A stretch of DNA of 64,000 nt, taken from assembly GCF_020103725.1 (NCBI RefSeq), contig NZ_JAHXBG010000030.1:36337-100336 (forward strand), written 5' to 3'. This document shows, piece by piece, positions 1 to 64,000 of the stretch. Positions within the stretch are counted from its first letter, which is position 1. Every line of letters begins with the position of its first letter. A program made the translations under genes and the position numbers. The notes beneath the pieces are model-generated. The model ran no database searches, had not been told where the DNA came from, and saw only the letters and a program-made list of their open reading frames with translations. Origin of the DNA: Hyalangium gracile (GTDB lineage: Bacteria; Myxococcota; Myxococcia; Myxococcales; Myxococcaceae).

Positions 1-448
1 TCGAGGCGTCGCTGCGCGAGGGCTTCACGATGAGCGGGAACTCCAGATCGCCATTGGTCTCCACGGTGACGCCATCGAAGGTGGCGAAGTCCGCGGTGGG
101 GATCTCGTGGTACTCCAGCAGCTGCTTGGTGAGGATCTTGTCCTGCGCCAGCAGCAGCCCCGCCGTCCCCGAGCCGGTGAACTTCACCCGCGCCATCTCC
201 ATCAGCGCCGCGACGTTCACCTCCATCCGGTAGTCCTCGGCGAACGTCTCGCAGAGGTTGAACACCAGGTCGCACTTCGAGCGCTCGATCTCCTGGAGGA
301 TGTCGAAGACGCGATCACTCACCGCCACGGTGGAGACTTCATGCCCCAGCTGTCGCAGGGACTCGCCCACCTGAGTGACGACGGCATCCACCGGCTCTCC
401 GTCCGGCTGATAGTGAAGGATGGCGATCTTCAGGGGAGGTACCGGCAT
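1..448 (-). CDS. ATP-grasp family protein, N-terminal part (D-alanine--D-alanine ligase-like); 3' end lies outside the window
   Basis: Reverse-strand translation from the ATG at 448 gives MPVPPLKIAILHYQPDGEP...FPLIVKPSRSDAS. This resembles the Ddl-type N-domain and the start of the ATP-grasp fold. The ORF track omits it because there is no stop codon before the window edge. Confidence 0.5.
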   Translation of the reverse strand, partial: MPVPPLKIAILHYQPDGEPVDAVVTQVGESLRQLGHEVSTVAVSDRVFDILQEIERSKCDLVFNLCETFAEDYRMEVNVAALMEMARVKFTGSGTAGLLLAQDKILTKQLLEYHEIPTADFATFDGVTVETNGDLEFPLIVKPSRSDAS

Positions 449-523
449 GACAAAAGTGTAAGGCGTCATGCCGCCATGTGCATCCAGGCACTGGGGCGCT
501 CCCGCACTTTTTGCCCGCCGGCC

Positions 524-1591
524 TCAGTCCACTTCGAAGAAGCGGTCCGTATAGAGGTAGTTCATCGCCAGCGCCGTCACCAGTGAGGTGAGCTTGGTGA
601 GGTACTCGCGCGTCTTGTCCAGGTGGATGGCCAGCCGCAGCGCCACGGCGCGCTCGAGCAGGTGGTCCACCAGCGCCACCACCACCGGGCGGCCCACGCC
701 GCTGTACTGGGTGACGGACTGGATGAGGGACTGGCGCTCGGCGCGAATGAGCGTCTCCGCGCTGGCCGGCGCGGTGTCCGGCGGCTCGAACAGCCCGAGC
801 AGATCCTGGTCCAGGTGCTCGCGCAAGGACAGCTCCACGCGCTCCTCGAGCTGGCGCTGGCGGTAGTGATCGAGGACCGTCTCCTCCATGTCCTCCACGT
901 CGAGGTCCCGCTCGGCCAGCTGCACCAGCTGCGGCGCGCGGCCCAGGCGCTTCATCACCTCGTCCACGTACTGGAGCTTCTTGAGCGCGCCCCAGCCCGT
1001 GTACCGCCTGGCCCAGTCCAGCCCCGGGGTGAGCCACACGGCGAACGTCTCGGCGAAGTCCTCGTCCGGGTGCTTCTGCGCGTACCAGCCGCTGATGTGC
1101 ACCACGTACTTGCGGCTGAACGGCTGCGGCTTGTAGTTCTCCTGGTAGGGCTTGGAGTAGTCCCCGAAGATCTTCCGCCACTCGTCCGTGTCGTAGAGCT
1201 TGTAGGCGTAGTTGAACGCGTGCCCGGCCTCGTGGCGCAGGTACATGAGGATCTCGCGCTCCGTCTCCGCCTCGCCGCCCAGCTCCGCCTCGATGGAGTG
1301 CAGCCGAGGGTCCGCCAGGTAGAACGGCAGCCCGATCACCGGCACTCCGGACGGGCAGCCCCACTGATCCGACAGGTAGCACTCGGGCCGGAAGGAGATG
1401 CCCTTGGCCTCCAGCTCGGCGTAGAGCTGGTGGATGTAGCGCTCCAGGGCCGTGCCCTTGAGGTGGAGCTTGAGGTCCTTGATTCGCGCCTGGAGCAGCG
1501 CCTCGCGCTCGGGCCGGCGTGGTGAGTCGGCCGCCTCGTGCGGGTCGGCCAGCGTCTTTTCGCGGAAGGTGATCTGGGAGGAAGAGAGCAT
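524..1591 (-). CDS. hypothetical protein with HExxH (HEAGH) motif, putative zinc-dependent peptidase-like
   Basis: 355 aa ORF containing RHEAGHAF. It sits immediately upstream of the partial ATP-grasp gene on the same strand. Confidence 0.55.
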   Translation of the reverse strand: MLSSSQITFREKTLADPHEAADSPRRPEREALLQARIKDLKLHLKGTALERYIHQLYAELEAKGISFRPECYLSDQWGCPSGVPVIGLPFYLADPRLHSIEAELGGEAETEREILMYLRHEAGHAFNYAYKLYDTDEWRKIFGDYSKPYQENYKPQPFSRKYVVHISGWYAQKHPDEDFAETFAVWLTPGLDWARRYTGWGALKKLQYVDEVMKRLGRAPQLVQLAERDLDVEDMEETVLDHYRQRQLEERVELSLREHLDQDLLGLFEPPDTAPASAETLIRAERQSLIQSVTQYSGVGRPVVVALVDHLLERAVALRLAIHLDKTREYLTKLTSLVTALAMNYLYTDRFFEVD

Positions 1592-1701
1592 CGGGTCCCC
1601 GGAGGGCCTCGGAGTGTAGCGATGAGGCCTTCGGGGTAAATTGGCTCGCTTCCTACTGCATGCAAATGCTTGAAATGACTGAGTAATATGGCCTCAAACG
1701 A

Positions 1702-1714
1702 CCCCTCGAAGGGG
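1702..1714 (-). terminator. weak hairpin (CCCCTCGAAGGGG) downstream of the PEGA kinase gene
   Basis: 5-bp GC stem with a 3-nt loop and a short T-containing tail on the minus strand. Marginal. Confidence 0.2.
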
Positions 1715-1759
1715 CGCCGGGAGGCCATTCTGGCGAGTGTGTCAGTGTGCGCCCGCTGA

Positions 1760-3556
<1,797 letters not shown>

Positions 3557-3604
3557 ACAGGCCGTTCCCGAAGGGGCTCCGGGCTGTTACATCCCCCAGC
3601 CGCC

Positions 3605-5581
<1,977 letters not shown>

Positions 5582-5620
5582 CACGGTTGAGACGGCTCCC
5601 TGAAGCTCCTCGTAGAGTGA

Positions 5621-6448
5621 GTGCTGGGGCTTCAACGCCTGAAGGGAGGGTCTATCAACTTGCGTGGAGCCAGGATCCGCCCTGCCTTGCAGCTCATGGC
5701 TCCCGTGCTCTTGCTTTCCCTGTCATGCACTGGCGCCAGGCTCTACTACGTGCACAGTGAGGTGCCCAAGCTGGAGGGAAAGTGGGCTGTGGGCCCTGGA
5801 CCCTGGCCAGCAGTGCCTGCGGTGATCTCGGACGGGTCCTCTGTCCCCGATGCCTTGGTGCTGTCGGCTCTCAAGGCGTTGATGGCGCTACCTGGGGCAG
5901 CGGATTCCTGCGATGCGTGGGGGCAGCCACGTCCCGACGCGGCCGAGTACTGCATTGCAACCTATCGGACACCGCGGGACTGGCGTGTGACGTGGCCCAT
6001 CCGGAATCTGGTGGATGCGGCGAGCGCGTGCAGACCTCCTTTCGGCGGTGTCGAAGATGCGGACTTTGGACGAGACCTGCCCGTGTTTGGCTATGCCCAC
6101 AACCACACCTGCGGACTCTTCGCGAGCAGCACGGACCTGATGAGGTTTCCTGCCGCGAGAGCTCCGACAGGGGCATGGGTGGTCGTAGGGTATGCGACGG
6201 CTCCCAGCGGCGGGTTGGCCCGTGATTCACAAGGGGAGCTGATTCCAGCATGGCATTGGCTCGCCACGGGACATGCGACCGAGCCTCGGTTCTACAAGTG
6301 GAACCCAGCGGGCGAAGTCTTCAAATGGAGCGAGAACGGGGGACGTTGGGAGTTTCAGGCGATCTGCAAACCTGAGTCGTCCACTCTCCTCGAGGCTGAT
6401 CGCGCCCTCGCGCCAAACTGCACTCCTGCGTTGACAGACTGGTACTGA
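5621..6448 (+). CDS. hypothetical lipoprotein or secreted protein
   Basis: Signal peptide with an LSLSC lipobox-like motif; Trp-rich; no recognisable domain; slightly lower GC than the flanks. Confidence 0.45.
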   Translation: MLGLQRLKGGSINLRGARIRPALQLMAPVLLLSLSCTGARLYYVHSEVPKLEGKWAVGPGPWPAVPAVISDGSSVPDALVLSALKALMALPGAADSCDAWGQPRPDAAEYCIATYRTPRDWRVTWPIRNLVDAASACRPPFGGVEDADFGRDLPVFGYAHNHTCGLFASSTDLMRFPAARAPTGAWVVVGYATAPSGGLARDSQGELIPAWHWLATGHATEPRFYKWNPAGEVFKWSENGGRWEFQAICKPESSTLLEADRALAPNCTPALTDWY

Positions 6449-6461
6449 GTCAGGACTTCTT

Positions 6462-6998
6462 GTGGGTGGTTCTATGTTGAGACCTCATCTTTTGATTCTG
6501 CTCGGTTCGCTCTTGAGGGATGGCGGAGTGGGCGCGCCGCAACCCAGCTCCACGGGACCGGACGCAGGGATGATGGCGGCTCCAGCTCGCCCGTCAGAGG
6601 CTGATGCAGGGGTTGGGGCAGACCCGGCGCTTGCCTCGGAACGAGATGGTGGGGCTGTTGTGCGCAAGCCTGTCATCGCGGGAGGCATTCGTTGGCCAAC
6701 CGAAGTGCGGACTCTGGCCACGTTGGACGGGCCCGCTGTCCTTGCTGCTCATGCCGCGATGCAGCAGGTGCTGACACGTCTCGCGAAGAATTACTCGGGG
6801 GAGTGTGAGACCTCTGCCAAGGCCATGGAGGTGATCGTCGGCGAGGGTGACGGAATGTATATCGTCCGTATCAATCAACGCGTCGACAAGTGCGGATGGG
6901 TGGCTCCCCCCGGATTCAGCACCGAGACCGACTGGTTCGAGCTGTATGCCGTCTCTCCAGAAGGGAAAGTCCTCGCGCGCTATCCCTATCACCCCTGA
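6462..6998 (+). CDS. hypothetical secreted protein
   Basis: Hydrophobic N-terminal signal (LLILLGSLL); no recognisable domain. Confidence 0.4.
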   Translation: MGGSMLRPHLLILLGSLLRDGGVGAPQPSSTGPDAGMMAAPARPSEADAGVGADPALASERDGGAVVRKPVIAGGIRWPTEVRTLATLDGPAVLAAHAAMQQVLTRLAKNYSGECETSAKAMEVIVGEGDGMYIVRINQRVDKCGWVAPPGFSTETDWFELYAVSPEGKVLARYPYHP

Positions 6999-7014
6999 AA
7001 CGATTTGAAGGCGC

Positions 7015-8376
7015 TCACTTCGACTTGAGCTGCGCGGCAGGGGGGCTCGCGGGCTGGATGGGCTGCGGCTCTCCTCCCAGCCTCCAGGCCAGGAGCCCAC
7101 CTCCGGCAAGAAGCAGCCCCACGCAGGCAAGGGCCCACGCCAGCCCGGTCTTCTGGTGCGGCCTGAAGACCGCTCGGGCGGGCAGGGTCTCCGCCTCGGA
7201 GTCGACGGACTGGGTCGGTCTCGGAGCGGGCCTCGGCTTGGGCGCCGTGCTGACCCCGAGCTTCCCGGCGGACTCCACCTTCGTGATGGCCAGCCCCGGC
7301 CGAGGCGGCGGAGACATGCGCCGCGGTATCGGAACGAGCACCTCCCGGGGCGCCGGCGGAGGCGTGACCCTGGGCGCCGGAGGAAGCGTCTCCGTCTCGC
7401 TGGGCGGCGGAGGCGGTGTGGCGCGCGGCGGCTCGCTCGGTGGGGCCGGCGGCTCCTCCACCTTCACCTCGAGCATCTTCGACACGAAGTTCGCGGTCCG
7501 GTGCACGCCCACCTTCTTCCCGGTGGACAGCAGGTAGTCCTCCAGATCCGACAGGAACGCGCGGCAGTCCGCGTAGCGCTGATCCCGATCCTTGGCGAGC
7601 GCACGATCCAGGATCCGCGCCACCGCCTGGGGCAGATCCGGCCGCCGCTGCAACACCGGCACGGGCGGCTCGAAGAGGATGGCCTGCGCCATGCTGGCTT
7701 CCGTCGTCGCGTTGAACGGCTTGCGGCCGGTGAGCAGCTCGTAGAACACGACGCCCAGCGAGTACACGTCCACCCGCAGGTCCAGCGGCATGGCCCGGAT
7801 CTGCTCGGGCGCCATGTACGAGAGCTTGCCCTTGATGACCCCGGTCAGCGTCCGGTGGCTCTGGTTGGCCGCCTTGGCGATGCCGAAGTCCACGATCTTC
7901 AGCCCGCCCTCGCGCGACAGCAGGATGTTGTCCAGGCTCACGTCCCGGTGGATGAGCTCCAGCGGCTGCCCCGTCTCCGGCTCCCGGAGCGCATGGGCGA
8001 AGGCCAGCCCCTCGCACGCCATCGCGATCAGCTTCGCGCACAGCACCGGCGACAGCGCCATCTTCAGCGAGTTCACCCGCTTCATGAGCGCGCGCAGGTT
8101 CAGCCCGTCGATGTACTCCATCGCCAGGTAGTACGTGCCGTCGGCCTGGCCGAAGTCGAAGATCTGGACGATGTGCGGGTGATTGAGGCGAGCCGCCAGC
8201 CGGGCCTCGGTGAAGAACATCTCCACGAAGCCCCGGTCCTCCGCCAGGTGCGGCAGGACGCGCTTGACGACCACCTCTTTCTCGAACCCCATGGGGCCCG
8301 CGACCTTGGCCAGGTAGACCTCGGCCATACCCCCGGTGGCGAGCTTGCGGACGAGCTGGTACTTGCCGACTTGCAT
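7015..8376 (-). CDS. Ser/Thr protein kinase, membrane-anchored
   Basis: Start at MQVGKYQLV. Hanks motifs [21 protein letters not shown] and APE; Pro-rich linker; C-terminal TM helix. Confidence 0.85.
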
Positions 8377-8525
8377 CCCGGGCAACCTCGATCCGGGATC
8401 GCCAGACCGCGACCCCCGCTCACGCACGAACCGTGTGCACTGTCCGTGTCAGCACAGGACGAGTGACTCCGGCCGGACGGATCCGGCTGGCTCATCCTGG
8501 CCGTGCCATTTCTCGAGAAACGGCA

Positions 8526-9572
8526 TCAACTCCGCAGGCCCACCGACGGCATCGCTCCGGCGAGCGCGCGCATGGCCGCGGCCATCGCCTCGACCGTCAG
8601 CGACGTCTCCGAGGCGCCCATGCGGAGCGCCGCCTCGGGCATGTTGGAGACGACACATGTCTCCGGGTGCTGCACGAGCGCCATGCCCCCGGCGCGACGG
8701 ATGGCCAGCAGCCCCGAGGCGCCATCCATGCCCATGCCCGTGAGCACCGCGCCCCCGGCCCGGCTCCCATGGGCTCGGGCCAGCGACATCAGCAGCGTGT
8801 CTCCCACCGAGACGTGGCGCCCGTGGATCGGCTCCACCAGCAGATCTCCCGAGCTGAGCACCTGCAGCTGGTGCCCATCCGGAGGCAGGTACACGTGGCC
8901 CGCCTGCGGCTTCAGGCCCGTGCGCGCCAGCACCAGCTCCAGCGGAGAGGCCGCGGCCAGCCACTGGCGCAGGCCCGAGGTGAAGCCCACCGAGACGTGC
9001 TGGGCGATGAACACCGGATAGGGGAGGCTCGGGGGCAGCAGCGACAGCAGCATCGCCAGCGCGGGCGGCCCTCCGGTCGCGGCCACCAGTCCGAAACCGT
9101 TCACCCGCCCGCTCCGCAGGGCAGGGGGAGGCACCGGCTGGCCGATGAGCGGCCTGCGTGGGGACAGCGGTATCTCCGCCATGGCGCGGATGGTGTTGAT
9201 GAGCTGCGAGCCGAAGCCCGACAGGCCCCCGTCCTTGCCCGGCGTCGGCTTGGGCATCACCTCGAGCGCCCCGGCCTGCAGCGCCTTGAAGGACATCTCC
9301 GCGTCCATCGCGCCGGAGATGACGAGGATGCGGCTGGGCGCCTCGGCCATGATGCGCTCGGTGGCGTCGATGCCGTCCATCCGCGGCATCCGCACATCGA
9401 GCGTCACCACATCCGGCCGGAGCGACTGGGCCAGCGCCACCGCCTCTTTTCCATCGTTGGCGGTGCCGACGATGCGGATGTCCGGGGCCGGGGCCAGCAG
9501 TCCGGTGAACATCCGCAGGATGGTGGGAGAGTCATCAGCAAGGAGGACCTGGATCGGCTTGTTCATGTGCAC
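8526..9572 (-). CDS. CheB-like response regulator / methylesterase, paralog 1
   Basis: REC domain (DDSPT...TLDVRMPRMDG) followed by a CheB methylesterase domain (IAQHVS, GMGMDG). The position equivalent to the catalytic Ser reads AATGG. Confidence 0.85.
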   Translation of the reverse strand: MHMNKPIQVLLADDSPTILRMFTGLLAPAPDIRIVGTANDGKEAVALAQSLRPDVVTLDVRMPRMDGIDATERIMAEAPSRILVISGAMDAEMSFKALQAGALEVMPKPTPGKDGGLSGFGSQLINTIRAMAEIPLSPRRPLIGQPVPPPALRSGRVNGFGLVAATGGPPALAMLLSLLPPSLPYPVFIAQHVSVGFTSGLRQWLAAASPLELVLARTGLKPQAGHVYLPPDGHQLQVLSSGDLLVEPIHGRHVSVGDTLLMSLARAHGSRAGGAVLTGMGMDGASGLLAIRRAGGMALVQHPETCVVSNMPEAALRMGASETSLTVEAMAAAMRALAGAMPSVGLRS

Positions 9573-9728
9573 CTCGGGGGACCGACGAGTGCGCAGCGGA
9601 GAGGGTACGGAGCCTACTTGATGGATTCTACCCGCTGTCCAGCCACAAGCCTACGCCTCGGGTAGTATTGCGTCCCGCCCGGAGGCCACGAGGGTGTCCT
9701 CCGGGGAACGCCGAGGCGAGGGTTCTCC

Positions 9729-10778
9729 TCAGTTCTTGACGGTGGGAGTCGCCGGAGCCGCGCCGGAGAGCGCGCGCATGGCCGAGGCCAGGCCCTCCAG
9801 GGACAGCAGCGTCTCGGTGGCGCCGTTGCGCGTCGCCGCCTCGGGCATGCCGGGGACGACGCAGCTCTCCGGCGTCTGCGCGAAGGTGATGCCGCCCGCG
9901 CGGCGGATGGCCAGCAGCCCCGAGGCCCCATCCGAGCCCATGCCCGTGAGCACCGCGCCGCCGGCCCGGTTGCCGTAGGCGAGCGCCAGCGAGGCCAGCA
10001 GCGTGTCCCCGAGCGCCGTCTTCGCCGCCGGGATGGGCTCCACCAGCAGCTCCCCGCCCAGCGTCACCTGCAACTGGTGCCCGTCCGGCGGCAGGTACAC
10101 GTGGCCCGCCTGCGGACGGACGCCCGTCTGCGCCACCTCGAGCCGCAGCGTGGAGGCCGCGCCCAGCCACTGGCACAGGCCCGCGGTGAAGCCGTCCGAC
10201 ACGTGCTGGGCGATGAAGATGGGGTAGGGGAGCTTCGGAGGCAGCAGCGACAGCAGCAGGCAGAGCGCGGGCGGACCTCCCGTGGAGGCCACCAGCCCGA
10301 AGCCGTTGACCCGTCCCTGGGGCGCCACCGTTGGCGCCGCCGCCGCCGGCTGGGTGGGAGGCGTGGGCCGGCGCTCGGCCAGCGGCAGCTCCGCCATGGT
10401 GCGGATGATGTGGATCAGCTTCACGCCGAAGTTGGCCAGGCCCTCCAGGCCCGGCCGCGGCTTGGGCATCACCTCGAGCGCCCCGGCCTGCAGCGCCTTG
10501 AAGGACATCTCCGCATCCACCGCGCCGGAGATGACGAGGATGCGGCTGGGCGCCTCGCTCATGATGCGCGAGCTGGCCTCGATGCCATCCATCCGCGGCA
10601 TGCGGACATCCAGGGTGATGACATCCGGGTGGAGCGTGCGCGCCAGCTCCAGGGCCTCAGCCCCATCCTTCGCGGTGCCGATGACCTGGATGTCCGGAGC
10701 CGAAGACAGGAGCGCCGAGTACATCTTCAGCATGGTGGGCGAGTCGTCCGCGATGAGGACTCGGATGGTGGAGCTCAT
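9729..10778 (-). CDS. CheB-like response regulator / methylesterase, paralog 2
   Basis: REC plus methylesterase domain with the Ser, His and Asp positions intact (ASTGG, AQHVS, GMGSDG). Confidence 0.85.
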   Translation of the reverse strand: MSSTIRVLIADDSPTMLKMYSALLSSAPDIQVIGTAKDGAEALELARTLHPDVITLDVRMPRMDGIEASSRIMSEAPSRILVISGAVDAEMSFKALQAGALEVMPKPRPGLEGLANFGVKLIHIIRTMAELPLAERRPTPPTQPAAAAPTVAPQGRVNGFGLVASTGGPPALCLLLSLLPPKLPYPIFIAQHVSDGFTAGLCQWLGAASTLRLEVAQTGVRPQAGHVYLPPDGHQLQVTLGGELLVEPIPAAKTALGDTLLASLALAYGNRAGGAVLTGMGSDGASGLLAIRRAGGITFAQTPESCVVPGMPEAATRNGATETLLSLEGLASAMRALSGAAPATPTVKN

Positions 10779-10857
10779 GTACGCCTCGACGAGAGGGAAC
10801 GAGTGTGGCCAGCGGACCGTCTCATGCCTTGAACGGTCCGTCCTGGCCAGAGCAGAG

Positions 10858-11895
10858 TCAGATGCCCGGGGGAGAGCCCGGCGGGGGCATGCCCTCGAGC
10901 GAGCGGAGAATGGTGGCCAGCGCCTCCGGAGACACGGAGTGCTCGGTGGCCTTGTTGCGCAGCGCCGCCTCCGGCATGCCCGCCACCAGACACGTCTGCG
11001 GATCCTGCGCGAAGGTGAGACCGCCGGCGCGCTTGATGGCCATCAGGCCCACCGCGCCCTCCTCGCCCATGCCGCTGAGCACCGCGCCCGCCGCGTGGGC
11101 GCCATAGGCGCGTGACAGGGACGCCAGGAGCAGATCCCCCGAGGGGAAGGTGCTGCCGGAGGCCTTCTCGATGACGATCTCCCCCTGCATGCCCACCCTC
11201 AGGTGGTGGCCGTCCGGGGCCAGGTAGACGGTGCCGGCGCGGGGCTGCTCGGAGGCGCGGGCGATCTCCACCGGCAGCGGCGACAGCGAGGACAGCCAGC
11301 GGTGCAGGCCCACGGTGAAGCCCGGGGTGATGTGCTGGGCGATGAAGAGCGGGTAGGGCAGGCTGCGCGGCAGCAGCCACAGCAGCGAGGCCAGCGCCGT
11401 GGGGCCGCCGATGGACGAGGCCAGCGCGAAGCCCGCCACGCGCGCGTTCTCCGGCAGCTTGGGCGCGGTGGAGCGGCCCTCGTGGCGCTGGGTGACGAGC
11501 GGCACCTCCGCCAGCAGGCGGATGGCCGACAGCAGCCGCACGCCGAAGCGCGCCACGTCCTCGGGCGCGCCCTGCGGCTTGGCGATCACCTCCAGCGCTC
11601 CGGCCTGCAGCGCGCGGAAGGACAGGTCCGTGTCCGGCGCGCCGGACACCATGAGGATGCGGCAGGGCGTCTCCGCCATGATGCGCTCGGTGGCCCCCAG
11701 GCCATCCATGCCGGGCATCTGCACGTCCAGGGTGATGACGTCTGGCTTGAGCGAGCGCGCCAGCTTCACCGCCTCCTCTCCGTCGCGTGCGGTCCCCACC
11801 ACGGTCACGTCCGGTTGGGCCGACAGCAACCGCGTGAGGACCTGCAGCATCGTGGGGGAATCGTCGGTGAGAAGGACTTGAATCGGCTTGCTCAT
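10858..11895 (-). CDS. CheB-like response regulator / methylesterase, paralog 3
   Basis: Start at MSKPIQVLL. REC plus methylesterase domain with ASSIGG, AQHIT and GMGEEG (Asp position replaced by Glu). Confidence 0.8.
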   Translation of the reverse strand: MSKPIQVLLTDDSPTMLQVLTRLLSAQPDVTVVGTARDGEEAVKLARSLKPDVITLDVQMPGMDGLGATERIMAETPCRILMVSGAPDTDLSFRALQAGALEVIAKPQGAPEDVARFGVRLLSAIRLLAEVPLVTQRHEGRSTAPKLPENARVAGFALASSIGGPTALASLLWLLPRSLPYPLFIAQHITPGFTVGLHRWLSSLSPLPVEIARASEQPRAGTVYLAPDGHHLRVGMQGEIVIEKASGSTFPSGDLLLASLSRAYGAHAAGAVLSGMGEEGAVGLMAIKRAGGLTFAQDPQTCLVAGMPEAALRNKATEHSVSPEALATILRSLEGMPPPGSPPGI

Positions 11896-11988
11896 TCGGT
11901 TCTCCGAACTCCAAACTCCAGGTGGGTTTCTACCCCAGGGGTGGGCCGCTCGCCTACGACTCACCGTGTAGCAGTGTATCAAGCGCGC

Positions 11989-14226
11989 TCAGCCCGCCTT
12001 GCGCTTCTTTTCTCGTTTGGACCTGGCCTCGGGAGGCTTGGGAGTCGGGGTTTCCCGGGAGTCTTCCACGGGTGAGGGGAGCGCGGGAGGGGGGGCGGGC
12101 AGGGGCGTACCGTCTGTAGGAGGAGCCTCCACCGCCTGTGGCTCCGCTGGGAGCGCCGGCAGGCGGATGACGAAGGCGCACCCCTCTCCGGGCTTGCTGT
12201 GCACGGAGATGCTGCCCCCGTGGTTCTTGACGATGCGCTGACAGATGGCCAGCCCCAGGCCGGTGCCCTTCTGTTTGGTGGTGAAGAAGGGCACGAAGAT
12301 GTGCTGTTGCTGGTCCAACGGAATGCCGGGCCCGGTGTCGGACACGTGGACCTCGACGAACTCGTTGAGGTTGCCCCGGAACTCGCTGAAGCGGTCCTGC
12401 TTCACGGTGCCCACGGTGATGCGGCCGGGCACCTCGCCGATGGCCTGCACGGCGTTCTGCACCAGGTTGATGAGCACCTGCTTGAGCTGCTCGGCGTCCG
12501 CGTCCACCCGTGGCACGGCCAGGTCCATCTGCACCGCCAGCTCGATCTGCCTGGGCACGTCGTTCTGGATGAGGCGCATGGTGCGCGTCACCACCTCGTT
12601 GAGGTCCGTGGGCCCGAAGCTCTGCTTGAGCGGGCGCGCGTAGTCGAGGAACGCCGTCACCACGCCGTTGAGGCGGTTCACCTCCTCGACGATGACGCCC
12701 AGGAACTCGCCGTCCTCGCCCGGCAGCCGCTTGGGGTCCAGGCACTGCGCCGCGCCCTTGATGGCGCCCAGCGGGTTGCGGATCTCGTGCGCCAGGCCCG
12801 CCGCCATCTCGCCCAGGGCCGCCAGGCGGTCGCGCTCGCGGATCTTCTCGTACAGCTTGGAGTTCTCCAGCACCGTGGCCACGCGCTCGGCCACCGAGAG
12901 GATGAGGGCGATCTCGTCCGAGGCGTACGCCTCCGGCACGCGCTCGTCCCACAGGTTCAGGAAGCCGATGACGCGATCGTTGCCCACCAGCGGCACGGAG
13001 ATGCCGGACTTCATCTGCTTGAGCGCCGAGCGCGTGTCCTGCAGGCGCTTGATCTCGTCGCGGAAGCGCTTGCCCTCGGTGGCCTGCACCCGCAGGGCGG
13101 TGAGCCGGTGCTCCACGTTCTCCAGCAGCACGGCCTTCTGCCCGCTGGCGGCCGCCAGCAGCAGTCCACGCGCCGCGGCCGTGTCCAGGAAGCCCTCGGG
13201 CGGAGGGCCACGCGAGTCCAGCAGCCGGTAGCCGGGCCTGTCCTCGGCCAGCATGTACACGGAGGTGTGGGTGACACGGCCCGTCTCGTGGAGCGCGTCC
13301 AGCAGCAGCCGCGTGACTTCGGAGATGTCGATGACGGTGGCCATGCGCGCCCGGAGCGCTCCCAGCACGCGCAGCAGCTCGAAGCGCTCGCGGAAGAAGA
13401 TCGCCACCACGCGCTCCTCCACCTTCACCCTCAGCGGCTCCATGAGGATGATGATGACGAAGGCGGCCACCACCGTGGTGAAGACGTAGAGCCCCGTCTT
13501 CTCCTTCACCCAGACGGTGAGCACCATGAAGACGGCCGCCAGGATGGAGGCCAGCACCGTCTGCGAGGCGATCTTCCCCAGCAGCTCGTGCAGGTCCATC
13601 AGCCGCAGCCGCAGCAGCGTCTCCCGGAGGAAGAAGAGGTAGAGCGTGGAGAAGATGGGCCCCAGCGGCAGCAGGGGGATGTCGTAGCGCCGGCCGATCA
13701 AGTCCAGCGCCGTCAGCAGGATGGAGGCCCCCGCGCCGATGGCCAGGTACATGAGCCGCAGCCGCTCGATGCGCGACTCCTCGGTGCGAACCCGGTTCAG
13801 CAGCAGGCTCACCGAGGTGAGCAGGGTGACCAGCACCCACATGCCGGTGGCCACCCGCGCCCAGCCCGTCTGCGCCAGCGGCGTCACCGCGACGGCCAGC
13901 CCGAGCACGCTCGACAGCACGCCCAGCCGCCGGCCGAGCAGGTGCGTGCCCTTGCTGACGCCCAGGAACTCCAGGAAGAAGGAGACCGCCGTGCCGGGCA
14001 CCAGGGAGGCGAGCAGGATGGTGGCGCCCACGGCGATTCTGGACAGCCAGCCCGGCTCGGGGAAGATGCCCGCGAAGAAGAGTGCGAGGTAGTACCCCGC
14101 CACCGTAAGGGCGAAGACGGAATACAGCGTCCCCACCCGGGGCCTGCCTGGCCGGAGGAGCATCGACAGCGCAAGCGCCAGGCCGATGATCGACGCGAAC
14201 AGCGCGCTGAGGGTCCGGATGTCCAT
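11989..14226 (-). CDS. sensor histidine kinase: multi-TM N-terminal domain, GAF, HisKA, HATPase_c, Pro-rich tail
   Basis: About seven N-terminal hydrophobic helices; GAF-like segment; H-box LAHEIRNPL; N, G1 and G2 boxes; C-terminal Pro/Ala-rich tail. Confidence 0.85.
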   Translation of the reverse strand: MDIRTLSALFASIIGLALALSMLLRPGRPRVGTLYSVFALTVAGYYLALFFAGIFPEPGWLSRIAVGATILLASLVPGTAVSFFLEFLGVSKGTHLLGRRLGVLSSVLGLAVAVTPLAQTGWARVATGMWVLVTLLTSVSLLLNRVRTEESRIERLRLMYLAIGAGASILLTALDLIGRRYDIPLLPLGPIFSTLYLFFLRETLLRLRLMDLHELLGKIASQTVLASILAAVFMVLTVWVKEKTGLYVFTTVVAAFVIIILMEPLRVKVEERVVAIFFRERFELLRVLGALRARMATVIDISEVTRLLLDALHETGRVTHTSVYMLAEDRPGYRLLDSRGPPPEGFLDTAAARGLLLAAASGQKAVLLENVEHRLTALRVQATEGKRFRDEIKRLQDTRSALKQMKSGISVPLVGNDRVIGFLNLWDERVPEAYASDEIALILSVAERVATVLENSKLYEKIRERDRLAALGEMAAGLAHEIRNPLGAIKGAAQCLDPKRLPGEDGEFLGVIVEEVNRLNGVVTAFLDYARPLKQSFGPTDLNEVVTRTMRLIQNDVPRQIELAVQMDLAVPRVDADAEQLKQVLINLVQNAVQAIGEVPGRITVGTVKQDRFSEFRGNLNEFVEVHVSDTGPGIPLDQQQHIFVPFFTTKQKGTGLGLAICQRIVKNHGGSISVHSKPGEGCAFVIRLPALPAEPQAVEAPPTDGTPLPAPPPALPSPVEDSRETPTPKPPEARSKREKKRKAG

Positions 14227-14334
14227 GTTCGAGCGGACAGTCTAACCTGTGTTCACGTCCGGAAATTTTTAGACTGTCTCCCGTTGTCCTCGGGCGTGCC
14301 CGAGCGCATCCACCAGGGCCAACCGCCCGCCCCC

Positions 14335-16749
14335 ATGAAATCCGCCCTTTCGCTGATTGCCCTCGTCTCCTTCGCCACGCTGGCCTCCGCGCAGCAGGTG
14401 GCCTCCGAGCCTACCCACGCGCCGCAGCCCCGGACCGATGGCGCCCCTACCGAGGCCCAGCTCACGCCTCCGCCGGACGCGGAGAAGGAGCCGCTGCCCG
14501 ACGGCTATGTGGAGATCTTCAACCCCGCCTTCCCGTCGCCCGTGGTGGAGGCGCCTCGCAAGCCCGCCCCCGTCGTGAAGGTGGAGCTGGGCAAGGCCTA
14601 CGGCCTGGAGGATCTGACGCCCTACTTCGCCGAGGGGAAGAAGAAGGAGGCCAAGGCCGCCTTCGATCGCGGCTTCTACCTCAAGGCCCGCGAGCTGCTG
14701 CAGGGCGAGGGGGACTCGCCGCCGGTGCGCTACCTGCGCGCGCTGAGCGCCGTGCGCGCCGGGGATGACACCCGCGCGGCCGCGGAGATGGCGGCGCTGG
14801 CGGACGACTACCCGGCCCTGAAGGACAGGTGCCTGACGCACGCGGGCGTGGCGCTGGAGGATCTCGGCCGGTACGACGAGGCGGCGAAGCTGCTCGGCGC
14901 GGTGTCGGAGGACTCGAAGATGTACGTGGACGCCCGCCTGACGCTGGGCCGCGTGCTGCGCAAGAAGAAGGACTACGACGGGGCCATCGCCGCGCTCTCG
15001 CCGCTGGCGAACCGCCCCGCGCCGCTGTTCGGCCGCAACGTGGGCGCCGAGGCCCTCATCGGCATCGCCGACATCGCCGCGGAGAAGAAGGACAAGACGC
15101 GCGAGCGCGAGGCGCTGTGGCGGCTGTGGTCGCTGTACCCGCTCTCTCCGCTGACGAAGCAGGCGGACCGTCGCCTCAAGGGCATGAAGCCGCCGGTGGA
15201 GGCCCAGGTGGCGCGCGCCGAGCAGCTCATCGAGCTGCACCGCAACAAGCAGGGGCTCACGGTGCTGGAGCCGCTGCTGCCCACGCTGAAGCTGCCCGAG
15301 CCCATCGCCTGCCGCGCGCACTTCGCCTACGGCAAGGGCCAGCGCAAGGAGCGAAACCACACCAAGGCCATCGCCACGCTCACCCCGGTGGTGGAGCAGT
15401 GCCAGGACGCGGACCTGCTGCCGCGCGCCATGTACGTGCTGGGCTCCTCGCGCTCCATCGTGGACCAGAAGCGCGGGACGCAGACGTACGAGCGGCTCGC
15501 CAAGGAGTTCCCCGGCCACTCCTTCGCCGACGACGCGCTCTTCTACGCGGCGGACCTGTACGTGAAGACGGGCCAGCCGGAGCAGGCCGCGCTGCGGCTC
15601 GAGGAGCTGGCGAAGAACTACCCGCAGGGAGACTTCCTGGGCGAGGCGCTCTTCAAGTCCTTCTGGATCGCGCGCACCTCGAAGGCGGCCGATGGCGGGC
15701 TGGCGATCCTGGACCTGATCGAGCAGCGCTTCGCCGACGCGGACGAGACGTATGACGTGGAGCGGGCGCGCTACTGGCGGGCTCGGACGCTGCAGGAGCG
15801 CGGCCAGCTGGAGGGCGCGGAGGCCATCTTCGAGAAGCTCGCGCTGGAGCACCCGGCCACCTACTACGGGCTGATGGCGCGCGCGCAGCTGGGCGAGGTG
15901 GACAAGGAGCGCCTGGAGCGCATCGCGCCGCAGCTGGTGTTCACCGCGGAGACGGCCAGCCCGTGGCCCATGCACACCGGGCCCATCATGGAGAAGGATC
16001 CGCACTTCCTGGCCGGCGTGGAGCTGCTGCGCATGGGCTTCCCGGAGGCCGTGTCCTCCGAGCTGCTGGCCGTCAACCGCAACGGCCTGCCCGCCGAGTC
16101 CGCACGGCTGATCGTCCACCTGCTGTCCATGGCCGGGGACGAGCGCGCCGCGCACGCCGTGGCCCGCGTGGCGCTGCGTCGCGACTTGAGCGGTCGCATC
16201 ACCCCGCGCACCCGTCCGGTGTGGGAGATCGCCTATCCGAACGCGTACCGGGAGATGATCGAGAAGCACACCAAGGACGCCGGGGTGGAGCCGGATCTGC
16301 TCCAGGCGCTGATGCGCGAGGAGAGCGCGCTGGATCCCAAGGCGCTGTCCTGGGCCGGAGCGCTGGGGCTCACCCAGCTCATGCCGGCCACGGCGAAGTC
16401 GGTGGCCGCGCAGCTGAAGATCAAGCGCTTCCGCGTCGAGTCCCTGCTGGAGCCGGACCTCAACATCCGCCTGGGCGCGCACTACCTGGGAGAGCTCATC
16501 CGGAAGTTCGACGGCAACACCCCGTACGCGGTGGGCAGCTACAACGCGGGCTCCGGCGCCATCAACCGCTGGCGCTCCGAGCGCAAGGGCATGCCGCTGG
16601 ATGCGTGGGTGGAGGAGGTGCCGATCGCCGAGACGCGCGGCTACATCAAGCGCGTGCTGCGCTCCTACAACACCTACCAGCTCCTCTATGGTCGGACCGG
16701 CAAGGTCCCCATGGTCAAGTCCGCCGGGCTGTTGCCGGCGAAGCGCTGA
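14335..16749 (+). CDS. soluble lytic murein transglycosylase (Slt-like; TPR superhelix plus SLT domain)
   Basis: Signal peptide MKSALSLIALVSFATLASA; TPR-like superhelical region; C-terminal SLT catalytic domain (EESALDPKALSWAGALGLTQLMP...YNAGSG). Confidence 0.85.
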   Translation: MKSALSLIALVSFATLASAQQVASEPTHAPQPRTDGAPTEAQLTPPPDAEKEPLPDGYVEIFNPAFPSPVVEAPRKPAPVVKVELGKAYGLEDLTPYFAEGKKKEAKAAFDRGFYLKARELLQGEGDSPPVRYLRALSAVRAGDDTRAAAEMAALADDYPALKDRCLTHAGVALEDLGRYDEAAKLLGAVSEDSKMYVDARLTLGRVLRKKKDYDGAIAALSPLANRPAPLFGRNVGAEALIGIADIAAEKKDKTREREALWRLWSLYPLSPLTKQADRRLKGMKPPVEAQVARAEQLIELHRNKQGLTVLEPLLPTLKLPEPIACRAHFAYGKGQRKERNHTKAIATLTPVVEQCQDADLLPRAMYVLGSSRSIVDQKRGTQTYERLAKEFPGHSFADDALFYAADLYVKTGQPEQAALRLEELAKNYPQGDFLGEALFKSFWIARTSKAADGGLAILDLIEQRFADADETYDVERARYWRARTLQERGQLEGAEAIFEKLALEHPATYYGLMARAQLGEVDKERLERIAPQLVFTAETASPWPMHTGPIMEKDPHFLAGVELLRMGFPEAVSSELLAVNRNGLPAESARLIVHLLSMAGDERAAHAVARVALRRDLSGRITPRTRPVWEIAYPNAYREMIEKHTKDAGVEPDLLQALMREESALDPKALSWAGALGLTQLMPATAKSVAAQLKIKRFRVESLLEPDLNIRLGAHYLGELIRKFDGNTPYAVGSYNAGSGAINRWRSERKGMPLDAWVEEVPIAETRGYIKRVLRSYNTYQLLYGRTGKVPMVKSAGLLPAKR

Positions 16750-16869
16750 GGCACACACTTCGAGGGGCCTGGTCGCCGACTTCGGCCGAACTGGTCTGCT
16801 GGTAGGACCAGTTGGTACGCCGCTCGCGCCGGCTGGCGCCCGGCTCCCGGGTCTCCTAGACTCGGGGGC

Positions 16870-18266
<1,397 letters not shown>

Positions 18267-18270
<4 letters not shown>

Positions 18271-18860
18271 TCGAAAGCGCCGTCCTGGTCCTCAACCGGA
18301 ACTACCAACCGGTCCACGTCACCTCGGTGAAGCGAGCCTTCTCGCTGCTGTACCAGGGCGTGGCCAAAGCCATCGACGCCCAGTACAAGCTCTACGAGTT
18401 CGAGGACTGGGCCGCCCTGAGCGCCACGCACGACTGCATCACCACGGTGAACCGCTCCATCCGAGTGCCGCGCGTGCTGGTGCTCTCCGCGTACGAGTAC
18501 CTGCCCAAGGGTCGCGTGCGCTTCTCTCGCCTCAACATCTACGCGCGCGACGCGGACACCTGCCAGTACTGCGGGCGGACCCTCCCGCGCTCGGAGCTGA
18601 ACCTGGATCACGTGCTGCCCAGGTGCGAGGGCGGCAAGACGACGTGGGAGAACGTCGTCTGCTCCTGCGTGCCCTGCAACCTGAGGAAGGGCGGGCGCAC
18701 TCCCGAGCAGGCCGGCATGAAGCTCCTGCGTAAACCTTTCCGTCCCCGGTGGACGCCGCTGTTCCGCGGCGCCATCCGGCGCGTCACCTACCGCGAGTGG
18801 CTTCCGTTCCTGCGAGTGGAGGATGCCTCGTACTGGAACGTCGAACTGCTCGACGAGTAG
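18267..18860 (+). CDS. HNH endonuclease
   Basis: HNH motif (CQYCGR...LNLDHVLPRCEGGKTTWENVVCSCVPCNLRKG). The ATG overlaps the selA stop codon as ATGA. Confidence 0.8.
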
Positions 18861-19008
18861 CGCCCTGTCTCCCCGCAGCCTGGCGCCTGGCCGGCTGTGG
18901 CCGATTCCGGACTGATGGAGTCCCCCCTGGCGCACGGGTGTCCGTGCGCAGGAGTCCGGACCGGGGCGCGCCTTCCTTGGCGGACCGCCCCCAGGGAAGG
19001 GGAGACAC

Positions 19009-20682
19009 GTGAGAGAGGCAAACCGTCTGCTGTTGTTGGGCGCGCTCGCGGTGGCGTTCAGCATCGTGGGGTGTGACTGCGGGGGAGATGATCCGCCGCC
19101 CGAAGAGACCCCCGATGGAGGGAGCCAGACGGATGGAGGCGTGCTCCCGGTCCCCGACGCGGGGCCCGGCTCGGAGTGTCTGCTCGAGGGGGCCACGTGC
19201 AGCCGCACCTCCGGCAACCAGTGCTGTACCGGCGTGTGCGGGGACGACGGGCGCTGTCCGCCTCCCAATATCCTGTGCCGCAGCGCGGGCGAGGCCTGCC
19301 AGACGGGCGGCGACTGCTGCACCAACATCTGTGAGAACGGCACCTGCGCCACCAACCTGTGCCGCGACGTGGGCCAGGCGTGCACCGGCGCCGAGCAGTG
19401 CTGCACCAAGGTCTGCACCAACGGCACGTGCGCGGACATCCCCGGCAGCTCCTCCCAGTGCAAGGTGCTGGGCCAGGCCTGCGGGGCGGACTCCGACTGC
19501 TGCTCCACCAACTGCCAGGGCGGCCTGTGCACCCGCGCCTATACCTGCAAGGGCTACGGGGACGTGTGCCAGACCAACGCGGAGTGCTGCGGCAACGCGT
19601 GCTCGGCGCCTCCGGGCGGCGTGGGCCGCTGCGAGTTCGTCACCGGCGGTGGCGGTGGCGGGTGCCGGCAGGACGGCAACCCGTGCTCGGATCCGTCCAC
19701 GTGCTGCTCGCGCACCTGCGTGGATCTGGGCTACGGCGCAACGGTCTGCCAGCCCGTGGGTGGCTGCAAGCTCACCGGCAACTTTTGCGGCGACAACGAC
19801 GACTGCTGCGGCGGCGGCGTGAACCCCAACGGCTCGGTGAGGTGCGCCGGCGGCCGGTGCGACAACGGCAGCGCCTGCAACGGCGTGGGCAACATCTGTG
19901 GCTCCGGCAAGCTGCCTGACGGTGGCACCACGGACATCAACGCCTCGCAGAACTGCTGCGACGGCAAGAAGGCCGTGTGCAAGGTGGACTCGTCCGGCGT
20001 GCCGCGCTGCTTCGGCGGCGGCCAGATCACGGGCTGCAACGAGGGCTACACCGGGACGCCGCCGTGCTGCATCCAGGACAACCAGACGTGCCAGTTCTCC
20101 GATCAGTGCTGCAACGGCGCCCTGTGCCTGCCCAACGGCAGCGGGACGCTGTCCTGCCAGCGGCCAACGTGCTCTCCGCTGGGCTCGTCCTGCCAGAAGG
20201 GCGCGGACGGGGGCTCGGCGTGCTGCGCCGGCACGGAGTGCCGGGCGACGGACGAGGTCAACTTCGCCTGCCAGGCGCCCAGGCCGCCCACCGGGGGCAC
20301 GGATGGCGGCACGGCCGGCCCGGATGGCGGCTCGGGGACGCCGGACGCGGGGCCGACGTGCAAGGCCAACGAGACGGCCTGCACCTCGCCCTCCCAGTGC
20401 TGCTCGGGCATCTGCACGGGCGGTCTGTGCAAGCCGCCCTCCCTGTGCCAGCCGCAGAGCGGGGCCTGCACCTCGGGGGCGGACTGCTGCCAGGGCCTGC
20501 GCTGCGAGGTGCCCAACGGGGCCACCACGGGCTCCTGCCAGCCGGGCGCTACCTGCTCGGCCAGCGGCCAGGCGTGCTCCACCACCAGCCCCTGCTGCGC
20601 CGGGCTGAACTGCCTGGGAGAGAACACCGGCAATACGTGTAATGGCTCGGAGCCCTGTGTCTGCACGGTGATCATCCTGTAG
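19009..20682 (+). CDS. Cys-rich repeat lipoprotein (about 12 tandem six-cysteine modules)
   Basis: Lipobox FSIVGC; repeated pattern C-x3-G-x2-C-x5-6-CC-x3-C-x3-5-C (for example CRSAGEACQTGGDCCTNICENGTC). Confidence 0.75.
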   Translation: MREANRLLLLGALAVAFSIVGCDCGGDDPPPEETPDGGSQTDGGVLPVPDAGPGSECLLEGATCSRTSGNQCCTGVCGDDGRCPPPNILCRSAGEACQTGGDCCTNICENGTCATNLCRDVGQACTGAEQCCTKVCTNGTCADIPGSSSQCKVLGQACGADSDCCSTNCQGGLCTRAYTCKGYGDVCQTNAECCGNACSAPPGGVGRCEFVTGGGGGGCRQDGNPCSDPSTCCSRTCVDLGYGATVCQPVGGCKLTGNFCGDNDDCCGGGVNPNGSVRCAGGRCDNGSACNGVGNICGSGKLPDGGTTDINASQNCCDGKKAVCKVDSSGVPRCFGGGQITGCNEGYTGTPPCCIQDNQTCQFSDQCCNGALCLPNGSGTLSCQRPTCSPLGSSCQKGADGGSACCAGTECRATDEVNFACQAPRPPTGGTDGGTAGPDGGSGTPDAGPTCKANETACTSPSQCCSGICTGGLCKPPSLCQPQSGACTSGADCCQGLRCEVPNGATTGSCQPGATCSASGQACSTTSPCCAGLNCLGENTGNTCNGSEPCVCTVIIL

Positions 20683-20733
20683 CGGGGTCAGGGAGTCGAC
20701 GCGGAGGGCAGGACGGGTTTTGATGCGGGCGCT

Positions 20734-21738
20734 TTGAAGCCCGCACCTTCCGCCACCGCGTCGATCACCCCTGTTCCCTCTCCGAGTGCCGGTCCGCCCG
20801 GACTCTCCAAGCGCGCCCGTCCGCGGCGAGTCATCGCCGTGGGCGGCGGCAAGGGGGGGATCGGCAAGACGCTCGTCTCGGCCAACCTCGGGGTGGCCCT
20901 GGCCCAGGCCGGCATGCGCGTGCTGCTGGTGGATGCCGATCTGGGCGGGGCCAACCTGCACACCTGCCTCGGGGTAGGTCAGCCCAGCGCCACGCTGTCG
21001 GACTTCGTCCGCAACAGCAAGGTGGCCATCGAGAACATCATCATCCCCACGGGCGTGCCGCAGCTGTCGCTGATCGCCGGCGCGCAGGACGTGCTGGACG
21101 CGGCCAACATCAAGTACGCGCAGAAGCAGAAGCTGCTGCGCACGCTGCTGGCCCAGCCGGTGGACTACCTGCTGCTGGATCTGGGCGCCGGCACCAGCTT
21201 CAACACCCTGGACTTCTTCCTGGTGGCGGACCACGGCGTGCTGGTGGTGCTGCCGGAGCCCACCGCGGTGGAGAACGCGTACCGCTTCGTGAAGGCGGCC
21301 TTCTTCCGCCGGCTCCAGCAGGTGGAGGCCCAGTACGGCATCGAGGATCTCGTGGAGAGCGCCCTCACCACGCGCGAGGGAGCGCTGCGCACGCCGCACG
21401 ACTTCATCGCCCAGGTGCGCCAGCAGGATCCGGCGGCGGGGGCGCGGCTGGAGCGGGATCTGCAGTCGTTCCGCATCCGCCTGGTGGTGAACCAGGCCCG
21501 CACGGACGCGGACATGAACGTGGGCACCGCCGTGGTGTCCGCGTGGAAGAAGTTCTTCGGCCTGGAGATGGATGATCTGGGGGCCATTCGTTACGACGAC
21601 GAGGCGTGGCGCGCGGTGCGCAAGCGCCGGCCCGTGCTCCTGGAGCGGCCCGACTCGCCCGCCGCCCTGAGCCTCCAGCGCATCGCCGGGCGTATCCTGA
21701 CCATCGACGGTAACGGCAGCGGTTCCTCCACACCATGA
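20734..21738 (+). CDS. ParA/MinD family P-loop ATPase
   Basis: Deviant Walker A (GGGKGGIGKT) and the overall ParA/MinD fold. The N-terminal about 30 residues are Pro/Ser-rich, so the true start may be further downstream. Confidence 0.8.
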   Translation: MKPAPSATASITPVPSPSAGPPGLSKRARPRRVIAVGGGKGGIGKTLVSANLGVALAQAGMRVLLVDADLGGANLHTCLGVGQPSATLSDFVRNSKVAIENIIIPTGVPQLSLIAGAQDVLDAANIKYAQKQKLLRTLLAQPVDYLLLDLGAGTSFNTLDFFLVADHGVLVVLPEPTAVENAYRFVKAAFFRRLQQVEAQYGIEDLVESALTTREGALRTPHDFIAQVRQQDPAAGARLERDLQSFRIRLVVNQARTDADMNVGTAVVSAWKKFFGLEMDDLGAIRYDDEAWRAVRKRRPVLLERPDSPAALSLQRIAGRILTIDGNGSGSSTP

Positions 21739-23516
21739 AGCCCTTCGAGCAGCAGACCTACTACGAGCTCCTCGAGATCCCCGTCACCGCACCGGAGGCG
21801 GAGATCCGCGCGGCCTATGCGCGCGCGATCGAGACGTACTCGCCCGACTCCGTCGCGGTGTACACGCTGGTGGACCCGGGGCAGATCGACGCCCTGCGCG
21901 CCCGCCTCACCGAGGCGATGGAGATCCTCACCGAGCCGGACCTGCGCGCCGAGTACGATCGGATGATCGGCGTGAGCTCCGGCGCGAGCGCCGTGGTGAC
22001 CCTGGCGCCCGCGCTGGCGGCGGCCGCCCAGGCCTCCTCGCCCCAGGACTCGGCCCCATCCAAGTCCTCCTCCAAAGCCCCCGCGAGCGCGCCGGCTTCC
22101 GCTCCCGCGGCGACGCCTCCCTCGAGCGAGGCGCGCGCTGAGTCGGTTCCTACGGCCGCGGCGCCGGTGCCTGCTCCAGCGCCTGCCGCGCCCGAGCCGT
22201 CTGCTCCGGCGGTGGCTGCTGCCGCGCCCGAGGCTCCGACCGCTCCCGCTCCAGCGGCTGCGTCCCCGGCGACCGCTCCCACCGTCACCCAGGCGCCGGA
22301 ACCGGCCGCGCCCCCGCCGGCGGCGGCCCCCACGGCGACTCCCGCGGAGCCCGCCCCCGCCCAGAAGGGCACGGAGGCCGAGCCACCCCCCGCCATGCCC
22401 ATCGCGCCTCCCGGGCAGTTCGTGCTCCCGGGCGGGGTGACGCCGAGCCAGATCCACGCGGCGTTCCGCAGCTACGCCATCTCCTACGTGCCGGTCCTGG
22501 TGCCTGCGCCTTCGCTGTCCACGGGCTCCGCGTTCTTCTCTCCGTTCTCGCCCCCGGCGCAGACGGAGGCGCCTCCGCCCGCGCCGGAGGTGGCTCAGGC
22601 GAAGGCTGCCGCGCCATCGGCTCCTGCCGCGCCACCCGCTCCAGAGGCCCCTGCCTCCCAGGCTCCGACGCCTGCCACCGAGCCGGCCGAGGCCGCTCCT
22701 CGGACCCCGAGCGTTGCCGCGCCCGTGGCCAGCGCTCCTATCGCCGAGCCTTCCCCGGCCCCCTCGGCTCCTGCCGCCGCGGCGGAGCCCCTGCCCGTCC
22801 CGCCCGCGCAGGCGGCCGCCGAGCCTCCGCGCGCTCCGGAGCCCACGCCCCCGCCCGCGCAGGCCGCCCCCGAGCCGTCTGCTCCCGTGGTCGTGCACCA
22901 CGACGACGACGAGGTCTCCGGCATGCGCGCGCCGATGCCGAAGCCTGGAGAGGGCCCGTCCGCCGCCAGGCCGGCCACTGCGCCGCACGCCCAGCCGGGG
23001 CGGCCCGGCAGAACCTTCGTCACGCCTCCGCCGCTGCCTCTGGGAGGCCGCCGTTCCCACCGCCCGTCGCCCACGGAGCCGCCGGCGGCCACGGCCGCTG
23101 ACGCAGGCAAGGGGAGTGCTCGCCCGGCGCATGCCGCGGGCACGAGCCTGGATGAAGCCCAGCAGCTCGCCCAGGAGTCCGCGATCGCGACGGCCGAGGC
23201 CGCGCTCGCCCAGGTGGCGGCGAAGGCGCGCGAGCCCAGGCCCAAGCCCGTCGAGCTGCCGCCCAACACCGAGTTCAACGGCGAGCTGCTGCGGCGGGTG
23301 CGCGAGAGCCGCAACCTGTCCCTCGCCCAGCTGGCCGAGCGCACGCGCATCTCCTCCAAGCACCTGGAGAACGTGGAAGCCGACCGCTACGCCGCGCTCC
23401 CGGCCACGGTGTACCTGCGCGGCATCCTCATGAACATCGCGCGTGAGCTCGGGCTGGATCCGCTCCGAGTGTCGAGGAGTTATCTGGCCCTGGCCGCGGA
23501 TCCGAAGAAGAAGTGA
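21735..23516 (+). CDS. J-domain-like protein with a long Pro/Ala low-complexity region and a C-terminal HTH (XRE/RodZ-like) domain
   Basis: N-terminal YYELLEIPVTAPEAEIRAAYAR resembles a J-domain. About 350 residues are P/A/S-rich. The C-terminus carries an HTH (LLRRVRESRNLSLAQLAERTRISSKHLENVE). Start overlaps the ParA stop codon. Confidence 0.6.
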   Translation: MKPFEQQTYYELLEIPVTAPEAEIRAAYARAIETYSPDSVAVYTLVDPGQIDALRARLTEAMEILTEPDLRAEYDRMIGVSSGASAVVTLAPALAAAAQASSPQDSAPSKSSSKAPASAPASAPAATPPSSEARAESVPTAAAPVPAPAPAAPEPSAPAVAAAAPEAPTAPAPAAASPATAPTVTQAPEPAAPPPAAAPTATPAEPAPAQKGTEAEPPPAMPIAPPGQFVLPGGVTPSQIHAAFRSYAISYVPVLVPAPSLSTGSAFFSPFSPPAQTEAPPPAPEVAQAKAAAPSAPAAPPAPEAPASQAPTPATEPAEAAPRTPSVAAPVASAPIAEPSPAPSAPAAAAEPLPVPPAQAAAEPPRAPEPTPPPAQAAPEPSAPVVVHHDDDEVSGMRAPMPKPGEGPSAARPATAPHAQPGRPGRTFVTPPPLPLGGRRSHRPSPTEPPAATAADAGKGSARPAHAAGTSLDEAQQLAQESAIATAEAALAQVAAKAREPRPKPVELPPNTEFNGELLRRVRESRNLSLAQLAERTRISSKHLENVEADRYAALPATVYLRGILMNIARELGLDPLRVSRSYLALAADPKKK

Positions 23517-23594
23517 GACGCCCACACCTGCGGTGAAGTAGGACGTGGAAGCAATGTTGACTCCCCGCATTGCCGTGCATATGAAAGAAGTGCA

Positions 23595-23858
23595 ATGACA
23601 GAAGAAGAAAAGGTCAAAGCGATGCGGCTCGCCCGCGCGATCGCCTCGGATATCTCGCTCTACAACGAGCAGAAGATCATCAAGGGCATCGAGCAGGACA
23701 ACCTCTTCGAGATCCTGAAGGACGAGCTGGACGAGGGGCGCGAGCTCTACAAGAGCCGCGTGAGCTCCGAGATCTTCACCCGGGCCAACTTCTTCGAGCG
23801 GGCCATCAACGACATCGTGCTGCGCTCGAAGGCGCACGTGAAGTCGAAGATTTGGTAG
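23595..23858 (+). CDS. hypothetical small protein
   Basis: 87 aa ORF; lower GC than the flanks; no recognisable domain. Confidence 0.35.
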   Translation: MTEEEKVKAMRLARAIASDISLYNEQKIIKGIEQDNLFEILKDELDEGRELYKSRVSSEIFTRANFFERAINDIVLRSKAHVKSKIW

Positions 23859-24796
23859 CCGCCGAGGCGCGCGAGCACCGAGCCCCGCCCGAGGCCCGAG
23901 GCGAGCGGCTGGATCAGCACCTCGCGCGCACGTTCCCCGATCTCACCCGCTCCCGCATCCAGGGGCTGATCGAAGCCGGCCACGTGCTGGCGGACGGTCG
24001 CCCCGCGAAGGCGGCGCTGCGCCTGCGGGGTGGGGAGCTGCTCTGCGTGCACATCCCCGCGCCCGTGGCGGCCGTGCCGCTGGCGGAGGAGCTGCCGCTG
24101 GAGGTGCTGCACGAGGATCGGGACCTGGTGGTGGTGAACAAGGCGGCGGGCATGGTGGTGCACCCGGGAGCGGGGCACGCGTCCGGGACGCTGGTGAACG
24201 CGCTGCTGCACCGGGTGAAGGATCTCGCCGGAGTGGGCGGAGAGCTGCGCCCGGGGATCGTCCACCGCCTGGACAAGGACACGACGGGGTGCCTCGTCGT
24301 GGCGAAGAACGAGAAGACGCTCGTCGCGCTGCAGAAGGCCTTCAAGACGCGCGCGGTGGAGAAGACGTACCTGGCGCTGGTGCACGGGCACCCGAAGCCG
24401 GAGGGGCGCATCGAGACGCTGTACGGGCGGCACCCGGTGCACCGGCAGAAGTTCACGGGCAAGGTGAAGGAGGGCAAGCCGGCCATCACGGTGTTCCGGA
24501 CGCGGGAGCTCTTCGAGGGCGCGGCGCTGGTGGAGGTGGATCTGCTGACGGGCCGCACGCACCAGATCCGGGTGCACCTGTCCGAGTCCGGCCACCCGCT
24601 GCTGTGCGACGCGCTGTACGGCGCGGGGCGCAAGGCGAAGGGCAGGGTGGCCGAGGCGCAGGAGGCGCTGGGGCGTCAGGCGCTGCACGCGTGGCGGCTG
24701 GCCTTCACGCACCCCAGGACGGGCAAGGCGCTGAAGCTGGAGGCGCCCCTGCCCGGGGACTTCGAGTCCGCCATCGCTTGCCTGCGAGGCGCCTGA
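23852..24796 (+). CDS. RluA-family (RluD-like) 23S rRNA pseudouridine synthase
   Basis: S4-like N-terminus and the catalytic HRLDKDTTG motif. Confidence 0.85.
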   Translation: MVAAEAREHRAPPEARGERLDQHLARTFPDLTRSRIQGLIEAGHVLADGRPAKAALRLRGGELLCVHIPAPVAAVPLAEELPLEVLHEDRDLVVVNKAAGMVVHPGAGHASGTLVNALLHRVKDLAGVGGELRPGIVHRLDKDTTGCLVVAKNEKTLVALQKAFKTRAVEKTYLALVHGHPKPEGRIETLYGRHPVHRQKFTGKVKEGKPAITVFRTRELFEGAALVEVDLLTGRTHQIRVHLSESGHPLLCDALYGAGRKAKGRVAEAQEALGRQALHAWRLAFTHPRTGKALKLEAPLPGDFESAIACLRGA

Positions 24797-24805
24797 CGAA
24801 GCCGG

Positions 24806-25555
24806 TCAGATCTGCGCCGAGCCGCCATCGGCGAACAGCTCGACGCCGTTGATGAAGCTGCTGTCGTCCGAGGCGAGGAAGGACACCACCTTGGCGATCT
24901 CGTCCGGCTGACCCAGCCGCCCCAGGGGAATGGTGGACAGCAGCTGGGCCTTGAGCTGCGCCTTCTGCTCCGGCGTCTTCGCCAGCGAGTCGAGTCCCGG
25001 GGTGTCGATCGGCCCGGGGCTGACGACGTTGACGCGGAGCTTTCGCTCCTTCAGCTCGAGGATCCACGAGCGGGCGAAGGATCGCACGGCGGCCTTGGTC
25101 GCGGCGTACACGCTGAAGGCCGCGACGCCCTTGATGGAGACGTTCGAGGCATTGAGGATGATCGAGCCGCCCTCGCGCAGCAGCGGGAGCGCCTTCTGCA
25201 CGGTGAAGACCACCCCCTTCACGTTGCTGTCGAAGGTGGCGTCGAAGTGCTCCTCGGTGATGTCGCTCAGCGGGAGGAACTCGCCGCCGCCGGCGTTGGT
25301 GAAGAGGATGTCGATGTGCCCGGCCTCCCGCTTCACCGTGGCGTACAGCCGGTCCAGATCGGCGAGCTTGGAGGTGTCGCCCTGCACGCCGATGGCGTTC
25401 TTTCCAATCCGCTTCACCGCCGCGTCCAGCTCGCCCTGACGCCGGCCCGTGATGAACACCCGCGCTCCCTCGTTGGCCAGGCGCTGTGCCGCGGCGAAGC
25501 CGATGCCCGAGGTACCACCCGTGACGACAGCCACCTTCCCTTGGTGCTTGCTCAT
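24806..25555 (-). CDS. SDR family oxidoreductase
   Basis: TGGTSGIG Rossmann motif and NAG...Y-x3-K catalytic signature. Confidence 0.85.
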
Positions 25556-25618
25556 GACCTTCCGTCCTTTCGACCGCCGAGCCCGGCTTGCCTTCGCTTC
25601 CGCCCGGCTCTACATCTA

Positions 25619-25670
25619 TTGATGACGGTCACCATCATTGGTTGCGGCTCTTTAATGATGACCGTCATTT
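25619..25670. promoter_or_regulatory. two related imperfect palindromes (TGATGAC-G-GTCAcCATCA and ATGAC-C-GTCAT) in the SDR/TetR divergent intergenic region; candidate TetR operators
   Basis: Inverted repeats read directly from the sequence, located between the divergent genes. Confidence 0.4.
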
Positions 25671-25719
25671 TAGTTGTCAACCGAACCTGCTCCGCTCTCG
25701 GGCGGAAGGAGGAGGAACG

Positions 25720-26313
25720 ATGCGACTCACCCAGGAGCAGGCGGCGGAGAACCGCCGGAAGATCCTCGAGACCGCGGGGCGGCTCTTTCGGGAGCGCGGG
25801 TTCGATGGAGTGGGGGTCGCGGACCTGATGAAGGCCGCGGGCTTCACGCACGGGGGCTTCTACAACCACTTCCCGTCCAAGCAGGCGCTGGCCGCGGAGG
25901 CCTGCTCGGGAGCCTTCGAGCGATCGGCCTCGAAGCTGGCGTGTGAGCTCGAGCAGGCACCGGCCCGCGCCTGGAGGGACTTCCTGGAGCACTACCTCTC
26001 ACCCGAGCACCGCGATGATCCCGGGCAGGGGTGTACCCTTGCCGCGCTGGCGGCCGACGCGGGGCGGCAGGGCAAGGAGGTCCAGGAGAGCTTCTCCGAG
26101 GGGCTCGAGAAGGTCTTCGCGCTGGCCCAGGAGCACCTGTCCACGGCGGCTCCCGACAAGCGCAAGGGGACGGAGGCCTCGACGCGCGAGCGCGCCATCC
26201 AGATGATGAGCGAGGTGGTGGGCGCGGTGGTACTGGCCCGCGCGGTGGCCGAGGCCGACCCGGAGCTCTCCGACGAGATCCTCGAGGCGAGCCGGCGCAA
26301 GTTCCTCAAATGA
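25720..26313 (+). CDS. TetR family transcriptional regulator
   Basis: N-terminal TetR HTH (GFDGVGVADLMKAAGFTHGGFYNHF); RBS GGAAGGAGGAGG upstream of the ATG; divergent from the SDR gene. Confidence 0.85.
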   Translation: MRLTQEQAAENRRKILETAGRLFRERGFDGVGVADLMKAAGFTHGGFYNHFPSKQALAAEACSGAFERSASKLACELEQAPARAWRDFLEHYLSPEHRDDPGQGCTLAALAADAGRQGKEVQESFSEGLEKVFALAQEHLSTAAPDKRKGTEASTRERAIQMMSEVVGAVVLARAVAEADPELSDEILEASRRKFLK

Positions 26314-26343
26314 GGGGGAAATCTCGCCCGGCCGCTCCCGGAT

Positions 26344-27888
26344 TTGACCCCCAGTATCGCCGAACCAACGCGGCGTGTCATGATGATCCCCGCAGCCGTG
26401 ATGCGGAGGATCTCGATGAGAAGGATGCTCGTCCCGGGGCTGTTCGACGACTATGCCGTCGCGCCCGGGACCTTCGATGAGCTGTTCGAGGCCAGTGGTA
26501 CCGCCCGCTCCCACTTCCTCCGCATGTTCGCCATGCTGGCGGGGCGCAGCGCCGAGGAGTTCGCCCGCATCCAGGCGCTGGCCGAGCGGGCCCTGCTGAA
26601 CCAGGGCGTCACCTTCTCGGTGTACTCGGACTCGCGGGGCACCGAGAAGATCTTCCCCTTCTGCCTCATCCCCCGCATCGTCTCGAGCGTGGACTGGATG
26701 CGTCTGGAGCGCGGGCTGGAGCAGCGCACCCGGGCGCTGGGCCTCTTCCTGGATGACGTCTACGGCCCGCAGCGGATGCTCGCGGAGCGGCCCGAGCTGC
26801 GAGACATCGTCCTGGGCACGAAGCTGTACCTGCCCCAGCTGCGCCACGTGCGGCCCCCAGGCGGCGTGCGCATCCACGTGGCGGGCATCGATCTCATCCG
26901 GGACGAGCGCGGCACCTTCCGGGTGCTCGAGGACAACCTGCGCACCCCGTCGGGTGTCTCCTACGTGATGGAGAACCGCATCATCTCCAAGCGGGTGATG
27001 CCGGAGATCTTCGAGCAGGCGCGGATCCGCCAGGTGGACCACTACCCCGCGCGGCTGGCGGAGACGCTGCGCGCCGTCTCGCCCGAGGATCCCGAGCACT
27101 CCACGCTGGTGGTGCTCACGCCCGGGCCCTACAACTCCGCCTACTTCGAGCACTCGTTCCTGGCGCGCACCATGGGCGTGGAGCTGGTGCAGCCGGCCGA
27201 TCTCTTCGTGGAGCGCGATCAGGTGTTCGTGCGCACCACCCGGGGGCCGCGCCGCGTGCACGTCATCTACCGGCGCATCGATGACGCCTTCCTGGATCCC
27301 GAGGCCTTCCGCCCGGACAGCCTGCTGGGCGTGCGCGGGCTGATGCGGGCGTACGCCGCGGGCAACGTGGCGCTGGCCAACGCGCCGGGCAACGGGGTGG
27401 CGGACGACAAGGCCGTGTACGCCTTCGTGCCGGAGATGATCCGCTTCTACCTCTCCGAGGAGCCGCTGCTGGAGCAGGTGCCCACCTACGTCTGCGCGCG
27501 CAGGCAGGAGCGCGACTACGTGGTGGATCACCTGGAGCAACTGGTGGTGAAGGCGGTGGACGAGGCCGGTGGCTACGGGATGCTGATGGGCCCGCAGTCC
27601 ACGCCCGAGGCGCGCGAGGAGTTCCGCGCCCGCATCCTCGCCGAGCCGCGCAAGTACGTGGCCCAGCCGCGTGTGGAGCTGTCCACCTGTCCCACGTGGG
27701 ACGCGGGGAAGGGCAGGGTGGCGCCGCGCCGGGTGGATCTGCGGCCCTACATCCTCACCGGGCCGCAGGGCCCGTGGGTGCTCCCCGGCGGGCTGAGCCG
27801 GGTGGCGCTGCGCGAGGGCTCATACGTCGTGAACTCCAGCCAGGGGGGTGGCTCGAAGGACACCTGGGTGCAGCGGGAGGTCGCATGA
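26344..27888 (+). CDS. circularly permuted type-2 ATP-grasp protein (COG2308/DUF404 family)
   Basis: Family-typical sequence (VTFSVYSD...FPFCLIPRIV; NAPGNGVADDKAVYAFVPEMIRFYL). Confidence 0.8.
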   Translation: MTPSIAEPTRRVMMIPAAVMRRISMRRMLVPGLFDDYAVAPGTFDELFEASGTARSHFLRMFAMLAGRSAEEFARIQALAERALLNQGVTFSVYSDSRGTEKIFPFCLIPRIVSSVDWMRLERGLEQRTRALGLFLDDVYGPQRMLAERPELRDIVLGTKLYLPQLRHVRPPGGVRIHVAGIDLIRDERGTFRVLEDNLRTPSGVSYVMENRIISKRVMPEIFEQARIRQVDHYPARLAETLRAVSPEDPEHSTLVVLTPGPYNSAYFEHSFLARTMGVELVQPADLFVERDQVFVRTTRGPRRVHVIYRRIDDAFLDPEAFRPDSLLGVRGLMRAYAAGNVALANAPGNGVADDKAVYAFVPEMIRFYLSEEPLLEQVPTYVCARRQERDYVVDHLEQLVVKAVDEAGGYGMLMGPQSTPEAREEFRARILAEPRKYVAQPRVELSTCPTWDAGKGRVAPRRVDLRPYILTGPQGPWVLPGGLSRVALREGSYVVNSSQGGGSKDTWVQREVA

Positions 27889-28868
27889 TCGCGCGAGTGG
27901 CGGAGCTTTGCTTCTGGCTCGGGCGCTACCTGGAGCGCGCCGAGAGCACGGCCCGGGTGCTCCAGGTGACGGGGACGCTGGCGCTGGATGCGGGGCTGGC
28001 CCCCGAGCAGTGCTGGCGGCCGGTGCTGGCCGTCTTCGGCGAGCGGCTGCGCTTCGCCTCGCGAGGCGCCAGCGCGGCCGAGGACGACGGCGAGCAGGTC
28101 CAGCGCTTCATGGTCTGGGATGAGGACAACCCCTCCAGCATCCAGGCCTCGGTGGCCGCGGCCCGGGAGAACGCGCGCGCCATCCGCGAGGTGGTGAGCA
28201 TCGAGTGCTGGGAGGTCATCAACGAGCTGTTCCTGTGGATGCGCGGCGAGGAGGCGAAGGAGGAGTACGCCCACCACCGCTACGGCTTCTACCGGCACGT
28301 CCGCCGCTCGGTGCAGCTGTGCCTGGGGCTGTTGCGCAGCACCATGCTGCACGACACGCCCCTGGACTTCATCTGGACGGGCGTGCTGCTGGAGCGGGCG
28401 GGGCAGACGGCGCGCGTGCTGGATGTGCACCACCACGCCTTCTCGCAGCTTCCGAGCGGCCACCAGGTGGTGGAGACGTCGCTCTGGCTCTCGCTGCTGC
28501 GGGCGTGCTCGGGCTTCGAGCCCTTCATGAAGCGCCACCAGGGCCGCGTCACGGGCAACGCGGTGGCGGCGTTCCTGCTCTTCGAGCAGGAGTTCCCGCG
28601 CTCGCTGCGCTACTGCCTGAAGTCGGCCCACAAGTACCTGATCGAGTTCCACCCGCCTGGCACGCAGGGGCTGCCCGGCGCCGAGACGGTGGCCCTGAGC
28701 ACGCGGCTGCTGGAGCGGCTCCAGCCGACGGCGCTCTCGGCTCCCGGAGCCACCGTGCACGGGCTGCTCACACAGGTGGTCGAGGACACCGGCGCGCTCT
28801 GTGACATTCTGGCCGCTGAGTTCTTCGGGGCGGCAAGAGCGCTGGGCTCACAGGCGATGGCCCAGTAG
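27885..28868 (+). CDS. alpha-E domain protein (COG2307/DUF403 family)
   Basis: MIARVAELCFWLGRYLERAE N-terminus typical of the alpha-E family; ATGA overlap with the upstream ATP-grasp gene. Confidence 0.75.
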   Translation: MIARVAELCFWLGRYLERAESTARVLQVTGTLALDAGLAPEQCWRPVLAVFGERLRFASRGASAAEDDGEQVQRFMVWDEDNPSSIQASVAAARENARAIREVVSIECWEVINELFLWMRGEEAKEEYAHHRYGFYRHVRRSVQLCLGLLRSTMLHDTPLDFIWTGVLLERAGQTARVLDVHHHAFSQLPSGHQVVETSLWLSLLRACSGFEPFMKRHQGRVTGNAVAAFLLFEQEFPRSLRYCLKSAHKYLIEFHPPGTQGLPGAETVALSTRLLERLQPTALSAPGATVHGLLTQVVEDTGALCDILAAEFFGAARALGSQAMAQ

Positions 28869-28880
28869 AGTCCCGCGGCC

Positions 28881-30641
28881 ATGCCCAACCTCCTCGCCAT
28901 GTCCTTCGAGGGAGAGCTCGCGCCCAGCCTGGACCTGCGGTGCCTGGCTCCCGGCAACAAGCCTCCGGACGGCTGGGGCGTGGGCTACTACCCGGGCAGC
29001 GAGCCCGCCGCGGCGGTGCTCAAGGAGCCTCGGCCGCCTCCGGGGGGCAGCATCCGCAGCGAGCTGGTGAAGGCCTGGGAGCACCTGGAGTCCTCCCTGC
29101 TCCTGCTGCACATCCGCACGGCGAGCTGGGGCGCCATCACCGACGCCAACACCCAGCCGTTCTGCCGCAGCTACGCGGGGCGGGACTGGCTGTTCGGACA
29201 CAGCGGCACCCTGCGTCAGGCCGTGCAGCTGCCCGTGGACCCGGCCTTCGAGCCGGTGGGCTCCAGCGACTCGGAGAGCGTCTTCTGCGCGCTGCTGAGC
29301 TGGATCCAGGCCTCTGGCTGGAAGCGGCTGGGAGACGTGGATCTGGAGCGCCTGCGGGCCTGGCTCGAGGAGATGAACGGCCTGGGGCCGCTCACCGTGG
29401 TCTTCACGGACGGACACGATCTCTGCATCTACGCGGACCGGGAGCAGTCCACGAAGGCGTGGATGTGGCGGGTGGCGCCGCCCTACGAGCGGCTGGTCAT
29501 CGGCGATGACGACGTCGAGGTGGACCTGACGAAGCGCGGGGCCAAGAGCCGCAAGGGCGTCATCTTCAGCACCCAGCCCATCGAGTCCCGCACGGCGGAG
29601 GTGAAGGCGAACTGGACGCCCATCGTCCCCGGAGGGCTGGTGATGGTGCGGCAGGGCGCCATCCGCGCCGAGGTGCTGCCGCCTGGCGTGAAGCGCGAGC
29701 CGGGTAAGGACACCAGCACCGCCGCCGAGCTGGCCGCGCGCGGCACCCTGAGGCGGCCTCCCGTCGCGCCGGTGCGAGTCATGGACGTGCGGCACCGCAC
29801 GGTCTACCGCTACGAGCGGCCCGTGGAGCGCAGCGCCCACGTGCTTCGGCTGACGCCGGTGCATGACCGGCTGCAGAGCCTGCGCTCGCACGAGCTGCGG
29901 ATGTCGCCGGGGGTGCTGCAGAGCGAGTACGAGGACGTCTTCGGCAACCATGTGCGCAAGGCGCTCATCGAGACGCCCTACACGGAGCTGGTCATCGAGG
30001 CGAACTCGCGGGTGGAGCTGCGGGACACGGATCCGCTCGGCCACCGCGCGCCCCACATCCGCACGACGTTCCCGGTGCTGTGGATGCCGTCGCAGCAGGT
30101 GATGCTCCAGCCGTACCTCCAGCCGCCGCCGCTGCCGGACAGCGAGCTGGAGGAGCTGCTCGAGTACGCGATGAGCTTCGCGCGCCGCAACGACTTCGAT
30201 CTGCTGGACACGCTGCTGGACCTCAACTTCAGCATCTACAAGGAGTACCAGTACATCCAGGGGGTGACGCACCTGAACACGTCGGCGTTCGAGGTGTACT
30301 CGGCGCGGCGCGGCGTGTGCCAGGACTTCACCAACCTGTTCCTGTGCCTGGCGCGGCTGCTGGGGCTGCCGGCGCGCTACACCTGCGGCTACATCTATAC
30401 GGGCCCCAAGCACGCCAACACGCAGCAGGCGGAGGCCTCGCACGCGTGGGCGCAGGTGTACCTGCCCGAGCGAGGCTGGAGGGGCTTCGATCCCACCAAC
30501 GGCGTGCTCACGCAGACGAACCACGTGCGCGTGGCCACGGGGCGGACGCACCGGGACGCGACGCCCACCTCGGGCACCATCTACGTGGGCGGCAGCATCG
30601 AGCGGCTCGAGGTCACGGTCGTCTGCGAGCCCGTCGAGTAG
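28881..30641 (+). CDS. fusion protein: class-II glutamine amidotransferase-like (YafJ-like) domain, bacterial transglutaminase N-terminal domain, and transglutaminase-like core
   Basis: N-terminus MPNLLAMS...DGWGVGYY...HIRTASWG...NTQPF resembles YafJ/GATase_6 but has Pro where the Ntn nucleophile Cys should be. The middle region is VRHRTVYRYERP. The C-terminal transglutaminase core has Cys/His/Asp (RRGVCQDF...SHAWAQVY...FDPTNG). Confidence 0.8.
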   Translation: MPNLLAMSFEGELAPSLDLRCLAPGNKPPDGWGVGYYPGSEPAAAVLKEPRPPPGGSIRSELVKAWEHLESSLLLLHIRTASWGAITDANTQPFCRSYAGRDWLFGHSGTLRQAVQLPVDPAFEPVGSSDSESVFCALLSWIQASGWKRLGDVDLERLRAWLEEMNGLGPLTVVFTDGHDLCIYADREQSTKAWMWRVAPPYERLVIGDDDVEVDLTKRGAKSRKGVIFSTQPIESRTAEVKANWTPIVPGGLVMVRQGAIRAEVLPPGVKREPGKDTSTAAELAARGTLRRPPVAPVRVMDVRHRTVYRYERPVERSAHVLRLTPVHDRLQSLRSHELRMSPGVLQSEYEDVFGNHVRKALIETPYTELVIEANSRVELRDTDPLGHRAPHIRTTFPVLWMPSQQVMLQPYLQPPPLPDSELEELLEYAMSFARRNDFDLLDTLLDLNFSIYKEYQYIQGVTHLNTSAFEVYSARRGVCQDFTNLFLCLARLLGLPARYTCGYIYTGPKHANTQQAEASHAWAQVYLPERGWRGFDPTNGVLTQTNHVRVATGRTHRDATPTSGTIYVGGSIERLEVTVVCEPVE

Positions 30642-30902
30642 CCGTCGCGCGAGGTGCTCCAGGATGGAGCAACCTGGCTCAGTCTGGAGCAGGCGAGAGA
30701 TCCAAACTGGGCGGGAATTCCTCCGTTTTCGAGCGGCTCCCGTCTGAAACGGCGTGGGCACGCGGCTGGCATTGAGGGGCGGTGAACTCTCACCGAGCAG
30801 GTATCCCTGTGCCCCCCCTCGAACAACAGCAGCGAAGCCATCCAGCGCATCTCCCTGAAGAACCGCGAGTACGCTTACATCGAGGACGCGAACCGCGGCG
30901 TC

Positions 30903-33098
30903 GTGCTGGTGGAGATCGGCCCCAAGGTCCTGACGCTGGAGGCCCACCTCACGCTCGTGACCAAGAGCCGGATGATCGAGCTGGGCACGGGCAGCTGGTG
31001 CGTCGTGCGCAACCCGGTGGTGCGCGAGGGTGGCAAGGTGTCGCTCGACGACTTCGGCCAGGCCCGCATCGCCGTGGGCGATCGCGAGGTCCGCGTCGGT
31101 CCCCAGGTGTTCCCGCTCTACCCGGGCGAGGAGCTGGAGGGAGAGATCACCCCCGAGTACGTGCTCGGCGTCTACGACGCGCTGCGCCTGCGGGCCCTCA
31201 CGGCCTTCAGCGATGAGCGGGCTCCGGGTGGGCCGCGCACGCGCGAGGCCGGTGACGAGTGGCTGGTCCGAGGGCCCGGACGCTACGTGCCCAGCGCGGC
31301 GGTGATCGTCGTCTCCGCGGAGAAGGCGCGCGTCCTCAAGGAGACGGAGTACTGCGTCGTGCTGAACCCGGTGGACCGGACCACGGGGAAGATCCAGGAG
31401 GGCCGCCGCAAGGTCATCTCCGGCCCGGACGTCTTCTTCCTGGAGCCGGGCGAGGCGCTGGAGGGAGACGTCCGCCGCAAGCACGTGCTGTCCGAGATGC
31501 AGGGGCTCAAGCTCCAGGCGCTCGATGACTTCTCCGAGACGGAGGAGGGCGGGGAGCTTCGGACGCGCAAGGCGGGTGACACCTGGATCGTCCGGGGCCC
31601 GCGGACCTACGTGCCCAACGAGCGGGTGCTGATCCACAAGGAGATCGTCGCGCTCTCGCTGGGGCAGGGCGAGGGCCTGTACGTGAGGGATCTGCGCTCC
31701 GGCAAGGTGTCGCTGGTCCAGGGCCCGTGCCAGTTCATGCCCGAGGCCCACCAGGAGCTGCACGAGAAGCGGCTCTCTGCCGACGCCGAGGCGCTGCTGG
31801 GGCTGGCTCCGGCGCAGCAGGGCGCGCACCTGGCCGCCGTGGATGGGAAGGACGCCAAGGCGCCACGCCCGGCAGCCGCGTCCGCGGAGCGGATCGACCG
31901 CACGCGAGCCATCGTCCTGCGCATCGAGGACAACACGGCGGTGCTGATCAACGACTTCGAGACCAACCACGCCCGGGTGGAGTTCGGCCCGGCGAAGGTG
32001 ATGCTGCGCCCGTACGAGGACGTGACGGTGCTGGATCTGTCCGGCGGGACGCCCAAGCGCCCCAGGCAGCTCAAGGTGCTCATGCTGCGGCTGGGGCCGG
32101 ACTTCGCCACGGACTTGTTCGAGGTGGCGACGAGGGATCACGCCCGGCTGCGCATCAAGCTCTCGTACAAGTGGCAGTTCGACGTGGAGGGGGACTCGGA
32201 GAAGGACAAGGCCATCTTCCGGGTGAACGACTTCATCGGGTACGTGTGCGAGAACCTCGCGTCGCGCATCCGCCAGGTGGCGGCGGAGAACGACTTCGAG
32301 ACGTTCCACAAGAACGCGAGCGTGCTCATCCGCCGGGCCATCTTCGGCGTGGATGAGGCCGGCAAGGCGCGCAAGGATCGGCTGTTCTCCGAGAACCAGC
32401 TGCGCATCATCGACATCGACATCAAGGACATCGCTCCGGTCGATGACAAGACGGCGCTCAAGCTGCGCGAGGCCATCGACACGAACATCCAGATCCAGCT
32501 GGATGCCTCGAAGCAGGAGGCGCAGGCGTCGGCGGAGCTCAAGCGCATCCGGAGCGAGGAGGAGAAGCAGCTGGCGGACATCTCCAGCCACCGGAAGTCG
32601 GAGGCCGAGCGGCAGTCGCTCATCGAGCTGCAGAACAAGAACCACCAGCTGGCCACGCTGAGCCACGCCAAGGTGGAGGCGGAGGCGCAGCTCGAGAAGG
32701 CTCGGGTGGAGAGCGAGGAGGCGCTGGCCCGCGCGGAGGCAGAGGCCCGGGCGTCCCGCATCCGCACCGAGGCGGAGCTGGAGCGCGAGCGGCTGATGAG
32801 CGAGGTGGCGCTGGAGCGGCAGAAGCGGATGAACGATCTCGAGGTGGACCGGCAGGCGCGGCTCGCCGCGGTGGAGGCCGATCAGTTCCGCAAGCGAGTG
32901 GAGGCGCTCGGGGGCGGAGAGAACTTCGTCAAGGCGGTGGCGGCCCAGGCGCAGGCGGCGGTCGTCGGCGGGCTGGACAAGGTGGTGTTCCTGCCCACTG
33001 GCTCCAACCTCAACCTCTTCGACTCCATGCAGGGGCTGCTGGGGCCTGGGAGCCGCAACGCCCTCGCGGCGGACAAGGGCGCCGGCGGTACGAACTGA
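30903..33098 (+). CDS. major vault protein (MVP) homolog
   Basis: Repeated MVP-repeat modules (FPLYPGEELEGEITP; REAGDEWLVRGPGRYVP; RKAGDTWIVRGPRTYVP); shoulder-domain match (LGPDFATDLFEVATRDHARLRIKLSYKWQFDV compared with eukaryotic LGPDFFTD...DHARLQLQLAYNWHF); coiled-coil cap-helix region. The GTG at 30903 is the first canonical in-frame start, but conserved N-terminal residues are encoded upstream of it, back to the stop codon at 30783. Confidence 0.8.
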   Translation: MLVEIGPKVLTLEAHLTLVTKSRMIELGTGSWCVVRNPVVREGGKVSLDDFGQARIAVGDREVRVGPQVFPLYPGEELEGEITPEYVLGVYDALRLRALTAFSDERAPGGPRTREAGDEWLVRGPGRYVPSAAVIVVSAEKARVLKETEYCVVLNPVDRTTGKIQEGRRKVISGPDVFFLEPGEALEGDVRRKHVLSEMQGLKLQALDDFSETEEGGELRTRKAGDTWIVRGPRTYVPNERVLIHKEIVALSLGQGEGLYVRDLRSGKVSLVQGPCQFMPEAHQELHEKRLSADAEALLGLAPAQQGAHLAAVDGKDAKAPRPAAASAERIDRTRAIVLRIEDNTAVLINDFETNHARVEFGPAKVMLRPYEDVTVLDLSGGTPKRPRQLKVLMLRLGPDFATDLFEVATRDHARLRIKLSYKWQFDVEGDSEKDKAIFRVNDFIGYVCENLASRIRQVAAENDFETFHKNASVLIRRAIFGVDEAGKARKDRLFSENQLRIIDIDIKDIAPVDDKTALKLREAIDTNIQIQLDASKQEAQASAELKRIRSEEEKQLADISSHRKSEAERQSLIELQNKNHQLATLSHAKVEAEAQLEKARVESEEALARAEAEARASRIRTEAELERERLMSEVALERQKRMNDLEVDRQARLAAVEADQFRKRVEALGGGENFVKAVAAQAQAAVVGGLDKVVFLPTGSNLNLFDSMQGLLGPGSRNALAADKGAGGTN

Positions 33099-33106
33099 GG
33101 CCAGGG

Positions 33107-33194
33107 GCGGGGCGAAGCCATCCTCATTCCATTGGACAGAAGCGCCGCCGGCGACTTGATGGGGCGTGCGCATTCGTTCGTAGGATGGCTTCGC
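33107..33194. repeat. 14-bp perfect inverted repeat (GGCGAAGCCATCCT ... AGGATGGCTTCGCC) with about 60 nt between the arms
   Basis: Read directly from the sequence. The right arm abuts the ATG at 33196. Confidence 0.4.
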
Positions 33195-33195
33195 C

Positions 33196-33603
33196 ATGGC
33201 CATCGCAGAAGTCCACGTACGCATCGGGAAGCTGCTCGCCGCCATCGACGAGCTGCTGGAGACGTCCTCCACCGACATCCGGCTGATCGAGCGGGTGGTC
33301 GATCTGGCTCGCTGGTCGAAGCTCTACATCGACCTGGAGCTGGCCTATAAGCCCTACCGGGACGTCCGGGATGCCGAGTGGACGACGCGGAAGTTCACCA
33401 CGGAGGAGAGTGCGCGAAAGCTCCTCGTGGAGTTCCGCGACACGCTTCGCGACGTGGAGGCGTCGACGACCGGCCACGTCGAGCAGCGCAACCTGCGAGC
33501 GCGAGTCGAGGGCGTGCTGAACGTCACGCAGGAGTGGTGGAAGCAGTCGGCCGAGAAGAAGCAGGGGAGCGCTACCGGGGCAGGCGGGACTCGACCTGCT
33601 TGA
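33196..33603 (+). CDS. hypothetical protein
   Basis: 135 aa ORF; no recognisable domain; its start is embedded in the right arm of an inverted repeat. Confidence 0.4.
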   Translation: MAIAEVHVRIGKLLAAIDELLETSSTDIRLIERVVDLARWSKLYIDLELAYKPYRDVRDAEWTTRKFTTEESARKLLVEFRDTLRDVEASTTGHVEQRNLRARVEGVLNVTQEWWKQSAEKKQGSATGAGGTRPA

Positions 33604-34753
33604 GGTGGCGCTGTGCCTGGGTGAGAGCCTTCTCCGTGGCCTGGGCCTGCTGCTCCACGCGCGAGACCTCCTCCGCCTGGGCGCGTTCAGCCTCCACAGC
33701 CGCCGCCAGCGTCTCGCGAGCCTGACGGGCCTGCTCCTCCGCGGTCTCGAGCGCCTCACGGGCGCGCCGAGCTCGGGCCTCCGCGGCTTCGAGGGCACCG
33801 CGTGCGTAGCGGCTCTTCGCCTCCGCGGTCCTGAGCACGGCCTTCGTGCGCACCACCTCCTGGCGTGAGAGCCGCTCGGCTCGCTGGGCCTCCGCTGCCT
33901 GCTGTCTGGCGTCCCGCCGGAGCTGTCGGAGCTCCACCTCGCGCTCGCGGCGCGTCTCGGCCCTGGCCTCGTCACGGAGCTGGCGCTTGGAGGGGCGGGG
34001 CGGAGATGCCGGCCGCTTCGGTGGTGGCGGCGGACGCGCTGGGGCTTTCTCCTCGCGAACACGAGGCGTCCAGGGGCCATGCAGCACCTTGCCGCCGGCG
34101 GGAGTCGAAGGCTCCACGGACTTCGCCGGGCGCTGACTCGGGGGCGGCTTTGCGGGTCTGCGAGGGGCGCGCTCCGGCAGCGGGCCGACGAGCTCCAGGG
34201 CCGAGAAATCCCCGAACCCTCCCGAGCTTCGCAGCGGCCGCGTCAACATGCCCTGAGTCAGCATGGTTCGCTCCTCTTCCGAGCCGAGGGAGGCGGTGCG
34301 CAGCGTCTCGTCGACCTGGCGGATGAGCTCGCCCGAGGGTGGGCGGCCCGTGGCGGCCAGCGAGTCGTTGACGTCCTTCATCAAGGCATCGAGTGCCCGC
34401 TGGAAGGCGCGGTTGGCCTCCTTGAGCGGCTCCGCCGCCAGCCCGGACATGGCCCGGCGCTGAGCCTTCTCGAGGTCACGGGCGGCGGAGAGGAGCTCCT
34501 CGATGTGATCCGGGTGCTGGTGGGCCAGCTGATTGACGACCCAGGCGGTGACGACGGGGCGCTTGAGCTTGCGAATGGCCTGCGCGTCCTTGGATTGACC
34601 CTTTGACGCGAGTTCCTTGGCGAGAGCGTCGCGGGCCCGGGTGAAGTCCGAGAGGGGCAGGGCGTAGAGCTCCCGCTGCCGAGCCAGGAGTTCGGCTCCG
34701 TTACTCCCCCGCTTGCCCCCCGATCGAGGGGGCGCTTTCGAGTGAGAAGCCAC
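33572..34753 (-). CDS. hypothetical protein (Pro-rich centre, C-terminal Arg/Glu/Ala coiled coil)
   Basis: 393 aa ORF with plausible codon usage; no recognisable catalytic domain. Confidence 0.5.
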   Translation of the reverse strand: MASHSKAPPRSGGKRGSNGAELLARQRELYALPLSDFTRARDALAKELASKGQSKDAQAIRKLKRPVVTAWVVNQLAHQHPDHIEELLSAARDLEKAQRRAMSGLAAEPLKEANRAFQRALDALMKDVNDSLAATGRPPSGELIRQVDETLRTASLGSEEERTMLTQGMLTRPLRSSGGFGDFSALELVGPLPERAPRRPAKPPPSQRPAKSVEPSTPAGGKVLHGPWTPRVREEKAPARPPPPPKRPASPPRPSKRQLRDEARAETRREREVELRQLRRDARQQAAEAQRAERLSRQEVVRTKAVLRTAEAKSRYARGALEAAEARARRAREALETAEEQARQARETLAAAVEAERAQAEEVSRVEQQAQATEKALTQAQRHLKQVESRLPR

Positions 34754-34962
34754 CGCTCAAGGTGCGATCCAGCACTCCAGGATGGCAAGTCGCCCACCTG
34801 ACCCGTTTGGGGGAAGGGAGGTGCCCGTGTCGGGCGAGAGCGCCATCAACTGGTATGCTTGTCATACCAGTTGGGAACCAGTTCGACCGACTACCCGTCC
34901 TGGGCCTGCTGGGCCTTGATGGCGCGCAGCAACTCCTCGTCGGAGAGGGACTTACCCGTGGG

Positions 34963-36282
34963 TCAGACGCCGGCCAGCGACACGTTCTGCTGGCGCTTCG
35001 AGAGCACCTTCACCGGCTGGATCGCCATCACGCGCATGAACACCTGGAGCAGCTCCGGGTCGAACTTGTTGCGCATCTCCGTCCACATCAGCATCAGCGC
35101 CACCTCGGGCCCGTACGCGTCCCGATACGGCCGCTTGCTCGTCAGCGCGTCGAACGCGTCGCAGATCGCGATGATCTTCGCGAACACCCCCAGGTTCGTC
35201 TTGGGGATGATCATCTGGATGTTGCCTCGCGAGTCCCGCACCGCCGTCCCGAAGTCCGCCTTGTGCTCGAACGTCGTCACCACCCGCAGCAGCGTCGAGC
35301 GCGAGAAGCCCTTCTCCATCAGGATGTTGCGCACCGAGATCAGCGGCGCCTTCTGGATCTGCGCCTTCTCCTCCGGCGTCAGCGCTCCGCGCTTCGTCGC
35401 CAGCTCCTCCGGCAGCGTCGTCATCCCCGCGTCGTGGAACAGCGCGATGTACCCCAGGTCCCGCAGCTGCGGCTTCGTCAGTCCCAGCTCCGCGCCGAAC
35501 ACGATGCTCATCAGCGCCACGTTCACCTGATGGAAGACCAGGTACTCCGCCTCGCGCTTCGTCGTGGTCATCCCCAGGAAGTGCGTCCGCTGGTCGAAGG
35601 AGATGTCCACCAGATCCTGCACGATGCGCAGCGCCTTGGACGAGTTCATCGGCTTGCCGGCCCGCACCGACTCCAGGTACTTCTGCAGGAAGAACACCGC
35701 GCGCGCGTACACCGTCATCGCGTACTTCTTCCGGTCCACCTTCTGGTCGTCCGGGTTCTCGAGCCGGTCGGCTTCCTTGTTCAGCCGCTCGCGCAGCTTG
35801 GAGAACTTGGCGACCTTCATGTTCAGCAGCTTCCGGTTCGCCAGCCCCTCCTCCTCCACCTGCTGCGTCTGCTCCTTGCTGAAGATCCACACGAAGTTCT
35901 TCAGCTCCGGCAGGGTGATGGGCTTGGTGACGGTGATGCCGCCCACGTCCTTGGCCCGCATCTCCGTCAGCAGGTAGCGCTGGTTCTCGATGGAGTTCAG
36001 GTCCACCTTCACCAGCATGTTGTTCAGGTAGAAGGAGTCCTTCACCCCCACCAGTTCCAGCCGCCCCTCCTTGGAGATGATCTGGTTGATGATGTCCTGC
36101 AGCTGCACCAGCGGCTTCTCGAACACGGCGTTGTCCGGATCGTACATCTTCACGGACCGCACCAGCATGTAGAGCCCGGACACCATGCCGCGCGCCAGCG
36201 ACTGCAGCTTCTCCGAGTGGGCGCGGCCGTACTCGCCGATGTTCTCGCTCTGGCCCTGGGTGATCTTCAGGTTCTCGGCCAT
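34963..36282 (-). CDS. HD-domain protein (HD-GYP-like, GYP motif degenerate)
   Basis: HD motif IALFHDAGM and ICDAFDALTSKRPYR, typical of HD-GYP phosphohydrolases. The HHExxDGxGYP position reads FEHKADFGTAV. Confidence 0.7.
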   Translation of the reverse strand: MAENLKITQGQSENIGEYGRAHSEKLQSLARGMVSGLYMLVRSVKMYDPDNAVFEKPLVQLQDIINQIISKEGRLELVGVKDSFYLNNMLVKVDLNSIENQRYLLTEMRAKDVGGITVTKPITLPELKNFVWIFSKEQTQQVEEEGLANRKLLNMKVAKFSKLRERLNKEADRLENPDDQKVDRKKYAMTVYARAVFFLQKYLESVRAGKPMNSSKALRIVQDLVDISFDQRTHFLGMTTTKREAEYLVFHQVNVALMSIVFGAELGLTKPQLRDLGYIALFHDAGMTTLPEELATKRGALTPEEKAQIQKAPLISVRNILMEKGFSRSTLLRVVTTFEHKADFGTAVRDSRGNIQMIIPKTNLGVFAKIIAICDAFDALTSKRPYRDAYGPEVALMLMWTEMRNKFDPELLQVFMRVMAIQPVKVLSKRQQNVSLAGV

Positions 36283-36286
36283 GACT

Positions 36287-38059
36287 TCATGCCTCCTCGG
36301 CGGCGCCGGCGTCTCCGAACAGCGCCTTCTTCGTCTGGTACATCGCCTTGCGCGCCGCGGTGAGCACCTCCGTCGGCTGCGACTTGTCCTCCACCACGCC
36401 CTGCAGCACCTTGTACGAGTGGATGTTGCTCGCCGCCGCCAGCCCCTGGATGGCCAGCAGCTTGTCGTCCATCACCTTCTTCTTGTTCAGCAGTGACGGC
36501 TTCACCGACAGCAGCTGCGTCATCCACGTCAGCGCGTTGGGCGTCGCCGTGGAGCCCAGCGCCGCGTAGAACGCCATGCGCTCGTCCGGCGTCTTCTTCT
36601 CGAAGTTGGAGCTGTCCTTGATGATGCGCAGCAGGTCCAGGTACGCCTTGTCGTGATCGAACTCCGGCAGCAGCTTCGCCGCCTGCATCCGCACCTGCGA
36701 GATGGGATCGTTGAGCAGGTCCGAGATCAGCTTGCGCGCCTCGTTGGTGTGGCCCCGGGCGACGATGTTCATCACCTCCAGCTTCACCACCAGGTTCTTC
36801 CCCTTGAGCACCTGCCCGAACATCTTCAGCCGGTCCGGGTGCTGGCACTTCTCCAGGATGTAGACCATGTCGCGCACCGTCTGCGGCCGGTCCGACTGCA
36901 GCCGGATGACGAACGGATCCGGCCGGTTCTTGGCGAACCCCGCCAGCACGTCGCACAGGAGCACCCGGTTCTCCTGCACCTCGATCGTCTCCAGCACCGT
37001 GAGCAGGGGGATGATGGCCGGCTCGTCCAGCACCTGGAGGTAGCGGGTGATGTCCGCCGCGTTCCTCGCCTTGGCGTACTTGAGCGACTCGCCCATCCGG
37101 ATCAGCCGCTGCTCATCGCCCATCTTCTGCACGAAGTAGGAGAGCAGCCGCGCGATGGGGTTGCCCTCCGCGTCCTCGCGCTGGGACAGGGCGCGCAGCT
37201 TGAGCACCATCTGGTTGATGGTGCCGTAGTCGTCCTGGATGAGCATGGCGTCCAGCAGCTGGACGAAGATCTCCTCCAGCAGCCCCACGTCCTCCACGCC
37301 GCCTTCCACCACCTGGAAGATGGCGCTCACCAGCTTGGGGAAGAGGCGCGCTCCCTCCTCCTCCTCGATCTCCTTCTGGATGCGGGCCTTCAGCGTGTCC
37401 GAGGCGTAGGTGCCTCCCACCACGACGCCGCGGATCTGCTCCACGCCTTCCATCTGCGCGTCGAGATCCTCCGTCGACACGCGCGCGAAGCGCAGGTAGT
37501 CCTCCGAGTTCGTCTTCAGGCGGGCGTAGAGGTAGCCCACCACCTTGTCCACCTCGACCTGCACCTCCTCCGCGGAGGCGCCGTCCATGGAGAAGCCCTC
37601 CACCACCACGTACTCCACGTGCTCCATGCCCGCCTTCCACAATTGGGCGAGCACGTCGTCCGCGCCGCGCTCCGGCTCCGAGAGCGCGATCAGCGTGAAG
37701 GTGACCAGCTCCTCCAGCGTCATCCCCGGCCGGAAGATCAGCTGGCGGATGCCGTCGCGGAAGAACTTGTAGGGCAGCGGGGTGGACTCGGAGAACAGCG
37801 GCTCGCCGTGCAGCAGGAAGTTCTGCTGCTCGATCTTCAAGGACAGCGGGCCATGCTTCTGCGTGTACTCGCCAATGGCCTCCAGCGCCCGGCCGAGGAA
37901 CTCCGGGAACTTCGCCTCGTTGTGGCGGTACATCCCGATCTGCTTGATGCCTTTGAGGAGCTGGAACGTGAAGTTCCGTGCAAGGTCCACCTTCTCGCGT
38001 ATCACTGGATCCGCGGAAGACTCCTGTGTTGTCTCCTTGGCGTTCTGGGGCGAGGCCAT
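36287..38059 (-). CDS. HEAT-repeat protein
   Basis: C-terminal PBS-lyase/HEAT-like repeats (DPISQVRMQAAKLL...). Lies 4 bp upstream of the HD-domain gene on the same strand. Confidence 0.6.
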   Translation of the reverse strand: MASPQNAKETTQESSADPVIREKVDLARNFTFQLLKGIKQIGMYRHNEAKFPEFLGRALEAIGEYTQKHGPLSLKIEQQNFLLHGEPLFSESTPLPYKFFRDGIRQLIFRPGMTLEELVTFTLIALSEPERGADDVLAQLWKAGMEHVEYVVVEGFSMDGASAEEVQVEVDKVVGYLYARLKTNSEDYLRFARVSTEDLDAQMEGVEQIRGVVVGGTYASDTLKARIQKEIEEEEGARLFPKLVSAIFQVVEGGVEDVGLLEEIFVQLLDAMLIQDDYGTINQMVLKLRALSQREDAEGNPIARLLSYFVQKMGDEQRLIRMGESLKYAKARNAADITRYLQVLDEPAIIPLLTVLETIEVQENRVLLCDVLAGFAKNRPDPFVIRLQSDRPQTVRDMVYILEKCQHPDRLKMFGQVLKGKNLVVKLEVMNIVARGHTNEARKLISDLLNDPISQVRMQAAKLLPEFDHDKAYLDLLRIIKDSSNFEKKTPDERMAFYAALGSTATPNALTWMTQLLSVKPSLLNKKKVMDDKLLAIQGLAAASNIHSYKVLQGVVEDKSQPTEVLTAARKAMYQTKKALFGDAGAAEEA

Positions 38060-38205
38060 GCGTCCTGGACGGTCCGAGCAGAGGGTGGGGGGAACCCCAG
38101 TCTACTCTCTCGGACGTCTCAGGAGAGTCCTGTAACCAAAGAACTACCCGCAGGCCATGTAGGGCGAGGGCCTACCCATCGTGAGGGCCCTCGCCGAGCA
38201 GGCGA

Positions 38206-39096
38206 CTACTGGGCGGCGGCGGTGGTCTCGGGATCCACCTCGGCCATGAGCGCGGCCAGCTCCGCCTTGAGCTTGTCCTTGGCGCGGATCTCCAGCTGGC
38301 GGGCGCGCTCGCGCGAGAAGCCGAAGTGCTCGCCCAGCTCCTTGAGCGTCATGGGGCGCTCGTTCATGACTCGCTGCTCGATGATGAAGCGCTCGCGCGG
38401 ATCCAGCCGCATGAGGGCGGTGCGCACGCGGGTGTTGATGAGGCCCGCCTCCTCCTTGTCGGCGAACTCGTCGTCCTGCGGAGCGGAGGCGCTCACCACG
38501 AAGTCCACGTGGCTGTTGCCGCCGTCCTCGCCCATGGGGGCGTCCAGGGACAGGTCCCGCCCGCCCATGCGCTGCTCCATCTCGCGCACCTCGCCGGGCT
38601 TCACGTGGAGCTTCTTGGCGATGTCATCCACGTTGACGATGGCGCCGTCCGGCGTGCCGAACTTCTCCAGCTCGCGGCGCGTGCGCGCCAGACTGAAGAA
38701 CAGCTTGCGCTGGGCCTGCGTGGTGCCGAGCTTCACCAGCGACCACGACTTGAGGATGTAGTTCTGGATGTAGGCGCGGATCCACCACACCGCGTAGGAG
38801 ATGAGCCGGATGCCCTTGTCGGGGTCGAACTTCTGCACGGCCTTCATCAGGCCGATGTTCCCCTCCTGGATGAGATCGCTCATCTTGATGCCGTAGGAGC
38901 GGTACTCGTAGGCCACCTTCACGACGAAGCGCAGGTTGGAAGTCACCAACCGGTGGCCCGCGGACAGGTCGCCCTTGATGAACTTCCGGGCCAGCGTCTG
39001 CTCCTCCTCCACGGAGAGCAGGGCGTACTGGTTGATCTCCGAGAGGTACATCGCCAGGGAGCCGGAGTTGGACGACTGCTCGTGGGTGTTCTGCAT
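38206..39096 (-). CDS. RpoH-like (sigma-32 family) RNA polymerase sigma factor
   Basis: Sigma-70 regions 2 to 4 plus the RpoH box [19 protein letters not shown]. Start at MQNTHEQ. Confidence 0.85.
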
Positions 39097-39462
39097 GGTT
39101 GATTTCTCCCGACGTGGGGCCTCTGAGGGCCGGTGGAGTGGGTTGGCACCGCTTGACGACCGCACGCTCCATGCCATGAGCAACCGCGGTGCCAGCCTCG
39201 TTTGCGAAAAATCCCCAGGAAGAGCGGGGGGTTGACTCGGAGCCTGCGCGGACCGGATTGACAGGGTGGAAACCGTTACAGGCCACCGCCGGAAACCCCG
39301 GTCCACTCGGGCTGTAGAACTTGCGCCATTTTCAGCCAGGCACCTCCAAGCCCAGGGGATGAGATGGTGCGTGCGTCCCTGCTTTCCAACCCTGTAACGG
39401 GGTGGGCTTGTGTCGTCCGGAGTCGTTTACGTGCTCGAACGCTCGAGGGCCGAGCGGGCGGC

Positions 39463-41496
39463 TCAGGAGGCGCTGCGCTGGGAGCCCGCTCCCGAGGACG
39501 GAGCGGGGGCACGGCGCGCCTCGAGGTAGCGGCGCAGGGGCGTGAGCAGGCGCTCCGCCTCGCCGGCCTCGAGGGGGCGCTGGCCAAAGCGGGCCTCCAG
39601 GTAGCGGCGGGTGACGGGCGCCAGGGGCTCGGCCAGGGAGTGGTGCTCGCGGACGAGGCGGGCGGTGAGGTCCTCCAGCGTCTCGCCCTCATGGGGGCGC
39701 ACGCCGGCCTCGCGCAGCATGCGCTCCACCGTGTCCACCAGCCGGGTGGCCGTGTGGGGCCTGGGCGCGGACAGCCGCGCCGCGAGGAAGCGCCACGTGC
39801 CGTAGGTGACGAGGCCCGCCAGCAGCGCCACGCCCCAGACGCGCGCCGGCGGCAGCCGGGTGGAGGAGCGGCCCGAGTCTCGCGGCGGGCGGATGAACCT
39901 CTGCGCCACATCCATCTGGTCTCGCAGGGAGAAGTCGACGACGGCGGAGCGCCAGTGCGACTCGAGCGTCTCGTACAGGCCGGTGAGGAGCTGGAGCGCG
40001 GCCATGGACTGGCTGGCCCGGTTGCCCGGAGGCGTCGCGTCCACGGTGACGAAGCCCCGGTCCGGCACCAGCACGTGCGTCCAGGCGTGGGCGTCTCCGG
40101 CCCGGAGGATGTAGTCCTCGTCCGAGCGCTCTCCGCCGAAGAAGCCCGAGGCCAGGCGCGCCGAGAAGCCCTGGGTGCGCAGCATGAGGGTGAGCGCGGT
40201 GGCGAAGTGCTCGCAGTGGCCCGCCTTGCGCACGAAGAGGAAGTCGGCGAGCGGATCCTCCACGTCCCCCTGCAGCTCCAGGGTGTACGCGTACTCGCGC
40301 TGCAGCCAGCTGGAGAGCTTGCGCGCGGCGGCCAGCGGCTCCTTCTCTCCGTCGAGCACCGTGCGGGCCAGCTCCGCCACGCGGGGATCCAGCCGGTCCG
40401 GCAGCGCCAGGAGCTGGCCGAGCTCCGCCTCCGTCATCTTCGTGGAGGCGTCCTCCTCCGGCGGAAGGCTGGTGGCCTCGTAGGAGTAGCCCAGGCCGGC
40501 ATCCACGAAGCGCACCTCTCCGCCGCCCAGCTCCATCAGCGAGGTGCGCCGGTTGCCGCTGGCGGTGTGCGCCACCGCGTTGCCCATGCGCGTGGGCGTC
40601 TCCAGCGCCACCAGGGTGCGGGCGCCGTACGCGGGCAGCAGCTCGATGCGCTGGTGGAGCGAGCTCTCCCCACCGGGCCGCAGCGTCACCCGCTGGCGCG
40701 AGCGCTTGGGGCCGCCGACGCTCGTCCACTCCTGGCCGTCGAAGGTGTCGTAGGTGCGAGCCACCCAGTACGAGCCGAGCTGATCCACGCCGGGATCCGG
40801 GGTGATGTGGGCGCGCAGCACCACGCGCGGGTTGCTCTTGAGCGTGCCGGCGCCGCCCAGCCGCACCGTGTCCGACAGGCCGGTGGTGGCTCCCAGGCCC
40901 GGCGAGGCGCGCCGCGCGGCCACGTTCCAGTTGAGGCGCGGGAAGAGGATGAAGAAGGCCACCGCGCCGCTCACCGCGAAGAGCAGGCCCACCGAGAGCG
41001 GCCGCACCACCGAGCGCACCGGCAGCGGCTCGCCCTCGGGGACGGCGGCCTCCACCACCGCCAGCCCCATGGAGAGGCTGGCGAAGACGCAGAAGGCCAC
41101 CAGGAAGACGGCGAAGATCAGCTCGCCGGAGAGCGCCGCGCCGCCCGCCACCATCAGCAGGCCGGCCAGCTGCACCTGGCCATCCGTCCGGGCCTCCGGC
41201 GTGGACAGCATCCGGTGGCCGGCGATGAGGCCCGCGAACGAGCACGCGGCCACCACCAGATCCAGCTGCCCCACATACACGGAGAAGCCGAGCAGGCCGG
41301 CCATGCCCAGCAGCAGCACCGCGGTGGCCTTCGCGCGCTTGGCGAACACGCGCCAGCCCAGCAGCGCGAACACCAGGGACAGGGCGAAGGCGGCGACCGT
41401 CCATACCGGGAGCTGGCCGGACACGACCATGGAGCCGAAGGCCGCTCCGGCGCCGAGATCGCGCAGGGCCAGCCGCAGGCGGGAGGGCGCGCTCAT
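39463..41496 (-). CDS. transglutaminase-like domain membrane protein (DUF3488/TGase/DUF4129 type)
   Basis: N-terminal multi-TM region; TGase core (GHCEHFATAL...DAHAWTHV...VDATP). ATGA overlap with the upstream DUF58 gene. Confidence 0.8.
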   Translation of the reverse strand: MSAPSRLRLALRDLGAGAAFGSMVVSGQLPVWTVAAFALSLVFALLGWRVFAKRAKATAVLLLGMAGLLGFSVYVGQLDLVVAACSFAGLIAGHRMLSTPEARTDGQVQLAGLLMVAGGAALSGELIFAVFLVAFCVFASLSMGLAVVEAAVPEGEPLPVRSVVRPLSVGLLFAVSGAVAFFILFPRLNWNVAARRASPGLGATTGLSDTVRLGGAGTLKSNPRVVLRAHITPDPGVDQLGSYWVARTYDTFDGQEWTSVGGPKRSRQRVTLRPGGESSLHQRIELLPAYGARTLVALETPTRMGNAVAHTASGNRRTSLMELGGGEVRFVDAGLGYSYEATSLPPEEDASTKMTEAELGQLLALPDRLDPRVAELARTVLDGEKEPLAAARKLSSWLQREYAYTLELQGDVEDPLADFLFVRKAGHCEHFATALTLMLRTQGFSARLASGFFGGERSDEDYILRAGDAHAWTHVLVPDRGFVTVDATPPGNRASQSMAALQLLTGLYETLESHWRSAVVDFSLRDQMDVAQRFIRPPRDSGRSSTRLPPARVWGVALLAGLVTYGTWRFLAARLSAPRPHTATRLVDTVERMLREAGVRPHEGETLEDLTARLVREHHSLAEPLAPVTRRYLEARFGQRPLEAGEAERLLTPLRRYLEARRAPAPSSGAGSQRSAS

Positions 41497-42578
41497 GCCG
41501 CCTCCTCCTTCTGGCGCTCCTCGCGCAGCTCCTCGAAGCCCACCCAGGCCAGGGCCCGCAGGATGTTGCGCTCCTGCACATGGCCCGAGGCGGGGCGCAG
41601 GCGCTCGGTGGGCGTCTCCAGCCCCACCTCGTGACCGGCCTCGAGCAGCTGGTGGGAGAGGGCGGCCACCTCCTCGCAGCGCCGCTCCAGGGCCGCGTCC
41701 TCGAGGCCGGCGTCCACGGAGAGCTGATAGGTGCGGCGCTCCTCGCGCTCGCGCTCCACCTTGATCAGCTTCCCCATGGCGGCGCTCTTGCGCCAGTGCA
41801 CGCGCCGAGCGTCCTCGGTGGGGCCCAGCTCGCGCAGGCCGGCCACGTCCCCGGTGCCATCGTTGCGGCGCGGGGTGCTCGAGTCGCCGAAGGCGCCCTG
41901 GAGCGCCTCCGTGGGCACGTGGCAGGCGTAGCCGCGCCGGGGATAGACGAGCAGGATGCCCTCCAGCTCGAAGACGCGCGTCTTGGCGAAGAGGCCCAGC
42001 GGCCACGTGGTGGTGACGCGCACGCCGCTCAGCCGCAGCGGCCCTCGCTGGGGCGTGGTGAGGTCCGCGCGCACCACGTGCTCCACGCCCGAGCGCAGGT
42101 AGCCCACGCGCCCCTCGCCCGTGAGCGGCGTGTCCACCTCGGCCAGGGTGAGGGCGAAGGCGTGGCCCTGCTTGCGGGTGATGGCCCAGCGGTAGGCGAA
42201 GGGCTCGCCGGCGAAGGCGGACTCGGTGCCCAGGCGGCGCACGCTCAGGTGGCGCAGGCAGCGCTCGGAGAGCACGCCGGACACCACCACCATGGACAGC
42301 AGCAGGCCCAGCACCAGGTAGAGCAGGTTGTTGCCCGTGTTGAGCGCGCCCAGCCCCACGCCGAACGTCACCACCAGGTACGTGCGCCCCGTGCGCGTCA
42401 CCTTCAAGGTGCGCGGAGGGCGCAGCAGGACGCGCAGCCGCGCCCAGGAGGATGAGGCCTTCGCCTTCACCGCGGCGCCGCCACCTTGCGGGAGAGCTCC
42501 TCGAGCAGGTGCGAGGCCTCCTCCCGGGCCGCGGCTCCCTGCACGTTGCTGCGCAGCATCAGCCGGTGCGCCAGGCAC
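41493..42578 (-). CDS. DUF58 family protein (vWA-like, MoxR-associated); start uncertain, probably near 42480
   Basis: LNTGNNLLYLVLGLLL TM hairpin followed by the DUF58 region. The track ORF overlaps the MoxR gene, so the true start is probably later. Confidence 0.7.
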   Translation of the reverse strand: MPGAPADAAQQRAGSRGPGGGLAPARGALPQGGGAAVKAKASSSWARLRVLLRPPRTLKVTRTGRTYLVVTFGVGLGALNTGNNLLYLVLGLLLSMVVVSGVLSERCLRHLSVRRLGTESAFAGEPFAYRWAITRKQGHAFALTLAEVDTPLTGEGRVGYLRSGVEHVVRADLTTPQRGPLRLSGVRVTTTWPLGLFAKTRVFELEGILLVYPRRGYACHVPTEALQGAFGDSSTPRRNDGTGDVAGLRELGPTEDARRVHWRKSAAMGKLIKVEREREERRTYQLSVDAGLEDAALERRCEEVAALSHQLLEAGHEVGLETPTERLRPASGHVQERNILRALAWVGFEELREERQKEEAA

Positions 42579-43447
42579 GGCACCAGCACCGCCCGCACAT
42601 CCCCCGGCGTCACGAAGTCACGCCCCTCCCACAGGGCATGGGCCCGCGCCGCCGCTCCCACCGCCAGCACCGCGCGGGTGGAGGCGCCACGCTCGATGTC
42701 CCCGTGCTCGCGCGTCGCCTTGGCCAGCCGCACCACGTACTCCGCCACGGCCGCGTCCATCCGCAGCTCCGAGGCGAGCCCCCGCAGGCCGAGCAGCTCC
42801 TCGGGCCCCGTCACCGGCTCCAGCTCCTCCACCGGCGGCGTCCGCCCGCGGGTGATGAGCAGCCGTGCCTCCACCTCCGGCGACGGGTGGCCCAGCGACA
42901 GGCGCATGAGGAAGCGATCCAGCTGCGAGTCCGGCAGCGGGTATGTGCCGGTGAGATCCAGCGGGTTCTGCGTGGCCACCACCGTGAAGGGGGAGGGCAG
43001 CGGATGGGTGTTGCCGTCCAGCGACACCTGGCCCTGGGCCATGCCCTCCAGCAGCGCGGACTGGGTGCGCGGCGGAGCGCGGTTGAGCTCGTCGGCCAGC
43101 ACGAGCTGCCGGAAGATGGGGCCCTGTCGGAAGCTGAACGTCGCGCTGGAGGCGTGGAACACCTGCGCGCCCAGGATATCGGCGGGCATCAGGTCCGCGG
43201 TGAACTGGATGCGCGCGAAGCTCAGCCCGCACGAGCGCGCCAGCGCCTCGGCCAGCGTCGTCTTTCCGACACCAGGCACGTCCTCCAGCAGGAGGTGGCC
43301 TCCGGCGATCAGGCTGGTGACGGTGAGGCGGGCTTGCGTCTCCTTGCCCTGCACCACGCGCGAGAGGTGGGCGGCGATCCGCTCCAGGATCGAGCGCGCG
43401 GAGGAGACAGTGGGTGCGGAGACGAGTGCGCGGGCGGGTTGGTTCAT
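42467..43447 (-). CDS. MoxR-family AAA+ ATPase
   Basis: GVPGVGKTTLAEALA Walker A; DELNRAPPRTQSALLE Walker B/sensor region. Start at MNQPARAL. Confidence 0.85.
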   Translation of the reverse strand: MNQPARALVSAPTVSSARSILERIAAHLSRVVQGKETQARLTVTSLIAGGHLLLEDVPGVGKTTLAEALARSCGLSFARIQFTADLMPADILGAQVFHASSATFSFRQGPIFRQLVLADELNRAPPRTQSALLEGMAQGQVSLDGNTHPLPSPFTVVATQNPLDLTGTYPLPDSQLDRFLMRLSLGHPSPEVEARLLITRGRTPPVEELEPVTGPEELLGLRGLASELRMDAAVAEYVVRLAKATREHGDIERGASTRAVLAVGAAARAHALWEGRDFVTPGDVRAVLVPCLAHRLMLRSNVQGAAAREEASHLLEELSRKVAAPR

Positions 43448-43541
43448 CTGTCCGCGCAGTCTACCCGAGGCGTCCCCTCGGCGGGGCGCCATGCCGGGCA
43501 GCGGGGCCTTCAGGCCCGCTCGCTGCCCGGGCGAGCGACTC

Positions 43542-43871
43542 TCAGGCCAGAATCTCTTCCGGGGTGTAGTAGGCGCGCGGCGCGGAGCCCGTGCTCACCC
43601 CGAAATACCGGAACATCCGCTCGTGGTGCCCCGCCAGCCCGCGGAACTGCACCTTCTGGTGCGCCGGCAGGCTCTGGGTCAGCACCCCCACCGCCGTGTC
43701 CTTGAACTCGCGCAGGTGGGTGAAGTCCAGCATCACCTCGCGAGGGCCCAGAGCCTCCAGCGAGTGACGCAGCTGCGCCGCCGTGCGCCAGTCCAGCGTC
43801 CCCTCGAGCCGGAGGGTGATGCGCCCCGCAAGCTCTTCCTGGTGGATCTGCAGCCCCGCCATCATTGTCAT
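43542..43871 (-). CDS. STAS domain protein (anti-sigma-factor antagonist-like)
   Basis: About 110 aa, start at MTMMAGLQ, SpoIIAA-like fold signature (LRLEGTLDWRTAAQL...VMLDFTHL). Confidence 0.65.
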   Translation of the reverse strand: MTMMAGLQIHQEELAGRITLRLEGTLDWRTAAQLRHSLEALGPREVMLDFTHLREFKDTAVGVLTQSLPAHQKVQFRGLAGHHERMFRYFGVSTGSAPRAYYTPEEILA

Positions 43872-44090
43872 CTCCCCTTGTCGCCGAATCGGTGAGCGTG
43901 CCGTCCCACGGACGGACACGGTGCTTGCTGCATTTTCCGGGCCGACCAGGACCCATCGAACCCTTGGAAATTCCAAGGAAGAATCCCGTGCGGCCGGAAC
44001 AATTCGCGCAAAGCAGGAGATTTTGCAGCCCCCCCCGGAAAGATTTGCGCGAACTGTCCGCAATCCATCGGAAGGGGTGTTGCGCAGCGG

Positions 44091-44831
44091 TCAGCCCTGG
44101 GTCTGGTTCGTCTGCTGCTGAGCACGCAGGGTGAGCTCGCGCTCCTGGCGCTCCTTGAGCTTACGGAACTCGCGGACGACCTTGGTCGGGTAGCCGGCGA
44201 TGAACTTCTTCCGGACATCGCGCTTGGCGAGGATCTTCTTCGCCATGCCCGGCCCCGCGTTGTAGGCCACCAGGGCGTGCTCCAGCGAGCCGAAGCGCTC
44301 GATGAGGTTGGCCAGGTACGCGGTGCCCAGCTCGATGTTGGTCTCCGCGTCGAAGAGGTTGGTGGAGCGGCCCAGCCGGAAGCCGGCCTTGTCCGCCAGG
44401 TAGGTGCCCGTGTCCGGCATCACCTGCATCAGCCCCATGGCGCCCACGTGAGACACCGCGTAGTTGTTGAACGAGCTCTCGCAGCGGATGAGCGCGATCA
44501 CCAGCATGGGGTCCACGTTGTTGCGCTGGGCCTCGCGGATGATGGCCACCGCCACGCGGCGCTGCTGGCGCACCGGCAGCCCCGAGGCCTTCACCGCATC
44601 CGTCACGCCCAGGCGCACCGCCTCCTGGTAGTGGGCCTCGTCCTGGTACTCCTGCAGCCGCGTCTGCGCCTCCTTCAGCGCCGCCTCCCGCTCGGCCAGC
44701 AGCACGCGCAGCTCCGCGAGCTCCGGCGACTCCACCACCGACCCCTCCGGGAGCTGGAACGGGAAGCTGGGGACCGCCGCCGCCCCCGTCAACAACCCCA
44801 CCGCCGCTACCGCCACCATCCACCGCCTCAT
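44091..44831 (-). CDS. lytic transglycosylase domain protein (MltE/Slt-like)
   Basis: Signal peptide; SLT catalytic motif (ESSFNNYAVSHVGAMGLMQV...AYNAGPG). Confidence 0.8.
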   Translation of the reverse strand: MRRWMVAVAAVGLLTGAAAVPSFPFQLPEGSVVESPELAELRVLLAEREAALKEAQTRLQEYQDEAHYQEAVRLGVTDAVKASGLPVRQQRRVAVAIIREAQRNNVDPMLVIALIRCESSFNNYAVSHVGAMGLMQVMPDTGTYLADKAGFRLGRSTNLFDAETNIELGTAYLANLIERFGSLEHALVAYNAGPGMAKKILAKRDVRKKFIAGYPTKVVREFRKLKERQERELTLRAQQQTNQTQG

Positions 44832-45143
44832 GTTGCAATCCCCCTGCGCCCCGAACTCGCGCCCCTCGACACCTGCGCCGTGCTCAAGCACCCGGCGTGC
44901 CAGCGTCCCCAGCGTGTCCCTATGTCATTAAGATCCAGGGAACTCGCGGAGGCATGGAGGGCCGGGAGGGGGCGGGGAAGGGCGGTAGAAATGCCCGGAT
45001 GTGGAAGGGCTTTACCCACGACGAGGCTGTCGAAAGCACTGGCGCTCCCGTCTCGAGGACTTGCCGTGGCGAGCAAGCCTCCCTAGCTTGGCCGGCATCC
45101 GACGGGCGTGTGTGGCCAGGAGGCGGGCGGCGTGTTCTGGACG

Positions 45144-45287
45144 ATGAGCATCATCCTCTTCGTGTTGTGGGCGCTGGGAATGACGACCGGCTCCACGGAG
45201 GGACACTGGGTTCACCTGTTGTTGCTCTTCTCGATGGTGGCCCTGACGGTGGCGGTGGCTCAGCGCGGGCGGCGGTTGTCGGCATGA
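45144..45287 (+). CDS. small membrane protein, lmo0937-family-like (47 aa); not in the ORF track
   Basis: MSIILFVLWALGMTTGSTEGHWVHLLLLFSMVALTVAVAQRGRRLSA. Two TM helices with a basic tail. The TGA stop overlaps the next ATG. An alternative GTG start exists at 45133. Confidence 0.45.
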   Translation: MSIILFVLWALGMTTGSTEGHWVHLLLLFSMVALTVAVAQRGRRLSA

Positions 45288-45841
45288 GCGCGACGCAGAG
45301 TCTGGAGGTCGAGCTGCCGAGGGACTCCTCCGGGTTCATCCGCCGGCAGTGTCCGAGCTGCCAGCGCATCTTCAAGACGCGGCCCAGCCGCTTCGACGCG
45401 CGAGCGCTGCACCGGCGGCTGGTGACGCTCTTTCCCTTCGAGAATCCGCACGAGGGCTACGAGTCGGTGCCCGCGTGGACGTGCTTCTACTGCGGCCACC
45501 AGGCCGACGCGGACGAGTGGCTGGTGCGAGAGCACGTGGCCTATCTGGAGTCGCTCGCCCGGGGGCTGGCCAACCACGTGCGCTACGAGCAGCTGGCGCA
45601 CGTCTCGCGCACGCTGGGGCAGAACCCGCGGCCCACCTTCGTGGCGGTGGCGCCCGAGGCGCTGCCGGAGGGCATGCCGGACGAGCCGGAGGATCTGCGC
45701 CCCATCCACCTGGTGTGCTGCAGCGACGAGGTGAAGGCGCTGTGGGACTGGGACGGCCCGTTCTACTGCCCGCGCTGCGGGGCACACCACGGGGGGCTGA
45801 GCGGCCGGCAGCAAGTCCACCTGGAGTTCATCCAGGAGTAG
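45284..45841 (+). CDS. hypothetical Cys-rich (multi-CxxC) zinc-ribbon-like protein
   Basis: CPSC, CFYC, CC and CPRC pairs. The upstream extension of the track ORF (44897..45283) looks like a GC artefact. Confidence 0.5.
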   Translation: MSATQSLEVELPRDSSGFIRRQCPSCQRIFKTRPSRFDARALHRRLVTLFPFENPHEGYESVPAWTCFYCGHQADADEWLVREHVAYLESLARGLANHVRYEQLAHVSRTLGQNPRPTFVAVAPEALPEGMPDEPEDLRPIHLVCCSDEVKALWDWDGPFYCPRCGAHHGGLSGRQQVHLEFIQE

Positions 45842-45877
45842 ACGGGGCCCGGCGGCTCGAAGCAGGCTGTCCGCCGC

Positions 45878-46942
45878 ATGCGGATGGCTCGACTCGGGGT
45901 ACCGCTCGCCCTGGTGCTCGCCGTGGGCGTGGCGCACGCGCACGACGCGGACATCATCTACGCGCGGGTGCAGCGCTCCCAGGCCAGCGGGCCCGAGGTG
46001 CGGGCGGTGCTGACCATGACGGGCAGCACGCTGAGCCTGCTGTTGCCCGCGGACGCGGACGGGAATGGCTCCGTCTCTCAGGCGGATCTGGACGCGCGTC
46101 GCCCCGCGCTGGAGGTGGGGCTGTGGGACGCGCTACCGCTCACCGCGGGCGGCGCCCCGTGCACGCGCCAGGAGCACTCGGCGCTGGTGCGCGAGACGTT
46201 CGTGGAGCTGCGCGCCGTCTTCCACTGTCCGCCGGGGCCGCTGCGGCAGACGTACACGGTGCTCAGCCTGCTGCCGTCCAACTACCGGGTGGTGCTGGGG
46301 GCCTATGGCGAGGGAGGCCAGCTCTTCGCGGATGCCCTCCGGCCGAGCCTGGACATCCCCGAGCCTGGGGCCTCGAGCTCGCGCGGCCTCACCCGGGGCT
46401 TCGGCGGCTGGGTCCAGCTGGGCATGAAGCACATCTTCGAGGGCATCGATCACCTGGCCTTCCTGCTGGCGCTCCTGCTGGTGGGCGGGCGCCTGCGGCA
46501 GATCCTGGGGATGGTGACGGCCTTCACGGTGGCGCACTCGCTCACGCTGGGCGCCACGGCGCTGGGCTTCATCCTGCTGGACGCGGCGCGGGCCCGCTGG
46601 GTGGAGGCCGCCATCGCCGTCTCCATCATCTATGTGGCGGTGGAGAACCTGGTGCGGCGCGATCACCGCCACCGCGCCCTCATCACCTTCCTCTTCGGGC
46701 TGGTGCACGGCTTCGGCTTCGCCAGCGTGCTGAGCTCCTACGGCCTGGGAGAGCAGGTGGTGTCCGGCCTGCTCGGCTTCAACCTCGGCGTGGAGGTGGG
46801 GCAGGCCCTCATCGTCATGGCCCTGCTGCCGCTCATGCGGCTGATCCAGCGCCGGCCGACGGTCAATCTCTGGACGGTTCGAGTGCTCTCCACCGTCATC
46901 CTCTGCTCCGGCGCGTGGTGGTTCGTGGAGCGCGTCGGTTGA
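45878..46942 (+). CDS. HupE/UreJ family membrane protein
   Basis: Signal peptide and the HupE_UreJ_2 signature (EGIDHLAFLLALLL...TAFTVAHSLTL). Confidence 0.75.
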   Translation: MRMARLGVPLALVLAVGVAHAHDADIIYARVQRSQASGPEVRAVLTMTGSTLSLLLPADADGNGSVSQADLDARRPALEVGLWDALPLTAGGAPCTRQEHSALVRETFVELRAVFHCPPGPLRQTYTVLSLLPSNYRVVLGAYGEGGQLFADALRPSLDIPEPGASSSRGLTRGFGGWVQLGMKHIFEGIDHLAFLLALLLVGGRLRQILGMVTAFTVAHSLTLGATALGFILLDAARARWVEAAIAVSIIYVAVENLVRRDHRHRALITFLFGLVHGFGFASVLSSYGLGEQVVSGLLGFNLGVEVGQALIVMALLPLMRLIQRRPTVNLWTVRVLSTVILCSGAWWFVERVG

Positions 46943-47005
46943 ATCCCCGCGAACCCATCCCTAACTTGCCGCGAAAGGTCGAAGGTAGGGAGAAGGGGGA
47001 CGCAG

Positions 47006-47476
47006 ATGGGAGCGAGGCATACTCGCCTGGCGGCCGCACTGGCCGCGGCATGGGAGGCCGAGGTGGTCTCGGCACGGCGCATGACGGCGCTGGCCGAGCG
47101 CGTCGGAGATCCGCGTGCGCGGGCGCGTCTGATGGTGCTCGCGGCGTTCTGCCGGGCCCACGCCTCTCGCCTGCTGGCTCGCCTGGCCGCGCTGGGCCGA
47201 GGGCCGCTGCCGGTGCCGCCCGAGGACGTGGAGGTGGGCTCGGATCTGGCCCTGGAGCTGCGCAGGGAGGGGGCGTTCGCCCGCACCGCCGCGGCGCGCT
47301 ATGAGTCCACCGCGGAGATGGCCCGCCAGCACGCGGACCTGTCCTCCGCCTGGGTCTGCGAGCTCAACCGGACCGAGGAGCAGGACCGCTCCCGCGAGCT
47401 GCTCTCCCTGGCCGAGGGGACCCTGCCGGCGGTGGGCTTCGGGGACTCGGCGGCCGCCTCTCCGGCCGATTCCTAG
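47006..47476 (+). CDS. hypothetical protein
   Basis: 156 aa ORF; Ala/Arg-rich; no recognisable domain. Confidence 0.4.
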   Translation: MGARHTRLAAALAAAWEAEVVSARRMTALAERVGDPRARARLMVLAAFCRAHASRLLARLAALGRGPLPVPPEDVEVGSDLALELRREGAFARTAAARYESTAEMARQHADLSSAWVCELNRTEEQDRSRELLSLAEGTLPAVGFGDSAAASPADS

Positions 47477-47532
47477 GCCTGGGCCCGCACTCCTGCTGAC
47501 AGGCCACGCGCCTTGGGCGTAGAAATGCGCCC

Positions 47533-48306
47533 ATGGCGAAGGCAGAGAGCTACGACGATCTCATCTTCCAGCTGGGCGACCTGGCGCGCGATCGGCTGCC
47601 GGGCAAGCCCAACTGCCCGCGCACCATGGACCGCGTCTACCGCGCCGAGGAGGCGCTGGTGGCGCGCCGGGACGAGCTGGCGGCGCTCGAGCAGGAGATG
47701 AACGACGAGGACGCGGCCTACCAGGACTTCCTCGCCCAGCAGGAGCAGGAGCGCGCCGAGCTCCTCGTCACGGTGAAGAAGTACAAGAAGGCCGTGGACG
47801 CCATCGAGGGCAAGGTGAAGGACATGCGCAAGAACCTGTCCTCCAAGAAGGCGGAGGTGCGCTACGGCACCGACAGCCTCAGGAAGCAGGAGGCGAAGAT
47901 CCACGACATGGAGATGACGCGTCGGGATCCGATGGACATCGCCACCGCGCGCGAGAACCTGAAGAAGAACCGCCTCAAGCTGATGCGCCAGCAGCGCGAC
48001 ATCGAGGCCATCCAGGACGATCTGAACAACGCGCTCACCCCGCTGCCCGGCCAGCCCGGCGCGCAAGGCATCCTGGCGCACAAGCGCATGCTGGAGATGG
48101 AGGACGAGAGCGAGGAGCGCGAGTCCGCCCACAAGGAGCGCATGGCCGAGCTCGACCAGGCAATCGCCCAGAAGGAGGAAGAACTGCAGGCCGCGGAAGA
48201 CTACCTGGATCAGGCGTTGTTCCTGCTCGGCGAAGATGTCTATAAGCAGCGCATCTCGGATGCTCAGCTCGCGCCGTTCTACCCCCGGCTCGATCGCGCC
48301 CAGTAA
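47533..48306 (+). CDS. hypothetical coiled-coil protein
   Basis: 257 aa, strongly charged, heptad-like composition. Confidence 0.5.
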   Translation: MAKAESYDDLIFQLGDLARDRLPGKPNCPRTMDRVYRAEEALVARRDELAALEQEMNDEDAAYQDFLAQQEQERAELLVTVKKYKKAVDAIEGKVKDMRKNLSSKKAEVRYGTDSLRKQEAKIHDMEMTRRDPMDIATARENLKKNRLKLMRQQRDIEAIQDDLNNALTPLPGQPGAQGILAHKRMLEMEDESEERESAHKERMAELDQAIAQKEEELQAAEDYLDQALFLLGEDVYKQRISDAQLAPFYPRLDRAQ

Positions 48307-48440
48307 GGGCACGTTCTGCTATCGGTGCTTGACGCGAGGGGCGTGTCTGCTAGATTGCGCCGCTTCCTGCCGCCCGGGATGGGCCAGGCAGTGGATTTCA
48401 TTGGGTTTTCTGCGCCACGGGCGCTCGCAGTGAGGATGAC

Positions 48441-49109
48441 GTGAAGGGTCTGATTGGCAAGAAGATCGGCATGACCCAGGTGTTCAACGAGGAAGGTAAC
48501 CTCGTCCCGGTCACCGTGATCGACGTGAACACCTGCCAGGTGGTTGGCAAGCGGACGCCGGAGAAGGATCAGTACTCGGCGGTGACGCTGGGCTTCGGCG
48601 CGATTCGCGAGAAGGTGCTGACCAACGCGCAGAAGGGGTTCTTCAAGAAGAACAACGCCCCTGCGCGCCGGCACCTGAAGGAGTTCCGCGTGACGCCCGA
48701 GGACGCCGCGACGTTCAACGTCGGCGACCAGGTCAAGGCGAGCATGTTCACCAAGGGGCAGCTGGTGGACGTGACGGGCACCACCAAGGGCCGCGGCTTC
48801 CAGGGCGTCATGCGCCGGTGGAGCTTCAAGGGCTCGCAGACGAAGACGCACGGTACGCACGAGTATCAGCGTCACCCGGGCGCCATCGGTCAGCGTAAGA
48901 CGCCGGGCCGCACCTACCCCAACAAGAAGATGCCGGGCCACTACGGCGTGGAGCAGGTGACCACCCAGAACCTGACCATCGTCGACGTGGACGACGAGAA
49001 GGGGCTGCTGCTGGTCAAGGGCGCCATCCCCGGCCACAATGAGGCCATCGTCTACGTGAAGCCCGCCATCAAGGTTGCGATGCGCGAGCAGCACAAGGCC
49101 GCCCGCTAG
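48441..49109 (+). CDS. rplC: 50S ribosomal protein L3
   Basis: Full-length L3 (GKKIGMTQVF...GTTKGRGFQGVMRRW...PGAIGQRKTPGRTYPNKKMPGHYG). GTG start. Confidence 0.85.
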   Translation: MKGLIGKKIGMTQVFNEEGNLVPVTVIDVNTCQVVGKRTPEKDQYSAVTLGFGAIREKVLTNAQKGFFKKNNAPARRHLKEFRVTPEDAATFNVGDQVKASMFTKGQLVDVTGTTKGRGFQGVMRRWSFKGSQTKTHGTHEYQRHPGAIGQRKTPGRTYPNKKMPGHYGVEQVTTQNLTIVDVDDEKGLLLVKGAIPGHNEAIVYVKPAIKVAMREQHKAAR

Positions 49110-49340
49110 TCCCTGACGGCGCCGCGGTACCGACGCCCCGTGCTGGAGCCCTCGAGGGTTCCAGGCGGGGCGTTCGCTTTTTCCGACCCTCCCGTGATTC
49201 GCTCCCTTGCTGCGCAGGCCCGCTGACCGGCGCTGCGCCGCACGGAGTGCGCCCTGGGTGTTGACAGTGGAAACATGACGTGTTTACATCGTCAACATGA
49301 TGGGCGGACACGAAGTGCCCGCGCCCTGCCGAGGTGGCCC

Positions 49341-49793
49341 ATGAATGAAGAGCTGATCCTGAAGGTGCTGAACGTGCCGGTGCTGCTGGGGTGGCTGGCG
49401 ATGGTGCTGTTTCCGCGTTCTCGGGTGACGCGGTGGGTGCTGGAGAGCGACGCGCTGCCGCTGGGCATCGGCGTGCTCTACCTGGTGCTGGTGGCGCCCC
49501 ACCTGCCGGGCCTGCTGCGTGAGTTCGACACGCTGGAGCACATCGGGGCGGCGCTGCAGCGTCCCGGCATGCTGCTGGCCGGGTGGATCCACTACCTGGC
49601 GTTCGACTTCATGGTGGGCCGGGTGGTGCTCGCGGATGCGCAGCGCCGGGGCATCCCGCACCTGCTCATCGTGCCGTGCCTGCTGCTGACCTTCATGCTC
49701 GGGCCGGTGGGCTACCTGGCCTACGCGCTCGTCCGGCTGGTGTCTCGACGCTTCCGGCCCGCCGTCGCGCCGCTGCCCGAGCCCGCTCACTGA
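49341..49793 (+). CDS. DUF4281/ABA4-like membrane protein
   Basis: Four-TM small protein with MNEELILKVLNVPVLLGWL... resembling ABA4-like proteins. Confidence 0.5.
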   Translation: MNEELILKVLNVPVLLGWLAMVLFPRSRVTRWVLESDALPLGIGVLYLVLVAPHLPGLLREFDTLEHIGAALQRPGMLLAGWIHYLAFDFMVGRVVLADAQRRGIPHLLIVPCLLLTFMLGPVGYLAYALVRLVSRRFRPAVAPLPEPAH

Positions 49794-49820
49794 TTCCAGC
49801 TCGCTTCCCGGAGAACCGTC

Positions 49821-50834
49821 ATGTCCAAGAACGCTTCCGATTCCTCCCTGGGTCGCCTCTGGCGCAAGGCCTGGGCGCTCTCACCCGCGCTCGCCGTGGG
49901 CACGGTGGTGATGGTGCTCGGCGCCGTGTTCACCACGCTCGGCCTGCTGATCGACTCGCGCCAGTTGCTGGGCGAGCCCCTCTGGCTCAAGCCGACGAAG
50001 TTCTACGTCTCGCTGGCCATCTACAACGTCACCGTCCTGTACCTGCTCAGCTTCCTGTCCGAGCGCCGCCGGTTCGTGCGCGTCGTGGGAGCCATCCTGT
50101 CCGCGTGCGGCGTGCTGGAGATGGTCGCCATCACGCTCCAGGCGGCGCGGGGCGTGCGCAGCCACTTCAACGTCGCCACGCCGTTCGACGGCTTCATCTT
50201 CTCGTCCATGGGCATCACCATCACGGTCCTGTGGGTGACGATGATGGTGCTCGGGGTCGCGCTGCTGAGGGCGAAGCTCTCGGATCGCCCGCTGGGCTCG
50301 GCGCTGCGCATGGGCCTGCTGGTGGGGGTGGTGGGCGCCGGGCTGGGGTTCTTCATGACGACGCCGCGTCCCGCGCAGATCGAGAACATGAAGACAGGGC
50401 AGCAGCCGATGGAGGCGGGCTCGCACACCATCGGTGGCCAGGATGGAGGCCCGGGGCTGCCGGTCGTGGGCTGGAGCACCACCGCGGGTGACATGCGGCC
50501 TGCGCACTTCCTCGGGCTGCACGGCATGCAGGTGCTGCCGCTGCTCGCGGTGCTGCTCGGGCGTCGGCGGAAGCACTCCGAGGGGCTTCGGCTGGCGCTG
50601 GTCCGCGCCTCGGGCGTGGTCTACCTCGGCCTGACGCTGGCGACCGCGCTCCAGGCCCTGCGCGGCCAGCCCATCATCCACTGGGACGCGATCGGTGCGG
50701 CGAGCCTGTCGCTGGTGGTCCTGGCCAGCCTCGCCACGTTCGCGGTCAGCCTCGCACGAACGCGGAGCCAGCCAGCGCGGGGGATGGAGCCGATGGGGCC
50801 GCAGAGCACTCCTTCGGCCCTCACGGGCGGGTGA
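49821..50834 (+). CDS. hypothetical polytopic membrane protein
   Basis: Multiple hydrophobic helices; no recognisable domain. Confidence 0.55.
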   Translation: MSKNASDSSLGRLWRKAWALSPALAVGTVVMVLGAVFTTLGLLIDSRQLLGEPLWLKPTKFYVSLAIYNVTVLYLLSFLSERRRFVRVVGAILSACGVLEMVAITLQAARGVRSHFNVATPFDGFIFSSMGITITVLWVTMMVLGVALLRAKLSDRPLGSALRMGLLVGVVGAGLGFFMTTPRPAQIENMKTGQQPMEAGSHTIGGQDGGPGLPVVGWSTTAGDMRPAHFLGLHGMQVLPLLAVLLGRRRKHSEGLRLALVRASGVVYLGLTLATALQALRGQPIIHWDAIGAASLSLVVLASLATFAVSLARTRSQPARGMEPMGPQSTPSALTGG

Positions 50835-50874
50835 TGCGCGGGGGCCGCGGTGCGACGAAGCGTGAGGGGCGGAC

Positions 50875-51960
50875 TCAGGCGCCCTCGAACTCGATCTTCG
50901 CGCGCTTCATGACGTAGTCCACCGCCATGAGGTGCATGGCCACCTGCTCGAGGCGGGCGCGGGCCTGGGCGTCGGCCTTGAACGCGGCGGCCACGTCGGC
51001 GGGAGCCAGGCCCTGGGACTCGGCCTCGTCGCGCAGCACCTTGTCCACGAACTCGGGGGTGAGCTTCAGGCCGTCGCGCTTGACGATGGCGCCGAGCGCC
51101 AGGCCGATGCGCAGCCGCAGCTCCACCTCCGCGCGCATCTCCTCGTCCTGGAGCCAGCTGTTGAGCGACTCCTCCTGCTCCTCGTCGGTGAAGTTCAGCT
51201 CGGCCACCGAGGCGCCCTCGGTGGCGCCCCAGCGACGGCGGATCTCCTCGTCGATGAGCTCGGGGGGAACGTCCACCTCGGTGCGCCGGGCCACCTCGCC
51301 GAGCACCATCTGGCGGGCCTGGAGCAGCAGCAGCTGGGCGTGCTCGTCGGCCATCTGCTGGACGACGCTCTGGGTGGCCTCTTCGATCGTCTTGCCGCGA
51401 CCGAAAGCCTCGAGGAACTCGGGGCTCTCCAGGTCCGGGTACTTCACCTCGCGCGCCGCCTGGATGTGCACCAGGAAGCGCGCGGGGGCGCCGCGCAGCG
51501 ACTCCACGGGGTAGTCGTCCGGCAGGGTGATGTCCACGACGATGCCCTCGGTGGGGACCTGGCCCGCAATGGCCTCGTAGAGCCCGGGCAGCAGGGGCTC
51601 GGGCTCCAGCGGCATCCACACGTCCGTCTTCACGCTGAACGGAATGAGCTTGCCGTTGGAGTAGCCCGCAAGGTTGAGCAGCACCTCATCCCCCCAAGCG
51701 ATCTGCTCGGTGGGGAGACGTGCACGCTCGGTGGCGAAGGGGCGCGCCAGCTCCAGGAAGCGCTCCTGCACCTCCTCCGCGGTGAAGCCCTCCGGGGCGG
51801 GGACCTTGATCTCCAGTCCCTCCAACGAAGGGGCGTTCACGACCTCCGGCAGCTGCACCTCCTTGCCCTGAGCCGCCTGCTTGGCGGGGGGGACGTACAG
51901 GGGAACTTCGAGGGGCTTCTTGCCGGAGGGTGTGGTGGGCGGGCTCTTCTTGGAATCCAT
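50875..51960 (-). CDS. hypothetical protein, weak trigger-factor C-terminal-domain-like
   Basis: Acidic 361 aa ORF. The resemblance to the trigger-factor C-domain is weak, and there is no ribosome-binding GFRxGxxP motif. Confidence 0.4.
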
Positions 51961-51986
51961 TCAGTGCGCTCCCTGGCGCCGAGAGA

Positions 51987-53198
51987 CTACCAGCCGCTGA
52001 AGATCTTCTTCGCGCCGTCGGCGATGGCCGATCCTACCTTCTTCGCGCCGTCGGCGATGGCCGAACCGACCTTCTTGGCGCCTTCCTTGATGGCGTCGAA
52101 GTTCTCGATGGCGGCGCCCACGGCGGTGGAGGCGATGGAGACGGCCGCGCCCACCTGGGACACGATGGGGATGTTGGTGGCGGCGGCCACCGAGCCCAGG
52201 GCGGTGATGCCCGACGTCACCTTGGAGGCGATGCTCGCCTTGGGGTCGGTGATCGTCTTGATGGCGATGCCGACGTCCAGGGCGGCGATGCCCACGTTGA
52301 GGCCGGGGGCGAAGCGGCCGGCCAGCTTGGCGGCGGTGCCCGCGCCCTTGGCGGCGGCGCCGGCGGCCTTGGTGGCCGTCTCCGCCGTCTTGAGCGCGGT
52401 GGCCACGCCCTTGGCGTTGCCGCCGAGCGCCAGCGCGCCGGTCTTGATGATGTTGGAGTTGAGCTTGCCGGCCAGCTTGGCGGCGGTGCTCCCGGGCAGC
52501 TTGCCCAGCAGGCCCGCGGCGCCGGACTTGAGCGTGGTGCCCAGCTTGCCGAGGAAGCCCGTGGACTTGGCGGCGTGGCCGAGCACGTCCAGCTTGGTCA
52601 GGTCCTTGCCCAGGTGCACGGCCTCGGCGGCGGACTTGGCGATCGTCTTGGTGAGCTTGGAGCCATCGCCGACGGCCGCCAGGGCGGCCTTCTCGAGGCC
52701 CTTGAGGGCCAGCTTGGACTCGATGGCGGCGGCGGTGGCCAGGCCACCCTTGACGGTGCCGAGCACGCCCTTGGTGGCGGCCAGGGCGCCGCCGGCGATC
52801 TGGTGGCCGTCACCGTTCTTGATGCCCTCGGCGAAGTTCTTCACGCCGTTGTAGATGCCGAAGACGCCGCCGGCCACGCCGCCAGCGCTCTTGAGGACGC
52901 CGAGCTTGCCCACGCCCGAGGCGACCGCCTCCTTGGTGGCGTTGGCGACGGCGCCCGCGTGCCAGTTCTTCGCGGCGTCCTTCAGCTTGCTGAAGAAGCT
53001 GCCCGCGCTGGAGGCGATGGAGGAGCGGGCGCCAGCGGCCCGGGTGTCCATGCCGTCGCGCACCTGCTGGGGCCGGACCTGGTTGGCCGGAGCGGAGTTG
53101 GTGCGCTGCACCTGGGGCCGAGGCTCGGTGCGCTGAACGGGAGCGGTGTTGGCGCGGGTGAGCGGACGAGGACGGTTGCTGTCGATGGGCGAGGACAT
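51987..53198 (-). CDS. Ala/Gly/Lys-rich low-complexity repeat protein
   Basis: 403 aa with K-x-x-G/A repeats and a C-terminal exact 11-aa tandem repeat (GAKKVGSAIAD, two copies). Confidence 0.55.
   Translation of the reverse strand: MSSPIDSNRPRPLTRANTAPVQRTEPRPQVQRTNSAPANQVRPQQVRDGMDTRAAGARSSIASSAGSFFSKLKDAAKNWHAGAVANATKEAVASGVGKLGVLKSAGGVAGGVFGIYNGVKNFAEGIKNGDGHQIAGGALAATKGVLGTVKGGLATAAAIESKLALKGLEKAALAAVGDGSKLTKTIAKSAAEAVHLGKDLTKLDVLGHAAKSTGFLGKLGTTLKSGAAGLLGKLPGSTAAKLAGKLNSNIIKTGALALGGNAKGVATALKTAETATKAAGAAAKGAGTAAKLAGRFAPGLNVGIAALDVGIAIKTITDPKASIASKVTSGITALGSVAAATNIPIVSQVGAAVSIASTAVGAAIENFDAIKEGAKKVGSAIADGAKKVGSAIADGAKKIFSGW
52003..52068. repeat. 33-bp near-perfect tandem duplication inside the 51987..53198 CDS
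   Basis: cttcttcgcgccgtcggcgatggccgatcctac followed by cttcttcgcgccgtcggcgatggccgaaccgac. Confidence 0.6.
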
Positions 53199-53390
53199 GG
53201 GAGCCTCCTGGGCGGCCGGGGGGCCGAGGCGCGAAGCGGGTGGAGATTCTTACAACGATGTCGGTCCGGCAAAACAGGCCTTGCCGGAAATTGTGAGGGC
53301 TGATGGAGTTATCGCGCGCACACGGCGGGAAGTTTCCTCCTGACTTTTCGGGAGGGGGGAGAGCGCTCGGAGCCCTCTCCCGCCGCCGGG

Positions 53391-54947
53391 GTGGGAGGCG
53401 GCATGGAGCGTCTGGAAGAAGCCCTGGAGGCCTGGAGGCAGGCGATTGGCGCCGAGCACGTGCGGGTGGACGCGGGGACGCTGGCGGAGGTGGAGCGGGC
53501 GACGTTCGCCACCACCCAGCGGGTGCCGGCGGTGCTTCGGCCCGGGAGCCGGGAAGAGGTGCAGGCATGTATGCGCATCGCCCACACGATGCGAGTGCCC
53601 GTCTTTCCAGTAAGTGGGGGGCGCAACTACGGGTATGGCTCGAGGGTGCCGGCGCGGACGGGGAGCGTGGTGCTGGAACTGGGGCGGATGAACCGGGTGC
53701 TCGACTGGGACGAGGACCTGGCCTACCTGACGGTGGAGCCGGGGGTGACGTTCGCGCAGGCGCACGCGTTCCTGGAGGAGCGCGAGTCGTGGCTGCAGCT
53801 GGCGACGATTGGCGGGCCGCCGCAGGCGAGCCTGATCGGCAACGCGCTGGAGCGGGGTGACGGGGGCGGGCCGCACGGGGACATCTTCCAGTTCGTCTGT
53901 GACTTGGAGGTGGTGCTGCCGACGGGGGAGTTGCTGCGGACGGGGCTGGGGCGCTACCCGGAGGCGTACGCGGCGCCGGTGCTGCGCTGGGGGCCTGGGC
54001 CGGGGCTGGACGGGCTGTTCAGCCAGTCGAACCTGGGGGTGGTGACGCGGATGACGTTCTGGCTGGCGCCGCGGGCGACGAGCGTGCGGATCGTCTCGGG
54101 AGCGCTGGAGGACGCGTCGCAGCTGGGAGAGGTGGTGGATCGGCTGCGGCTGTTGCGGCTGGAGGGGACGCTGCGCGAGGCGTACTCGCTGTGGAACGAC
54201 TTCAAGATGTTCTCGGTGCTGGGGCAGTACCCGTGGGAGGCGACGGAGGGACGGACGCCGCTGCCGGAGACGCTGCGCCAGAGGCTGCGAGAGGAGCAGG
54301 GGCTGGGGTCGTGGCACCTGAGCTTCCTGCTGCAGGCGCCGAGCGAGGAGCAGGTACAGGCGGCGTGGGGCAGGGCGGAGGCGGTGCTCAAGGGAGTGTT
54401 GCCGACGCTGACGTGCTACCGGGAGGAAGAGGTGGAGCAGGACGCGCTGCGGAGGGTGCCCTCGGCGCGCAACCTGCGGATGATGTACTGGCGGCAGCGC
54501 ACGCCGATGCCAGCGGATCCGGATCCGGACCGAGATGGCTGCGGGTTCGTGTGGCTGTCGTGCGCGGTGCCGATGAAGGGAGGGCACGTGGAGCGGGCGC
54601 TGGCGATCGCCGAGCCGCTGCCGCTCGAGTACGGCTTCGAGCCCAACCTGTGCGTGCTGGGGGTCGTTCCGCGGTGCGCGTACCTGGTGGTGGCCCTGGC
54701 GTACGACCGGAAGGTGGAGGGCGAGGATGCGCGAGCCCTGGCCTGCTACGAGGCGCTCCAGAAGGCGATGAACGAGGCGGGCTACTACCCGGCACGCCTG
54801 GGCATCCAGGCGCCGGTGCTCATGGCCACTGCGGAAGACGACTCATCGCGGGTGCTGGGAGCGCTCAAGGCAGCGCTGGATCCGCACGGCATCCTGGCGC
54901 CAGGGCGCTACCTGCCGGCCATTGATGACGAAGGTCTTGTTCGATGA
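53391..54947 (+). CDS. FAD-binding (PCMH-type / FAD_binding_4) oxidoreductase
   Basis: FAD-binding domain (PAVLRPGSREEVQACMRIAHTMRVPVFPVSGGRNYGYG). An alternative ATG exists at 53403. Confidence 0.8.
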   Translation: MGGGMERLEEALEAWRQAIGAEHVRVDAGTLAEVERATFATTQRVPAVLRPGSREEVQACMRIAHTMRVPVFPVSGGRNYGYGSRVPARTGSVVLELGRMNRVLDWDEDLAYLTVEPGVTFAQAHAFLEERESWLQLATIGGPPQASLIGNALERGDGGGPHGDIFQFVCDLEVVLPTGELLRTGLGRYPEAYAAPVLRWGPGPGLDGLFSQSNLGVVTRMTFWLAPRATSVRIVSGALEDASQLGEVVDRLRLLRLEGTLREAYSLWNDFKMFSVLGQYPWEATEGRTPLPETLRQRLREEQGLGSWHLSFLLQAPSEEQVQAAWGRAEAVLKGVLPTLTCYREEEVEQDALRRVPSARNLRMMYWRQRTPMPADPDPDRDGCGFVWLSCAVPMKGGHVERALAIAEPLPLEYGFEPNLCVLGVVPRCAYLVVALAYDRKVEGEDARALACYEALQKAMNEAGYYPARLGIQAPVLMATAEDDSSRVLGALKAALDPHGILAPGRYLPAIDDEGLVR

Positions 54948-55109
54948 CGACAAACTGGATGCGGTGCGCACGGACCCTTCAGATTCCAGGGTAAGAAGGA
55001 TCAACTGCGCCGGATCATCGGCCGGTAGAACACTCCTCGCTTGACGCCACTCAGCCCATCCTGGATTGCAAAGCCCCAGGCAGGTCGAATGCTTTTCGTG
55101 CGCTCCGTC

Positions 55110-58100
55110 CTATGCATGAGGAGATGGCCACGGCGCCACCTGCTGGATGCGCTCGGTGACTTCCTGCCGAACACGAGCGTAGTCCTCGATGAGCTTTGCC
55201 ACCGTCGGGCTTTGCCGCGTCTCATTATCCTTCTTGAGCTTCTCTTCCCTGATTGCGAGCCAGTTTTGGGCCTCCCGAGCCTGCTCCAACAAGGCCTTGG
55301 CCGGGTCCTCCACGCTCGTGAGCGAGGGCTGTCCTCCGGCAACGCCTGATTCGGCGGCCTTCCGCAGAGCGAGCCCCGCCTGGAGCGTGCACTGAACCAA
55401 ATCCCCCAAGTACGAGGGCTGGACGTTGCCGTCGAACATGCGGATGGCCTCCCACATTCGCTCGATACCTACCATCGGCTCGTTCTTCCGCGCTAGGATC
55501 TTGCCCCACTCGAACCGGGACGAGGGCCGCCGTTCCGCCGCTTTCTTGAAGTAATCGGCTGCTTGGTCGTGGTCCGTTGGCTCTCGAGAGGCGAAGTAGA
55601 AGCCGTACTCCTCGTTCACCAGCGGGTCATCCGGGTTGATTTGGGAGGCACGTTTGAGCGCGCGCTCGGCGTACTCCTCCCAGCGTGGCCAGTTCGCTTG
55701 GCGGTACACTCGCGCCAAGCAGGTGTGCGCTGCGATGAGGTCGGGCAGGTAGGTGAGCGCGCGTTGCATGAGCGCCTCGCTATCTTTTCGGACCACCCGC
55801 TGGAGCGCTTCCCGGCTTCGCGAGTCCAGCTTTTCCGGGGAAAGGCTCGGCAACTCGTTCTCCAACTTGGAACGTGCCTCTTGCAACTGCTCGGAAGAGA
55901 ACTCCATCAACTCGGCCTGATCCAGACGTCGCCGGCCCATGACATAGAGTGCGTAGCCGCGCACTGGAGCGAACTCCTTCTCGGTGACGCCCTTCGGAGG
56001 AGTGCTCTTCTCGAAGAAGGCCTCCAACTCCCGGATCTGTGCATCCAAATCGGCGGATTCCTCGGCGGTGAGTTGGTGCCGCGTGGACTTCCCCGTTCGC
56101 ATCTTCCCGCAGACCTCCAAGAGGCAGGCTTTTGCGTCCAGCGCGAGCCTTCCCTCGTGCGCTGCTAGCTCCTTGAAGACCTTGTGTGCGCCCCTGAGCG
56201 CGGCGAGCCATCGTCCCTGAGCTTGGAGCAGTGCGGAGTGATACTTCTTCTCGTCCGAGAGCTGCCCTTCGGGCAGCTCTTCCAGCAGTGCGCGGGCGAC
56301 CTCGGGCTCGCGCAGCTTCCGCATGACGATCGCCAGCTTCAGCTTGGCGTGCGCCATCCGCGGATCATGGGCCAGGGCCGCCTGCAAAAGGTCTCGGGCC
56401 TTCTTGAGAGCTTGCGCCCGGTCATCTTGCGGCAGGACACCATCCATCACGAGTAGCGCCTGATAGTACGCGGCGAAGGCATCGGGACTCTTCGTCATCT
56501 GCTTGTCTGCCGGGAACTTTTGGTGCGCGAGCTTGAGTGCAAGCTGCCGGAAGGCGTCGTTGGTGGCGGCAGCAGTGATCCCTGTGGCTATCGCGGTCCA
56601 GCGGCCGATTTCCTTCCCGGTCGCGTTGTCGAACTTCCGGATGAACACCCGGATGTTCCCGCCTTCCACGGAGACGACCCCCGTCAGTTGATAGCGCCGC
56701 TGCTTAAAAGCAAGCTGCGCGAGGATGTTCCAAAGCGCTTTGGCTGGGACCGACAGCGGCCCGACAGTTACCTTCTGCTCATCGCCCAGGTACTGCGCGA
56801 AGTCCTTGAGGCTCTCATAAGCGGTGGAGTCCCACTGGGGCAGCGCCTCGCCGAGGTTCGCCTCGTGTCCGGTTACCGGCACCGTGGGCTGGAGGGCAAC
56901 TTCCTGGAAGCAGACTTTGAGCCTCGCCATCTGCAGCTCACTCGCACCGGGCCTCGCCTCGTCGCTCAGGTCGTAGATCACCAGCTCAGAGTCTTCCCGC
57001 CGTTTCAGGAAGAGGCGCTGGATCCACGCCTTGCACTGCAGCAGCAGGGATACCAGCAGAAGAAGGACGATGACCCCGAGCAACACGAGCACTGGGGTCT
57101 TAAAGGGAGCCACAACCTCCTTGAGCCAGTGCCAGAGCGATAGGATGAGATGATCCTGCTCCTCGATCATTGCCCTGCCGCTTGCAATCTCCTCGATGAG
57201 GGTTGGTACGCCCTGCGCGAGAGGCTCCATCTCGGCATAGAGCTTCTTGGCCTCCTCAAAATTTCGGGAGTCGACGGCAGCTTTCACCTTCGCGCGGAGT
57301 GCGTTGTAGTCCGTGCTCCATTTCTCCAGGTGGTAGACGTAGGCGATCAGCTCTGGAAAGTCCTTGAGCTTGCTGGAACCCCTCAGTGTGGTCAGCATCT
57401 CTGCGATGCTTTGATGCGCGCCGTAGGCAAGCTTGATCAGGTTCTCCTGCCGCCGGATCTCAGCGAGCGCATCCTGGTACCGGCCTAGGATGAGCCGGGC
57501 GGGAGCGTTGCCGGGGGTGGGCATGGTGGCCGTCAGGGTCTTCTGGAGCAACTCGGACGCTCCGTCCACCGGCTTGCCGTCCTTACCAGTATCCGTCCAC
57601 ATTCGGCCGGCGGCTGCGGCCGCGCGGACCTCCGAGAACCCTTTCAACCAAGCATCAGTCATGCCAGCTGCATAGGTCGCACGAGCCGTGTTGTAGGCTG
57701 CGGCCGCGAATTCGATCTCCTCCTTTAGCTTGGGCGTGAGGGCCGTCTGGGCGAGCGGTTGCACTTGGGCTTGCTCGTACAGCAGCATTGCTTGCGCGAG
57801 GTCTCCTCGGCTCAGGGCCTCGCTGGCTGCCTTCCGGAGGGCTTCGAGGTCCGCTTGCCAACGCTGGAGCCGGTAAACGTGGGCGAGGAGTTCCGGCTGG
57901 TTCTCCAGCTTCTTGGAAGCCTTGAGATGGGCCAAGAGTTCCGCAGTTCCAGTTCCATCGGTTGTTGTATAGATGTAGCGGAAGCGCATCTCGCCGCTTC
58001 GCAGTTCCTCAAGCGCCTCCTTATATTGGAGCAGCTCATCGGTTTGTGGCTGGGCACTGCCCACGATATCCAGAGCCCCCCCAGGGACGAACAGCCGGCC

Positions 58101-58208
58101 CTCTGCGGCTGCCACTTTCGCCTGCTGTAGGGGCGTGGCAGACCCCTGGGGCTGAGCGCTGATCGCTAGGAGAGTTAGCACACGGACGAATAGGAGGGAC
58201 GATGCCAT
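55110..58208 (-). CDS. large membrane-anchored TPR-repeat protein
   Basis: Signal peptide (MASSLLFVRVLTLLAISAQ), internal TM helix (VLVLLGVIVLLLLVSLLL), many TPR-like helical repeats. GC lower than the genome backbone. Confidence 0.65.
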   Translation of the reverse strand: MASSLLFVRVLTLLAISAQPQGSATPLQQAKVAAAEGRLFVPGGALDIVGSAQPQTDELLQYKEALEELRSGEMRFRYIYTTTDGTGTAELLAHLKASKKLENQPELLAHVYRLQRWQADLEALRKAASEALSRGDLAQAMLLYEQAQVQPLAQTALTPKLKEEIEFAAAAYNTARATYAAGMTDAWLKGFSEVRAAAAAGRMWTDTGKDGKPVDGASELLQKTLTATMPTPGNAPARLILGRYQDALAEIRRQENLIKLAYGAHQSIAEMLTTLRGSSKLKDFPELIAYVYHLEKWSTDYNALRAKVKAAVDSRNFEEAKKLYAEMEPLAQGVPTLIEEIASGRAMIEEQDHLILSLWHWLKEVVAPFKTPVLVLLGVIVLLLLVSLLLQCKAWIQRLFLKRREDSELVIYDLSDEARPGASELQMARLKVCFQEVALQPTVPVTGHEANLGEALPQWDSTAYESLKDFAQYLGDEQKVTVGPLSVPAKALWNILAQLAFKQRRYQLTGVVSVEGGNIRVFIRKFDNATGKEIGRWTAIATGITAAATNDAFRQLALKLAHQKFPADKQMTKSPDAFAAYYQALLVMDGVLPQDDRAQALKKARDLLQAALAHDPRMAHAKLKLAIVMRKLREPEVARALLEELPEGQLSDEKKYHSALLQAQGRWLAALRGAHKVFKELAAHEGRLALDAKACLLEVCGKMRTGKSTRHQLTAEESADLDAQIRELEAFFEKSTPPKGVTEKEFAPVRGYALYVMGRRRLDQAELMEFSSEQLQEARSKLENELPSLSPEKLDSRSREALQRVVRKDSEALMQRALTYLPDLIAAHTCLARVYRQANWPRWEEYAERALKRASQINPDDPLVNEEYGFYFASREPTDHDQAADYFKKAAERRPSSRFEWGKILARKNEPMVGIERMWEAIRMFDGNVQPSYLGDLVQCTLQAGLALRKAAESGVAGGQPSLTSVEDPAKALLEQAREAQNWLAIREEKLKKDNETRQSPTVAKLIEDYARVRQEVTERIQQVAPWPSPHA

Positions 58209-58301
58209 GCTCTGCTCCACCTTCCGGAAGTGCGGCGCATCATGGGCCCTGGTGCCCTTCCCCGAAAGAGGAGACGAGCAGCTAGGGGCCAGACGATTTC
58301 C

Positions 58302-60251
58302 TCATCCAGCTCCGCCGCCGCTCTTGCTGATAGTGCGAAGGATGGCGTAGCGCCTGGAAACCCATTGCCCTGGTTTCGTGAAGTCAAGCTGCCTGCGTTC
58401 ATCGAGAGTGACCAGCTTCTTGTAGAAGCTAAGATGCGGCGGCTGGCGCAGATAGTCACCGAGCTTTTCGGCGGCCTCATCCTGCGAATTGTAGAACGCC
58501 ACCGTCTTTGTCTTCACCGGCTCCGTGCTCACCAGGATCTCACCGCGCCCTTCATTGAAGTACCGGTTCAGGATGTAGGTATCCACGATGGGCACCTCGT
58601 CGATGATCTGCAGGGACCCGAGCGCCGAGTTCAAGACCACGCAGCACTCAATCGAGACCGCCGCCGGATCCACGTTGCCACCTACCTTGTTCACCTCGTC
58701 GGCGAGCCAGGCTGGGTTTTCGCGGACATACTTCACCTTGCCCTGAAGCTGCTTGACGGCGTCGCGGATGCGCTCCTCATGCAGGAACCATTCATGCGAC
58801 GTGGCCGGCCGCCGGAAGCATTTGATCTCACCCACCAGGATCTTGTTGCCGATCCACACCACTAGGTCGAGGTCGCCCACGGAGGAATCGGGGGGCTGGA
58901 GTTTGTGGGGAACAACCCCGGAGAAGTTCCAGTGCGGCTTGCCCTTTATCTTCTTCGCGAGCGAGGCCCGGACATGGTCTTCGTAGGAGGTGCCGCGTTT
59001 TCCCAAATCCCATCCTCCTTCGCTCATCCAGTACTCGAGCGAACGCCGCAGATTGGGGGATTGGAGCGCGGCAAGCACGATGACCCGGTGCTCGGGACCG
59101 ACACTCACAAGGGGCCTGAACCAAAGGCTGTCACGGACTGTCCGCCACGTGAGCGCATCGATGATAGTGCGGCACCGCTCGTCCGCGAGACCGGTGGCCT
59201 TGGCGAGTGCGGCAACCAGCGCTCGTACTGGGATGAGTGGGGCAAGCTCCTCGAACTGCGCTGGGTGGGTGAGGGGGATTCGGGGCATGCGAGAGGCAAT
59301 GTCCATAGTCAGGGGGACGAGGGCCGCCCAAGCCTCCAGCATCTCGAGGAGCGTCACCCCACCGAGCGACTCCAAGGGCTCTTTCGCGTGTGGGTCGAGA
59401 TCGGGCTCGCTCGCGACCATCCGCCAGAGGTGGATCTGAACCGCCATGTCTTCGGTGGTCTCTCCGACGTGAACCTTTCCGCTCAACTTCCTGAAGCGGA
59501 TGGCCTTTCGGCGCAGGATGGCGTCAAGCACGCGGGGTAACTTGCGAAGTCCCTCGATGCCGTGCTGCATCATTTCCTGTACCAGCATGGTCTCCCGATC
59601 CAAGCCGAGGGCACGCGCACTGGCACGCTCAAGGTCACGAGGAACCAGCTGGGTAGGCTGATCCTCCGGCATCTCCACCGCCAGATCGTGATGAAGACAC
59701 TCCATCCAGTCCTCCTCAAGCCCGTGATAGGCGATCGTGAAATTGAGCCGCAGGAACATCTGGCGCAGCTGTCCCAGCCCGTCGAGCTCGTTAGCGAAGG
59801 TGCGCGGAGTGCTCGCCGTCAAGGCCGCCAGCTCGAAGCGGAGCCCGTCCACGGTTCCCTCCACTGTAGCCTCGGCGGGGGCCACGTTCACATTCCCGGC
59901 GAGAGAAATCCTGCTCTCCACTATATCCCGCTGCGTGATCGTGCCACGAGTCGCGGCAAGGTTTCGTTGGACGGTCTCCGCCACCGTCAGGCATTCACGG
60001 TTGACCAGTCCAACCGCGCGCCGGATGATTTGATCGGGACGGCCTGGGGGCACGGGGGTTGCCTCGAAATACGCGCGTAGCCCCTCAAATTGGGAGTCGA
60101 ACCAGAGTGCTGCCGCGAACAGACGCAGATCTTCCAGACTGGGGGATGGGATGGCACGAAGCGCGGAGAGCCACTGCTCTGGCTCGAAGCCCTTCTGTGA
60201 CGGTCCCTTAAGGTCTCCCTCAAGGACACGGGTGCGAAGCGTCTTTTGCAT
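58302..60251 (-). CDS. hypothetical protein with C-terminal PD-(D/E)xK / NERD-like nuclease motif
   Basis: 650 aa from MQKTLRTRV. The C-terminus has GDLDLVVWIGNKILVGEIKC (D...E-x-K arrangement). GC lower than the backbone. Confidence 0.5.
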   Translation of the reverse strand: MQKTLRTRVLEGDLKGPSQKGFEPEQWLSALRAIPSPSLEDLRLFAAALWFDSQFEGLRAYFEATPVPPGRPDQIIRRAVGLVNRECLTVAETVQRNLAATRGTITQRDIVESRISLAGNVNVAPAEATVEGTVDGLRFELAALTASTPRTFANELDGLGQLRQMFLRLNFTIAYHGLEEDWMECLHHDLAVEMPEDQPTQLVPRDLERASARALGLDRETMLVQEMMQHGIEGLRKLPRVLDAILRRKAIRFRKLSGKVHVGETTEDMAVQIHLWRMVASEPDLDPHAKEPLESLGGVTLLEMLEAWAALVPLTMDIASRMPRIPLTHPAQFEELAPLIPVRALVAALAKATGLADERCRTIIDALTWRTVRDSLWFRPLVSVGPEHRVIVLAALQSPNLRRSLEYWMSEGGWDLGKRGTSYEDHVRASLAKKIKGKPHWNFSGVVPHKLQPPDSSVGDLDLVVWIGNKILVGEIKCFRRPATSHEWFLHEERIRDAVKQLQGKVKYVRENPAWLADEVNKVGGNVDPAAVSIECCVVLNSALGSLQIIDEVPIVDTYILNRYFNEGRGEILVSTEPVKTKTVAFYNSQDEAAEKLGDYLRQPPHLSFYKKLVTLDERRQLDFTKPGQWVSRRYAILRTISKSGGGAG

Positions 60252-60600
60252 GTGAGTCGGGCAGCATCCACCTGGAGCCCTCGGACGTCGAGCACTTCTA
60301 GCAAGGCTGCTCGCTCGCCCTGTTAGGGGCGTGTCGGGGTATTGCCTGAGATTGGCTCCTACATACGATCCATAGCGGTATGCAAAGATCGCACCACTCA
60401 TCCTATAGTGGGTTGTTGGGATTCCCTGACAGACTCCTAGACGAAAGTGGCGCTGGTGGACAGGTGGGAACTATGGACAACTCGGAAGGGTGCCGTGGAA
60501 AGCCACTGAATTCGATGGGGTGGGTACGGACATGCGATCTTCTCCACCAAATCGCTCGGTGATTCCCGGCCGGGTGGCAGTAAGCGAGACGAGGGGGACC

Positions 60601-63600
60601 ATGAGCGAAGTGGAGATGAATCGATGGGCACAGTCGCTGAACGCATACAACGGCTGGGAACTCCTGTCGGGAACTGCCGGGCTCCAGTTGATGCGGGAGA
60701 ACGTGGATCGTGTGCTCAGGTTGGAGGCTGCGGCAGCTCTCGTGGCCTCGATGCCGCCTAAGCGGGACGGCGCTCGGATGACGCCACATCGCTGGGGTAC
60801 GTGGCTGAACGATTCTAAACTAGTAGCAGCAGTGGCGCCCAGCGAAGATCCGTTCGCCTACCCGCTCGTCGAGGAGATCGTGTTCTACGGAGGCTCATTC
60901 AGGGTATTTCCTGGCTCCTTTGACGAATCGGCCTACATCATTCGAAACCTGTTGAAGGCGATGTTTCTCGCGCGAGATTTTCCCGATATCGCTTTCGCTG
61001 ATTCGATGCGCCAGATCTGTGGCGCCGTGCTTCGAATCAGTGATTGCGTCGCCAAACGAGCGGGAGTGACCCGGGGGACCTTCGCGTCGCATGAGGGGAC
61101 GGGTGTGACGATTCCGCCATCAGCCCGGTTCGAGGAACTCAGGCGTGCCGTGGCCTTCACGCAGGAGGATTTGAGCCAGCTTCTGTCCGACATTGAGGAC
61201 GGCGTTTCCATCCTGGTGCCTCTGATGGCCAAGTGGGGAGAAATCCGGTTTGACTCCGTTGATCCATCCTTAAATCCTCTGCTTCCACAGCCGCTTGTGG
61301 ACTGCGGCGACACGATCGTGGTCGCAGCGCCTCATGCCCTCTTGGCCGCGCTCCGGCATCACATCTTGTCAGAAGCGTCCAAGGCAGGATGCTCCGAAGA
61401 ACTCGCCAAGCGCTACCACCTTGCGATCCTCGATTCTGTCGATCACTCATTCGAGTTCATGAGCGCTCGGCCTGCCCCATTTCCGTTGAGTACAACGACT
61501 CAGGGAGGGCTCATCTCTTCGGATCGCCTCTTTCAATTCGATACCGATAAGATCTTGTCTGTCATGCTTGCAACCAATTCTTTAGCTGATTACGAGGGAC
61601 AACCCATCGTTGGCACATGGAACCCTGATTCGCTAGAGGATGTGGTGATGCAGCGGCTCCGTTGCGTGGAGTCGTCGGTGATGCAACAGAAGACACCACC
61701 CAACGAGATCCTTCATGTGATCGTGATTCACAGCGCTGGGCTCATGGCCAGTATGGGGCTTCGTTCTGGCGTGTCCTCTATCGAGGCTCCCATTCTCCTG
61801 ATGTCAGCGGCGGAACTGGAGATCATCGCCCAACTGGAGATGGGGCACCAACTTGCGCTGTATGATTTTGTGCGTGCACGTGAATGGACTCGGGGCAGAA
61901 CGAACATCTTCGTGTGGGGGGTGCTCGATGAGTTCGCAATGTATAGAAAGAACAAGTACAGTTATTACGCCTCTGACGAATGGCAGCCCCACATGCTTAG
62001 TGTACAGGCGGGGTTCGCGGAGGAACTTCGGCGCCAAGTCATAGAGAAACGTGACGTGCACGGTGTCCGTTTCCCTGGCACGTCCGGCTTCGGTGAGGTA
62101 ACCCTCTCCGCAGACGATCGCTCCATCCCGACATACGTCCCATTTCCGCTTAGGGAACGAGCGATGTTCTTAGTCGAAGGACTCCCGCTGCCCATCTGGG
62201 TGACTGGACCGGAGCAGACGGCGGACAAACGCTATCGCTCGCTTCAGTTCAACTTCGCGGACACGATCGCTTACTGGATCTGGCAATTTACTCCTGTGTT
62301 GGCGAAGATGCTTGAGCGCTGCGCGCCGGTCCAAGAAATCCAGATAGAGGTCGACCTTCAGCCCGGTGAGACTTGGTTCCGAGCGGACGAGGGGGTGCAG
62401 TCGCAATTGCCCAAGGATGAGATTACGTGCGAAGTCACCGGACCGACGCGGCTTACTCTCCGCTTGTACGCGGGACTTCTGACCCTGATGGCGGGCCCGG
62501 ACAATCGGGGCGAGCGCGACCTCATGATCTCCGTTCTGGCGGGAATCGCCAAGCTTCTGGCTAGGAATGGTGTCGAGGCGTCCGGTTTGGCGCGCGAGGA
62601 GTTGGCTCAAGTTATCGACGTCCATGCCCCCCTGGGGTTGAAGAAAAAGATGGTCATCGTACCGAAGAGGCTTGCCTTCGACCTAATGGCTGATGGCTTG
62701 CCTTCCTATCGGAAGCTACATCGGTCGCACGATGATGAACTACTGGATGGCATGGCGAACGTCGTAGCCAAGAAGTACAACCTCCGGGTTGGGCCGATTC
62801 CGGAATCAATCGTGTCGGCGGTGCTCCGAGATGCCGTGGCGTACTACTTCGATGCGCTGAAGAGGCTGATCTCCACACTTCAGCCAGTGCAGTTGCTGAA
62901 CTGGTTGGTCGCGCAAAACGAGAGCATCATTCGTGAATGGCGCGACAAGGATTTCTCTGCCGCCACGCGAATGGCCTGCTTTGCGACCCAAACGGCAATG
63001 GTTCAGCGCCTCGTGGAAGAGGTTCCGGAGTTGAACAGCACGTGGCTGCCTAGTCGGTTTCTTATCGAATTTGCGACAGCGTGTCCTCCCAAGGGGCTGC
63101 GGCCTATGAGCTTCAGCGTCTACGACCGGTTGATCTCGCTGGCGTCCATGGTCTTCAATTGGGGGTTTGCGAGCGACATGGTGTACTACAAACTCGGCGA
63201 CGTTCGGGTCGACATGCTTCGCTCCGGTCGATTGGGCATTGATTGGAGGACCTATGACAAGGCGCGAGATCAATTCCTCGGGAGCCACCTGCTAGGTCAA
63301 ATCGACGCGAGCATTCGCTCGTTCCCTGAGCGCTGGGAAGAGGTCGAGGAGCCATCTGGCGAGGGCGAAGCGCCCGCGCTCATTCGCAGGATCGATGACG
63401 CGGCTCTGAAGGAGTTCGGCTTCACCTTATCCGAACTTTTCGCATTTCTAGTCGAGGTCATGAACGTCGGTTTGGAGATGGAACATGAGCCGAAGCGCTG
63501 TGAACTCGGCTGGTTCATGTCACAAATGGCGGCGAGGCTGGGCTGGACGGTCGACAAGGTGCGGCTCGCCTTCGAACTGTTCGCGCTACCTCCACGGGAG

Positions 63601-64000
63601 GCCTTCCTGTCTCCGCCGGCTCCATTTAGCCGTGAGGATGTGTACCCCTGGCGATTCAACCGCGCGCTTTCGTATCTCCGCAAGCCGCTGCTTTTGTATC
63701 GTGAGCGCGACGTCGAGGAGGTGATCTGGGGCACCCGGGCCGTGACCGTCGCGGGAGAGTATCTTCAGCGGATCTGCGTGGATGGTCAGCTGCGCGCGCG
63801 CACGCCCGAGATGCGGCGCTGCAACGGACATTTGAACAACCGGTGGGGTCGCGGGTTCAATGACACGGTGACGAAGGTTCTGGCGGGCATGCCTGGATAC
63901 TTGGTTCGGCCCAGAGTCGCGAAGGTCGGCTCTCTCAAGTTTGCACGCGACAATGGAGAAGATCTGGGCGATATCGACGTGTTGGTGGCGATCCCGGACC
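60601..64000 (+). CDS. very large hypothetical protein (over 1130 aa; 3' end lies outside the window), possible C-terminal PD-(D/E)xK/NERD-like region
   Basis: ATG at 60601 preceded by GAGGGGG. No in-frame stop codon through position 64000 on manual translation. The last residues (GDIDVLVAIPD) resemble the start of a PD-(D/E)xK core. Absent from the ORF track because it is an open-ended ORF. Confidence 0.6.
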   Translation, partial: MSEVEMNRWAQSLNAYNGWELLSGTAGLQLMRENVDRVLRLEAAAALVASMPPKRDGARMTPHRWGTWLNDSKLVAAVAPSEDPFAYPLVEEIVFYGGSFRVFPGSFDESAYIIRNLLKAMFLARDFPDIAFADSMRQICGAVLRISDCVAKRAGVTRGTFASHEGTGVTIPPSARFEELRRAVAFTQEDLSQLLSDIEDGVSILVPLMAKWGEIRFDSVDPSLNPLLPQPLVDCGDTIVVAAPHALLAALRHHILSEASKAGCSEELAKRYHLAILDSVDHSFEFMSARPAPFPLSTTTQGGLISSDRLFQFDTDKILSVMLATNSLADYEGQPIVGTWNPDSLEDVVMQRLRCVESSVMQQKTPPNEILHVIVIHSAGLMASMGLRSGVSSIEAPILLMSAAELEIIAQLEMGHQLALYDFVRAREWTRGRTNIFVWGVLDEFAMYRKNKYSYYASDEWQPHMLSVQAGFAEELRRQVIEKRDVHGVRFPGTSGFGEVTLSADDRSIPTYVPFPLRERAMFLVEGLPLPIWVTGPEQTADKRYRSLQFNFADTIAYWIWQFTPVLAKMLERCAPVQEIQIEVDLQPGETWFRADEGVQSQLPKDEITCEVTGPTRLTLRLYAGLLTLMAGPDNRGERDLMISVLAGIAKLLARNGVEASGLAREELAQVIDVHAPLGLKKKMVIVPKRLAFDLMADGLPSYRKLHRSHDDELLDGMANVVAKKYNLRVGPIPESIVSAVLRDAVAYYFDALKRLISTLQPVQLLNWLVAQNESIIREWRDKDFSAATRMACFATQTAMVQRLVEEVPELNSTWLPSRFLIEFATACPPKGLRPMSFSVYDRLISLASMVFNWGFASDMVYYKLGDVRVDMLRSGRLGIDWRTYDKARDQFLGSHLLGQIDASIRSFPERWEEVEEPSGEGEAPALIRRIDDAALKEFGFTLSELFAFLVEVMNVGLEMEHEPKRCELGWFMSQMAARLGWTVDKVRLAFELFALPPREAFLSPPAPFSREDVYPWRFNRALSYLRKPLLLYRERDVEEVIWGTRAVTVAGEYLQRICVDGQLRARTPEMRRCNGHLNNRWGRGFNDTVTKVLAGMPGYLVRPRVAKVGSLKFARDNGEDLGDIDVLVAIPD

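Follow-up and report, generated by a model that had tools for sequence, protein, structure and literature searches.

CheB-type response regulators encoded beside a membrane sensor kinase in Hyalangium and Stigmatella

Among response regulators, CheB is the textbook case of dedication to one kinase (CheA) and to one class of substrates (the chemoreceptors). In Hyalangium gracile, three genes for CheB-like proteins lie downstream of a gene for a membrane histidine kinase that is not a CheA. Which kinase feeds these proteins, and what might they act on? We considered a 64-kb stretch of DNA around these genes (the window; all coordinates are positions within it) together with related loci.

Gene content of the locus and its surroundings

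A preliminary description of the window had placed five consecutive genes with short gaps on the minus strand, at positions 7015-14226. We confirmed all five genes: a sensor histidine kinase (HK), the CheB-like proteins A, B, and C, and a Ser/Thr protein kinase (STK), in that order. The features are:

14284..16749, plus strand: gene with TPR and SLT lytic transglycosylase domains (Pfam), divergent from HK
11989..14226, minus strand: sensor histidine kinase (HK), 745 amino acids, with Pfam domains GAF_2 (34.5 bits), HisKA (55.7 bits), and HATPase_c (96.0 bits)
11896..11988, minus strand: HK-A spacer, 93 nt (fold analysis and spacer comparison)
10858..11895, minus strand: CheB-like protein A, 345 amino acids, REC and CheB_methylest domains (Pfam)
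9729..10778, minus strand: CheB-like protein B, 349 amino acids, REC and CheB_methylest domains (Pfam)
8526..9572, minus strand: CheB-like protein C, 346-348 amino acids, REC and CheB_methylest domains (Pfam, alignments)
7015..8427, minus strand: Ser/Thr protein kinase (STK), 453-470 amino acids, Pkinase domain (138.7 bits)

GC3 frame analysis backs all five minus-strand frames. It also indicates that a plus-strand open reading frame that overlaps HK (12199-16749) is genuine only from about position 14284, which is the TPR-SLT gene. Gene A does not start at the TTG codon at 11982, as had been proposed, but at 11895 (MSKPIQ...), a start that all of its orthologues share. Gene C probably starts at 9566, and STK probably starts at 8376.

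The gaps are indeed short (93 nt for HK-A, 79 nt for A-B, 156 nt for B-C, and 98-149 nt for C-STK), but those after A, B, and C each contain a G+C-rich hairpin (z = -2.05 after A and -2.45 after C), and the C-STK gap, at 149 nt, holds two strong ones. Given these hairpins, a single five-gene transcript is no more than a possibility, and possible -10-like elements within the spacers add to the doubt about transcriptional coupling. (Scans for sigma-70 promoters and for terminators with U-tracts do not discriminate at this genome's composition, which is 70% G+C.) The HK-A spacer has no stable hairpin (fold z-score of +0.27). It contains a GGTAGAAAC element and a GGAG ribosome-binding site, and the GGTAGAAAC element is kept across the HK-A spacers of Hyalangium and Stigmatella, which are 68-93 nt long.

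The last gene does not belong to a conserved five-gene operon. STK has a Pro-rich linker and one C-terminal transmembrane helix (residues 429-447 in a transmembrane scan), and its only ortholog at the locus is in H. versicolor (85% identity). The STK at the same position in H. rubrum is just 24% identical, and there is no STK at the locus in Stigmatella or in two metagenome relatives (L090/L091). STK is an incidental and variable neighbor.

We then examined the surroundings for chemotaxis genes. In agreement with the preliminary description, no plausible open reading frame of the 64-kb window encodes an MCPsignal, CheR, CheW, or CheA/Hpt domain. Similarly, no CheA, CheW, MCP, or CheR is encoded within the 8-10 kb flanks at six related loci. 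To one side of the locus the MCP-free stretch measures about 7 kb, and to the other side 50 kb, so A, B, and C are not placed in a chemosensory cluster as a typical CheB would be. The preliminary description had suggested a different substrate as one option for three copies fed by a non-CheA kinase, but none is required: true che clusters with MCPs are present elsewhere in Hyalangium, along with several che-type CheBs, and H. gracile encodes at least two additional CheBs on another contig. We also searched for the methylation-site consensus of MCPs, which is absent from HK, STK, and the CheBs. The sole match among the neighbors, in an ABC-F protein, is probably due to chance.

Relationship of the three copies to CheB

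All three copies cover the full profile for CheB_methylest (154-163 bits, with the cut-off at 24) and also match Response_reg (78-83 bits), and copy B aligns end to end with the CheB structures 6YMZ and 1A2O (E = 3e-50). On the NCBIfam models for CheB, the copies score 243-273 bits, short of the cut-offs (293 and 342). Genuine CheBs from myxobacterial che clusters (275-290 bits) also fall below these cut-offs, so we set them aside as a criterion for membership. The original assignment of the three proteins as REC plus CheB methylesterase therefore stands, and neither of the two outcomes that would have counted against the preliminary reading (a che cluster beside the window or no match to CheB profiles) was seen.

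The copies share the two-domain architecture and the length of canonical CheBs from Salmonella (1A2O) and Pectobacterium (6YMZ), with end-to-end alignments at E ~ 1e-50. In the Pectobacterium protein, the catalytic triad is S165-H191-D287 and the phospho-acceptor is D56 (PMC7698151). The acidic pair, the phospho-acceptor Asp, and the Lys of the receiver are shared by A, B, and C; the catalytic residues differ. Only B has the complete Ser-His-Asp triad. A has a glutamate instead of the aspartate, and C has an alanine instead of the nucleophilic serine. In contrast, about 100 other sampled CheBs in which the motif was readable all have Ser-His-Asp. The matches listed in a contig search with copy A included no Hyalangium or Stigmatella locus and served as a sample of distant CheB loci.

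In copy A, the receiver residues (DD/D/K) are intact and the triad is Ser-His-Glu (ASSIGGP, AQHI, GMGEEGA), as it is in every A-type sequence, including those with only 74% identity. A-type proteins were found only in Stigmatella (as a single copy), in Hyalangium, and in related metagenome-assembled genomes. The orthologs of A in H. versicolor, H. rubrum, and Stigmatella are 88-97% identical. Among the aligned orthologs from named species, the alpha-1 helix is identical; it differs in a metagenome relative with 77% identity (P0183). For A, dN/dS ranges from 0.03 to 0.06 in REC and from 0.04 to 0.18 in the catalytic domain (extreme GC3 compresses dS, which makes the dN/dS values given here comparable only with one another). 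In other words, the receiver is almost frozen.

B-type and C-type proteins are restricted to Hyalangium-like genomes, and they evolve faster: between H. gracile and H. rubrum, B and C are 72-75% identical and A is 91% identical. (Genomic context was taken from orthologs, as exact-sequence look-ups of B and of P0184 gave no match.) Copy B of H. gracile has the canonical residues (VASTGGP, AQHV, GMGSDGA), but the serine is replaced by alanine in B from H. rubrum, from L090, and from several metagenome clusters. Copy C of H. gracile has also lost the serine (VAATGGP), retains the His and Asp, and has NMP for the GMP motif. C-type sequences are mostly Ala-His-Asp, with a few Ser-His-Asp. Among the B and C proteins, one cluster (P0138) has Ala-Ser-Glu. 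Nevertheless, the phospho-acceptor residues DD/D/K are invariant in A, B, C, and all of their orthologs, and the frames of B and C are full length and intact in every genome or metagenome contig that we saw. The dN/dS ratios (0.12-0.42 for B; 0.25-0.37 for the catalytic domain of C; 0.12-0.42 overall and 0.25-0.40 in catalytic domains for the two together) indicate purifying selection.

How are the copies related to each other? In neighbor-joining trees (one alignment and one method), A, B, C, and the CheB from a CheY/CheW/CheA/CheB/MCP cluster of H. versicolor form one clade (200/200), which suggests that the lineage derives from receptor-modifying enzymes. B and C share 55% identity with A, and their grouping with the che-cluster CheB is weak (147/200). 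We had to give up the view of three equivalent tandem duplicates, as A represents an old and slow lineage. Compared to the other CheBs sampled, the receivers of A, B, and C have a shortened beta4-alpha4 loop and a different alpha-1 helix, and in this clade the FGMP motif is changed to AGMP, PGMP, or SNMP.

Linkage between the kinase and copy A

HK has about eight hydrophobic or transmembrane segments (residues 6-262 in a transmembrane scan), a GAF domain (approximately residues 300-455), a HisKA domain with the H-box HEIRNPL, and HATPase_c, with no receiver domain. It is 100% identical to a protein from Hyalangium gracile, with orthologs at 66-90% identity across named genera of myxobacteria. 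The kinase core is closest to AtoS/ZraS/NtrB-type kinases; we also considered a BmsA-type kinase (see below) and rejected it, as the identity is 27-28% and involves just the generic kinase core. The membrane domain has no match in Pfam or NCBIfam. An AF2 model of the N-terminal 290 residues is an all-helical bundle (pLDDT of 70), and comparing it to the PDB gave nothing significant (a generic helical bundle; GPCRs at TM ~0.4, E > 0.001).

HK and A are adjacent, on the same strand, and 68-93 nt apart in seven genomes or contigs (H. gracile, H. versicolor, H. rubrum, S. aurantiaca, S. ashevillena, and L090/L091). Conserved same-strand adjacency of a kinase and a regulator is the classical sign of a two-component pair. 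What lies downstream of the CheB genes differs from each context to the next (a Zn-ribbon gene, a transposase, a methyltransferase, an AHH toxin, or STKs). (The Zn-ribbon gene follows HK or CheB in Corallococcus, Stigmatella, and H. rubrum; the window has no remnant of it.) A metagenome search for GMGEEGAVGL found two short loci with A-B(-C) arrays, in which HK is out of view because the contigs end just upstream of A. The genetic link between a non-CheA kinase and a CheB-type regulator is thus conserved in the case of A; B and C are limited to Hyalangium-like genomes.

On the other side, the divergent TPR-SLT gene adjoins HK in nine loci (L001-L006 and L089-L091) and is the sole neighbor that is kept in every genus examined. 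In Myxococcus, Corallococcus, and Cystobacter, the HK orthologs (76-78% identity) have no adjacent regulator, so HK is not accompanied by a regulator wherever it occurs. The clade that shares the HK-A adjacency is young (dS ~ 0.45). The DHp helices of HK are essentially invariant, and no substitution separates the genera with CheB genes from those without, which suggests that the CheBs joined a pre-existing HK pathway. Since HK is equally conserved in genera without CheB genes, the adjacency could be historical.

Does the linkage matter for signaling? A, B, and C could be ordinary adaptation enzymes that are phosphorylated by a CheA encoded elsewhere, and their landing beside an orphan HK would then mean nothing. 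This would account for the conservation of HK in three genera without CheBs, and for DHp helices that did not change when the CheBs arrived. It also suits the hairpins and -10-like motifs, which suggest separate transcription units, the several che-type CheBs of Hyalangium, and a che-cluster CheB as the nearest relative of the clade. On this account, however, it is hard to see why the HK-A linkage survived in seven of seven contexts despite the reshuffling downstream, why the HK-A spacer is the one without a hairpin, or why these receivers have a short beta4-alpha4 loop and an alpha-1 helix distinct from those of the CheBs sampled. We consider this explanation unlikely but well worth keeping in mind.

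Possible roles of the kinase-linked CheBs

Our preferred reading, which we hold tentatively and at slightly less than an even chance as a whole, is that the kinase-linked CheB-type receivers are a branch that was added to an older kinase pathway. An orphan membrane GAF kinase of the Cystobacterineae would have gained copy A directly downstream in the common ancestor of Stigmatella and Hyalangium, and Hyalangium would later have gained the paralogs B and C. HK would autophosphorylate in response to a cue sensed by its membrane or GAF domain, and would pass the phosphate to the receiver of A, besides an ancestral partner that is not linked to it. The predicted esterase or deamidase domain of phosphorylated A (Ser-His-Glu) would be released onto chemoreceptors of che clusters elsewhere, which would tie a non-chemotactic signal to the adaptation state of the receptors. 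On this reading, and provided that Ser-His-Glu can work in a CheB fold, A probably acts as an esterase or deamidase on chemoreceptors encoded elsewhere. Copy B, with its full triad in H. gracile, may act like A. C, and B in other species, may be a phosphate sink that shapes the kinetics of phosphorylated A, or else a phosphorylation-gated competitor at the substrate. These copies are most likely non-catalytic, because they have lost the nucleophile but have kept a phosphorylatable receiver and are under purifying selection; B and C seem to be drifting towards pseudo-enzyme receivers. The earlier suggestion of a phosphate sink or branched signaling gains support from alanine at the nucleophile in C (and in B of H. 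rubrum-like genomes), with intact receivers and essentially invariant DHp helices. With no che genes nearby and with one standard catalytic site out of three, the locus resembles a side branch of two-component signaling that is specific to this lineage, and not an ordinary chemotaxis locus.

A stronger version is that this CheB lineage switched its input from CheA to a conventional sensor kinase and is now diversifying into a regulated enzyme and pseudo-enzymes, with A as a kinase-controlled esterase or deamidase. The alanine copies would be phosphate sinks, or else readers or blockers of methyl-glutamate or glutamine sites that are gated by phosphorylation. We view this as doubtful. If it is true, a non-chemotactic signal would directly control the modification of chemoreceptors or of an unknown substrate, which would be a form of cross-pathway adaptation control that has not been described before.

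CheB domains are already known to be linked to non-CheA kinases, as in cassettes of the type of BmsA of Pseudomonas alkylphenolica (Lee et al. 2016, as cited in PMC8175716), and the receiver-bearing version described here is a variant. Cassettes of this type (hybrid kinase, CheR, and CheB, with no MCP) are widespread, with over 50 loci in our sample, so the statement that CheB domains are normally dedicated to chemoreceptors was too broad. As defined from two loci (L017 and L077), the cassette comprises a CHASE3/4HB-GAF hybrid kinase, CheR, CheB, and a REC-kinase. Both systems link a CheB domain to a GAF-HisKA kinase that is not CheA, with no MCP, CheA, or CheW nearby. But the CheB of the cassette has no receiver, CheR is always adjacent, and the hybrid kinases have three receivers, whereas our locus has receiver-bearing CheBs, no CheR, and a non-hybrid polytopic kinase. 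It is not a BmsA-type cassette.

In another explanation, which resembles what is suspected for these cassettes, the CheB domains target HK itself or another signaling protein instead of a chemoreceptor. There is a precedent for the methylation of a sensor kinase, as the CheR-like protein RsbM methylates the kinase RsbK (PMC4574943), and CheB and CheR are widely tied to non-CheA kinases in loci without MCP, CheA, or CheW. The MCP-free stretch around the locus and the altered triad and FGMP motif of the clade, relative to the other CheBs sampled, would also fit. Yet there is no conserved CheR or other obviously paired methyltransferase at these loci (a class I methyltransferase adjoins in L090/L091 only). 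HK, STK, and the CheBs have no methyl-accepting consensus, HK resembles BmsA-type kinases just in its generic core (27-28%), and the clade includes a CheB from a real che cluster. We think that this explanation is improbable. That B and C are functionless duplicates on their way to becoming pseudogenes is very improbable: their faster evolution and the repeated loss of the serine (and Ala-Ser-Glu in P0138) would fit, but their frames are intact in every genome or contig seen, their receiver residues are invariant, and their dN/dS ratios are those of purifying selection.

To return to the added branch, its closest parallels combine other parts. Rhodospirillum centenum has a Che-like pathway, Che3, with a second, non-CheA kinase, CheS3 (PMC3868531). 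There too, one module contains both a classical kinase and CheB-family adaptation proteins, and its output is not swimming. But MCP, CheW, CheA, CheR, and CheB are in one cluster in R. centenum, and CheB3 is taken to act on the MCP; at our locus, the linkage involves the kinase and the CheBs alone. In chemotaxis systems with several CheYs (Sinorhizobium, Rhodobacter), extra receivers drain phosphate from the kinase. A sink role is plausible for C, whose output domain has no nucleophile, but those sinks are single-domain CheYs fed by CheA, and here the proteins are full-length and CheB-like, with a dead domain that is still under selection. In our literature searches, neither kinase-linked REC-CheB proteins nor the CheBs of Hyalangium or Stigmatella turned up as the subject of a paper.

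If the CheBs are fed by CheA only, then the locus is merely an unusual placement of genes. If the conserved pairing of a receiver-bearing CheB with an ordinary sensor kinase does signal, it would be a natural second input into receptor adaptation. The simplest version, with one kinase and one CheB, is in Stigmatella aurantiaca, a cultivated fruiting myxobacterium with a complete genome. The locus would also illustrate the evolution of enzymes into pseudoenzymes inside a family of receivers, with the phospho-acceptor kept and the nucleophile lost.

Gene content and spacers of the locus

Codon-position G+C analysis and Pfam bore out the five consecutive minus-strand genes of the preliminary description. 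(The window is about 70% G+C.) These genes and the divergent gene upstream of them are as follows; the adjusted starts are from alignments to orthologues.

7015-8427, minus: STK, a Ser/Thr kinase with a Pro-rich linker and one C-terminal TM helix; start probably 8376
8526-9572, minus: CheB-like C, Response_reg and CheB_methylest; start probably 9566
9729-10778, minus: CheB-like B, Response_reg and CheB_methylest
10858-11895, minus: CheB-like A, Response_reg and CheB_methylest; start 11895
11989-14226, minus: the kinase HK, 745 aa, GAF, HisKA and HATPase_c; about 8 hydrophobic segments in residues 6-262
14284-16749, plus: lytic transglycosylase with TPR and SLT domains, upstream of HK; then SelA and an HNH protein

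The methylesterase domains of A, B, and C are CheB-type as had been proposed, scoring 154-163 bits in Pfam (gathering score 24). The preliminary description had also reported no chemotaxis genes and had suggested a search for MCP or CheR genes nearby. Across all plausible ORFs of the 64-kb window, we found no MCPsignal, CheR, CheW, or CheA-type domains.

We then examined the spacers (93 nt for HK-A, 79 for A-B, 156 for B-C, and 98-149 for C-STK). The HK-A spacer (11896-11988, minus) has no stable hairpin (fold z +0.27), so it is plausible that HK and A are co-transcribed. This spacer contains a GGTAGAAAC element, about 35 nt before the start of A and common to Hyalangium and Stigmatella, and a GGAG site; both are conserved between genera. 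A similar element, GGGTAGAATC, lies in the B-C spacer (9573-9728, minus), and both elements may be -10-like promoter elements. G+C-rich hairpins follow A (z -2.05) and C (z -2.45), and a long stem follows B, so the proposed single five-gene operon is unproven. Scans for U-tract terminators and for the sigma-70 consensus gave no informative site in this DNA of about 70% G+C.

On the 3' side of the cluster are two ORFs without assignment, an ABC-F ATPase, a second STK, and a Peptidase_Mx protein. Two plus-strand ORFs in 5621-6998 (275 and 178 aa) have lower G+C and signal-peptide-like N-termini, and have no match in Pfam or NCBIfam. Their slot holds a SAM methyltransferase in two metagenome contigs with a related locus (L090 and L091) and an AHH toxin/Imm11 pair in H. 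versicolor, so this insertion site is variable. On the other side, a 538-aa ORF (19066-20682, plus) flanked by the HNH and ParA-like genes shows odd codon-position G+C (GC2 > GC1) and no match in Pfam; unannotated genes of similar size occupy the corresponding position in H. versicolor (553 aa) and L090 (548 aa). Farther away, 30903-33098 (plus) encodes a bacterial protein of 731 aa that is homologous to the eukaryotic Major Vault Protein (MVP_shoulder and Vault repeat domains, E down to 2e-45); the gene immediately follows a circularly permuted ATP-grasp / Alpha-E / GATase-transglutaminase gene set (26344-30641, plus). The region 57600-64000 has a G+C of 0.58-0.62, versus about 0.70 elsewhere, and may be recently acquired DNA; its ORFs, including one of 699 aa (58302-60401, minus), have no match in Pfam.

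A conserved kinase with a variable neighborhood

HK is 100% identical to one Hyalangium gracile protein, and its orthologues (66-90% identity) are found in Hyalangium, Stigmatella, Archangium, Cystobacter, Melittangium, Corallococcus, Myxococcus, Pyxidicoccus, and Aggregicoccus. The genes downstream of HK differ among these genera:

response regulator absent: Corallococcus coralloides, Myxococcus fulvus, Cystobacter fuscus
a single REC-CheB gene, after a gap of 68 nt: Stigmatella ashevillena, S. aurantiaca
three such genes: H. versicolor, H. rubrum, two metagenome contigs

A-B(-C) arrays are also present on two further metagenome fragments. Beyond the CheB genes, the 3' neighbors vary between genomes (a Zn-ribbon gene, a transposase, a class I methyltransferase, an AHH/Imm11 pair, or various STKs). 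An orthologue of STK was found only in H. versicolor (85% identity); H. rubrum has in this position an STK of 24% identity, and none is present in L090 or L091. The five genes are therefore not one conserved set: HK and A are the unit that is conserved, and B and C were added in Hyalangium. This locus is genuine and, within a narrow lineage, conserved.

The core of HK resembles kinases of the AtoS/ZraS/NtrB type. Its DHp helices and much of the remaining core are essentially invariant, and among the orthologues compared, no substitution in the DHp or core separates the genera with CheB genes from those without. The invariance of the core implies that the kinase has kept an ancestral, unlinked partner; the CheB receivers, if they are substrates of HK, would then be an added branch.

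What does HK sense? Its membrane domain has no match in Pfam or NCBIfam, and an AlphaFold2 model of it (an all-helical bundle, pLDDT 70) has no significant match in the PDB. The only contextual hint is the universal pairing with the lytic transglycosylase gene, which is divergent from HK in all nine myxobacterial contexts that we read (about 60-110 nt between the genes). This pairing hints at shared regulation or at a cell-wall-related role for the kinase.

Origin and divergence of the CheB paralogues

In a neighbor-joining tree with 200 bootstraps, A was supported in 200/200, as were B+C and the grouping of A+B+C with P0184 (another CheB of H. gracile) and P0185 (from H. versicolor). P0184/P0185 were sister to B+C in 147/200. 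Judging from this tree, B and C did not arise simply as recent tandem copies of A.

The relatives point to chemotaxis. First, P0185 lies inside a genuine chemosensory cluster (CheY, REC-CheW, CheW, CheA-REC, CheB, and a dCache MCP). Second, P0219, a further relative (51% identity), is flanked by a CheA-CheW-REC protein and an MCP. It follows that the kinase-linked CheB genes descend from receptor-modifying CheBs. A different contig of H. gracile encodes at least two further CheBs, which means that chemoreceptor substrates are present in this genome. (In the receivers, the acidic D-D pair is replaced by D-G in P0185, at L088 10001-11041, and by E-G in P0184, unlike in the kinase-linked paralogues, which retain D-D. 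The P0185/P0184 receiver may be poorly phosphorylatable.)

The one Stigmatella gene is orthologous to A (89% identity), and A is 88-97% identical among named species. B shares 68% identity with C, and both share 55% with A. Between H. gracile and H. rubrum, B and C are 72-75% identical versus 91% for A, so B and C diverge faster.

We aligned these proteins to solved CheBs, including 6YMZ, in which the triad is S165-H191-D287 and D56 is the acceptor (PMC7698151). In every A, B, and C sequence, the receiver retains its acidic pair, acceptor Asp, and Lys. The triads vary:

Catalytic triads
Ser-His-Glu (GMGEEGA): all A-type sequences, to as low as 74% identity
Ser-His-Asp: B of H. gracile, H. versicolor, and H. 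minutum
Ala-His-Asp: B of H. rubrum, L090, and several metagenome clusters
Ala-His-Asp: the majority of C sequences
Ser-His-Asp: other CheBs (about 100 sampled)

Nei-Gojobori dN/dS (dS is compressed by extreme GC3, so values are comparable only with each other)
A: receiver 0.03-0.06; catalytic domain 0.04-0.18; overall 0.06-0.17
B: receiver 0.02-0.35; catalytic domain 0.11-0.40; overall 0.12-0.42
C: receiver 0.08-0.28; catalytic domain 0.25-0.37; overall 0.19-0.33

By these ratios, purifying selection acts on A, B, and C, but in relaxed form on B and C; this holds also for the catalytic domain of C, which lacks the nucleophile.

Known systems and the possible role of the locus

Among the matches listed in a scan of genome contigs, we compared 63 loci with a CheB catalytic domain. 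Only about 5 of these 63 have an MCP, CheA, or CheW within 10 kb, and more than 50, from many phyla, share a four-gene cassette that lacks an MCP. Its order is a hybrid kinase (CHASE3 or 4HB+HAMP - GAF - HisKA - HATPase - 3xREC), CheR, a receiver-less CheB, and a REC-HisKA-HATPase protein (for instance L017 5528-11773 and L077 5287-12419, within loci L013-L087). This is the context of the BmsA cluster of Pseudomonas (PMC8175716). Because this cassette is widespread, linkage of CheB to a non-CheA kinase is not new in itself. But our locus differs from it in every defining feature: the CheBs have receivers, there is no CheR, and the kinase is polytopic and not a hybrid. HK is only 27-28% identical to the BmsA-type kinases, in the core only. 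A literature search found no paper on kinase-linked REC-CheB proteins.

Our leading but tentative reading, to which we give a little less than an even chance, is that the Stigmatella/Hyalangium lineage added a branch of CheB-type receivers to a kinase pathway that already existed. A, a putative Ser-His-Glu enzyme that is probably active, would act under kinase control on chemoreceptors encoded elsewhere. B and C would be Hyalangium additions that are turning into non-catalytic receivers, serving as phosphate sinks or as phosphorylation-gated competitors.

It is less likely, though a serious rival, that these are ordinary CheA-fed CheBs that merely adjoin the kinase; their che-cluster relatives are consistent with this, and the conservation of A beside HK in two genera argues for the added branch. 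A non-MCP substrate, as suspected for the BmsA-type cassettes, seems improbable for proteins with this ancestry and so unlike those cassettes in architecture. Relaxed selection on B and C might suggest decaying duplicates, which we consider very unlikely given their intact receivers.

We view the locus as a new variation on a known theme, and not yet as evidence for a new mechanism. It offers a natural case in which CheB rewiring and pseudo-enzyme evolution can be tested.

Follow-up and report, generated by a model that had tools for sequence, protein, structure and literature searches.

We conclude, with a probability of roughly 85%, that a cassette of ATP-grasp, Alpha-E and transglutaminase-like genes in Hyalangium gracile is an autonomous amide-ligase module, that the major vault protein (MVP) homologue encoded beside it is a separate unit, and that their adjacency is a lineage-specific accident of rearrangement and not a functional coupling. 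The cassette was found next to the vault-protein gene in H. gracile and H. versicolor alone, both Hyalangium species, and MVP appears, from its upstream sequence, to have a conserved promoter of its own; for these reasons the two are most likely neighbours with no functional relation. The main value of this result is negative: the comparative data oppose a link between cassette and MVP, and the neighbourhood is therefore not to be used for inferring MVP function.

Organization of the cassette

The window analyzed here is the whole stretch of 64,000 nucleotides of H. gracile DNA, and coordinates are counted from its first letter. By Pfam analysis, the + strand of the window was found to encode the ATP-grasp, Alpha-E and transglutaminase-like proteins, followed by the MVP homologue. 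The features of the region are as follows.

24787..30653, no strand: variable block of 5.87 kb (SDR, TetR, ATP-grasp, Alpha-E, GAT-like/transglutaminase), delimited by blastn
24806..25555, - strand: short-chain dehydrogenase (SDR), divergent from TetR (Pfam adh_short_C2, E 4e-58)
25619..25671, no strand: two operator-like palindromes ATGATGACNGTCAT between SDR and TetR (pattern search)
25720..26313, + strand: TetR-family regulator, likely start (Pfam TetR_N, E 6e-15; ORF opens at 25588)
26416..27888, + strand: circularly permuted ATP-grasp amidoligase, COG2308 type, most likely start (Pfam; ORF open from TTG 26344)
27885..28868, + strand: Alpha-E, COG2307 type (Pfam Alpha-E, PF04168, E 8e-77; exact protein WP_224248933.1)
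28881..30641, + strand: GATase-like/transglutaminase fusion (Pfam; exact protein WP_224248934.1)
30658-30668 and 30701-30711, no strand: CCA-N3-TGG palindromes; a third copy, near 30680, is degenerate in this window (pattern search and alignment of 23 upstream regions)
30757..30771, + strand: sigma-54-type -24/-12 element GGCACGCGGCTGGCA, some 38 nt before the ancestral start codon of MVP
30809..33098, + strand: MVP homologue from the ancestral GTG 30809 (Pfam); annotated ORF 30903-33098, 731 aa (NCBI)

The ATP-grasp ORF (26344-27888) matched CP_ATPgrasp_2 (PF14403, E 3e-159) and CP_ATPgrasp_1 (PF04174, E 1e-138), both over their full length. Its start is most likely ATG 26416, which gives a predicted protein of 490 aa, because GGAGGA lies 5 nt upstream and homologues are 490-491 aa long. 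The Alpha-E start overlaps the ATP-grasp stop in an ATGA at 27885-27888, and the Alpha-E stop (TAG, 28866-28868) is followed after 12 bp by the ATG (28881) of the third gene, whose product matched Bact_transglu_N (PF08379, E 2e-22; aa 302-379) and Transglut_core (PF01841, E 6e-18). The initial annotation had described a COG2308, COG2307 and transglutaminase triad with an ATGA overlap and a 12-bp gap; this identity was correct for all three genes by Pfam, and the spacing was borne out when read in the sequence. For the third gene the transglutaminase assignment stood, but an N-terminal GATase_4 domain had gone unmentioned (residues 1-275, E 3e-67; profile positions 1-267 of 272 in Pfam).

GC3 values of 0.94-0.95, the expectation for real genes in a genome of 70% GC, were found in this region for + strand ORFs only. 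A 1476-aa antisense ORF failed the GC3 filter and was thus taken as a high-GC shadow. PADLOC analysis of five locus proteins returned zero defence-system matches.

Relation to the Anbu operon

The cassette belongs to the known COG2308/COG2307/COG1305 kind (the core of the Anbu operon), of which it is a subtype with a class-II-amidotransferase-like domain fused to the transglutaminase. The operon structure and predicted ligase/peptidase roles of the triad have been described (PMC5666114, PMC6376114, PMC3495828, PMC3235984), with the Anbu operon reported by Valas and Bourne 2008 (PMC3235984). Passages of PMC5666114, PMC6376114 and PMC3495828, each citing Iyer et al. 2009, predict a peptide/amide ligation system, and the earlier labelling of the triad as a predicted peptide ligation and modification system agrees with them. 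A Yersinia ATP-grasp protein of the COG2308-type family was found to release phosphate from ATP (PMC6376114).

As in the Anbu operon, the same three families are encoded in the same order and tightly packed on one strand, and the Cys-His-Asp of the transglutaminase-like protein is intact. By contrast, the cassette is without a separate gene for Anbu, a proteasome beta-like Ntn peptidase: no gene at all lies between the transglutaminase gene and the MVP promoter region, and no proteasome-family Pfam match was detected in the flanks of five other cassettes. A further difference is that another Ntn-fold domain (GATase_4) is fused N-terminally to the transglutaminase-like protein.

Distribution of the cassette and of MVP

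A total of 80 MVP-encoding genome loci (20-kb loci; 24 myxobacterial, and 56 cyanobacterial, Chloroflexi and other non-myxobacterial) were surveyed for gene neighbourhood. The cassette was detected within 10 kb of MVP at a single locus, that of H. versicolor, and was missing from 56 of 56 non-myxobacterial and 23 of 24 myxobacterial loci. The conserved four-gene neighbourhood that the initial annotation had asked about was thus not observed: the cassette is absent at 79 of 80 MVP loci, and close relatives that retain the same rluA...MVP backbone (L003, L005 and H. minutum) also lack it. The trio keeps its gene order, between unrelated flanks, in Melittangium boletus, Corallococcus, Sorangium cellulosum, a Hyalangium MAG and a distantly related metagenome sequence; five cassette loci with this gene order (L081, L082, L084, L088 and L091) lie away from MVP. 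Both MVP and the cassette occur in Melittangium and Corallococcus, each at its own locus; Sorangium encodes the cassette, with no Sorangium MVP among the MVP homologues and loci found.

A conserved partner gene of MVP was also sought and rejected, as flanking-ORF clusters from the 80 loci were shared with non-myxobacterial loci in at most one locus. The myxobacterial clusters around MVP represent genus-level synteny and antisense shadow ORFs. The MVP homologue of the window has no conserved partner genes.

H. gracile and H. versicolor carry the 5.87-kb block with the cassette, and close relatives with the same flanks lack it. By blastn, L003 and L005 align to window positions 20000-24786 and resume at 30654 and 30656, respectively, with 10 bp (L003) and 29 bp (L005) of their own sequence between the flanks. 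A HisKA/HATPase (histidine-kinase) gene occupies the slot of the 24787-30653 block in H. minutum, and two further, unrelated ORFs are inserted between cassette and MVP in H. versicolor. The block, with the module and the TetR/SDR pair, fills a changeable slot between rluA and the MVP regulatory region. That H. gracile and H. versicolor have both retained the cassette-MVP adjacency was counted against independence.

Within the block, the TetR start is likely ATG 25720, preceded by GGAGGAGG, as predicted from alignment with H. versicolor. The ATGATGACNGTCAT-type sites are kept in H. versicolor and are the sole matches at up to 2 mismatches in the 64-kb window; by this search no TetR-type operator was found in front of the ATP-grasp gene.

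The fused GATase_4-like domain

Residue positions in the fusion protein were assigned by alignment to PDB 1te5 and 3isr, and residues were counted over the 120 closest homologues. The transglutaminase-like core has an intact triad (Cys480-His521-Asp537) that is invariant in all 120. The match to the GATase_4 profile spans its whole length, and the Arg and Asp by which class-II GATases bind glutamine are present as R79 and D130, which we take, from motif alignment and general knowledge, to be the equivalents of GlmS Arg73 and Asp123. Both residues are invariant in the 120 homologues, as is N90-F94. By contrast, the N-terminal Cys nucleophile of the class (Cys2 of the precursor) is lacking; the window protein begins MPNLLA, and residue 2 is Pro in 110, Leu in nine and Cys in none of the 120. 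Also lacking is the oxyanion-hole Asn-Gly (HNG): by alignment the window protein has HSG where 1te5 has HNG, and at the Asn position 108 homologues have Ser, 11 have Ala, one has Gly and none has Asn.

Stand-alone class-II GATases of the YafJ/EgtC type (GATase_4; PDB 1te5, 3mdn) resemble the window domain in their full-length profile match, and the HxR, NTxPF and TDSE motifs of the window protein align with 1te5. NCBIfam gave just one weak, sub-threshold match to the domain, EgtC (TIGR03442). Since the window protein has the MPNLLA start and HSG, versus MCELLG... and HNG in canonical proteins, the NCBI name 'class II glutamine amidotransferase' probably overstates the activity of the fusion protein. 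The myxobacterial clade departs from canonical GATase_4 in having Pro or Leu for the Cys nucleophile and in loss of the oxyanion Asn; more distant fused relatives have Ser or Thr at the nucleophile position and keep HNG. As judged from these residues, the GATase_4-like domain (Ntn fold) is without Cys nucleophile and oxyanion Asn and cannot work as an amidotransferase that depends on Cys. Its role is probably limited to binding a gamma-glutamyl moiety, because the residues holding the glutamine alpha-amino and alpha-carboxylate groups are kept while the nucleophile and oxyanion Asn are lost.

In the mechanism that we propose, the ATP-grasp protein would activate a carboxylate as an acyl phosphate and join it to an amine, and the product would most plausibly be a peptide, protein or small molecule carrying a gamma-glutamyl-type amide, a reading drawn solely from which residues are conserved. 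Alpha-E would act as partner or adaptor of this ligase. The third protein would reverse or process the amide bond through its Cys-His-Asp transglutaminase-like centre, with the fused amidotransferase-like domain, its nucleophile lost, probably confined to binding. What may be a gamma-glutamyl-binding module fused to a transglutaminase-like enzyme narrows the guesses on the substrate of the Anbu-type triad.

Predicted regulatory region upstream of MVP

In an alignment of 23 upstream regions, conservation across genera was found to begin at window position 30656, about 14 bp past the transglutaminase stop. The conserved stretch contains the CCA-N3-TGG palindromes, which are candidate activator-binding sites upstream of the MVP promoter; they were taken as protein-binding sites and not as a terminator because no consensus terminator was detected and the RNA fold of 30642-30810 was no stabler than shuffled sequence (z = -0.65). 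The sigma-54-type element is the sole match in the 64-kb window, with 0.22 expected by chance, and GGCACG-N4-TNGCA recurs with constant spacing in 22 of 23 myxobacterial MVP loci, whatever the gene upstream. As palindromes and -24/-12 element are conserved from about 14 bp past the cassette, MVP appears to have its own sigma-54-type promoter, independent of the cassette. A functional cassette-MVP operon would call for the lack of an independent MVP promoter, and this predicted promoter speaks against it. The shared element and upstream palindromes offer a testable route to when and why myxobacterial MVP is expressed.

Alternative explanations for the adjacency

The initial annotation had offered two readings, that the cassette modifies the MVP-like protein or that the two are unrelated neighbours, and the latter is favoured by the neighbourhood survey, the lone trios elsewhere and the predicted MVP promoter. 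For the former, a peptide or glutamyl tag would be added and trimmed on the vault shell by what would be a four-gene unit at least in the H. gracile/H. versicolor lineage, a proposal that draws on the common strand of the four genes, the ~167 bp from transglutaminase stop to ancestral MVP start, the adjacency common to two species and the lack of a detected terminator between cassette and MVP. This is not supported and we consider it highly improbable, given the 79 of 80 MVP loci without the cassette (56 non-myxobacterial, 23 of 24 myxobacterial), the close relatives with identical flanks that are likewise without it, the ORFs that separate cassette from MVP in H. versicolor, the five other contexts in which the cassette has no adjacent MVP, and the conserved predicted promoter region that MVP has kept. 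Moreover, tagging ATP-grasp ligases usually target a C-terminal tail, and that of MVP is variable among close homologues. We give very little credence to the related proposal that the cassette was recruited beside MVP in the H. gracile/H. versicolor lineage and there adds and removes a gamma-glutamyl or peptide mark on the vault-like shell. If true, a prokaryotic MVP would for the first time be linked to an enzymatic modification system, and cassette action on MVP would provide a first functional entry point to the bacterial vault-like proteins. In H. gracile, transcription may read through from the cassette into MVP, because the consensus scan found no intrinsic terminator between 30641 and 30809, although terminator prediction is unreliable in genomes of 70% GC. 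The same strand and short gap are likewise consistent with co-expression of functionally independent genes, in which the cassette insertion would supply an extra upstream promoter for MVP in the H. gracile lineage. We regard this as unlikely, as the palindromes and sigma-54 element were left intact by the insertion, and their survival suggests that native MVP control is still in use.

More credible, though still doubtful, is that the cassette acts on a small molecule, making or salvaging a gamma-glutamyl amide or short peptide metabolite, and is co-transcribed with TetR in a TetR-controlled island that includes the SDR. The TetR gene precedes the cassette by about 100 bp on the same strand; TetR, SDR and cassette were gained or lost together; PTPS and SDR genes adjoin the cassette in Melittangium; and no candidate substrate protein is conserved beside the triad. 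Those GATase_4 relatives whose function is known, EgtC among them, act on small gamma-glutamyl compounds, and the domain gave the weak TIGR03442 match. Against a TetR-controlled island, TetR-type operators were found only in the SDR-TetR intergenic region, and the cassette flanks are without TetR and SDR in Corallococcus, Sorangium and the Hyalangium MAG. The literature, moreover, favours a protein or peptide-tag role for the triad, without experimental proof (PMC3495828, PMC6376114).

The MVP homologue and its start codon

The identification of the downstream gene as an MVP homologue was correct: Vault, Vault_2, Vault_3, Vault_4 and MVP_shoulder (PF01505, PF17794, PF17795, PF17796 and PF11978) were matched with E values down to 2e-45, and Vault repeats, shoulder domain and C-terminal helical region are all present. 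Eukaryotic MVP shares the repeats, the shoulder domain and a C-terminal coiled coil, and vertebrate MVPs among the matches listed are 35-39% identical to the window protein; the eukaryotic proteins differ in length (about 850-890 aa versus about 760 aa for the bacterial homologue). The bacterial-MVP preprint (bioRxiv 10.1101/872010) was found to use none of the gene-context terms sought in it. No microbial literature tying vault proteins to the triad was found, the co-mentions of 'vault' being human proteomics or autoimmunity.

The MVP gene had been placed about 260 bp downstream on the same strand, which holds for the annotated start (261 bp from the transglutaminase stop at 30641 to 30903) but not for the ancestral one. 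Homologous MVPs (757-766 aa, with an MPPSNNS start) begin 31 codons earlier, at the equivalent of GTG 30809, and the true intergenic distance is therefore about 167 bp. In this assembly the GTG is followed by a C7 run (30812-30818) versus C6 in the three closest relatives (L002, L003 and L005), which puts GTG 30809 out of frame and needs checking before any expression work.

Genes of the cassette and MVP

The window (GC content of ~70%) encodes the following features in and around the ATP-grasp, Alpha-E and transglutaminase cassette and the major vault protein homologue (MVP), as assigned by Pfam.

Features of the cassette, MVP and flanking genes (window positions)
20683-21738: ParA, upstream of the cassette
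21735-23516: DnaJ/HTH protein, upstream of the cassette
23852-24796: RluA-type pseudouridine synthase, upstream of the cassette
24806-25555, - strand: SDR, upstream of the cassette
26344-27888, + strand: ATP-grasp ORF (CP_ATPgrasp_2 and CP_ATPgrasp_1; E 3e-159 and 1e-138)
27885-28868, + strand: Alpha-E (E 8e-77)
28881-30641, + strand: third gene, with GATase_4 (aa 1-275, E 3e-67), Bact_transglu_N and Transglut_core
30903-33098, + strand: MVP (Vault, Vault_2, Vault_3, Vault_4, MVP_shoulder)
33196-33603, + strand: gene with no Pfam match, downstream of MVP
33572-34753, - strand: gene with no Pfam match, downstream of MVP
38206-39306, - strand: sigma-70-family gene
39463-42006, - strand: TgpA-type membrane transglutaminase (TgpA_N, Transglut_core, DUF4129)

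The initial annotation had correctly identified the three-gene triad of ATP-grasp, Alpha-E and transglutaminase, and the ATGA overlap and 12-bp gap within it were found in the sequence, thus confirming that observation. Its designation of the third gene as a transglutaminase held for that part of the protein but overlooked the fused N-terminal half. Exact protein matches from H. gracile were WP_224248933.1, WP_224248934.1 and WP_224248935.1. Between 26.3 and 33.1 kb, + strand ORFs alone had the GC3 expected of genuine genes (0.94-0.95); a 1476-aa antisense ORF failed this codon-position GC filter and was therefore read as a high-GC shadow. ATG 26416 is the most likely start codon of the ATP-grasp gene: it is closely preceded by GGAGGA and yields a protein of 490 aa (homologues are 490-491 aa).

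MVP homologues (757-766 aa) begin with MPPSNNS..., 31 codons 5' of the start annotated in the window. In the alignment, the homologues' start codon corresponds to GTG 30809-30811, which is followed by seven C residues (30812-30818), compared to six in H. versicolor (L002) and two close relatives (L003 and L005). The seventh C shifts GTG 30809 out of the reading frame of the remaining gene, and the NCBI annotation is therefore of a 731-aa protein from GTG 30903. Either a sequencing error in the homopolymer or a true frameshift at the N-terminus could account for the additional C.

Conservation of the cassette-MVP neighbourhood

Eighteen diverse bacterial MVPs were aligned, and the alignment was used to scan one genome per prokaryotic species. 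By this approach, 80 MVP loci (24 of Myxococcota and 56 of cyanobacteria, Chloroflexi and other MAGs) were retrieved with flanks of at most 10 kb per side, some on contigs of merely 2-6 kb, and compared by tblastn to all window proteins. The ATP-grasp, Alpha-E and GAT/transglutaminase genes were found beside MVP at a single one of the 80 loci, that of H. versicolor; thus, the four-gene neighbourhood is not conserved with MVP. Clustering of the flanking ORFs of the 80 loci revealed no MVP partner conserved across the non-myxobacterial loci, and these (L025-L080) had no flanking gene cluster in common. In Melittangium and Vitiosangium, MVP is flanked by ruvA and ruvB, and the context in Corallococcus differs from both this and the Hyalangium setting. 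The MVPs of the 56 non-myxobacterial loci were ~36-40% identical to the window MVP, similar to the 35-39% of vertebrate MVPs. MVP genes also occur in a few MAGs with the labels Actinomycetota, Planctomycetota or beta proteobacterium, which may stem from errors in binning.

The cassette stands alone as a unit. At E <= 1e-10 the fused third protein had more than 1,400 relatives, of which the best 120 were all full-length fusions. The order of ATP-grasp, Alpha-E and fusion protein was kept with unrelated flanks in Melittangium boletus, Corallococcus, Sorangium cellulosum, a Hyalangium MAG (with an amino-acid permease 3' of the cassette) and a distant metagenomic locus (L091). Melittangium and Corallococcus have both cassette and MVP, each at its own locus; Sorangium has the cassette, and a Sorangium MVP was absent from the results of both MVP searches. 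At L091 (109-3396), a divergent 1095-aa Bact_transglu_N/Transglut_core/DUF2126 protein adjoins the triad; no DUF2126 transglutaminase gene was detected among the immediate neighbours of the window triad.

A variable slot separating rluA from the putative MVP promoter

The two close relatives L003 and L005, with MVPs 93-94% identical to that of the window, share a backbone of ParA-DnaJ/HTH-RluA, MVP and HD-HEAT genes. Their DNA aligns to window 20000-24786 and restarts at 30654 (L003) or 30656 (L005), with 10 and 29 bp of own sequence, respectively, between the aligned parts. It follows that the block at 24787-30653 (SDR, TetR and cassette; 5.87 kb) was either inserted or deleted. H. versicolor carries the block too; there, an extra 916 bp (L002 8840-9755), with a Cys-rich lipoprotein-like ORF and a gene for a DUF6968 protein, separate the transglutaminase gene from the region upstream of MVP. 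In H. minutum, which shares the backbone, a HisKA/HATPase gene occupies the slot (L090 7879-8862). Within Hyalangium the slot is hypervariable, empty in L003 and L005 and filled variously in H. gracile, H. versicolor and H. minutum.

The TetR gene upstream of the cassette probably starts at 25720. Two copies of the palindrome ATGATGACNGTCAT, kept in H. versicolor, are present in the SDR-TetR intergenic region (25619-25671) and are probably TetR operators governing this divergent pair; no further matches with up to 2 mismatches were detected in the window, and none 5' of the ATP-grasp gene. Beyond the two genes downstream of MVP lie HD-domain, HEAT-repeat, sigma-70 and TgpA-type transglutaminase genes. 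The latter is a second transglutaminase of the window, unrelated to that of the cassette; it and the sigma-70 gene (38206-42006) belong to the conserved backbone, and H. minutum has both.

Upstream region of MVP and relationship to the cassette

The window and 22 myxobacterial loci (L001-L022) were aligned over the 260 bp 5' of the conserved MVP N-terminal codons. Similarity sets in abruptly at window 30656, ~14 bp past the transglutaminase stop codon, regardless of the upstream gene. The conserved region includes an A/T-richer stretch and CCA-N3-TGG palindromes at 30658-30668 and 30701-30711, with a third near 30680 in some relatives. An element of the form GGCACG-N4-TNGCA (broader form GGCAYR-N4-TNGCA), which matches the GG-N10-GC spacing of sigma-54 promoters, was located at 30757-30771; this is the sole match in 64 kb, with 0.22 expected by chance. 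Of the 23 upstream regions, 22 carry the element at a constant distance. MVP is thus predicted to have its own control region with a sigma-54-type promoter, and the palindromes and element, as a putative regulatory module, suggest that expression of MVP would be activator-dependent and sigma-54-driven.

The co-location had been proposed to mean either that the cassette modifies the MVP-like protein or that the genes are unrelated neighbours. The transglutaminase-MVP gap shows no intrinsic terminator, so read-through from cassette to MVP may occur, and the arrangement recurs in H. versicolor. A functional link is nonetheless not supported, given the single occurrence of the neighbourhood among 80 loci, the finding of the cassette alone elsewhere and the conserved upstream region of MVP itself. 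No link between vault protein and triad was found in the microbial literature searched, none of the gene-context terms looked for occurs in a preprint on bacterial MVP (bioRxiv 10.1101/872010), and none of the five proteins compared matched a PADLOC defence model. Unrelated neighbours is the best explanation (probability of roughly 0.85). Modest side results are the apparently inactive amidotransferase-like domain of the third protein and the conserved, putative sigma-54-type promoter of MVP.

The third protein and its relation to Anbu operons

The cassette adds one more member to a known, biochemically unsolved kind of system. The ATP-grasp, Alpha-E and transglutaminase triad makes up the core of Anbu operons (PMC3235984, PMC5666114, PMC6376114, PMC3495828) and was predicted, as Iyer et al. 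2009 is cited in three of these papers (PMC5666114, PMC6376114, PMC3495828), to be a peptide-ligation/tagging system in which the transglutaminase-like protein is a peptidase. The sole experimental result in these papers (2008-2017) is that the ATP-grasp protein of Yersinia turns over ATP, and no substrate or stable complex was found (PMC6376114). By contrast to the Anbu operon, the window cassette is without an Anbu gene and instead has a different Ntn-fold domain, degenerate in myxobacteria, fused to the transglutaminase-like protein.

The transglutaminase-like domain aligns with 3isr, a putative cysteine protease, and its Cys480-His521-Asp537 triad was invariant in the best 120 of the more than 1,400 relatives. 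The GATase_4 domain (28881-29705) matched its profile end to end with two catalytic features lost. Its N-terminus is MPNLLA, and among the same best 120 relatives residue 2 (present in 119) was Pro in 110, Leu in 9 and Cys in none, while the HNG oxyanion motif of 1te5 was replaced by HSG or HAG and never retained Asn. With the Cys nucleophile and oxyanion Asn missing, the domain cannot be a Cys-dependent amidotransferase. R79, N90-T-Q-P-F94 and D130 were invariant in these 120 proteins. In GlmS, glutamine is held by its alpha-carboxylate and alpha-amino groups through Arg73 and Asp123, and by motif alignment we take R79 and D130 to be their equivalents. The third protein, named 'class II glutamine amidotransferase' by NCBI, is without the Cys nucleophile and has retained the Arg and Asp that bind glutamine. 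The domain is under strong constraint all the same, and is most simply read as a binding module.

A search among 1.8 billion cluster representatives revealed a gradient of three kinds. Canonical stand-alone proteins start with MCELLG, have HNG and are at most 33% identical; relatives of 30-44% identity start with MS... or MT..., have HNG and are in several cases fused to a transglutaminase-like domain; and the myxobacterial end has the MPNLLA start with HSG or HAG. One MS/MT-start fusion is encoded within a triad of the same make-up as that of the window (L091), and relatives of this second kind may be Ser/Thr-nucleophile Ntn hydrolases standing in for Anbu.

Follow-up and report, generated by a model that had tools for sequence, protein, structure and literature searches.

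A one-base homopolymer indel as the probable cause of a displaced start codon in a Hyalangium gracile major vault protein homologue

In bacteria such as Neisseria, Campylobacter and Haemophilus, contingency genes are subject to phase variation through poly-G/C tracts, and the length of a homopolymer located in the 5' end of an ORF then sets the reading frame. To our knowledge, poly-G/C phase variation has no precedent in myxobacteria. Ribosomes may also slip on sequences of this kind: in Escherichia coli reporters, CCC-C at codon 2 leads to about 1% of +1 frameshifting by tRNA-Pro, as an error process and not a designed one (PMC4519876). Initiation at a near-cognate codon is a further documented event, a CUG start reaching 1-2% of the level of AUG in E. 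coli (bioRxiv 10.1101/063800). Finally, and much more ordinarily, a G/C run close to a start codon can gain a single base, in which case the frame is lost within a few codons, the remainder of the ORF stays intact and conserved, and the annotated protein is short at its N-terminus.

Homologues of the eukaryotic major vault protein (MVP) have been described in several bacterial groups: Myxococcales, Cytophagales and Oscillatoriales (bioRxiv 10.1101/872010; Daly et al. 2013, PMC3762200). Among the proteins discussed in bioRxiv 10.1101/872010, according to which the bacterial homologues are unstudied in vivo, is the H. minutum orthologue A0A085WQF1. We analyzed a stretch of 64,000 nucleotides, hereafter the window, taken from a draft contig of H. 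gracile and containing one such gene. As in other bacterial MVP homologues, the encoded protein combines Vault repeats, an MVP_shoulder domain and a C-terminal coiled coil. All Pfam matches are above the curated cut-offs (MVP_shoulder, 153.9 bits for a cut-off of 25 bits; Vault_2, 117.3; Vault, 105.9; Vault_3, 78.5; Vault_4, 32.4), and a comparison of the whole protein with the solved rat MVP (PDB 2qzv) yields an E-value of 1.9e-138. This similarity is full-length and includes the N-terminal first repeat: query residues 17-188 correspond to residues 17-184 of the 2qzv chain, with EAIQRI opposite EAIIRI. Unlike the other bacterial homologues, from which it differs in this sole respect, the window copy has a frameshift at its start (Table 1). 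A 1476-aa minus-strand ORF (28848-33278) overlapping the gene was rejected as a high-GC shadow ORF, as the GC3 phase and a GC1 higher than GC2 fit plus-strand genes.

Table 1. Features around the 5' end of the MVP gene, in window coordinates
Feature	Position	Strand	Remarks
Conserved sigma54-type -24/-12 promoter-like element (GGCACG-N4-TGGCA)	30757..30771	+	Identified by conservation; promoter function predicted
Upstream GTG, with GAGGGG at 30774-30779	30782..30784	+	Candidate start of the preliminary description; probably not a start
Shine-Dalgarno-like AGG	30799..30801	+	Within conserved GAGCAGGT; 7 nt upstream of GTG 30809
CTG in the MVP frame	30807..30809	+	Possible weak near-cognate start; would give M-C-P-P-S-N-N-S-S...
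Family-conserved ancestral MVP start GTG	30809..30811	+	Here +1 out of frame with the MVP body
C7 run	30812..30818	+	Pro-Pro codons CCC CCC plus one extra, frameshifting C, from orthologue comparison
Conserved N-terminal coding segment (SNNSSEAIQRISLKNREYAYIEDANRGV)	30819..30902	+	Outside the annotated 731-aa model; nearly all orthologue differences synonymous; aligns with rat MVP residues 5-27
Annotated MVP ORF	30903..33098	+	731 aa; exact match to RefSeq WP_224248935.1 (Hyalangium gracile)

Upstream of the annotated ORF, the MVP frame is closed by a TGA at 30783-30785. Its codons from 30786 to 30902 include no ATG, GTG or TTG, and the only near-cognates among them are CTG 30807, ATC 30840, 30849 and 30879, and CTG 30855, which leaves GTG 30903 as the earliest canonical start. 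A preliminary description of this DNA had pointed out this gap, as well as a GTG at 30782 that follows a GAGGGG and opens another frame, and a C7 run from which the removal of one base joins the two frames; we confirm each of these observations. The frame opened by GTG 30782 is a 144-aa ORF ending at 31216, and fuses to MVP upon deletion of one C to give a protein of 771 aa. What had been overlooked is GTG 30809, which shares the frame of GTG 30782 and immediately precedes the C run. Starting from this second GTG, the same deletion produces 762 aa, and this product carries the N-terminus of the orthologues.

We consider, with a probability of roughly 0.87, that a one-base homopolymer indel displaces the true start GTG 30809 from the MVP frame, and that neither programmed recoding nor a conserved phase-variation tract is at work. 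Three explanations had been envisaged in the preliminary description. The first, a homopolymer indel arising from either an error or a slippage mutation, is the one we retain; the second, a programmed or phase-variable site, is not, as the tract is unconserved and stimulatory elements are unseen; the third, non-canonical initiation, is kept only as a possible leaky rescue from CTG 30807.

Comparison of orthologous loci identifies GTG 30809 as the true MVP start, used across the family. Of the 28 loci, 27 have a homologous GTG, ATG or TTG in frame, at -27 or -24 relative to the AIQRI anchor, and 14 of these have no other in-frame start after the upstream stop. The other out-of-frame start, found in a MAG (L022), lies at a different sequence. 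An AGG precedes the start by 5-8 nt in 27/28 loci, and the orthologous proteins open with M-P-P-S-N-N-S-S-E-A-I-Q-R-I at this position, an N-terminus of the form M/V/L-PPSNNSSEAIQRI being shared by about 35 close orthologues. The A. primigenium protein P0037 is N-terminally short.

Some 40 nt upstream of GTG 30809 is a sequence with the sigma54 spacing TGGCACG-N4-TTGCW (GGGCACGCGGCTGGCA at 30756-30771, 2 mismatches). Since a match to the sigma54 consensus alone is at chance level within the window, the evidence for this element lies in its conservation: 16 aligned loci all share the GG-N10-GC core, and the motif GGCAYGNGRCTSGCA has a single, identically placed occurrence in 23 of 24 orthologous genome loci, compared with none in 120 unrelated loci. 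A scan of positions 30500-31000 found no sigma70 promoter and no intrinsic terminator. If the element is functional, transcription would start at about 30780-30785. MVP homologues of Myxococcaceae and Archangiaceae thus appear, from sequence conservation, to carry a common sigma54-type promoter element.

This arrangement bears on the proposal, made in the preliminary description, that GTG 30782 is a well-placed start served by GAGGGG. The C run would then lie 10 codons into the gene and, once the frameshift is resolved, the native product would be a 771-aa protein beginning with MNSHRAGIPVPPSNNSS. GTG 30782 is indeed in the same frame as GTG 30809 with a purine-rich stretch upstream, and some gene calls show a similar upstream extension (P0002, P0007 and the 771-aa H. 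minutum model P0131). However, a homologous in-frame start, at -54, exists in only 4 of the 28 loci, and the 14 loci with a sole in-frame start have it at -27 or -24. L001 and L003, the closest relatives, have the equivalent codon 26 nt from the conserved start, hence out of frame, and it is missing altogether in L005, L002 and L004. The spacing to GAGGGG is only 2 nt, and the additional residues NSHRAGIPV have no counterpart in orthologue N-termini. Moreover, about 12 nt separate GTG 30782 from the upstream -12 GC conserved in the sigma54-type element, which places this codon close to the predicted +1 and would leave GAGGGG outside the corresponding transcript. Initiation at GTG 30782 is therefore very unlikely, the family using GTG 30809.

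The length of the C tract was compared across orthologues, a check that the preliminary description had recommended. Among 27 orthologues, the run following the conserved start contains no C in one locus, two in 17 loci, five in two and six in seven; C7 is found in none, and the tract of the window is longer than that of any relative. Exactly C6 is found in the seven loci with CCC CCC codons, among them H. versicolor L001, L003, L005 and L146, the last of which is identical to the window over the tract stretch except for T30808 and one extra C. In most orthologues other, synonymous codons for Pro break up the homopolymer; sequences seen in its place include CCT CCT and CCG TCC. No other G/C run of the gene reaches 6, so that the C7 run is its most slippage-prone site. 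We also scanned metagenome DNA for the C6 and C7 alleles: an exact 26-nt pattern had 0 matches, while a shorter gapped pattern matched at least 120 stretches, and the MVP N-terminal motif is encoded in none of the matches listed.

The sequence of events that we propose is simple. In relatives, the start is followed by Pro-Pro, encoded by CCC CCC in the most similar loci, and the window run would have been extended from this state by one C. Translation initiated at GTG 30809 would then leave the MVP frame after codon 3 and end at 31216 after 135 off-frame residues, while an annotation pipeline, finding no canonical start in the MVP frame before GTG 30903, would fall back on that codon. The 731-aa RefSeq protein WP_224248935.1 is such a fallback call at the next start. 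Nothing substantive distinguishes this locus from a homopolymer indel near a start: a G/C run has one base more than in any relative, reading leaves the frame past codon 3, no other damage affects the conserved ORF, and the annotated protein is N-terminally short (731 versus about 762 aa). The event is of an ordinary kind, its only unusual point being that the shift occurs too close to the start to be flagged by frameshift detection based on protein alignment.

That the stretch upstream of 30903 is truly coding, and not open by chance, is seen from the MVP-frame GC3, which is 0.95-0.98 from about 30811 on, and from the alignment of EAIQRI... with rat MVP from residue 5. Over the 66 nt that encode AIQRISLKNREYAYIEDANRGV, 2-9 bases separate the window from each of 27 orthologues, with zero amino-acid changes in 26 of the 27, a pattern that indicates purifying selection on the segment. 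The preliminary description had envisaged the alternative that orthologues would start at the equivalent of 30903 and be devoid of the segment; this is clearly contradicted by the orthologue comparison. These results make it extremely improbable that the annotation is correct, with a 731-aa MVP translated from GTG 30903 and the conserved upstream stretch (SNNSSEAIQRISLK...) left untranslated. GTG 30903 is the first canonical in-frame start and the RefSeq call, but no SD-like motif is present upstream (GCGAACCGCGGCGTC), the GC3 coding signal begins at about 30811, and the product would lose 23 orthologue-invariant residues that match rat MVP 5-27 in the first repeat domain. The RefSeq model is 31 residues short at the N-terminus; 23 of these hardly vary in the family and belong to the first vault repeat. 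For expression or modelling of the H. gracile MVP, the sequence to use is the one of 762 aa, starting at GTG 30809 with one C removed.

Selection has also been maintained over the gene as a whole. Lineage-specific codon changes in the window gene amount to 42 synonymous and 4 non-synonymous, as compared to 64/7, 23/4 and 21/5 in intact orthologues. Taken with the conservation of the upstream segment, this ratio implies that any inactivation is recent, absent or bypassed, and the ORF, intact and well conserved, bears no positive sign of pseudogenisation.

Concerning the origin of the extra C, we assign roughly even chances to a slipped-strand mutation that arose very recently in the culture used for sequencing and to a base-calling or assembly error. 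MVP is the sole case, out of 48 coding segments in the window, where the coding signal starts well before the first start codon, and of the 27 G/C runs of 6 or more that were scanned, the 26 outside MVP are free of GC3 phase changes. The lack of a similar defect elsewhere in the window argues against a generally error-prone assembly. Hyalangium assemblies have been described in a paper as highly fragmented. The repaired proteins of 762 and 771 aa, in their M- and V-start forms, had no exact match in a collection of 15 billion proteins, and a contig search for another assembly encoding the 731-aa protein returned no record.

Should the C7 allele be genuine, we infer that it would behave as a strong hypomorph and not as a null, since expression would probably be leaky. 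Slippage of tRNA-Pro by +1 at GUG-CCC-CCC-C would restore precisely the MPPSNNSS... terminus, with a product starting (M)PPSNNSSEAIQR, and weak initiation at CTG 30807 would give MCPPSNNSS...; both leak mechanisms are extrapolated from E. coli. The resemblance to the E. coli reporters is close, as CCC-C is present here at codons 2 and 3 and a +1 slip at either codon would restore the exact orthologue protein. In contrast to a designed site, however, the E. coli case is an error process of about 1%, and the orthologues have no need for a slip. It is very improbable that functional MVP of native sequence is still made from a genuine C7 gene by efficient +1 tRNA-Pro slippage or by on/off switching of tract length; either would tie the expression of a bacterial vault-protein homologue to recoding or contingency at codons 2-3.

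A more specific version of this idea would make C7 a functional switch that sets MVP output, either through phase variation (C6 on, C7 off) or through a programmed +1 frameshift at GUG-CCC-CCC-C. The tract occupies the classic position of phase-variable homopolymers, right after the start codon, CCC-C beside a start is the most +1-shift-prone context reported in E. coli (about 1%, PMC4519876), and selection on the gene body is unrelaxed. Conservation speaks against such a switch: merely CC follows the start in 17/27 orthologues and more than six Cs in none, the window is the only locus out of frame at the tract, and no orthologue requires a frameshift there (27/28 loci are in frame, and the out-of-frame start of L022 lies elsewhere in sequence). 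As in the contingency genes of Neisseria, Campylobacter and Haemophilus, a poly-C in the 5' end of the ORF sets the frame by its length, but the tract is short (6 or 7) and the homopolymer is not maintained across orthologues. Seven bases are at the lower edge of the tracts known to switch at useful rates, which also counts against the switch. Stimulatory elements of the kind associated with prfB- or antizyme-type sites were looked for and not found: the 0-frame A-site codon is CUC, which is neither rare nor a stop, the AGG lies 10 nt upstream of the C run with no prfB-like closely spaced SD, and the RNA fold of 30782-30900 (z = 0.02) predicts no stimulatory structure. A regulatory role for the tract is thus very doubtful.

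Equally doubtful is full compensation of a real C7 by initiation at CTG 30807, yielding a full-length 763-aa protein (MCPPSNNSS...). This codon lies 5 nt after the conserved AGG and would be served by the same SD-like element; it depends on T30808, which is absent from the otherwise stretch-matching L146, and purifying selection on the gene continues. Set against this, CUG starts in E. coli reach only 1-2% of the AUG level (bioRxiv 10.1101/063800), the overlapping GTG 2 nt downstream would compete, and no orthologue has a non-canonical start or a Cys at position 2. T30808 itself is unremarkable given the spacer of 5-8 nt among orthologues.

We thus return to the homopolymer indel; with a genuine C7, the H. 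gracile type culture may naturally be hypomorphic for MVP. Broken MVP orthologues in other genomes bear on the possibility of a real mutation. A 5-bp tandem duplication disrupts the gene in one strain of C. carmarthensis, C. llansteffanensis has a large internal deletion in it, and the copy of an Archangium MAG is fragmented. This recurrence of broken homologues in sequenced genomes suggests that the gene is dispensable under some conditions.

The encoded protein is, judged by its sequence, beyond doubt a major vault protein (MVP), since the Pfam domains MVP_shoulder, Vault, Vault_2, Vault_3 and Vault_4 score above their cut-offs and rat MVP structures are matched with E = 1.9e-138; EAIQRI of the window aligns with rat EAIIRI (native residues 5-10). 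MVP homologues of Myxococcales, including the H. minutum orthologue, have been described previously (bioRxiv 10.1101/872010; PMC3762200). The 731-aa ORF is identical to RefSeq WP_224248935.1 (hypothetical protein, H. gracile, 139,861-bp contig), so the annotation pipeline took the first canonical in-frame start, GTG 30903. No SD-like motif precedes this codon, and its product would miss 23 residues that belong to the first vault repeat and are invariant. The preliminary description rightly held that the conserved N-terminus lacks a canonical start in frame: codons 30786-30902 of the MVP frame include no ATG, GTG or TTG. This upstream stretch is coding, because from about 30811 onward the MVP frame has a GC3 of 0.95-0.98 and because base changes leave AIQRISLKNREYAYIEDANRGV unaltered: the 66 nt encoding it differ by 2-9 bases from each of 27 orthologous loci, with the amino acids unchanged in 26. 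An antisense ORF of 1476 aa was rejected as a high-GC shadow ORF, as GC3 phase and GC1 > GC2 suit the plus-strand genes. The gap between the three-gene set directly upstream and MVP is about 900 bp longer in H. versicolor (L001) than in the window.

Features of the window and of orthologous loci
Feature	Position	Remark
Upstream gene set	26344-30641 (+)	CP_ATPgrasp_2 (circularly permuted ATP-grasp), Alpha-E domain protein, GATase_4/transglutaminase fusion
Antisense ORF	28848-33278 (-)	ATG-initiated; opposite transglutaminase and MVP genes
Conserved sigma54-type -24/-12 element	30757-30771	GGCACG-N4-TGGCA; GG-N10-GC geometry of sigma54 promoters
H. versicolor counterpart of element	L001:2941-2955	Form conserved across loci: GGCACG-N4-TnGCA
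GTG 30782	30782	Preceded by GAGGGG; opens neighbouring frame
Stop codon TGA	30783-30785	Closes MVP frame
GTG 30809	30809-30811	AGG 7 nt upstream
C7 run	30812-30818	Only G/C run of at least 6 in the MVP gene
Annotated MVP ORF	30903-33098 (+)	Opens at GTG 30903
Longest homopolymer (C8)	44029-44036	Intergenic; upstream of small minus-strand gene starting near 43865
Weak-signal regions	5548-7453; 55100-60500	GC3 coding signal weak or absent relative to rest of window
Second C. carmarthensis strain	L149:1790-1794	5-bp tandem duplication GGCGA relative to CA043D; otherwise 99.75% identity
C. llansteffanensis	L023:3001-3849	Residues ~176-624 lost in frame (~450 residues)
Archangium MAG	L024:641-1487	MVP fragments spread over three frames
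MAG	L022:~160-190	RBS and ATG shifted out of frame by one base

Deleting one C from the run joins the frame of GTG 30782 to the MVP frame, a claim of the preliminary description that we reproduced computationally. That description overlooked a second GTG, at 30809, which shares this frame and directly adjoins the run (GTG CCC CCC C TCG AAC AAC); with six Cs, a 762-aa protein with the N-terminus of the orthologues is computed from it. The proposed one-C frameshift in a homopolymer is retained; the MVP start is GTG 30809, not 30782 as had been proposed there. Some 35 close orthologue proteins (85-93% identical) open with M/V/L-PPSNNSSEAIQRI, and 27 of 28 orthologous DNA loci (the genome collection gave 24, exact-protein look-ups 4) carry GTG, ATG or TTG at the homologous position in the MVP frame; in 14 loci no other in-frame start stands between the upstream stop and the conserved segment. 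An AGG lies 5-8 nt before this start, within conserved GAGCAGGT, in 27 of the 28. GTG 30782 has an in-frame equivalent in only 4 of the 28; its equivalent in H. versicolor and L003 lies 26 nt from the conserved start and is therefore out of frame, and L002, L004 and L005 have no GTG there.

About 12 nt separate GTG 30782 from the conserved sigma54-type element upstream of it. The sigma54 consensus alone occurs at chance frequency within the window; the element's columns do not vary among the aligned upstream regions, and 23 of the 24 genome loci, but 0 of 120 unrelated loci, have the motif GGCAYGNGRCTSGCA, each time as a single copy in the same place. This conservation suggests that bacterial MVP homologues in this clade are, as a rule, transcribed in an RpoN-dependent (enhancer-dependent) manner. 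If the element is a promoter, the transcript would start near 30782, leaving GAGGGG outside it. Neither a sigma70-like promoter nor an intrinsic terminator was found near the MVP start.

Comparison of tract length, as the preliminary description had proposed, revealed C runs of 0, 2, 5 or 6 after the start and 7 in no orthologue. All seven loci using CCC CCC have a run of exactly 6; one of these, L146, differs from the window along GAGCAGGTATCCC[T]GTGCCCCCC[C]TCGAAC... at the two bracketed bases only. The extra C does not mark a conserved site of recoding or contingency, because synonymous proline codons interrupt the run in most orthologues, no orthologue requires a frameshift at it, the following 0-frame codon is an ordinary CUC, no closely spaced SD is present at the run, and shuffled sequence folds just as well as the 5' region (z = 0.02). 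Among the explanations offered earlier, an ordinary homopolymer indel, here with an annotation consequence, holds, and there is no support for the more exotic readings.

Neither reads nor a second assembly were found, so an assembly error and a recent mutation by strand slippage are about equally likely. As the only long G/C run in the gene, the C7 tract is where slippage is likeliest. A general homopolymer problem is not seen in the assembly: the window's 26 other G/C runs of at least 6 show no change of GC3 phase, and in only one of 48 coding segments, MVP, does the coding signal begin well ahead of the first start (by 114 nt). Real disruption of MVP is common among relatives (see table), and the A. 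primigenium orthologue P0037 (703 aa) is N-terminally short too. The gene is no old pseudogene: the codon changes found in the window lineage alone (42 synonymous, 4 non-synonymous) resemble the ratios of intact orthologues (64/7, 23/4 and 21/5).

If C7 is real, translation from GTG 30809 would yield an off-frame peptide of 135 residues that ends at 31216, and two leaks could still give MVP at full length. With a +1 slip of tRNA-Pro at GUG-CCC-CCC-C, the product would again be MPPSNNSS...; in E. coli, CCC-C at codon 2, called the ORF position most prone to shifting, shifts at about 1% (PMC4519876). Initiation at CTG 30807, which belongs to the MVP frame and shares its AGG with GTG 30809, would produce MCPPSNNSS...; CUG starts in E. 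coli reach 1-2% of AUG efficiency (bioRxiv 10.1101/063800).

Elsewhere in the window, the two weak-signal regions are perhaps non-coding, or else foreign DNA that differs in composition.

What the first reader, a model, noticed from the sequence alone, without database searches (positions are those of the whole stretch)
30903..33098. Full-length major vault protein homolog in a bacterial chromosome
The sequence encodes an about 730 aa protein with MVP-type repeats (FPLYPGEELEGEITP; R-x-AGD-x-W-L/I-VRGP-x-x-YVP, at least twice). It also has a shoulder-domain match (LGPDFATD...DHARLRIKLSYKWQF, compared with eukaryotic LGPDFFTD...DHARLQLQLAYNWHF) and a long coiled-coil cap-helix. MVP is the shell protein of eukaryotic vault ribonucleoprotein particles. 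A bacterial copy with conserved architecture raises the possibility of a vault-like proteinaceous compartment. It may have arrived by lateral transfer.
Basis: partly seen in the sequence, partly recalled or inferred. Interest (0 to 1): 0.85.

Follow-up and report, generated by a model that had tools for sequence, protein, structure and literature searches.

The report
Known bacterial major vault protein, short form
This is a genuine bacterial relative of the protein that builds eukaryotic "vault" particles, but orthologs in closely related myxobacteria were already described in 2013, so it is a confirmed and still uncharacterised gene, not a discovery.

Summary
The ORF at 30903..33098 (+) is real and is a major vault protein (MVP) homolog. 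All five MVP Pfam families score above their cut-offs (shoulder 2e-45). Rat and human MVP chains match at about 1e-135, and the AlphaFold model matches only solved vaults, followed by SPFH cage proteins.

The gene is native to a Hyalangium-like myxobacterium. GC3 is 0.95, it is syntenic with H. versicolor, and dN/dS is 0.08-0.16.

It is not new. Orthologs at 84-88% identity in Corallococcus and Melittangium are in the literature (2013, 2019, 2023), and some sources already name them "major vault protein".

Three refinements:
1. It has 7 repeats, not 9. The R4-R5 equivalents are missing, as in a whole short-form bacterial clade that splits with 100% bootstrap from cyanobacteria plus eukaryotes. 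Recent transfer from a eukaryote is therefore not supported.
2. The real start is a conserved GTG at 30809. Here a C7 run, where relatives have six bases (C6 in the closest), puts it out of frame.
3. A sigma-54-type -24/-12 element is conserved upstream, and no partner gene is conserved nearby.

Cage assembly is plausible but untested.

The parts
30757..30771 (+). Sigma-54-type -24/-12 promoter element GGCACGCGGCTGGCA (GG-N10-GC)
   Evidence: It fits the consensus TGGCACG-N4-TTGC(T/A) quoted in PMC9765219, where characterised M. xanthus promoters also use TCGC at -12. The block GGCA[CT]G-N4-T[CG]GCA is present at a fixed distance upstream of the MVP start in 21 of 22 myxobacterial loci, and L011 carries a variant. 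All 21 strict occurrences in 942 kb of those loci, both strands, are at this position. The single match in the window is not significant by count alone. No sigma-70-like site was found.
30795..30802 (+). Conserved Shine-Dalgarno-like GAGCAGGT, 6-7 nt upstream of the GTG at 30809
   Evidence: Nearly invariant in alignment A2 and in the upstream survey. It is positioned for a start at 30807-30809, not at 30903.
30809..30818 (+). Conserved GTG start codon (30809-30811) followed by a C7 run (30812-30818). Relatives have six bases here (two Pro codons; CCCCCC in the closest ones), so the start is +1 out of frame with the MVP frame
   Evidence: Sequence read. All relatives read GTG/ATG + CC[CT]CC[CTG] + TCG in frame. 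The only in-frame alternative here is CTG at 30807, and the in-frame stop is TGA at 30783-30785.
30819..30902 (+). N-terminal 28 codons of MVP (SNNSSEAIQRISLKNREYAYIEDANRGV), the first strands of repeat R1, missed by the 30903 ORF call
   Evidence: Identical in amino acids to the Hyalangium homolog P0001. Against H. versicolor there are 6 synonymous and 0 nonsynonymous differences. The model gives strands E10-13, E17-23 and E28-33 at pLDDT about 90.
30903..33098 (+). The ORF as listed from the first ATG/GTG/TTG (731 aa), including the stop codon
30819..32093 (+). Array of seven MVP beta-repeat domains, equivalent to R1, R2, R3, R6, R7, R8 and R9. Approximate boundaries in nt: 30989/30990, 31172/31173, 31343/31344, 31496/31497, 31667/31668, 31910/31911. 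The two-repeat gap relative to 9-repeat MVPs falls near 31340
   Evidence: Pfam Vault_2 x2, Vault x2, Vault_4 and Vault_3. The AlphaFold model shows seven beta modules at pLDDT about 90. There is a single clean 108-residue gap against reference residues 167-274, and occupancy of the R4/R5 bins is 0.00/0.09.
32094..32444 (+). MVP shoulder (SPFH-like) domain
   Evidence: PF11978 at 2.1e-45, covering the full profile 1-118. After the MVPs, Foldseek hits are HflK/C, flotillin, prohibitin, stomatin and erlin cages.
32445..32966 (+). Cap-helix: one continuous predicted helix of 154 residues (543-696 in 759-residue numbering) plus a short helix at 700-716
   Evidence: DSSP on the model. It aligns without gaps to the eukaryotic cap-helix, occupancy 1.00. 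The rat alignment runs through this region.
32967..33095 (+). C-terminal tail, equivalent to the cap-ring, predicted disordered
   Evidence: pLDDT is below 50 for residues 713-759. It aligns to the eukaryotic C-terminus, including the conserved NLF motif.

Best explanation
This is a bona fide member of the major vault protein family, the short 7-repeat form native to Myxococcaceae.

Gene structure. The gene is solitary. Its real coding sequence runs from a conserved GTG at 30809 to 33098. In this sequence one extra C in a poly-C run just after the start codon puts that start out of frame. This is either a homopolymer sequencing error or a very recent mutation.

Regulation. The gene is most likely transcribed from its own sigma-54-dependent promoter. 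Expression would then depend on an enhancer-binding protein and so be conditional.

Mechanism (inferred). The roughly 760-aa protein would associate side by side through its 154-residue cap-helix and SPFH-like shoulder into a cytoplasmic vault-like shell. That shell would be shorter than the eukaryotic one by two repeat tiers per half. It would lack the PARP4 docking surface and would work without TEP1, vPARP or vault RNA.

What is shown and what is inferred. Shown here: family membership, domain architecture, native status, purifying selection, the conserved promoter-like element, and the absence of conserved neighbours. Inferred: shell assembly, sigma-54 dependence, and any cargo or physiological role.
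For: Family and fold:
- Pfam MVP domains score above their cut-offs.
- PDB MVP chains match at E about 1e-135.
- The AlphaFold model has repeats at pLDDT about 90 and a single 154-residue cap helix.
- Top Foldseek hits are exclusively rabbit, human and rat vaults.

Native status and function:
- GC1/2/3 is 0.71/0.42/0.95, like the neighbouring genes.
- The region is fully syntenic with H. versicolor.
- Orthologs occur in 20+ Hyalangium, Archangium, Vitiosangium, Corallococcus and Melittangium genomes, including complete chromosomes.
- dN/dS is 0.08-0.16.

Architecture: a clean two-repeat gap is shared by all 14 short-form sequences. It removes human MVP residues R169, Q172 and D214, which contact the PARP4 MINT domain.

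Start codon.

Promoter.

Solitary gene: no flanking gene family is shared across genera or among 54 cyanobacterial/Chloroflexi loci.
Against: - No experiment shows that any bacterial MVP forms a particle. The held literature has only in-silico studies, and the PDB has only mammalian vaults.
- Residues that mammals use at the waist (R9, D39, N40, R42) are mostly not conserved, judged from my reading of the and alignments. Pairing of two halves is therefore not predictable.
- The NAD+/ADP-ribose pocket is only partly conserved. K506, R507, P508, D521, F522 and W545 are kept; R504, H509, R511, L517, P565 and K573 are changed.
- If the extra C is real, this strain may make no normal MVP.
- The sigma-54 reading rests on sequence conservation only.
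- Shoulder pLDDT is moderate, 60-85.
Confidence: 0.6

Rival explanations
1. The protein is a real MVP homolog but does not build closed vaults. It would form open half-shells, rings or SPFH-like scaffolds, or act as a soluble oligomer, with a role unrelated to compartmentalisation.
For: The shoulder is an SPFH fold, and after the MVPs the nearest structural relatives are the HflK/C, flotillin and prohibitin cages. Mammalian waist-contact residues are mostly not conserved. Two repeats are missing. No cargo or partner gene is linked.
Against: The cap-helix matches the eukaryotic one in length and aligns without gaps. R1 is present and conserved within the clade. The protein has no transmembrane segment or signal peptide with which to act as a membrane SPFH scaffold, as seen directly in the sequence. 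Eukaryotic MVP alone is sufficient to form vaults, as reconstituted MVP-only particles show.
Confidence: 0.22
2. In this particular genome the gene is inactivated or crippled. The C7 insertion would be genuine, so translation from the conserved GTG ends in a 144-codon nonsense frame. Only a rare CTG start at 30807, or the internal GTG at 30903, could give MVP, and the latter product would lack the first strands of R1.
For: The C7 run, against six bases in every relative. The out-of-frame ORF 30782..31216. No good Shine-Dalgarno sequence ahead of 30903.
Against: The rest of the 2.3-kb frame is intact, with dN/dS of 0.08 against the closest relative. The 28 upstream codons carry only synonymous changes. 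Any inactivation would therefore be extremely recent. Homopolymer length errors are a common sequencing artefact (my own knowledge). CTG at 30807 is in frame and correctly spaced from the SD-like element.
Confidence: 0.15
3. The gene is a recent lateral acquisition from a eukaryote, or eukaryotic contamination in the assembly.
For: MVP is best known from eukaryotes, and the window protein is 34-38% identical to animal and protist MVPs.
Against: The myxobacterial clade lies outside the group of cyanobacteria/Chloroflexi plus eukaryotes with 100% bootstrap. Cyanobacterial MVPs are 48-56% identical to eukaryotic ones, whereas this protein is 34-39% identical to either. GC3 of 0.95 matches the flanking myxobacterial genes. 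The gene has conserved bacterial promoter and SD elements and is syntenic in H. versicolor. Branching within the clade is compatible with taxonomy. The 7-repeat architecture was not seen in any eukaryotic sequence examined.
Confidence: 0.02

Closest known systems
Myxobacterial MVP homologs already in the literature: a Corallococcus coralloides MVP (UniProt H8MNI3 in Daly et al. [quoted passage not shown] Also Sokolskyi 2019 (10.1101/872010)
   Same: Same orthologous group. The window protein is 86% identical to C. coralloides proteins (P0023, L016) and 88% to M. boletus (P0020), with the same length class of 753-766 aa and the same Pfam architecture. I did not retrieve H8MNI3 itself, so its identity with these C. 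coralloides entries is assumed, not tested. Those papers already call these proteins MVP homologs, model them as MVP-like, and place them as a sister group to the cyanobacterial-plus-eukaryotic clade.
   Different: A different genus (Hyalangium-like). The held papers do not mention the 7-repeat architecture, the conserved sigma-54-type element or the lack of conserved neighbours. This copy has the C7 frameshift at its start.
Eukaryotic major vault protein (rat, human and rabbit vault shell; PDB 4V60, 4HL8, 9BW5, 9Z4W)
   Same: The same domain order: beta repeats, SPFH-like shoulder, a cap-helix of about 155 residues, and a C-terminal tail. E is about 1e-135, and identity is 32-39% depending on the alignment.
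   Different: It has 7 repeats rather than 9, lacking the R4-R5 equivalents that carry most of the PARP4 MINT docking site. No TEP1, vPARP or vault RNA is nearby. The nucleotide pocket is only partly conserved. Assembly has not been demonstrated.
Cyanobacterial and Chloroflexi MVPs (e.g. Moorena producens F4Y3B4, Calothrix, Laspinema)
   Same: They are bacterial, solitary MVP genes with no conserved neighbours.
   Different: They are 9-repeat, 850-900 aa proteins, 48-56% identical to eukaryotic MVPs, and group with eukaryotes. The window protein is 39.5% identical to them and sits on the other side of a 100%-bootstrap split.
SPFH/band-7 cage proteins (HflK/C, flotillin, prohibitin, stomatin, erlin)
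   Same: The shoulder domain shares the SPFH fold and is followed by a long helix that bundles into a cage or cap (Foldseek E 1e-7 to 1e-4).
   Different: Those proteins have no MVP beta-repeat array and are membrane-anchored. Identity is only 10-17%.

Membership tests
Major vault protein (MVP) family | Tandem MVP beta-repeat domains (Pfam Vault, Vault_2, Vault_3, Vault_4) | tested here: met
   All four repeat families score above their gathering cut-offs, with E from 1e-7 to 4e-34. The model shows seven beta modules at pLDDT about 90.
Major vault protein (MVP) family | MVP shoulder domain (PF11978) | tested here: met
   E 2.1e-45, 154 bits against a cut-off of 25, covering the full profile.
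Major vault protein (MVP) family | Long cap-helix of about 155 residues following the shoulder | tested here: met
   A predicted continuous helix at residues 543-696. It aligns to the eukaryotic cap-helix with occupancy 1.00. The rat boundaries 647-802 are recalled from Tanaka et al. 2009 (my own knowledge).
Major vault protein (MVP) family | Nine repeat domains R1-R9, as in the canonical eukaryotic shell protein | tested here: not met
   Only seven repeats are present. A single 108-residue gap corresponds to R4-R5. This is a clade-wide feature, not a truncation of this copy. It distinguishes a short-form subfamily and does not contradict homology.
Major vault protein (MVP) family | Self-assembly into a D39, 78-subunit hollow barrel | not testable with these tools
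   Only monomer prediction is available, and no solved bacterial vault exists in the PDB copy.
Vault ribonucleoprotein (complete eukaryotic particle) | Minor components TEP1 (TROVE/NACHT/WD40), vPARP/PARP4 and vault RNA | tested here: not met
   None of these domains occurs in any ORF scanned across the 64-kb window. There are no Rfam hits at gathering threshold. No gene family is conserved next to bacterial MVP genes. The rest of the genome could not be searched.
Vault ribonucleoprotein (complete eukaryotic particle) | PARP4 MINT-domain docking surface on R3-R5 (human Q164, R169, Q172, D214) | tested here: not met
   The block holding R169, Q172 and D214 is absent.
Vault ribonucleoprotein (complete eukaryotic particle) | NAD+/ADP-ribose pocket between adjacent shoulder domains | tested here: inconclusive
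   Six alignable pocket residues are conserved (K506, R507, P508, D521, F522, W545) and six are changed (R504T, H509R, R511L, L517R, P565N, K573E). R437 lies in an unalignable loop.
Sigma-54-dependent promoter | The -24 GG and -12 GC elements with TGGCACG-N4-TTGCW spacing, upstream of the gene | tested here: met
   GGCACG-CGGC-TGGCA at 30757-30771. It is conserved at a fixed position in 21 of 22 orthologous loci and occurs nowhere else in 942 kb. The consensus, and TCGC variants in characterised M. xanthus promoters, are in PMC9765219.
Sigma-54-dependent promoter | Dependence on RpoN and an enhancer-binding protein | not testable with these tools
   This needs expression experiments. No EBP gene is linked to the locus.

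The most novel reading that the evidence does not exclude
Myxobacteria would make a minimal, partner-free vault. The 7-repeat MVP alone would assemble into a shorter cytoplasmic cage, switched on through a sigma-54 enhancer-binding protein under a specific stress or developmental signal. This would be the first prokaryotic vault organelle. It would also be a genetically tractable system for asking what the MVP shell does without TEP1, PARP4 or vault RNA. The 7-repeat form could even be the ancestral state, from which the 9-repeat form arose by duplication of two repeats.
Probability: 0.4. Interest if true: 0.65.

Novelty: already known. Interest (0 to 1): 0.35.

Why it matters
Vault function is a 40-year-old open question. 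A solitary bacterial MVP with no TEP1, PARP4 or vault RNA offers a stripped-down system for asking what the shell alone does.

That opportunity has been visible since bacterial MVPs were reported in 2013, so this window does not add the discovery itself. It adds three practical details for anyone who takes it up:
- the myxobacterial proteins are a distinct 7-repeat short form that lacks the PARP4 docking tier;
- they appear to be under sigma-54 control, so they may be silent in standard culture and need the right inducing condition;
- automatic ORF calling in this sequence gives a truncated protein because of a homopolymer frameshift at the start.

Tried and rejected
- Conserved operon partners. 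I ran tblastn of 15 window neighbours against 79 loci and an unbiased all-against-all clustering of 2,990 flanking ORFs. Nothing is shared beyond within-genus synteny. The upstream cassette of circularly permuted ATP-grasp, Alpha-E and GATase-transglutaminase genes is absent next to MVP in L003 and L005, so it is not a partner.
- Vault RNA or other structured RNA. Rfam at gathering threshold found no hits in the window.
- TEP1, vPARP or Ro-like proteins. Pfam scans of about 45 ORFs across the window found none.
- Defence-system or phage affiliation. PADLOC and PHROGs gave no hits for MVP or its downstream neighbours.
- Sigma-70 promoter or intrinsic terminator around the gene. There is no promoter-like site and only one chance-level terminator-like site.
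- Tracing the source assembly. The exact 731-aa product is not on record, tried both with V and with M as the first residue. The frameshift therefore could not be checked against another copy.
- Naming the nearest outgroups. The intermediate-identity proteins (39-50%) are unnamed metagenomic singletons.
- Programmed frameshifting at the C-run. I rejected this because relatives encode the two prolines with varied codons (CCTCCT, CCCCCG, CCTCCC), so no slippery site is conserved.
- One Pfam call failed on a wrong frame and was repeated with corrected coordinates.
Full report
**Observation.** Five MVP-specific Pfam families match it above their curated cut-offs: MVP_shoulder 2.1e-45, Vault_2 4.2e-34 in two stretches, Vault 8.1e-31 in two stretches, Vault_3 1.4e-21 and Vault_4 9.8e-8. 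NCBIfam has no model for it. Solved rat, human and rabbit MVP chains match at E 1e-127 to 1e-135, with alignments running through the repeats, the shoulder, the cap-helix and the C-terminal NLF motif. An AlphaFold2 model built on a 50-sequence alignment has mean pLDDT 75.6, about 90 in the repeats. It shows seven beta modules, an alpha/beta shoulder and one uninterrupted 154-residue helix. Its Foldseek matches in the PDB are the mammalian vaults (E 1e-50 to 1e-41), followed at E about 1e-7 by the SPFH cages HflK/C, flotillin, prohibitin, stomatin and erlin.

**Source and native status.** The window is a 66-73% GC chromosome segment. Its genes are typical of myxobacteria: Ser/Thr kinases, CheB-like regulators, a GAF histidine kinase, SelA, a sigma-70 factor and a MoxR ATPase. 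The closest genome is Hyalangium versicolor, at 95% amino-acid identity for MVP and with full synteny over the shared region, about 10 kb upstream and 2.7 kb downstream. The MVP frame has GC1/2/3 of 0.71/0.42/0.95, like its neighbours. Orthologs at 84-93% identity occur in Hyalangium, Archangium, Vitiosangium, Melittangium and many Corallococcus genomes, including complete chromosomes. dN/dS against these is 0.08-0.16. This is a functional, vertically maintained bacterial gene and not contamination.

**True gene boundaries.** The homologs are 753-766 aa and begin MPPSNNSSEAIQRISLKNREYAYIEDANRGVV, ahead of the LVEIGPK with which the 731-aa ORF starts. In the window those residues are encoded in frame from 30819, and the in-frame stop lies at 30783. 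Every relative reads GTG or ATG, then two proline codons, then TCG. The window reads GTG (30809-30811), then seven C's (30812-30818), then TCG, which is one C too many, so the conserved start is out of frame. The 28 codons between 30819 and 30902 differ from H. versicolor by six synonymous and no nonsynonymous changes. They are therefore coding, and the defect is either a homopolymer sequencing error or very recent. The only in-frame alternative start is CTG at 30807. Relatives spell the two prolines with different codons, so a conserved slippery site for programmed frameshifting is unlikely. The exact 731-aa product is not on record in public assemblies, so I could not check another copy. A protein starting at 30903 would lack the first three predicted strands of R1, the domain that forms the waist between half-vaults in mammals.

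**Architecture.** Against a Swiss-Prot MVP (Diplobatis, P0099), the protein aligns end to end with a single large gap of 108 residues, opposite reference positions 167-274. That is exactly two 54-residue repeats. In a 41-sequence alignment, the bins for R4 and R5 are empty (0.00 and 0.09) in the window protein and in all 13 other short-form bacterial sequences (686-819 aa). Every cyanobacterial, Chloroflexi and eukaryotic sequence fills all nine bins. My bin boundaries are approximate and recalled from the rat structure. Because the repeats are homologous to one another, which two are called missing is a convention. The cap-helix aligns without gaps. In human vaults the PARP4 MINT domain docks on repeats 3-5, contacting Q164, R169, Q172 and D214 (PMC12280208). 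Three of those four residues fall in the missing block, consistent with the absence of any vPARP-like partner. The NAD+/ADP-ribose pocket described in the same paper is half conserved according to the rat alignment. K506, R507, P508, D521, F522 and W545 are kept, and R504T, H509R, R511L, L517R, P565N and K573E are changed. Nucleotide binding is therefore neither supported nor excluded.

**Phylogenetic position.** A Kimura-distance NJ tree (721 columns, 100 bootstraps) splits the sequences with 100% support into two groups. One is a short-form bacterial clade containing the Myxococcaceae. The other contains cyanobacteria, Chloroflexi and all eukaryotes. Cyanobacterial MVPs are 48-56% identical to animal, sponge and diplonemid MVPs, about as similar as eukaryotic MVPs are to each other (about 50%). 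The window protein is 34-39.5% identical to all of them. This agrees with the published trees. It argues against a recent eukaryote-to-myxobacterium transfer. An ancient transfer in either direction remains open, and NJ on this sampling cannot root the tree. An exhaustive search finds 214 clusters at 50% identity with E <= 1e-30, so the family is modest in size, and the whole Myxococcaceae group collapses into one cluster.

**Regulation and context.** The intergenic region upstream of MVP varies between genera except for two blocks. One is GGCA[CT]G-N4-T[CG]GCA, about 50 nt before the start codon. The other is GAGCAGGT, 6-8 nt before it. The first block fits the sigma-54 consensus TGGCACG-N4-TTGC(T/A). 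Experimentally characterised M. xanthus sigma-54 promoters include TCGC variants at -12 (PMC9765219). In the window the element is at 30757-30771. One such match in 64 kb is not significant in itself. Across 24 myxobacterial loci, however, the strict pattern occurs 21 times in 942 kb, and all 21 are at this position. L011 has a variant that keeps the GG-N10-GC spacing, and the divergent 67%-identity homolog L022 lacks the element. No sigma-70-like site is present. I infer a dedicated sigma-54 promoter and hence conditional, activator-dependent expression. This is not demonstrated.

Neighbouring genes are not conserved. The SDR, TetR, circularly permuted ATP-grasp, Alpha-E and GATase-transglutaminase block upstream (24.8-30.6 kb) is shared only with H. 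versicolor, and it is absent next to MVP in two other Hyalangium-type genomes. Unbiased clustering of flanking ORFs finds no family shared across genera or among 54 cyanobacterial/Chloroflexi loci. No TROVE, PARP, vWA, NACHT or WD40 protein occurs in the window. There are no Rfam families and no PADLOC or PHROG hits.

**Mechanism.** The most likely mechanism, by analogy with eukaryotic MVP, is side-by-side assembly into a hollow shell. Eukaryotic MVP alone suffices to form particles. The shoulder and a cap-helix of the same length are conserved here, and these would form a cap. Seven repeat tiers would form the wall, giving a barrel shorter than the mammalian one. I put this at about 0.55-0.6. 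Family membership I put at above 0.95, and sigma-54 control at about 0.75. Against the shell model, no bacterial vault has been seen. The held library contains only in-silico work on bacterial MVPs. Mammalian waist residues are mostly not conserved, and cargo is unknown.

**Comparison with what is known, and novelty.** Daly et al. 2013 list a Corallococcus coralloides MVP (H8MNI3), Plesiocystis and others as bacterial MVP homologs predicted to fold and dock like MVP. Sokolskyi 2019 analyses Myxococcales, Cytophagales and Oscillatoriales MVPs and reports the same two-clade tree. [quoted passage not shown] JGI and UniRef already label several of these orthologs 'major vault protein'. The finding is therefore already known. 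What I did not find in those papers is the clade-wide 7-repeat architecture with loss of the PARP4-docking tier, the conserved sigma-54-type element, and the systematic absence of conserved neighbours. These are refinements and do not amount to a new kind of system.

**Verdict.** Interest is 0.35. The biology is attractive because the gene is uncharacterised, but the discovery has already been made.

Noticed in passing
window 26344-30641 (+), with TetR at 25588-26313 and SDR at 24806-25555 (-): A cassette of a circularly permuted ATP-grasp (3e-159), an Alpha-E domain protein (5e-74) and a fused class-II glutamine amidotransferase / bacterial transglutaminase (GATase_4 + Bact_transglu_N + Transglut_core). 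It lies immediately upstream of MVP. It is present in H. versicolor (L001) but absent from the same position in L003 and L005, so it looks like an inserted block and not an MVP partner.
   Followed up: partly
window 8529-11982 (-): Three tandem paralogous CheB-like genes (response-regulator receiver plus methylesterase; 348, 349 and 374 aa), next to a GAF histidine kinase at 11992-14226 (-). The triplication is unusual.
   Followed up: no
window about 55000-64000: GC falls from about 0.70 to 0.58-0.62. The region holds large ORFs with almost no Pfam matches (55113-58220 (-), 1036 aa, only a weak TPR hit; 58305-60401 (-), 699 aa, no hit) and several small unannotated ORFs. It could be a horizontally acquired island.
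   Followed up: partly
window 33196-33603 (+) and 33572-34753 (-): Two lineage-specific genes of unknown function lie downstream of MVP and converge with a 32-nt overlap: a 135-aa protein and a 393-aa protein rich in Ala, Arg and Glu. They have no Pfam, PADLOC or PHROG hits. They are found only in some Hyalangium-type genomes (L001, L004, L005).
   Followed up: partly
window 16870-18860 (+): Selenocysteine synthase SelA (1.9e-145) is followed by a 221-aa HNH endonuclease gene whose start overlaps the end of selA.
   Followed up: no
L068, L022, L023 (related loci): Some MAG taxonomic labels look wrong. The MVP from the 'Actinomycetota' MAG L068 nests inside Nostocales cyanobacteria (98% bootstrap). 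The 'beta proteobacterium' MAG L023 carries a Hyalangium-type MVP at 94% identity with the same sigma-54 element. The 'Planctomycetota' MAG L022 carries a 67%-identity short-form MVP. These are probably binning or labelling errors.
   Followed up: partly
related loci and overall: Among the GTDB species representatives returned, the short-form MVP appears in Hyalangium, Archangium, Vitiosangium and Corallococcus (and in Melittangium in the protein database). No Myxococcus, Stigmatella or Cystobacter locus was returned. This suggests a patchy distribution within the family. The scan uses two peptide patterns and keeps only 80 loci, so absence is not proven.
   Followed up: no
window 42470-43492 (-) and 41496-42578 (-): A MoxR-type AAA_3 ATPase sits next to a 361-aa protein with no Pfam hit, possibly a MoxR/DUF58-like pair. 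Nearby are an SLT transglycosylase (44094-44891) and a HupE/UreJ protein (45878-46939).
   Followed up: no
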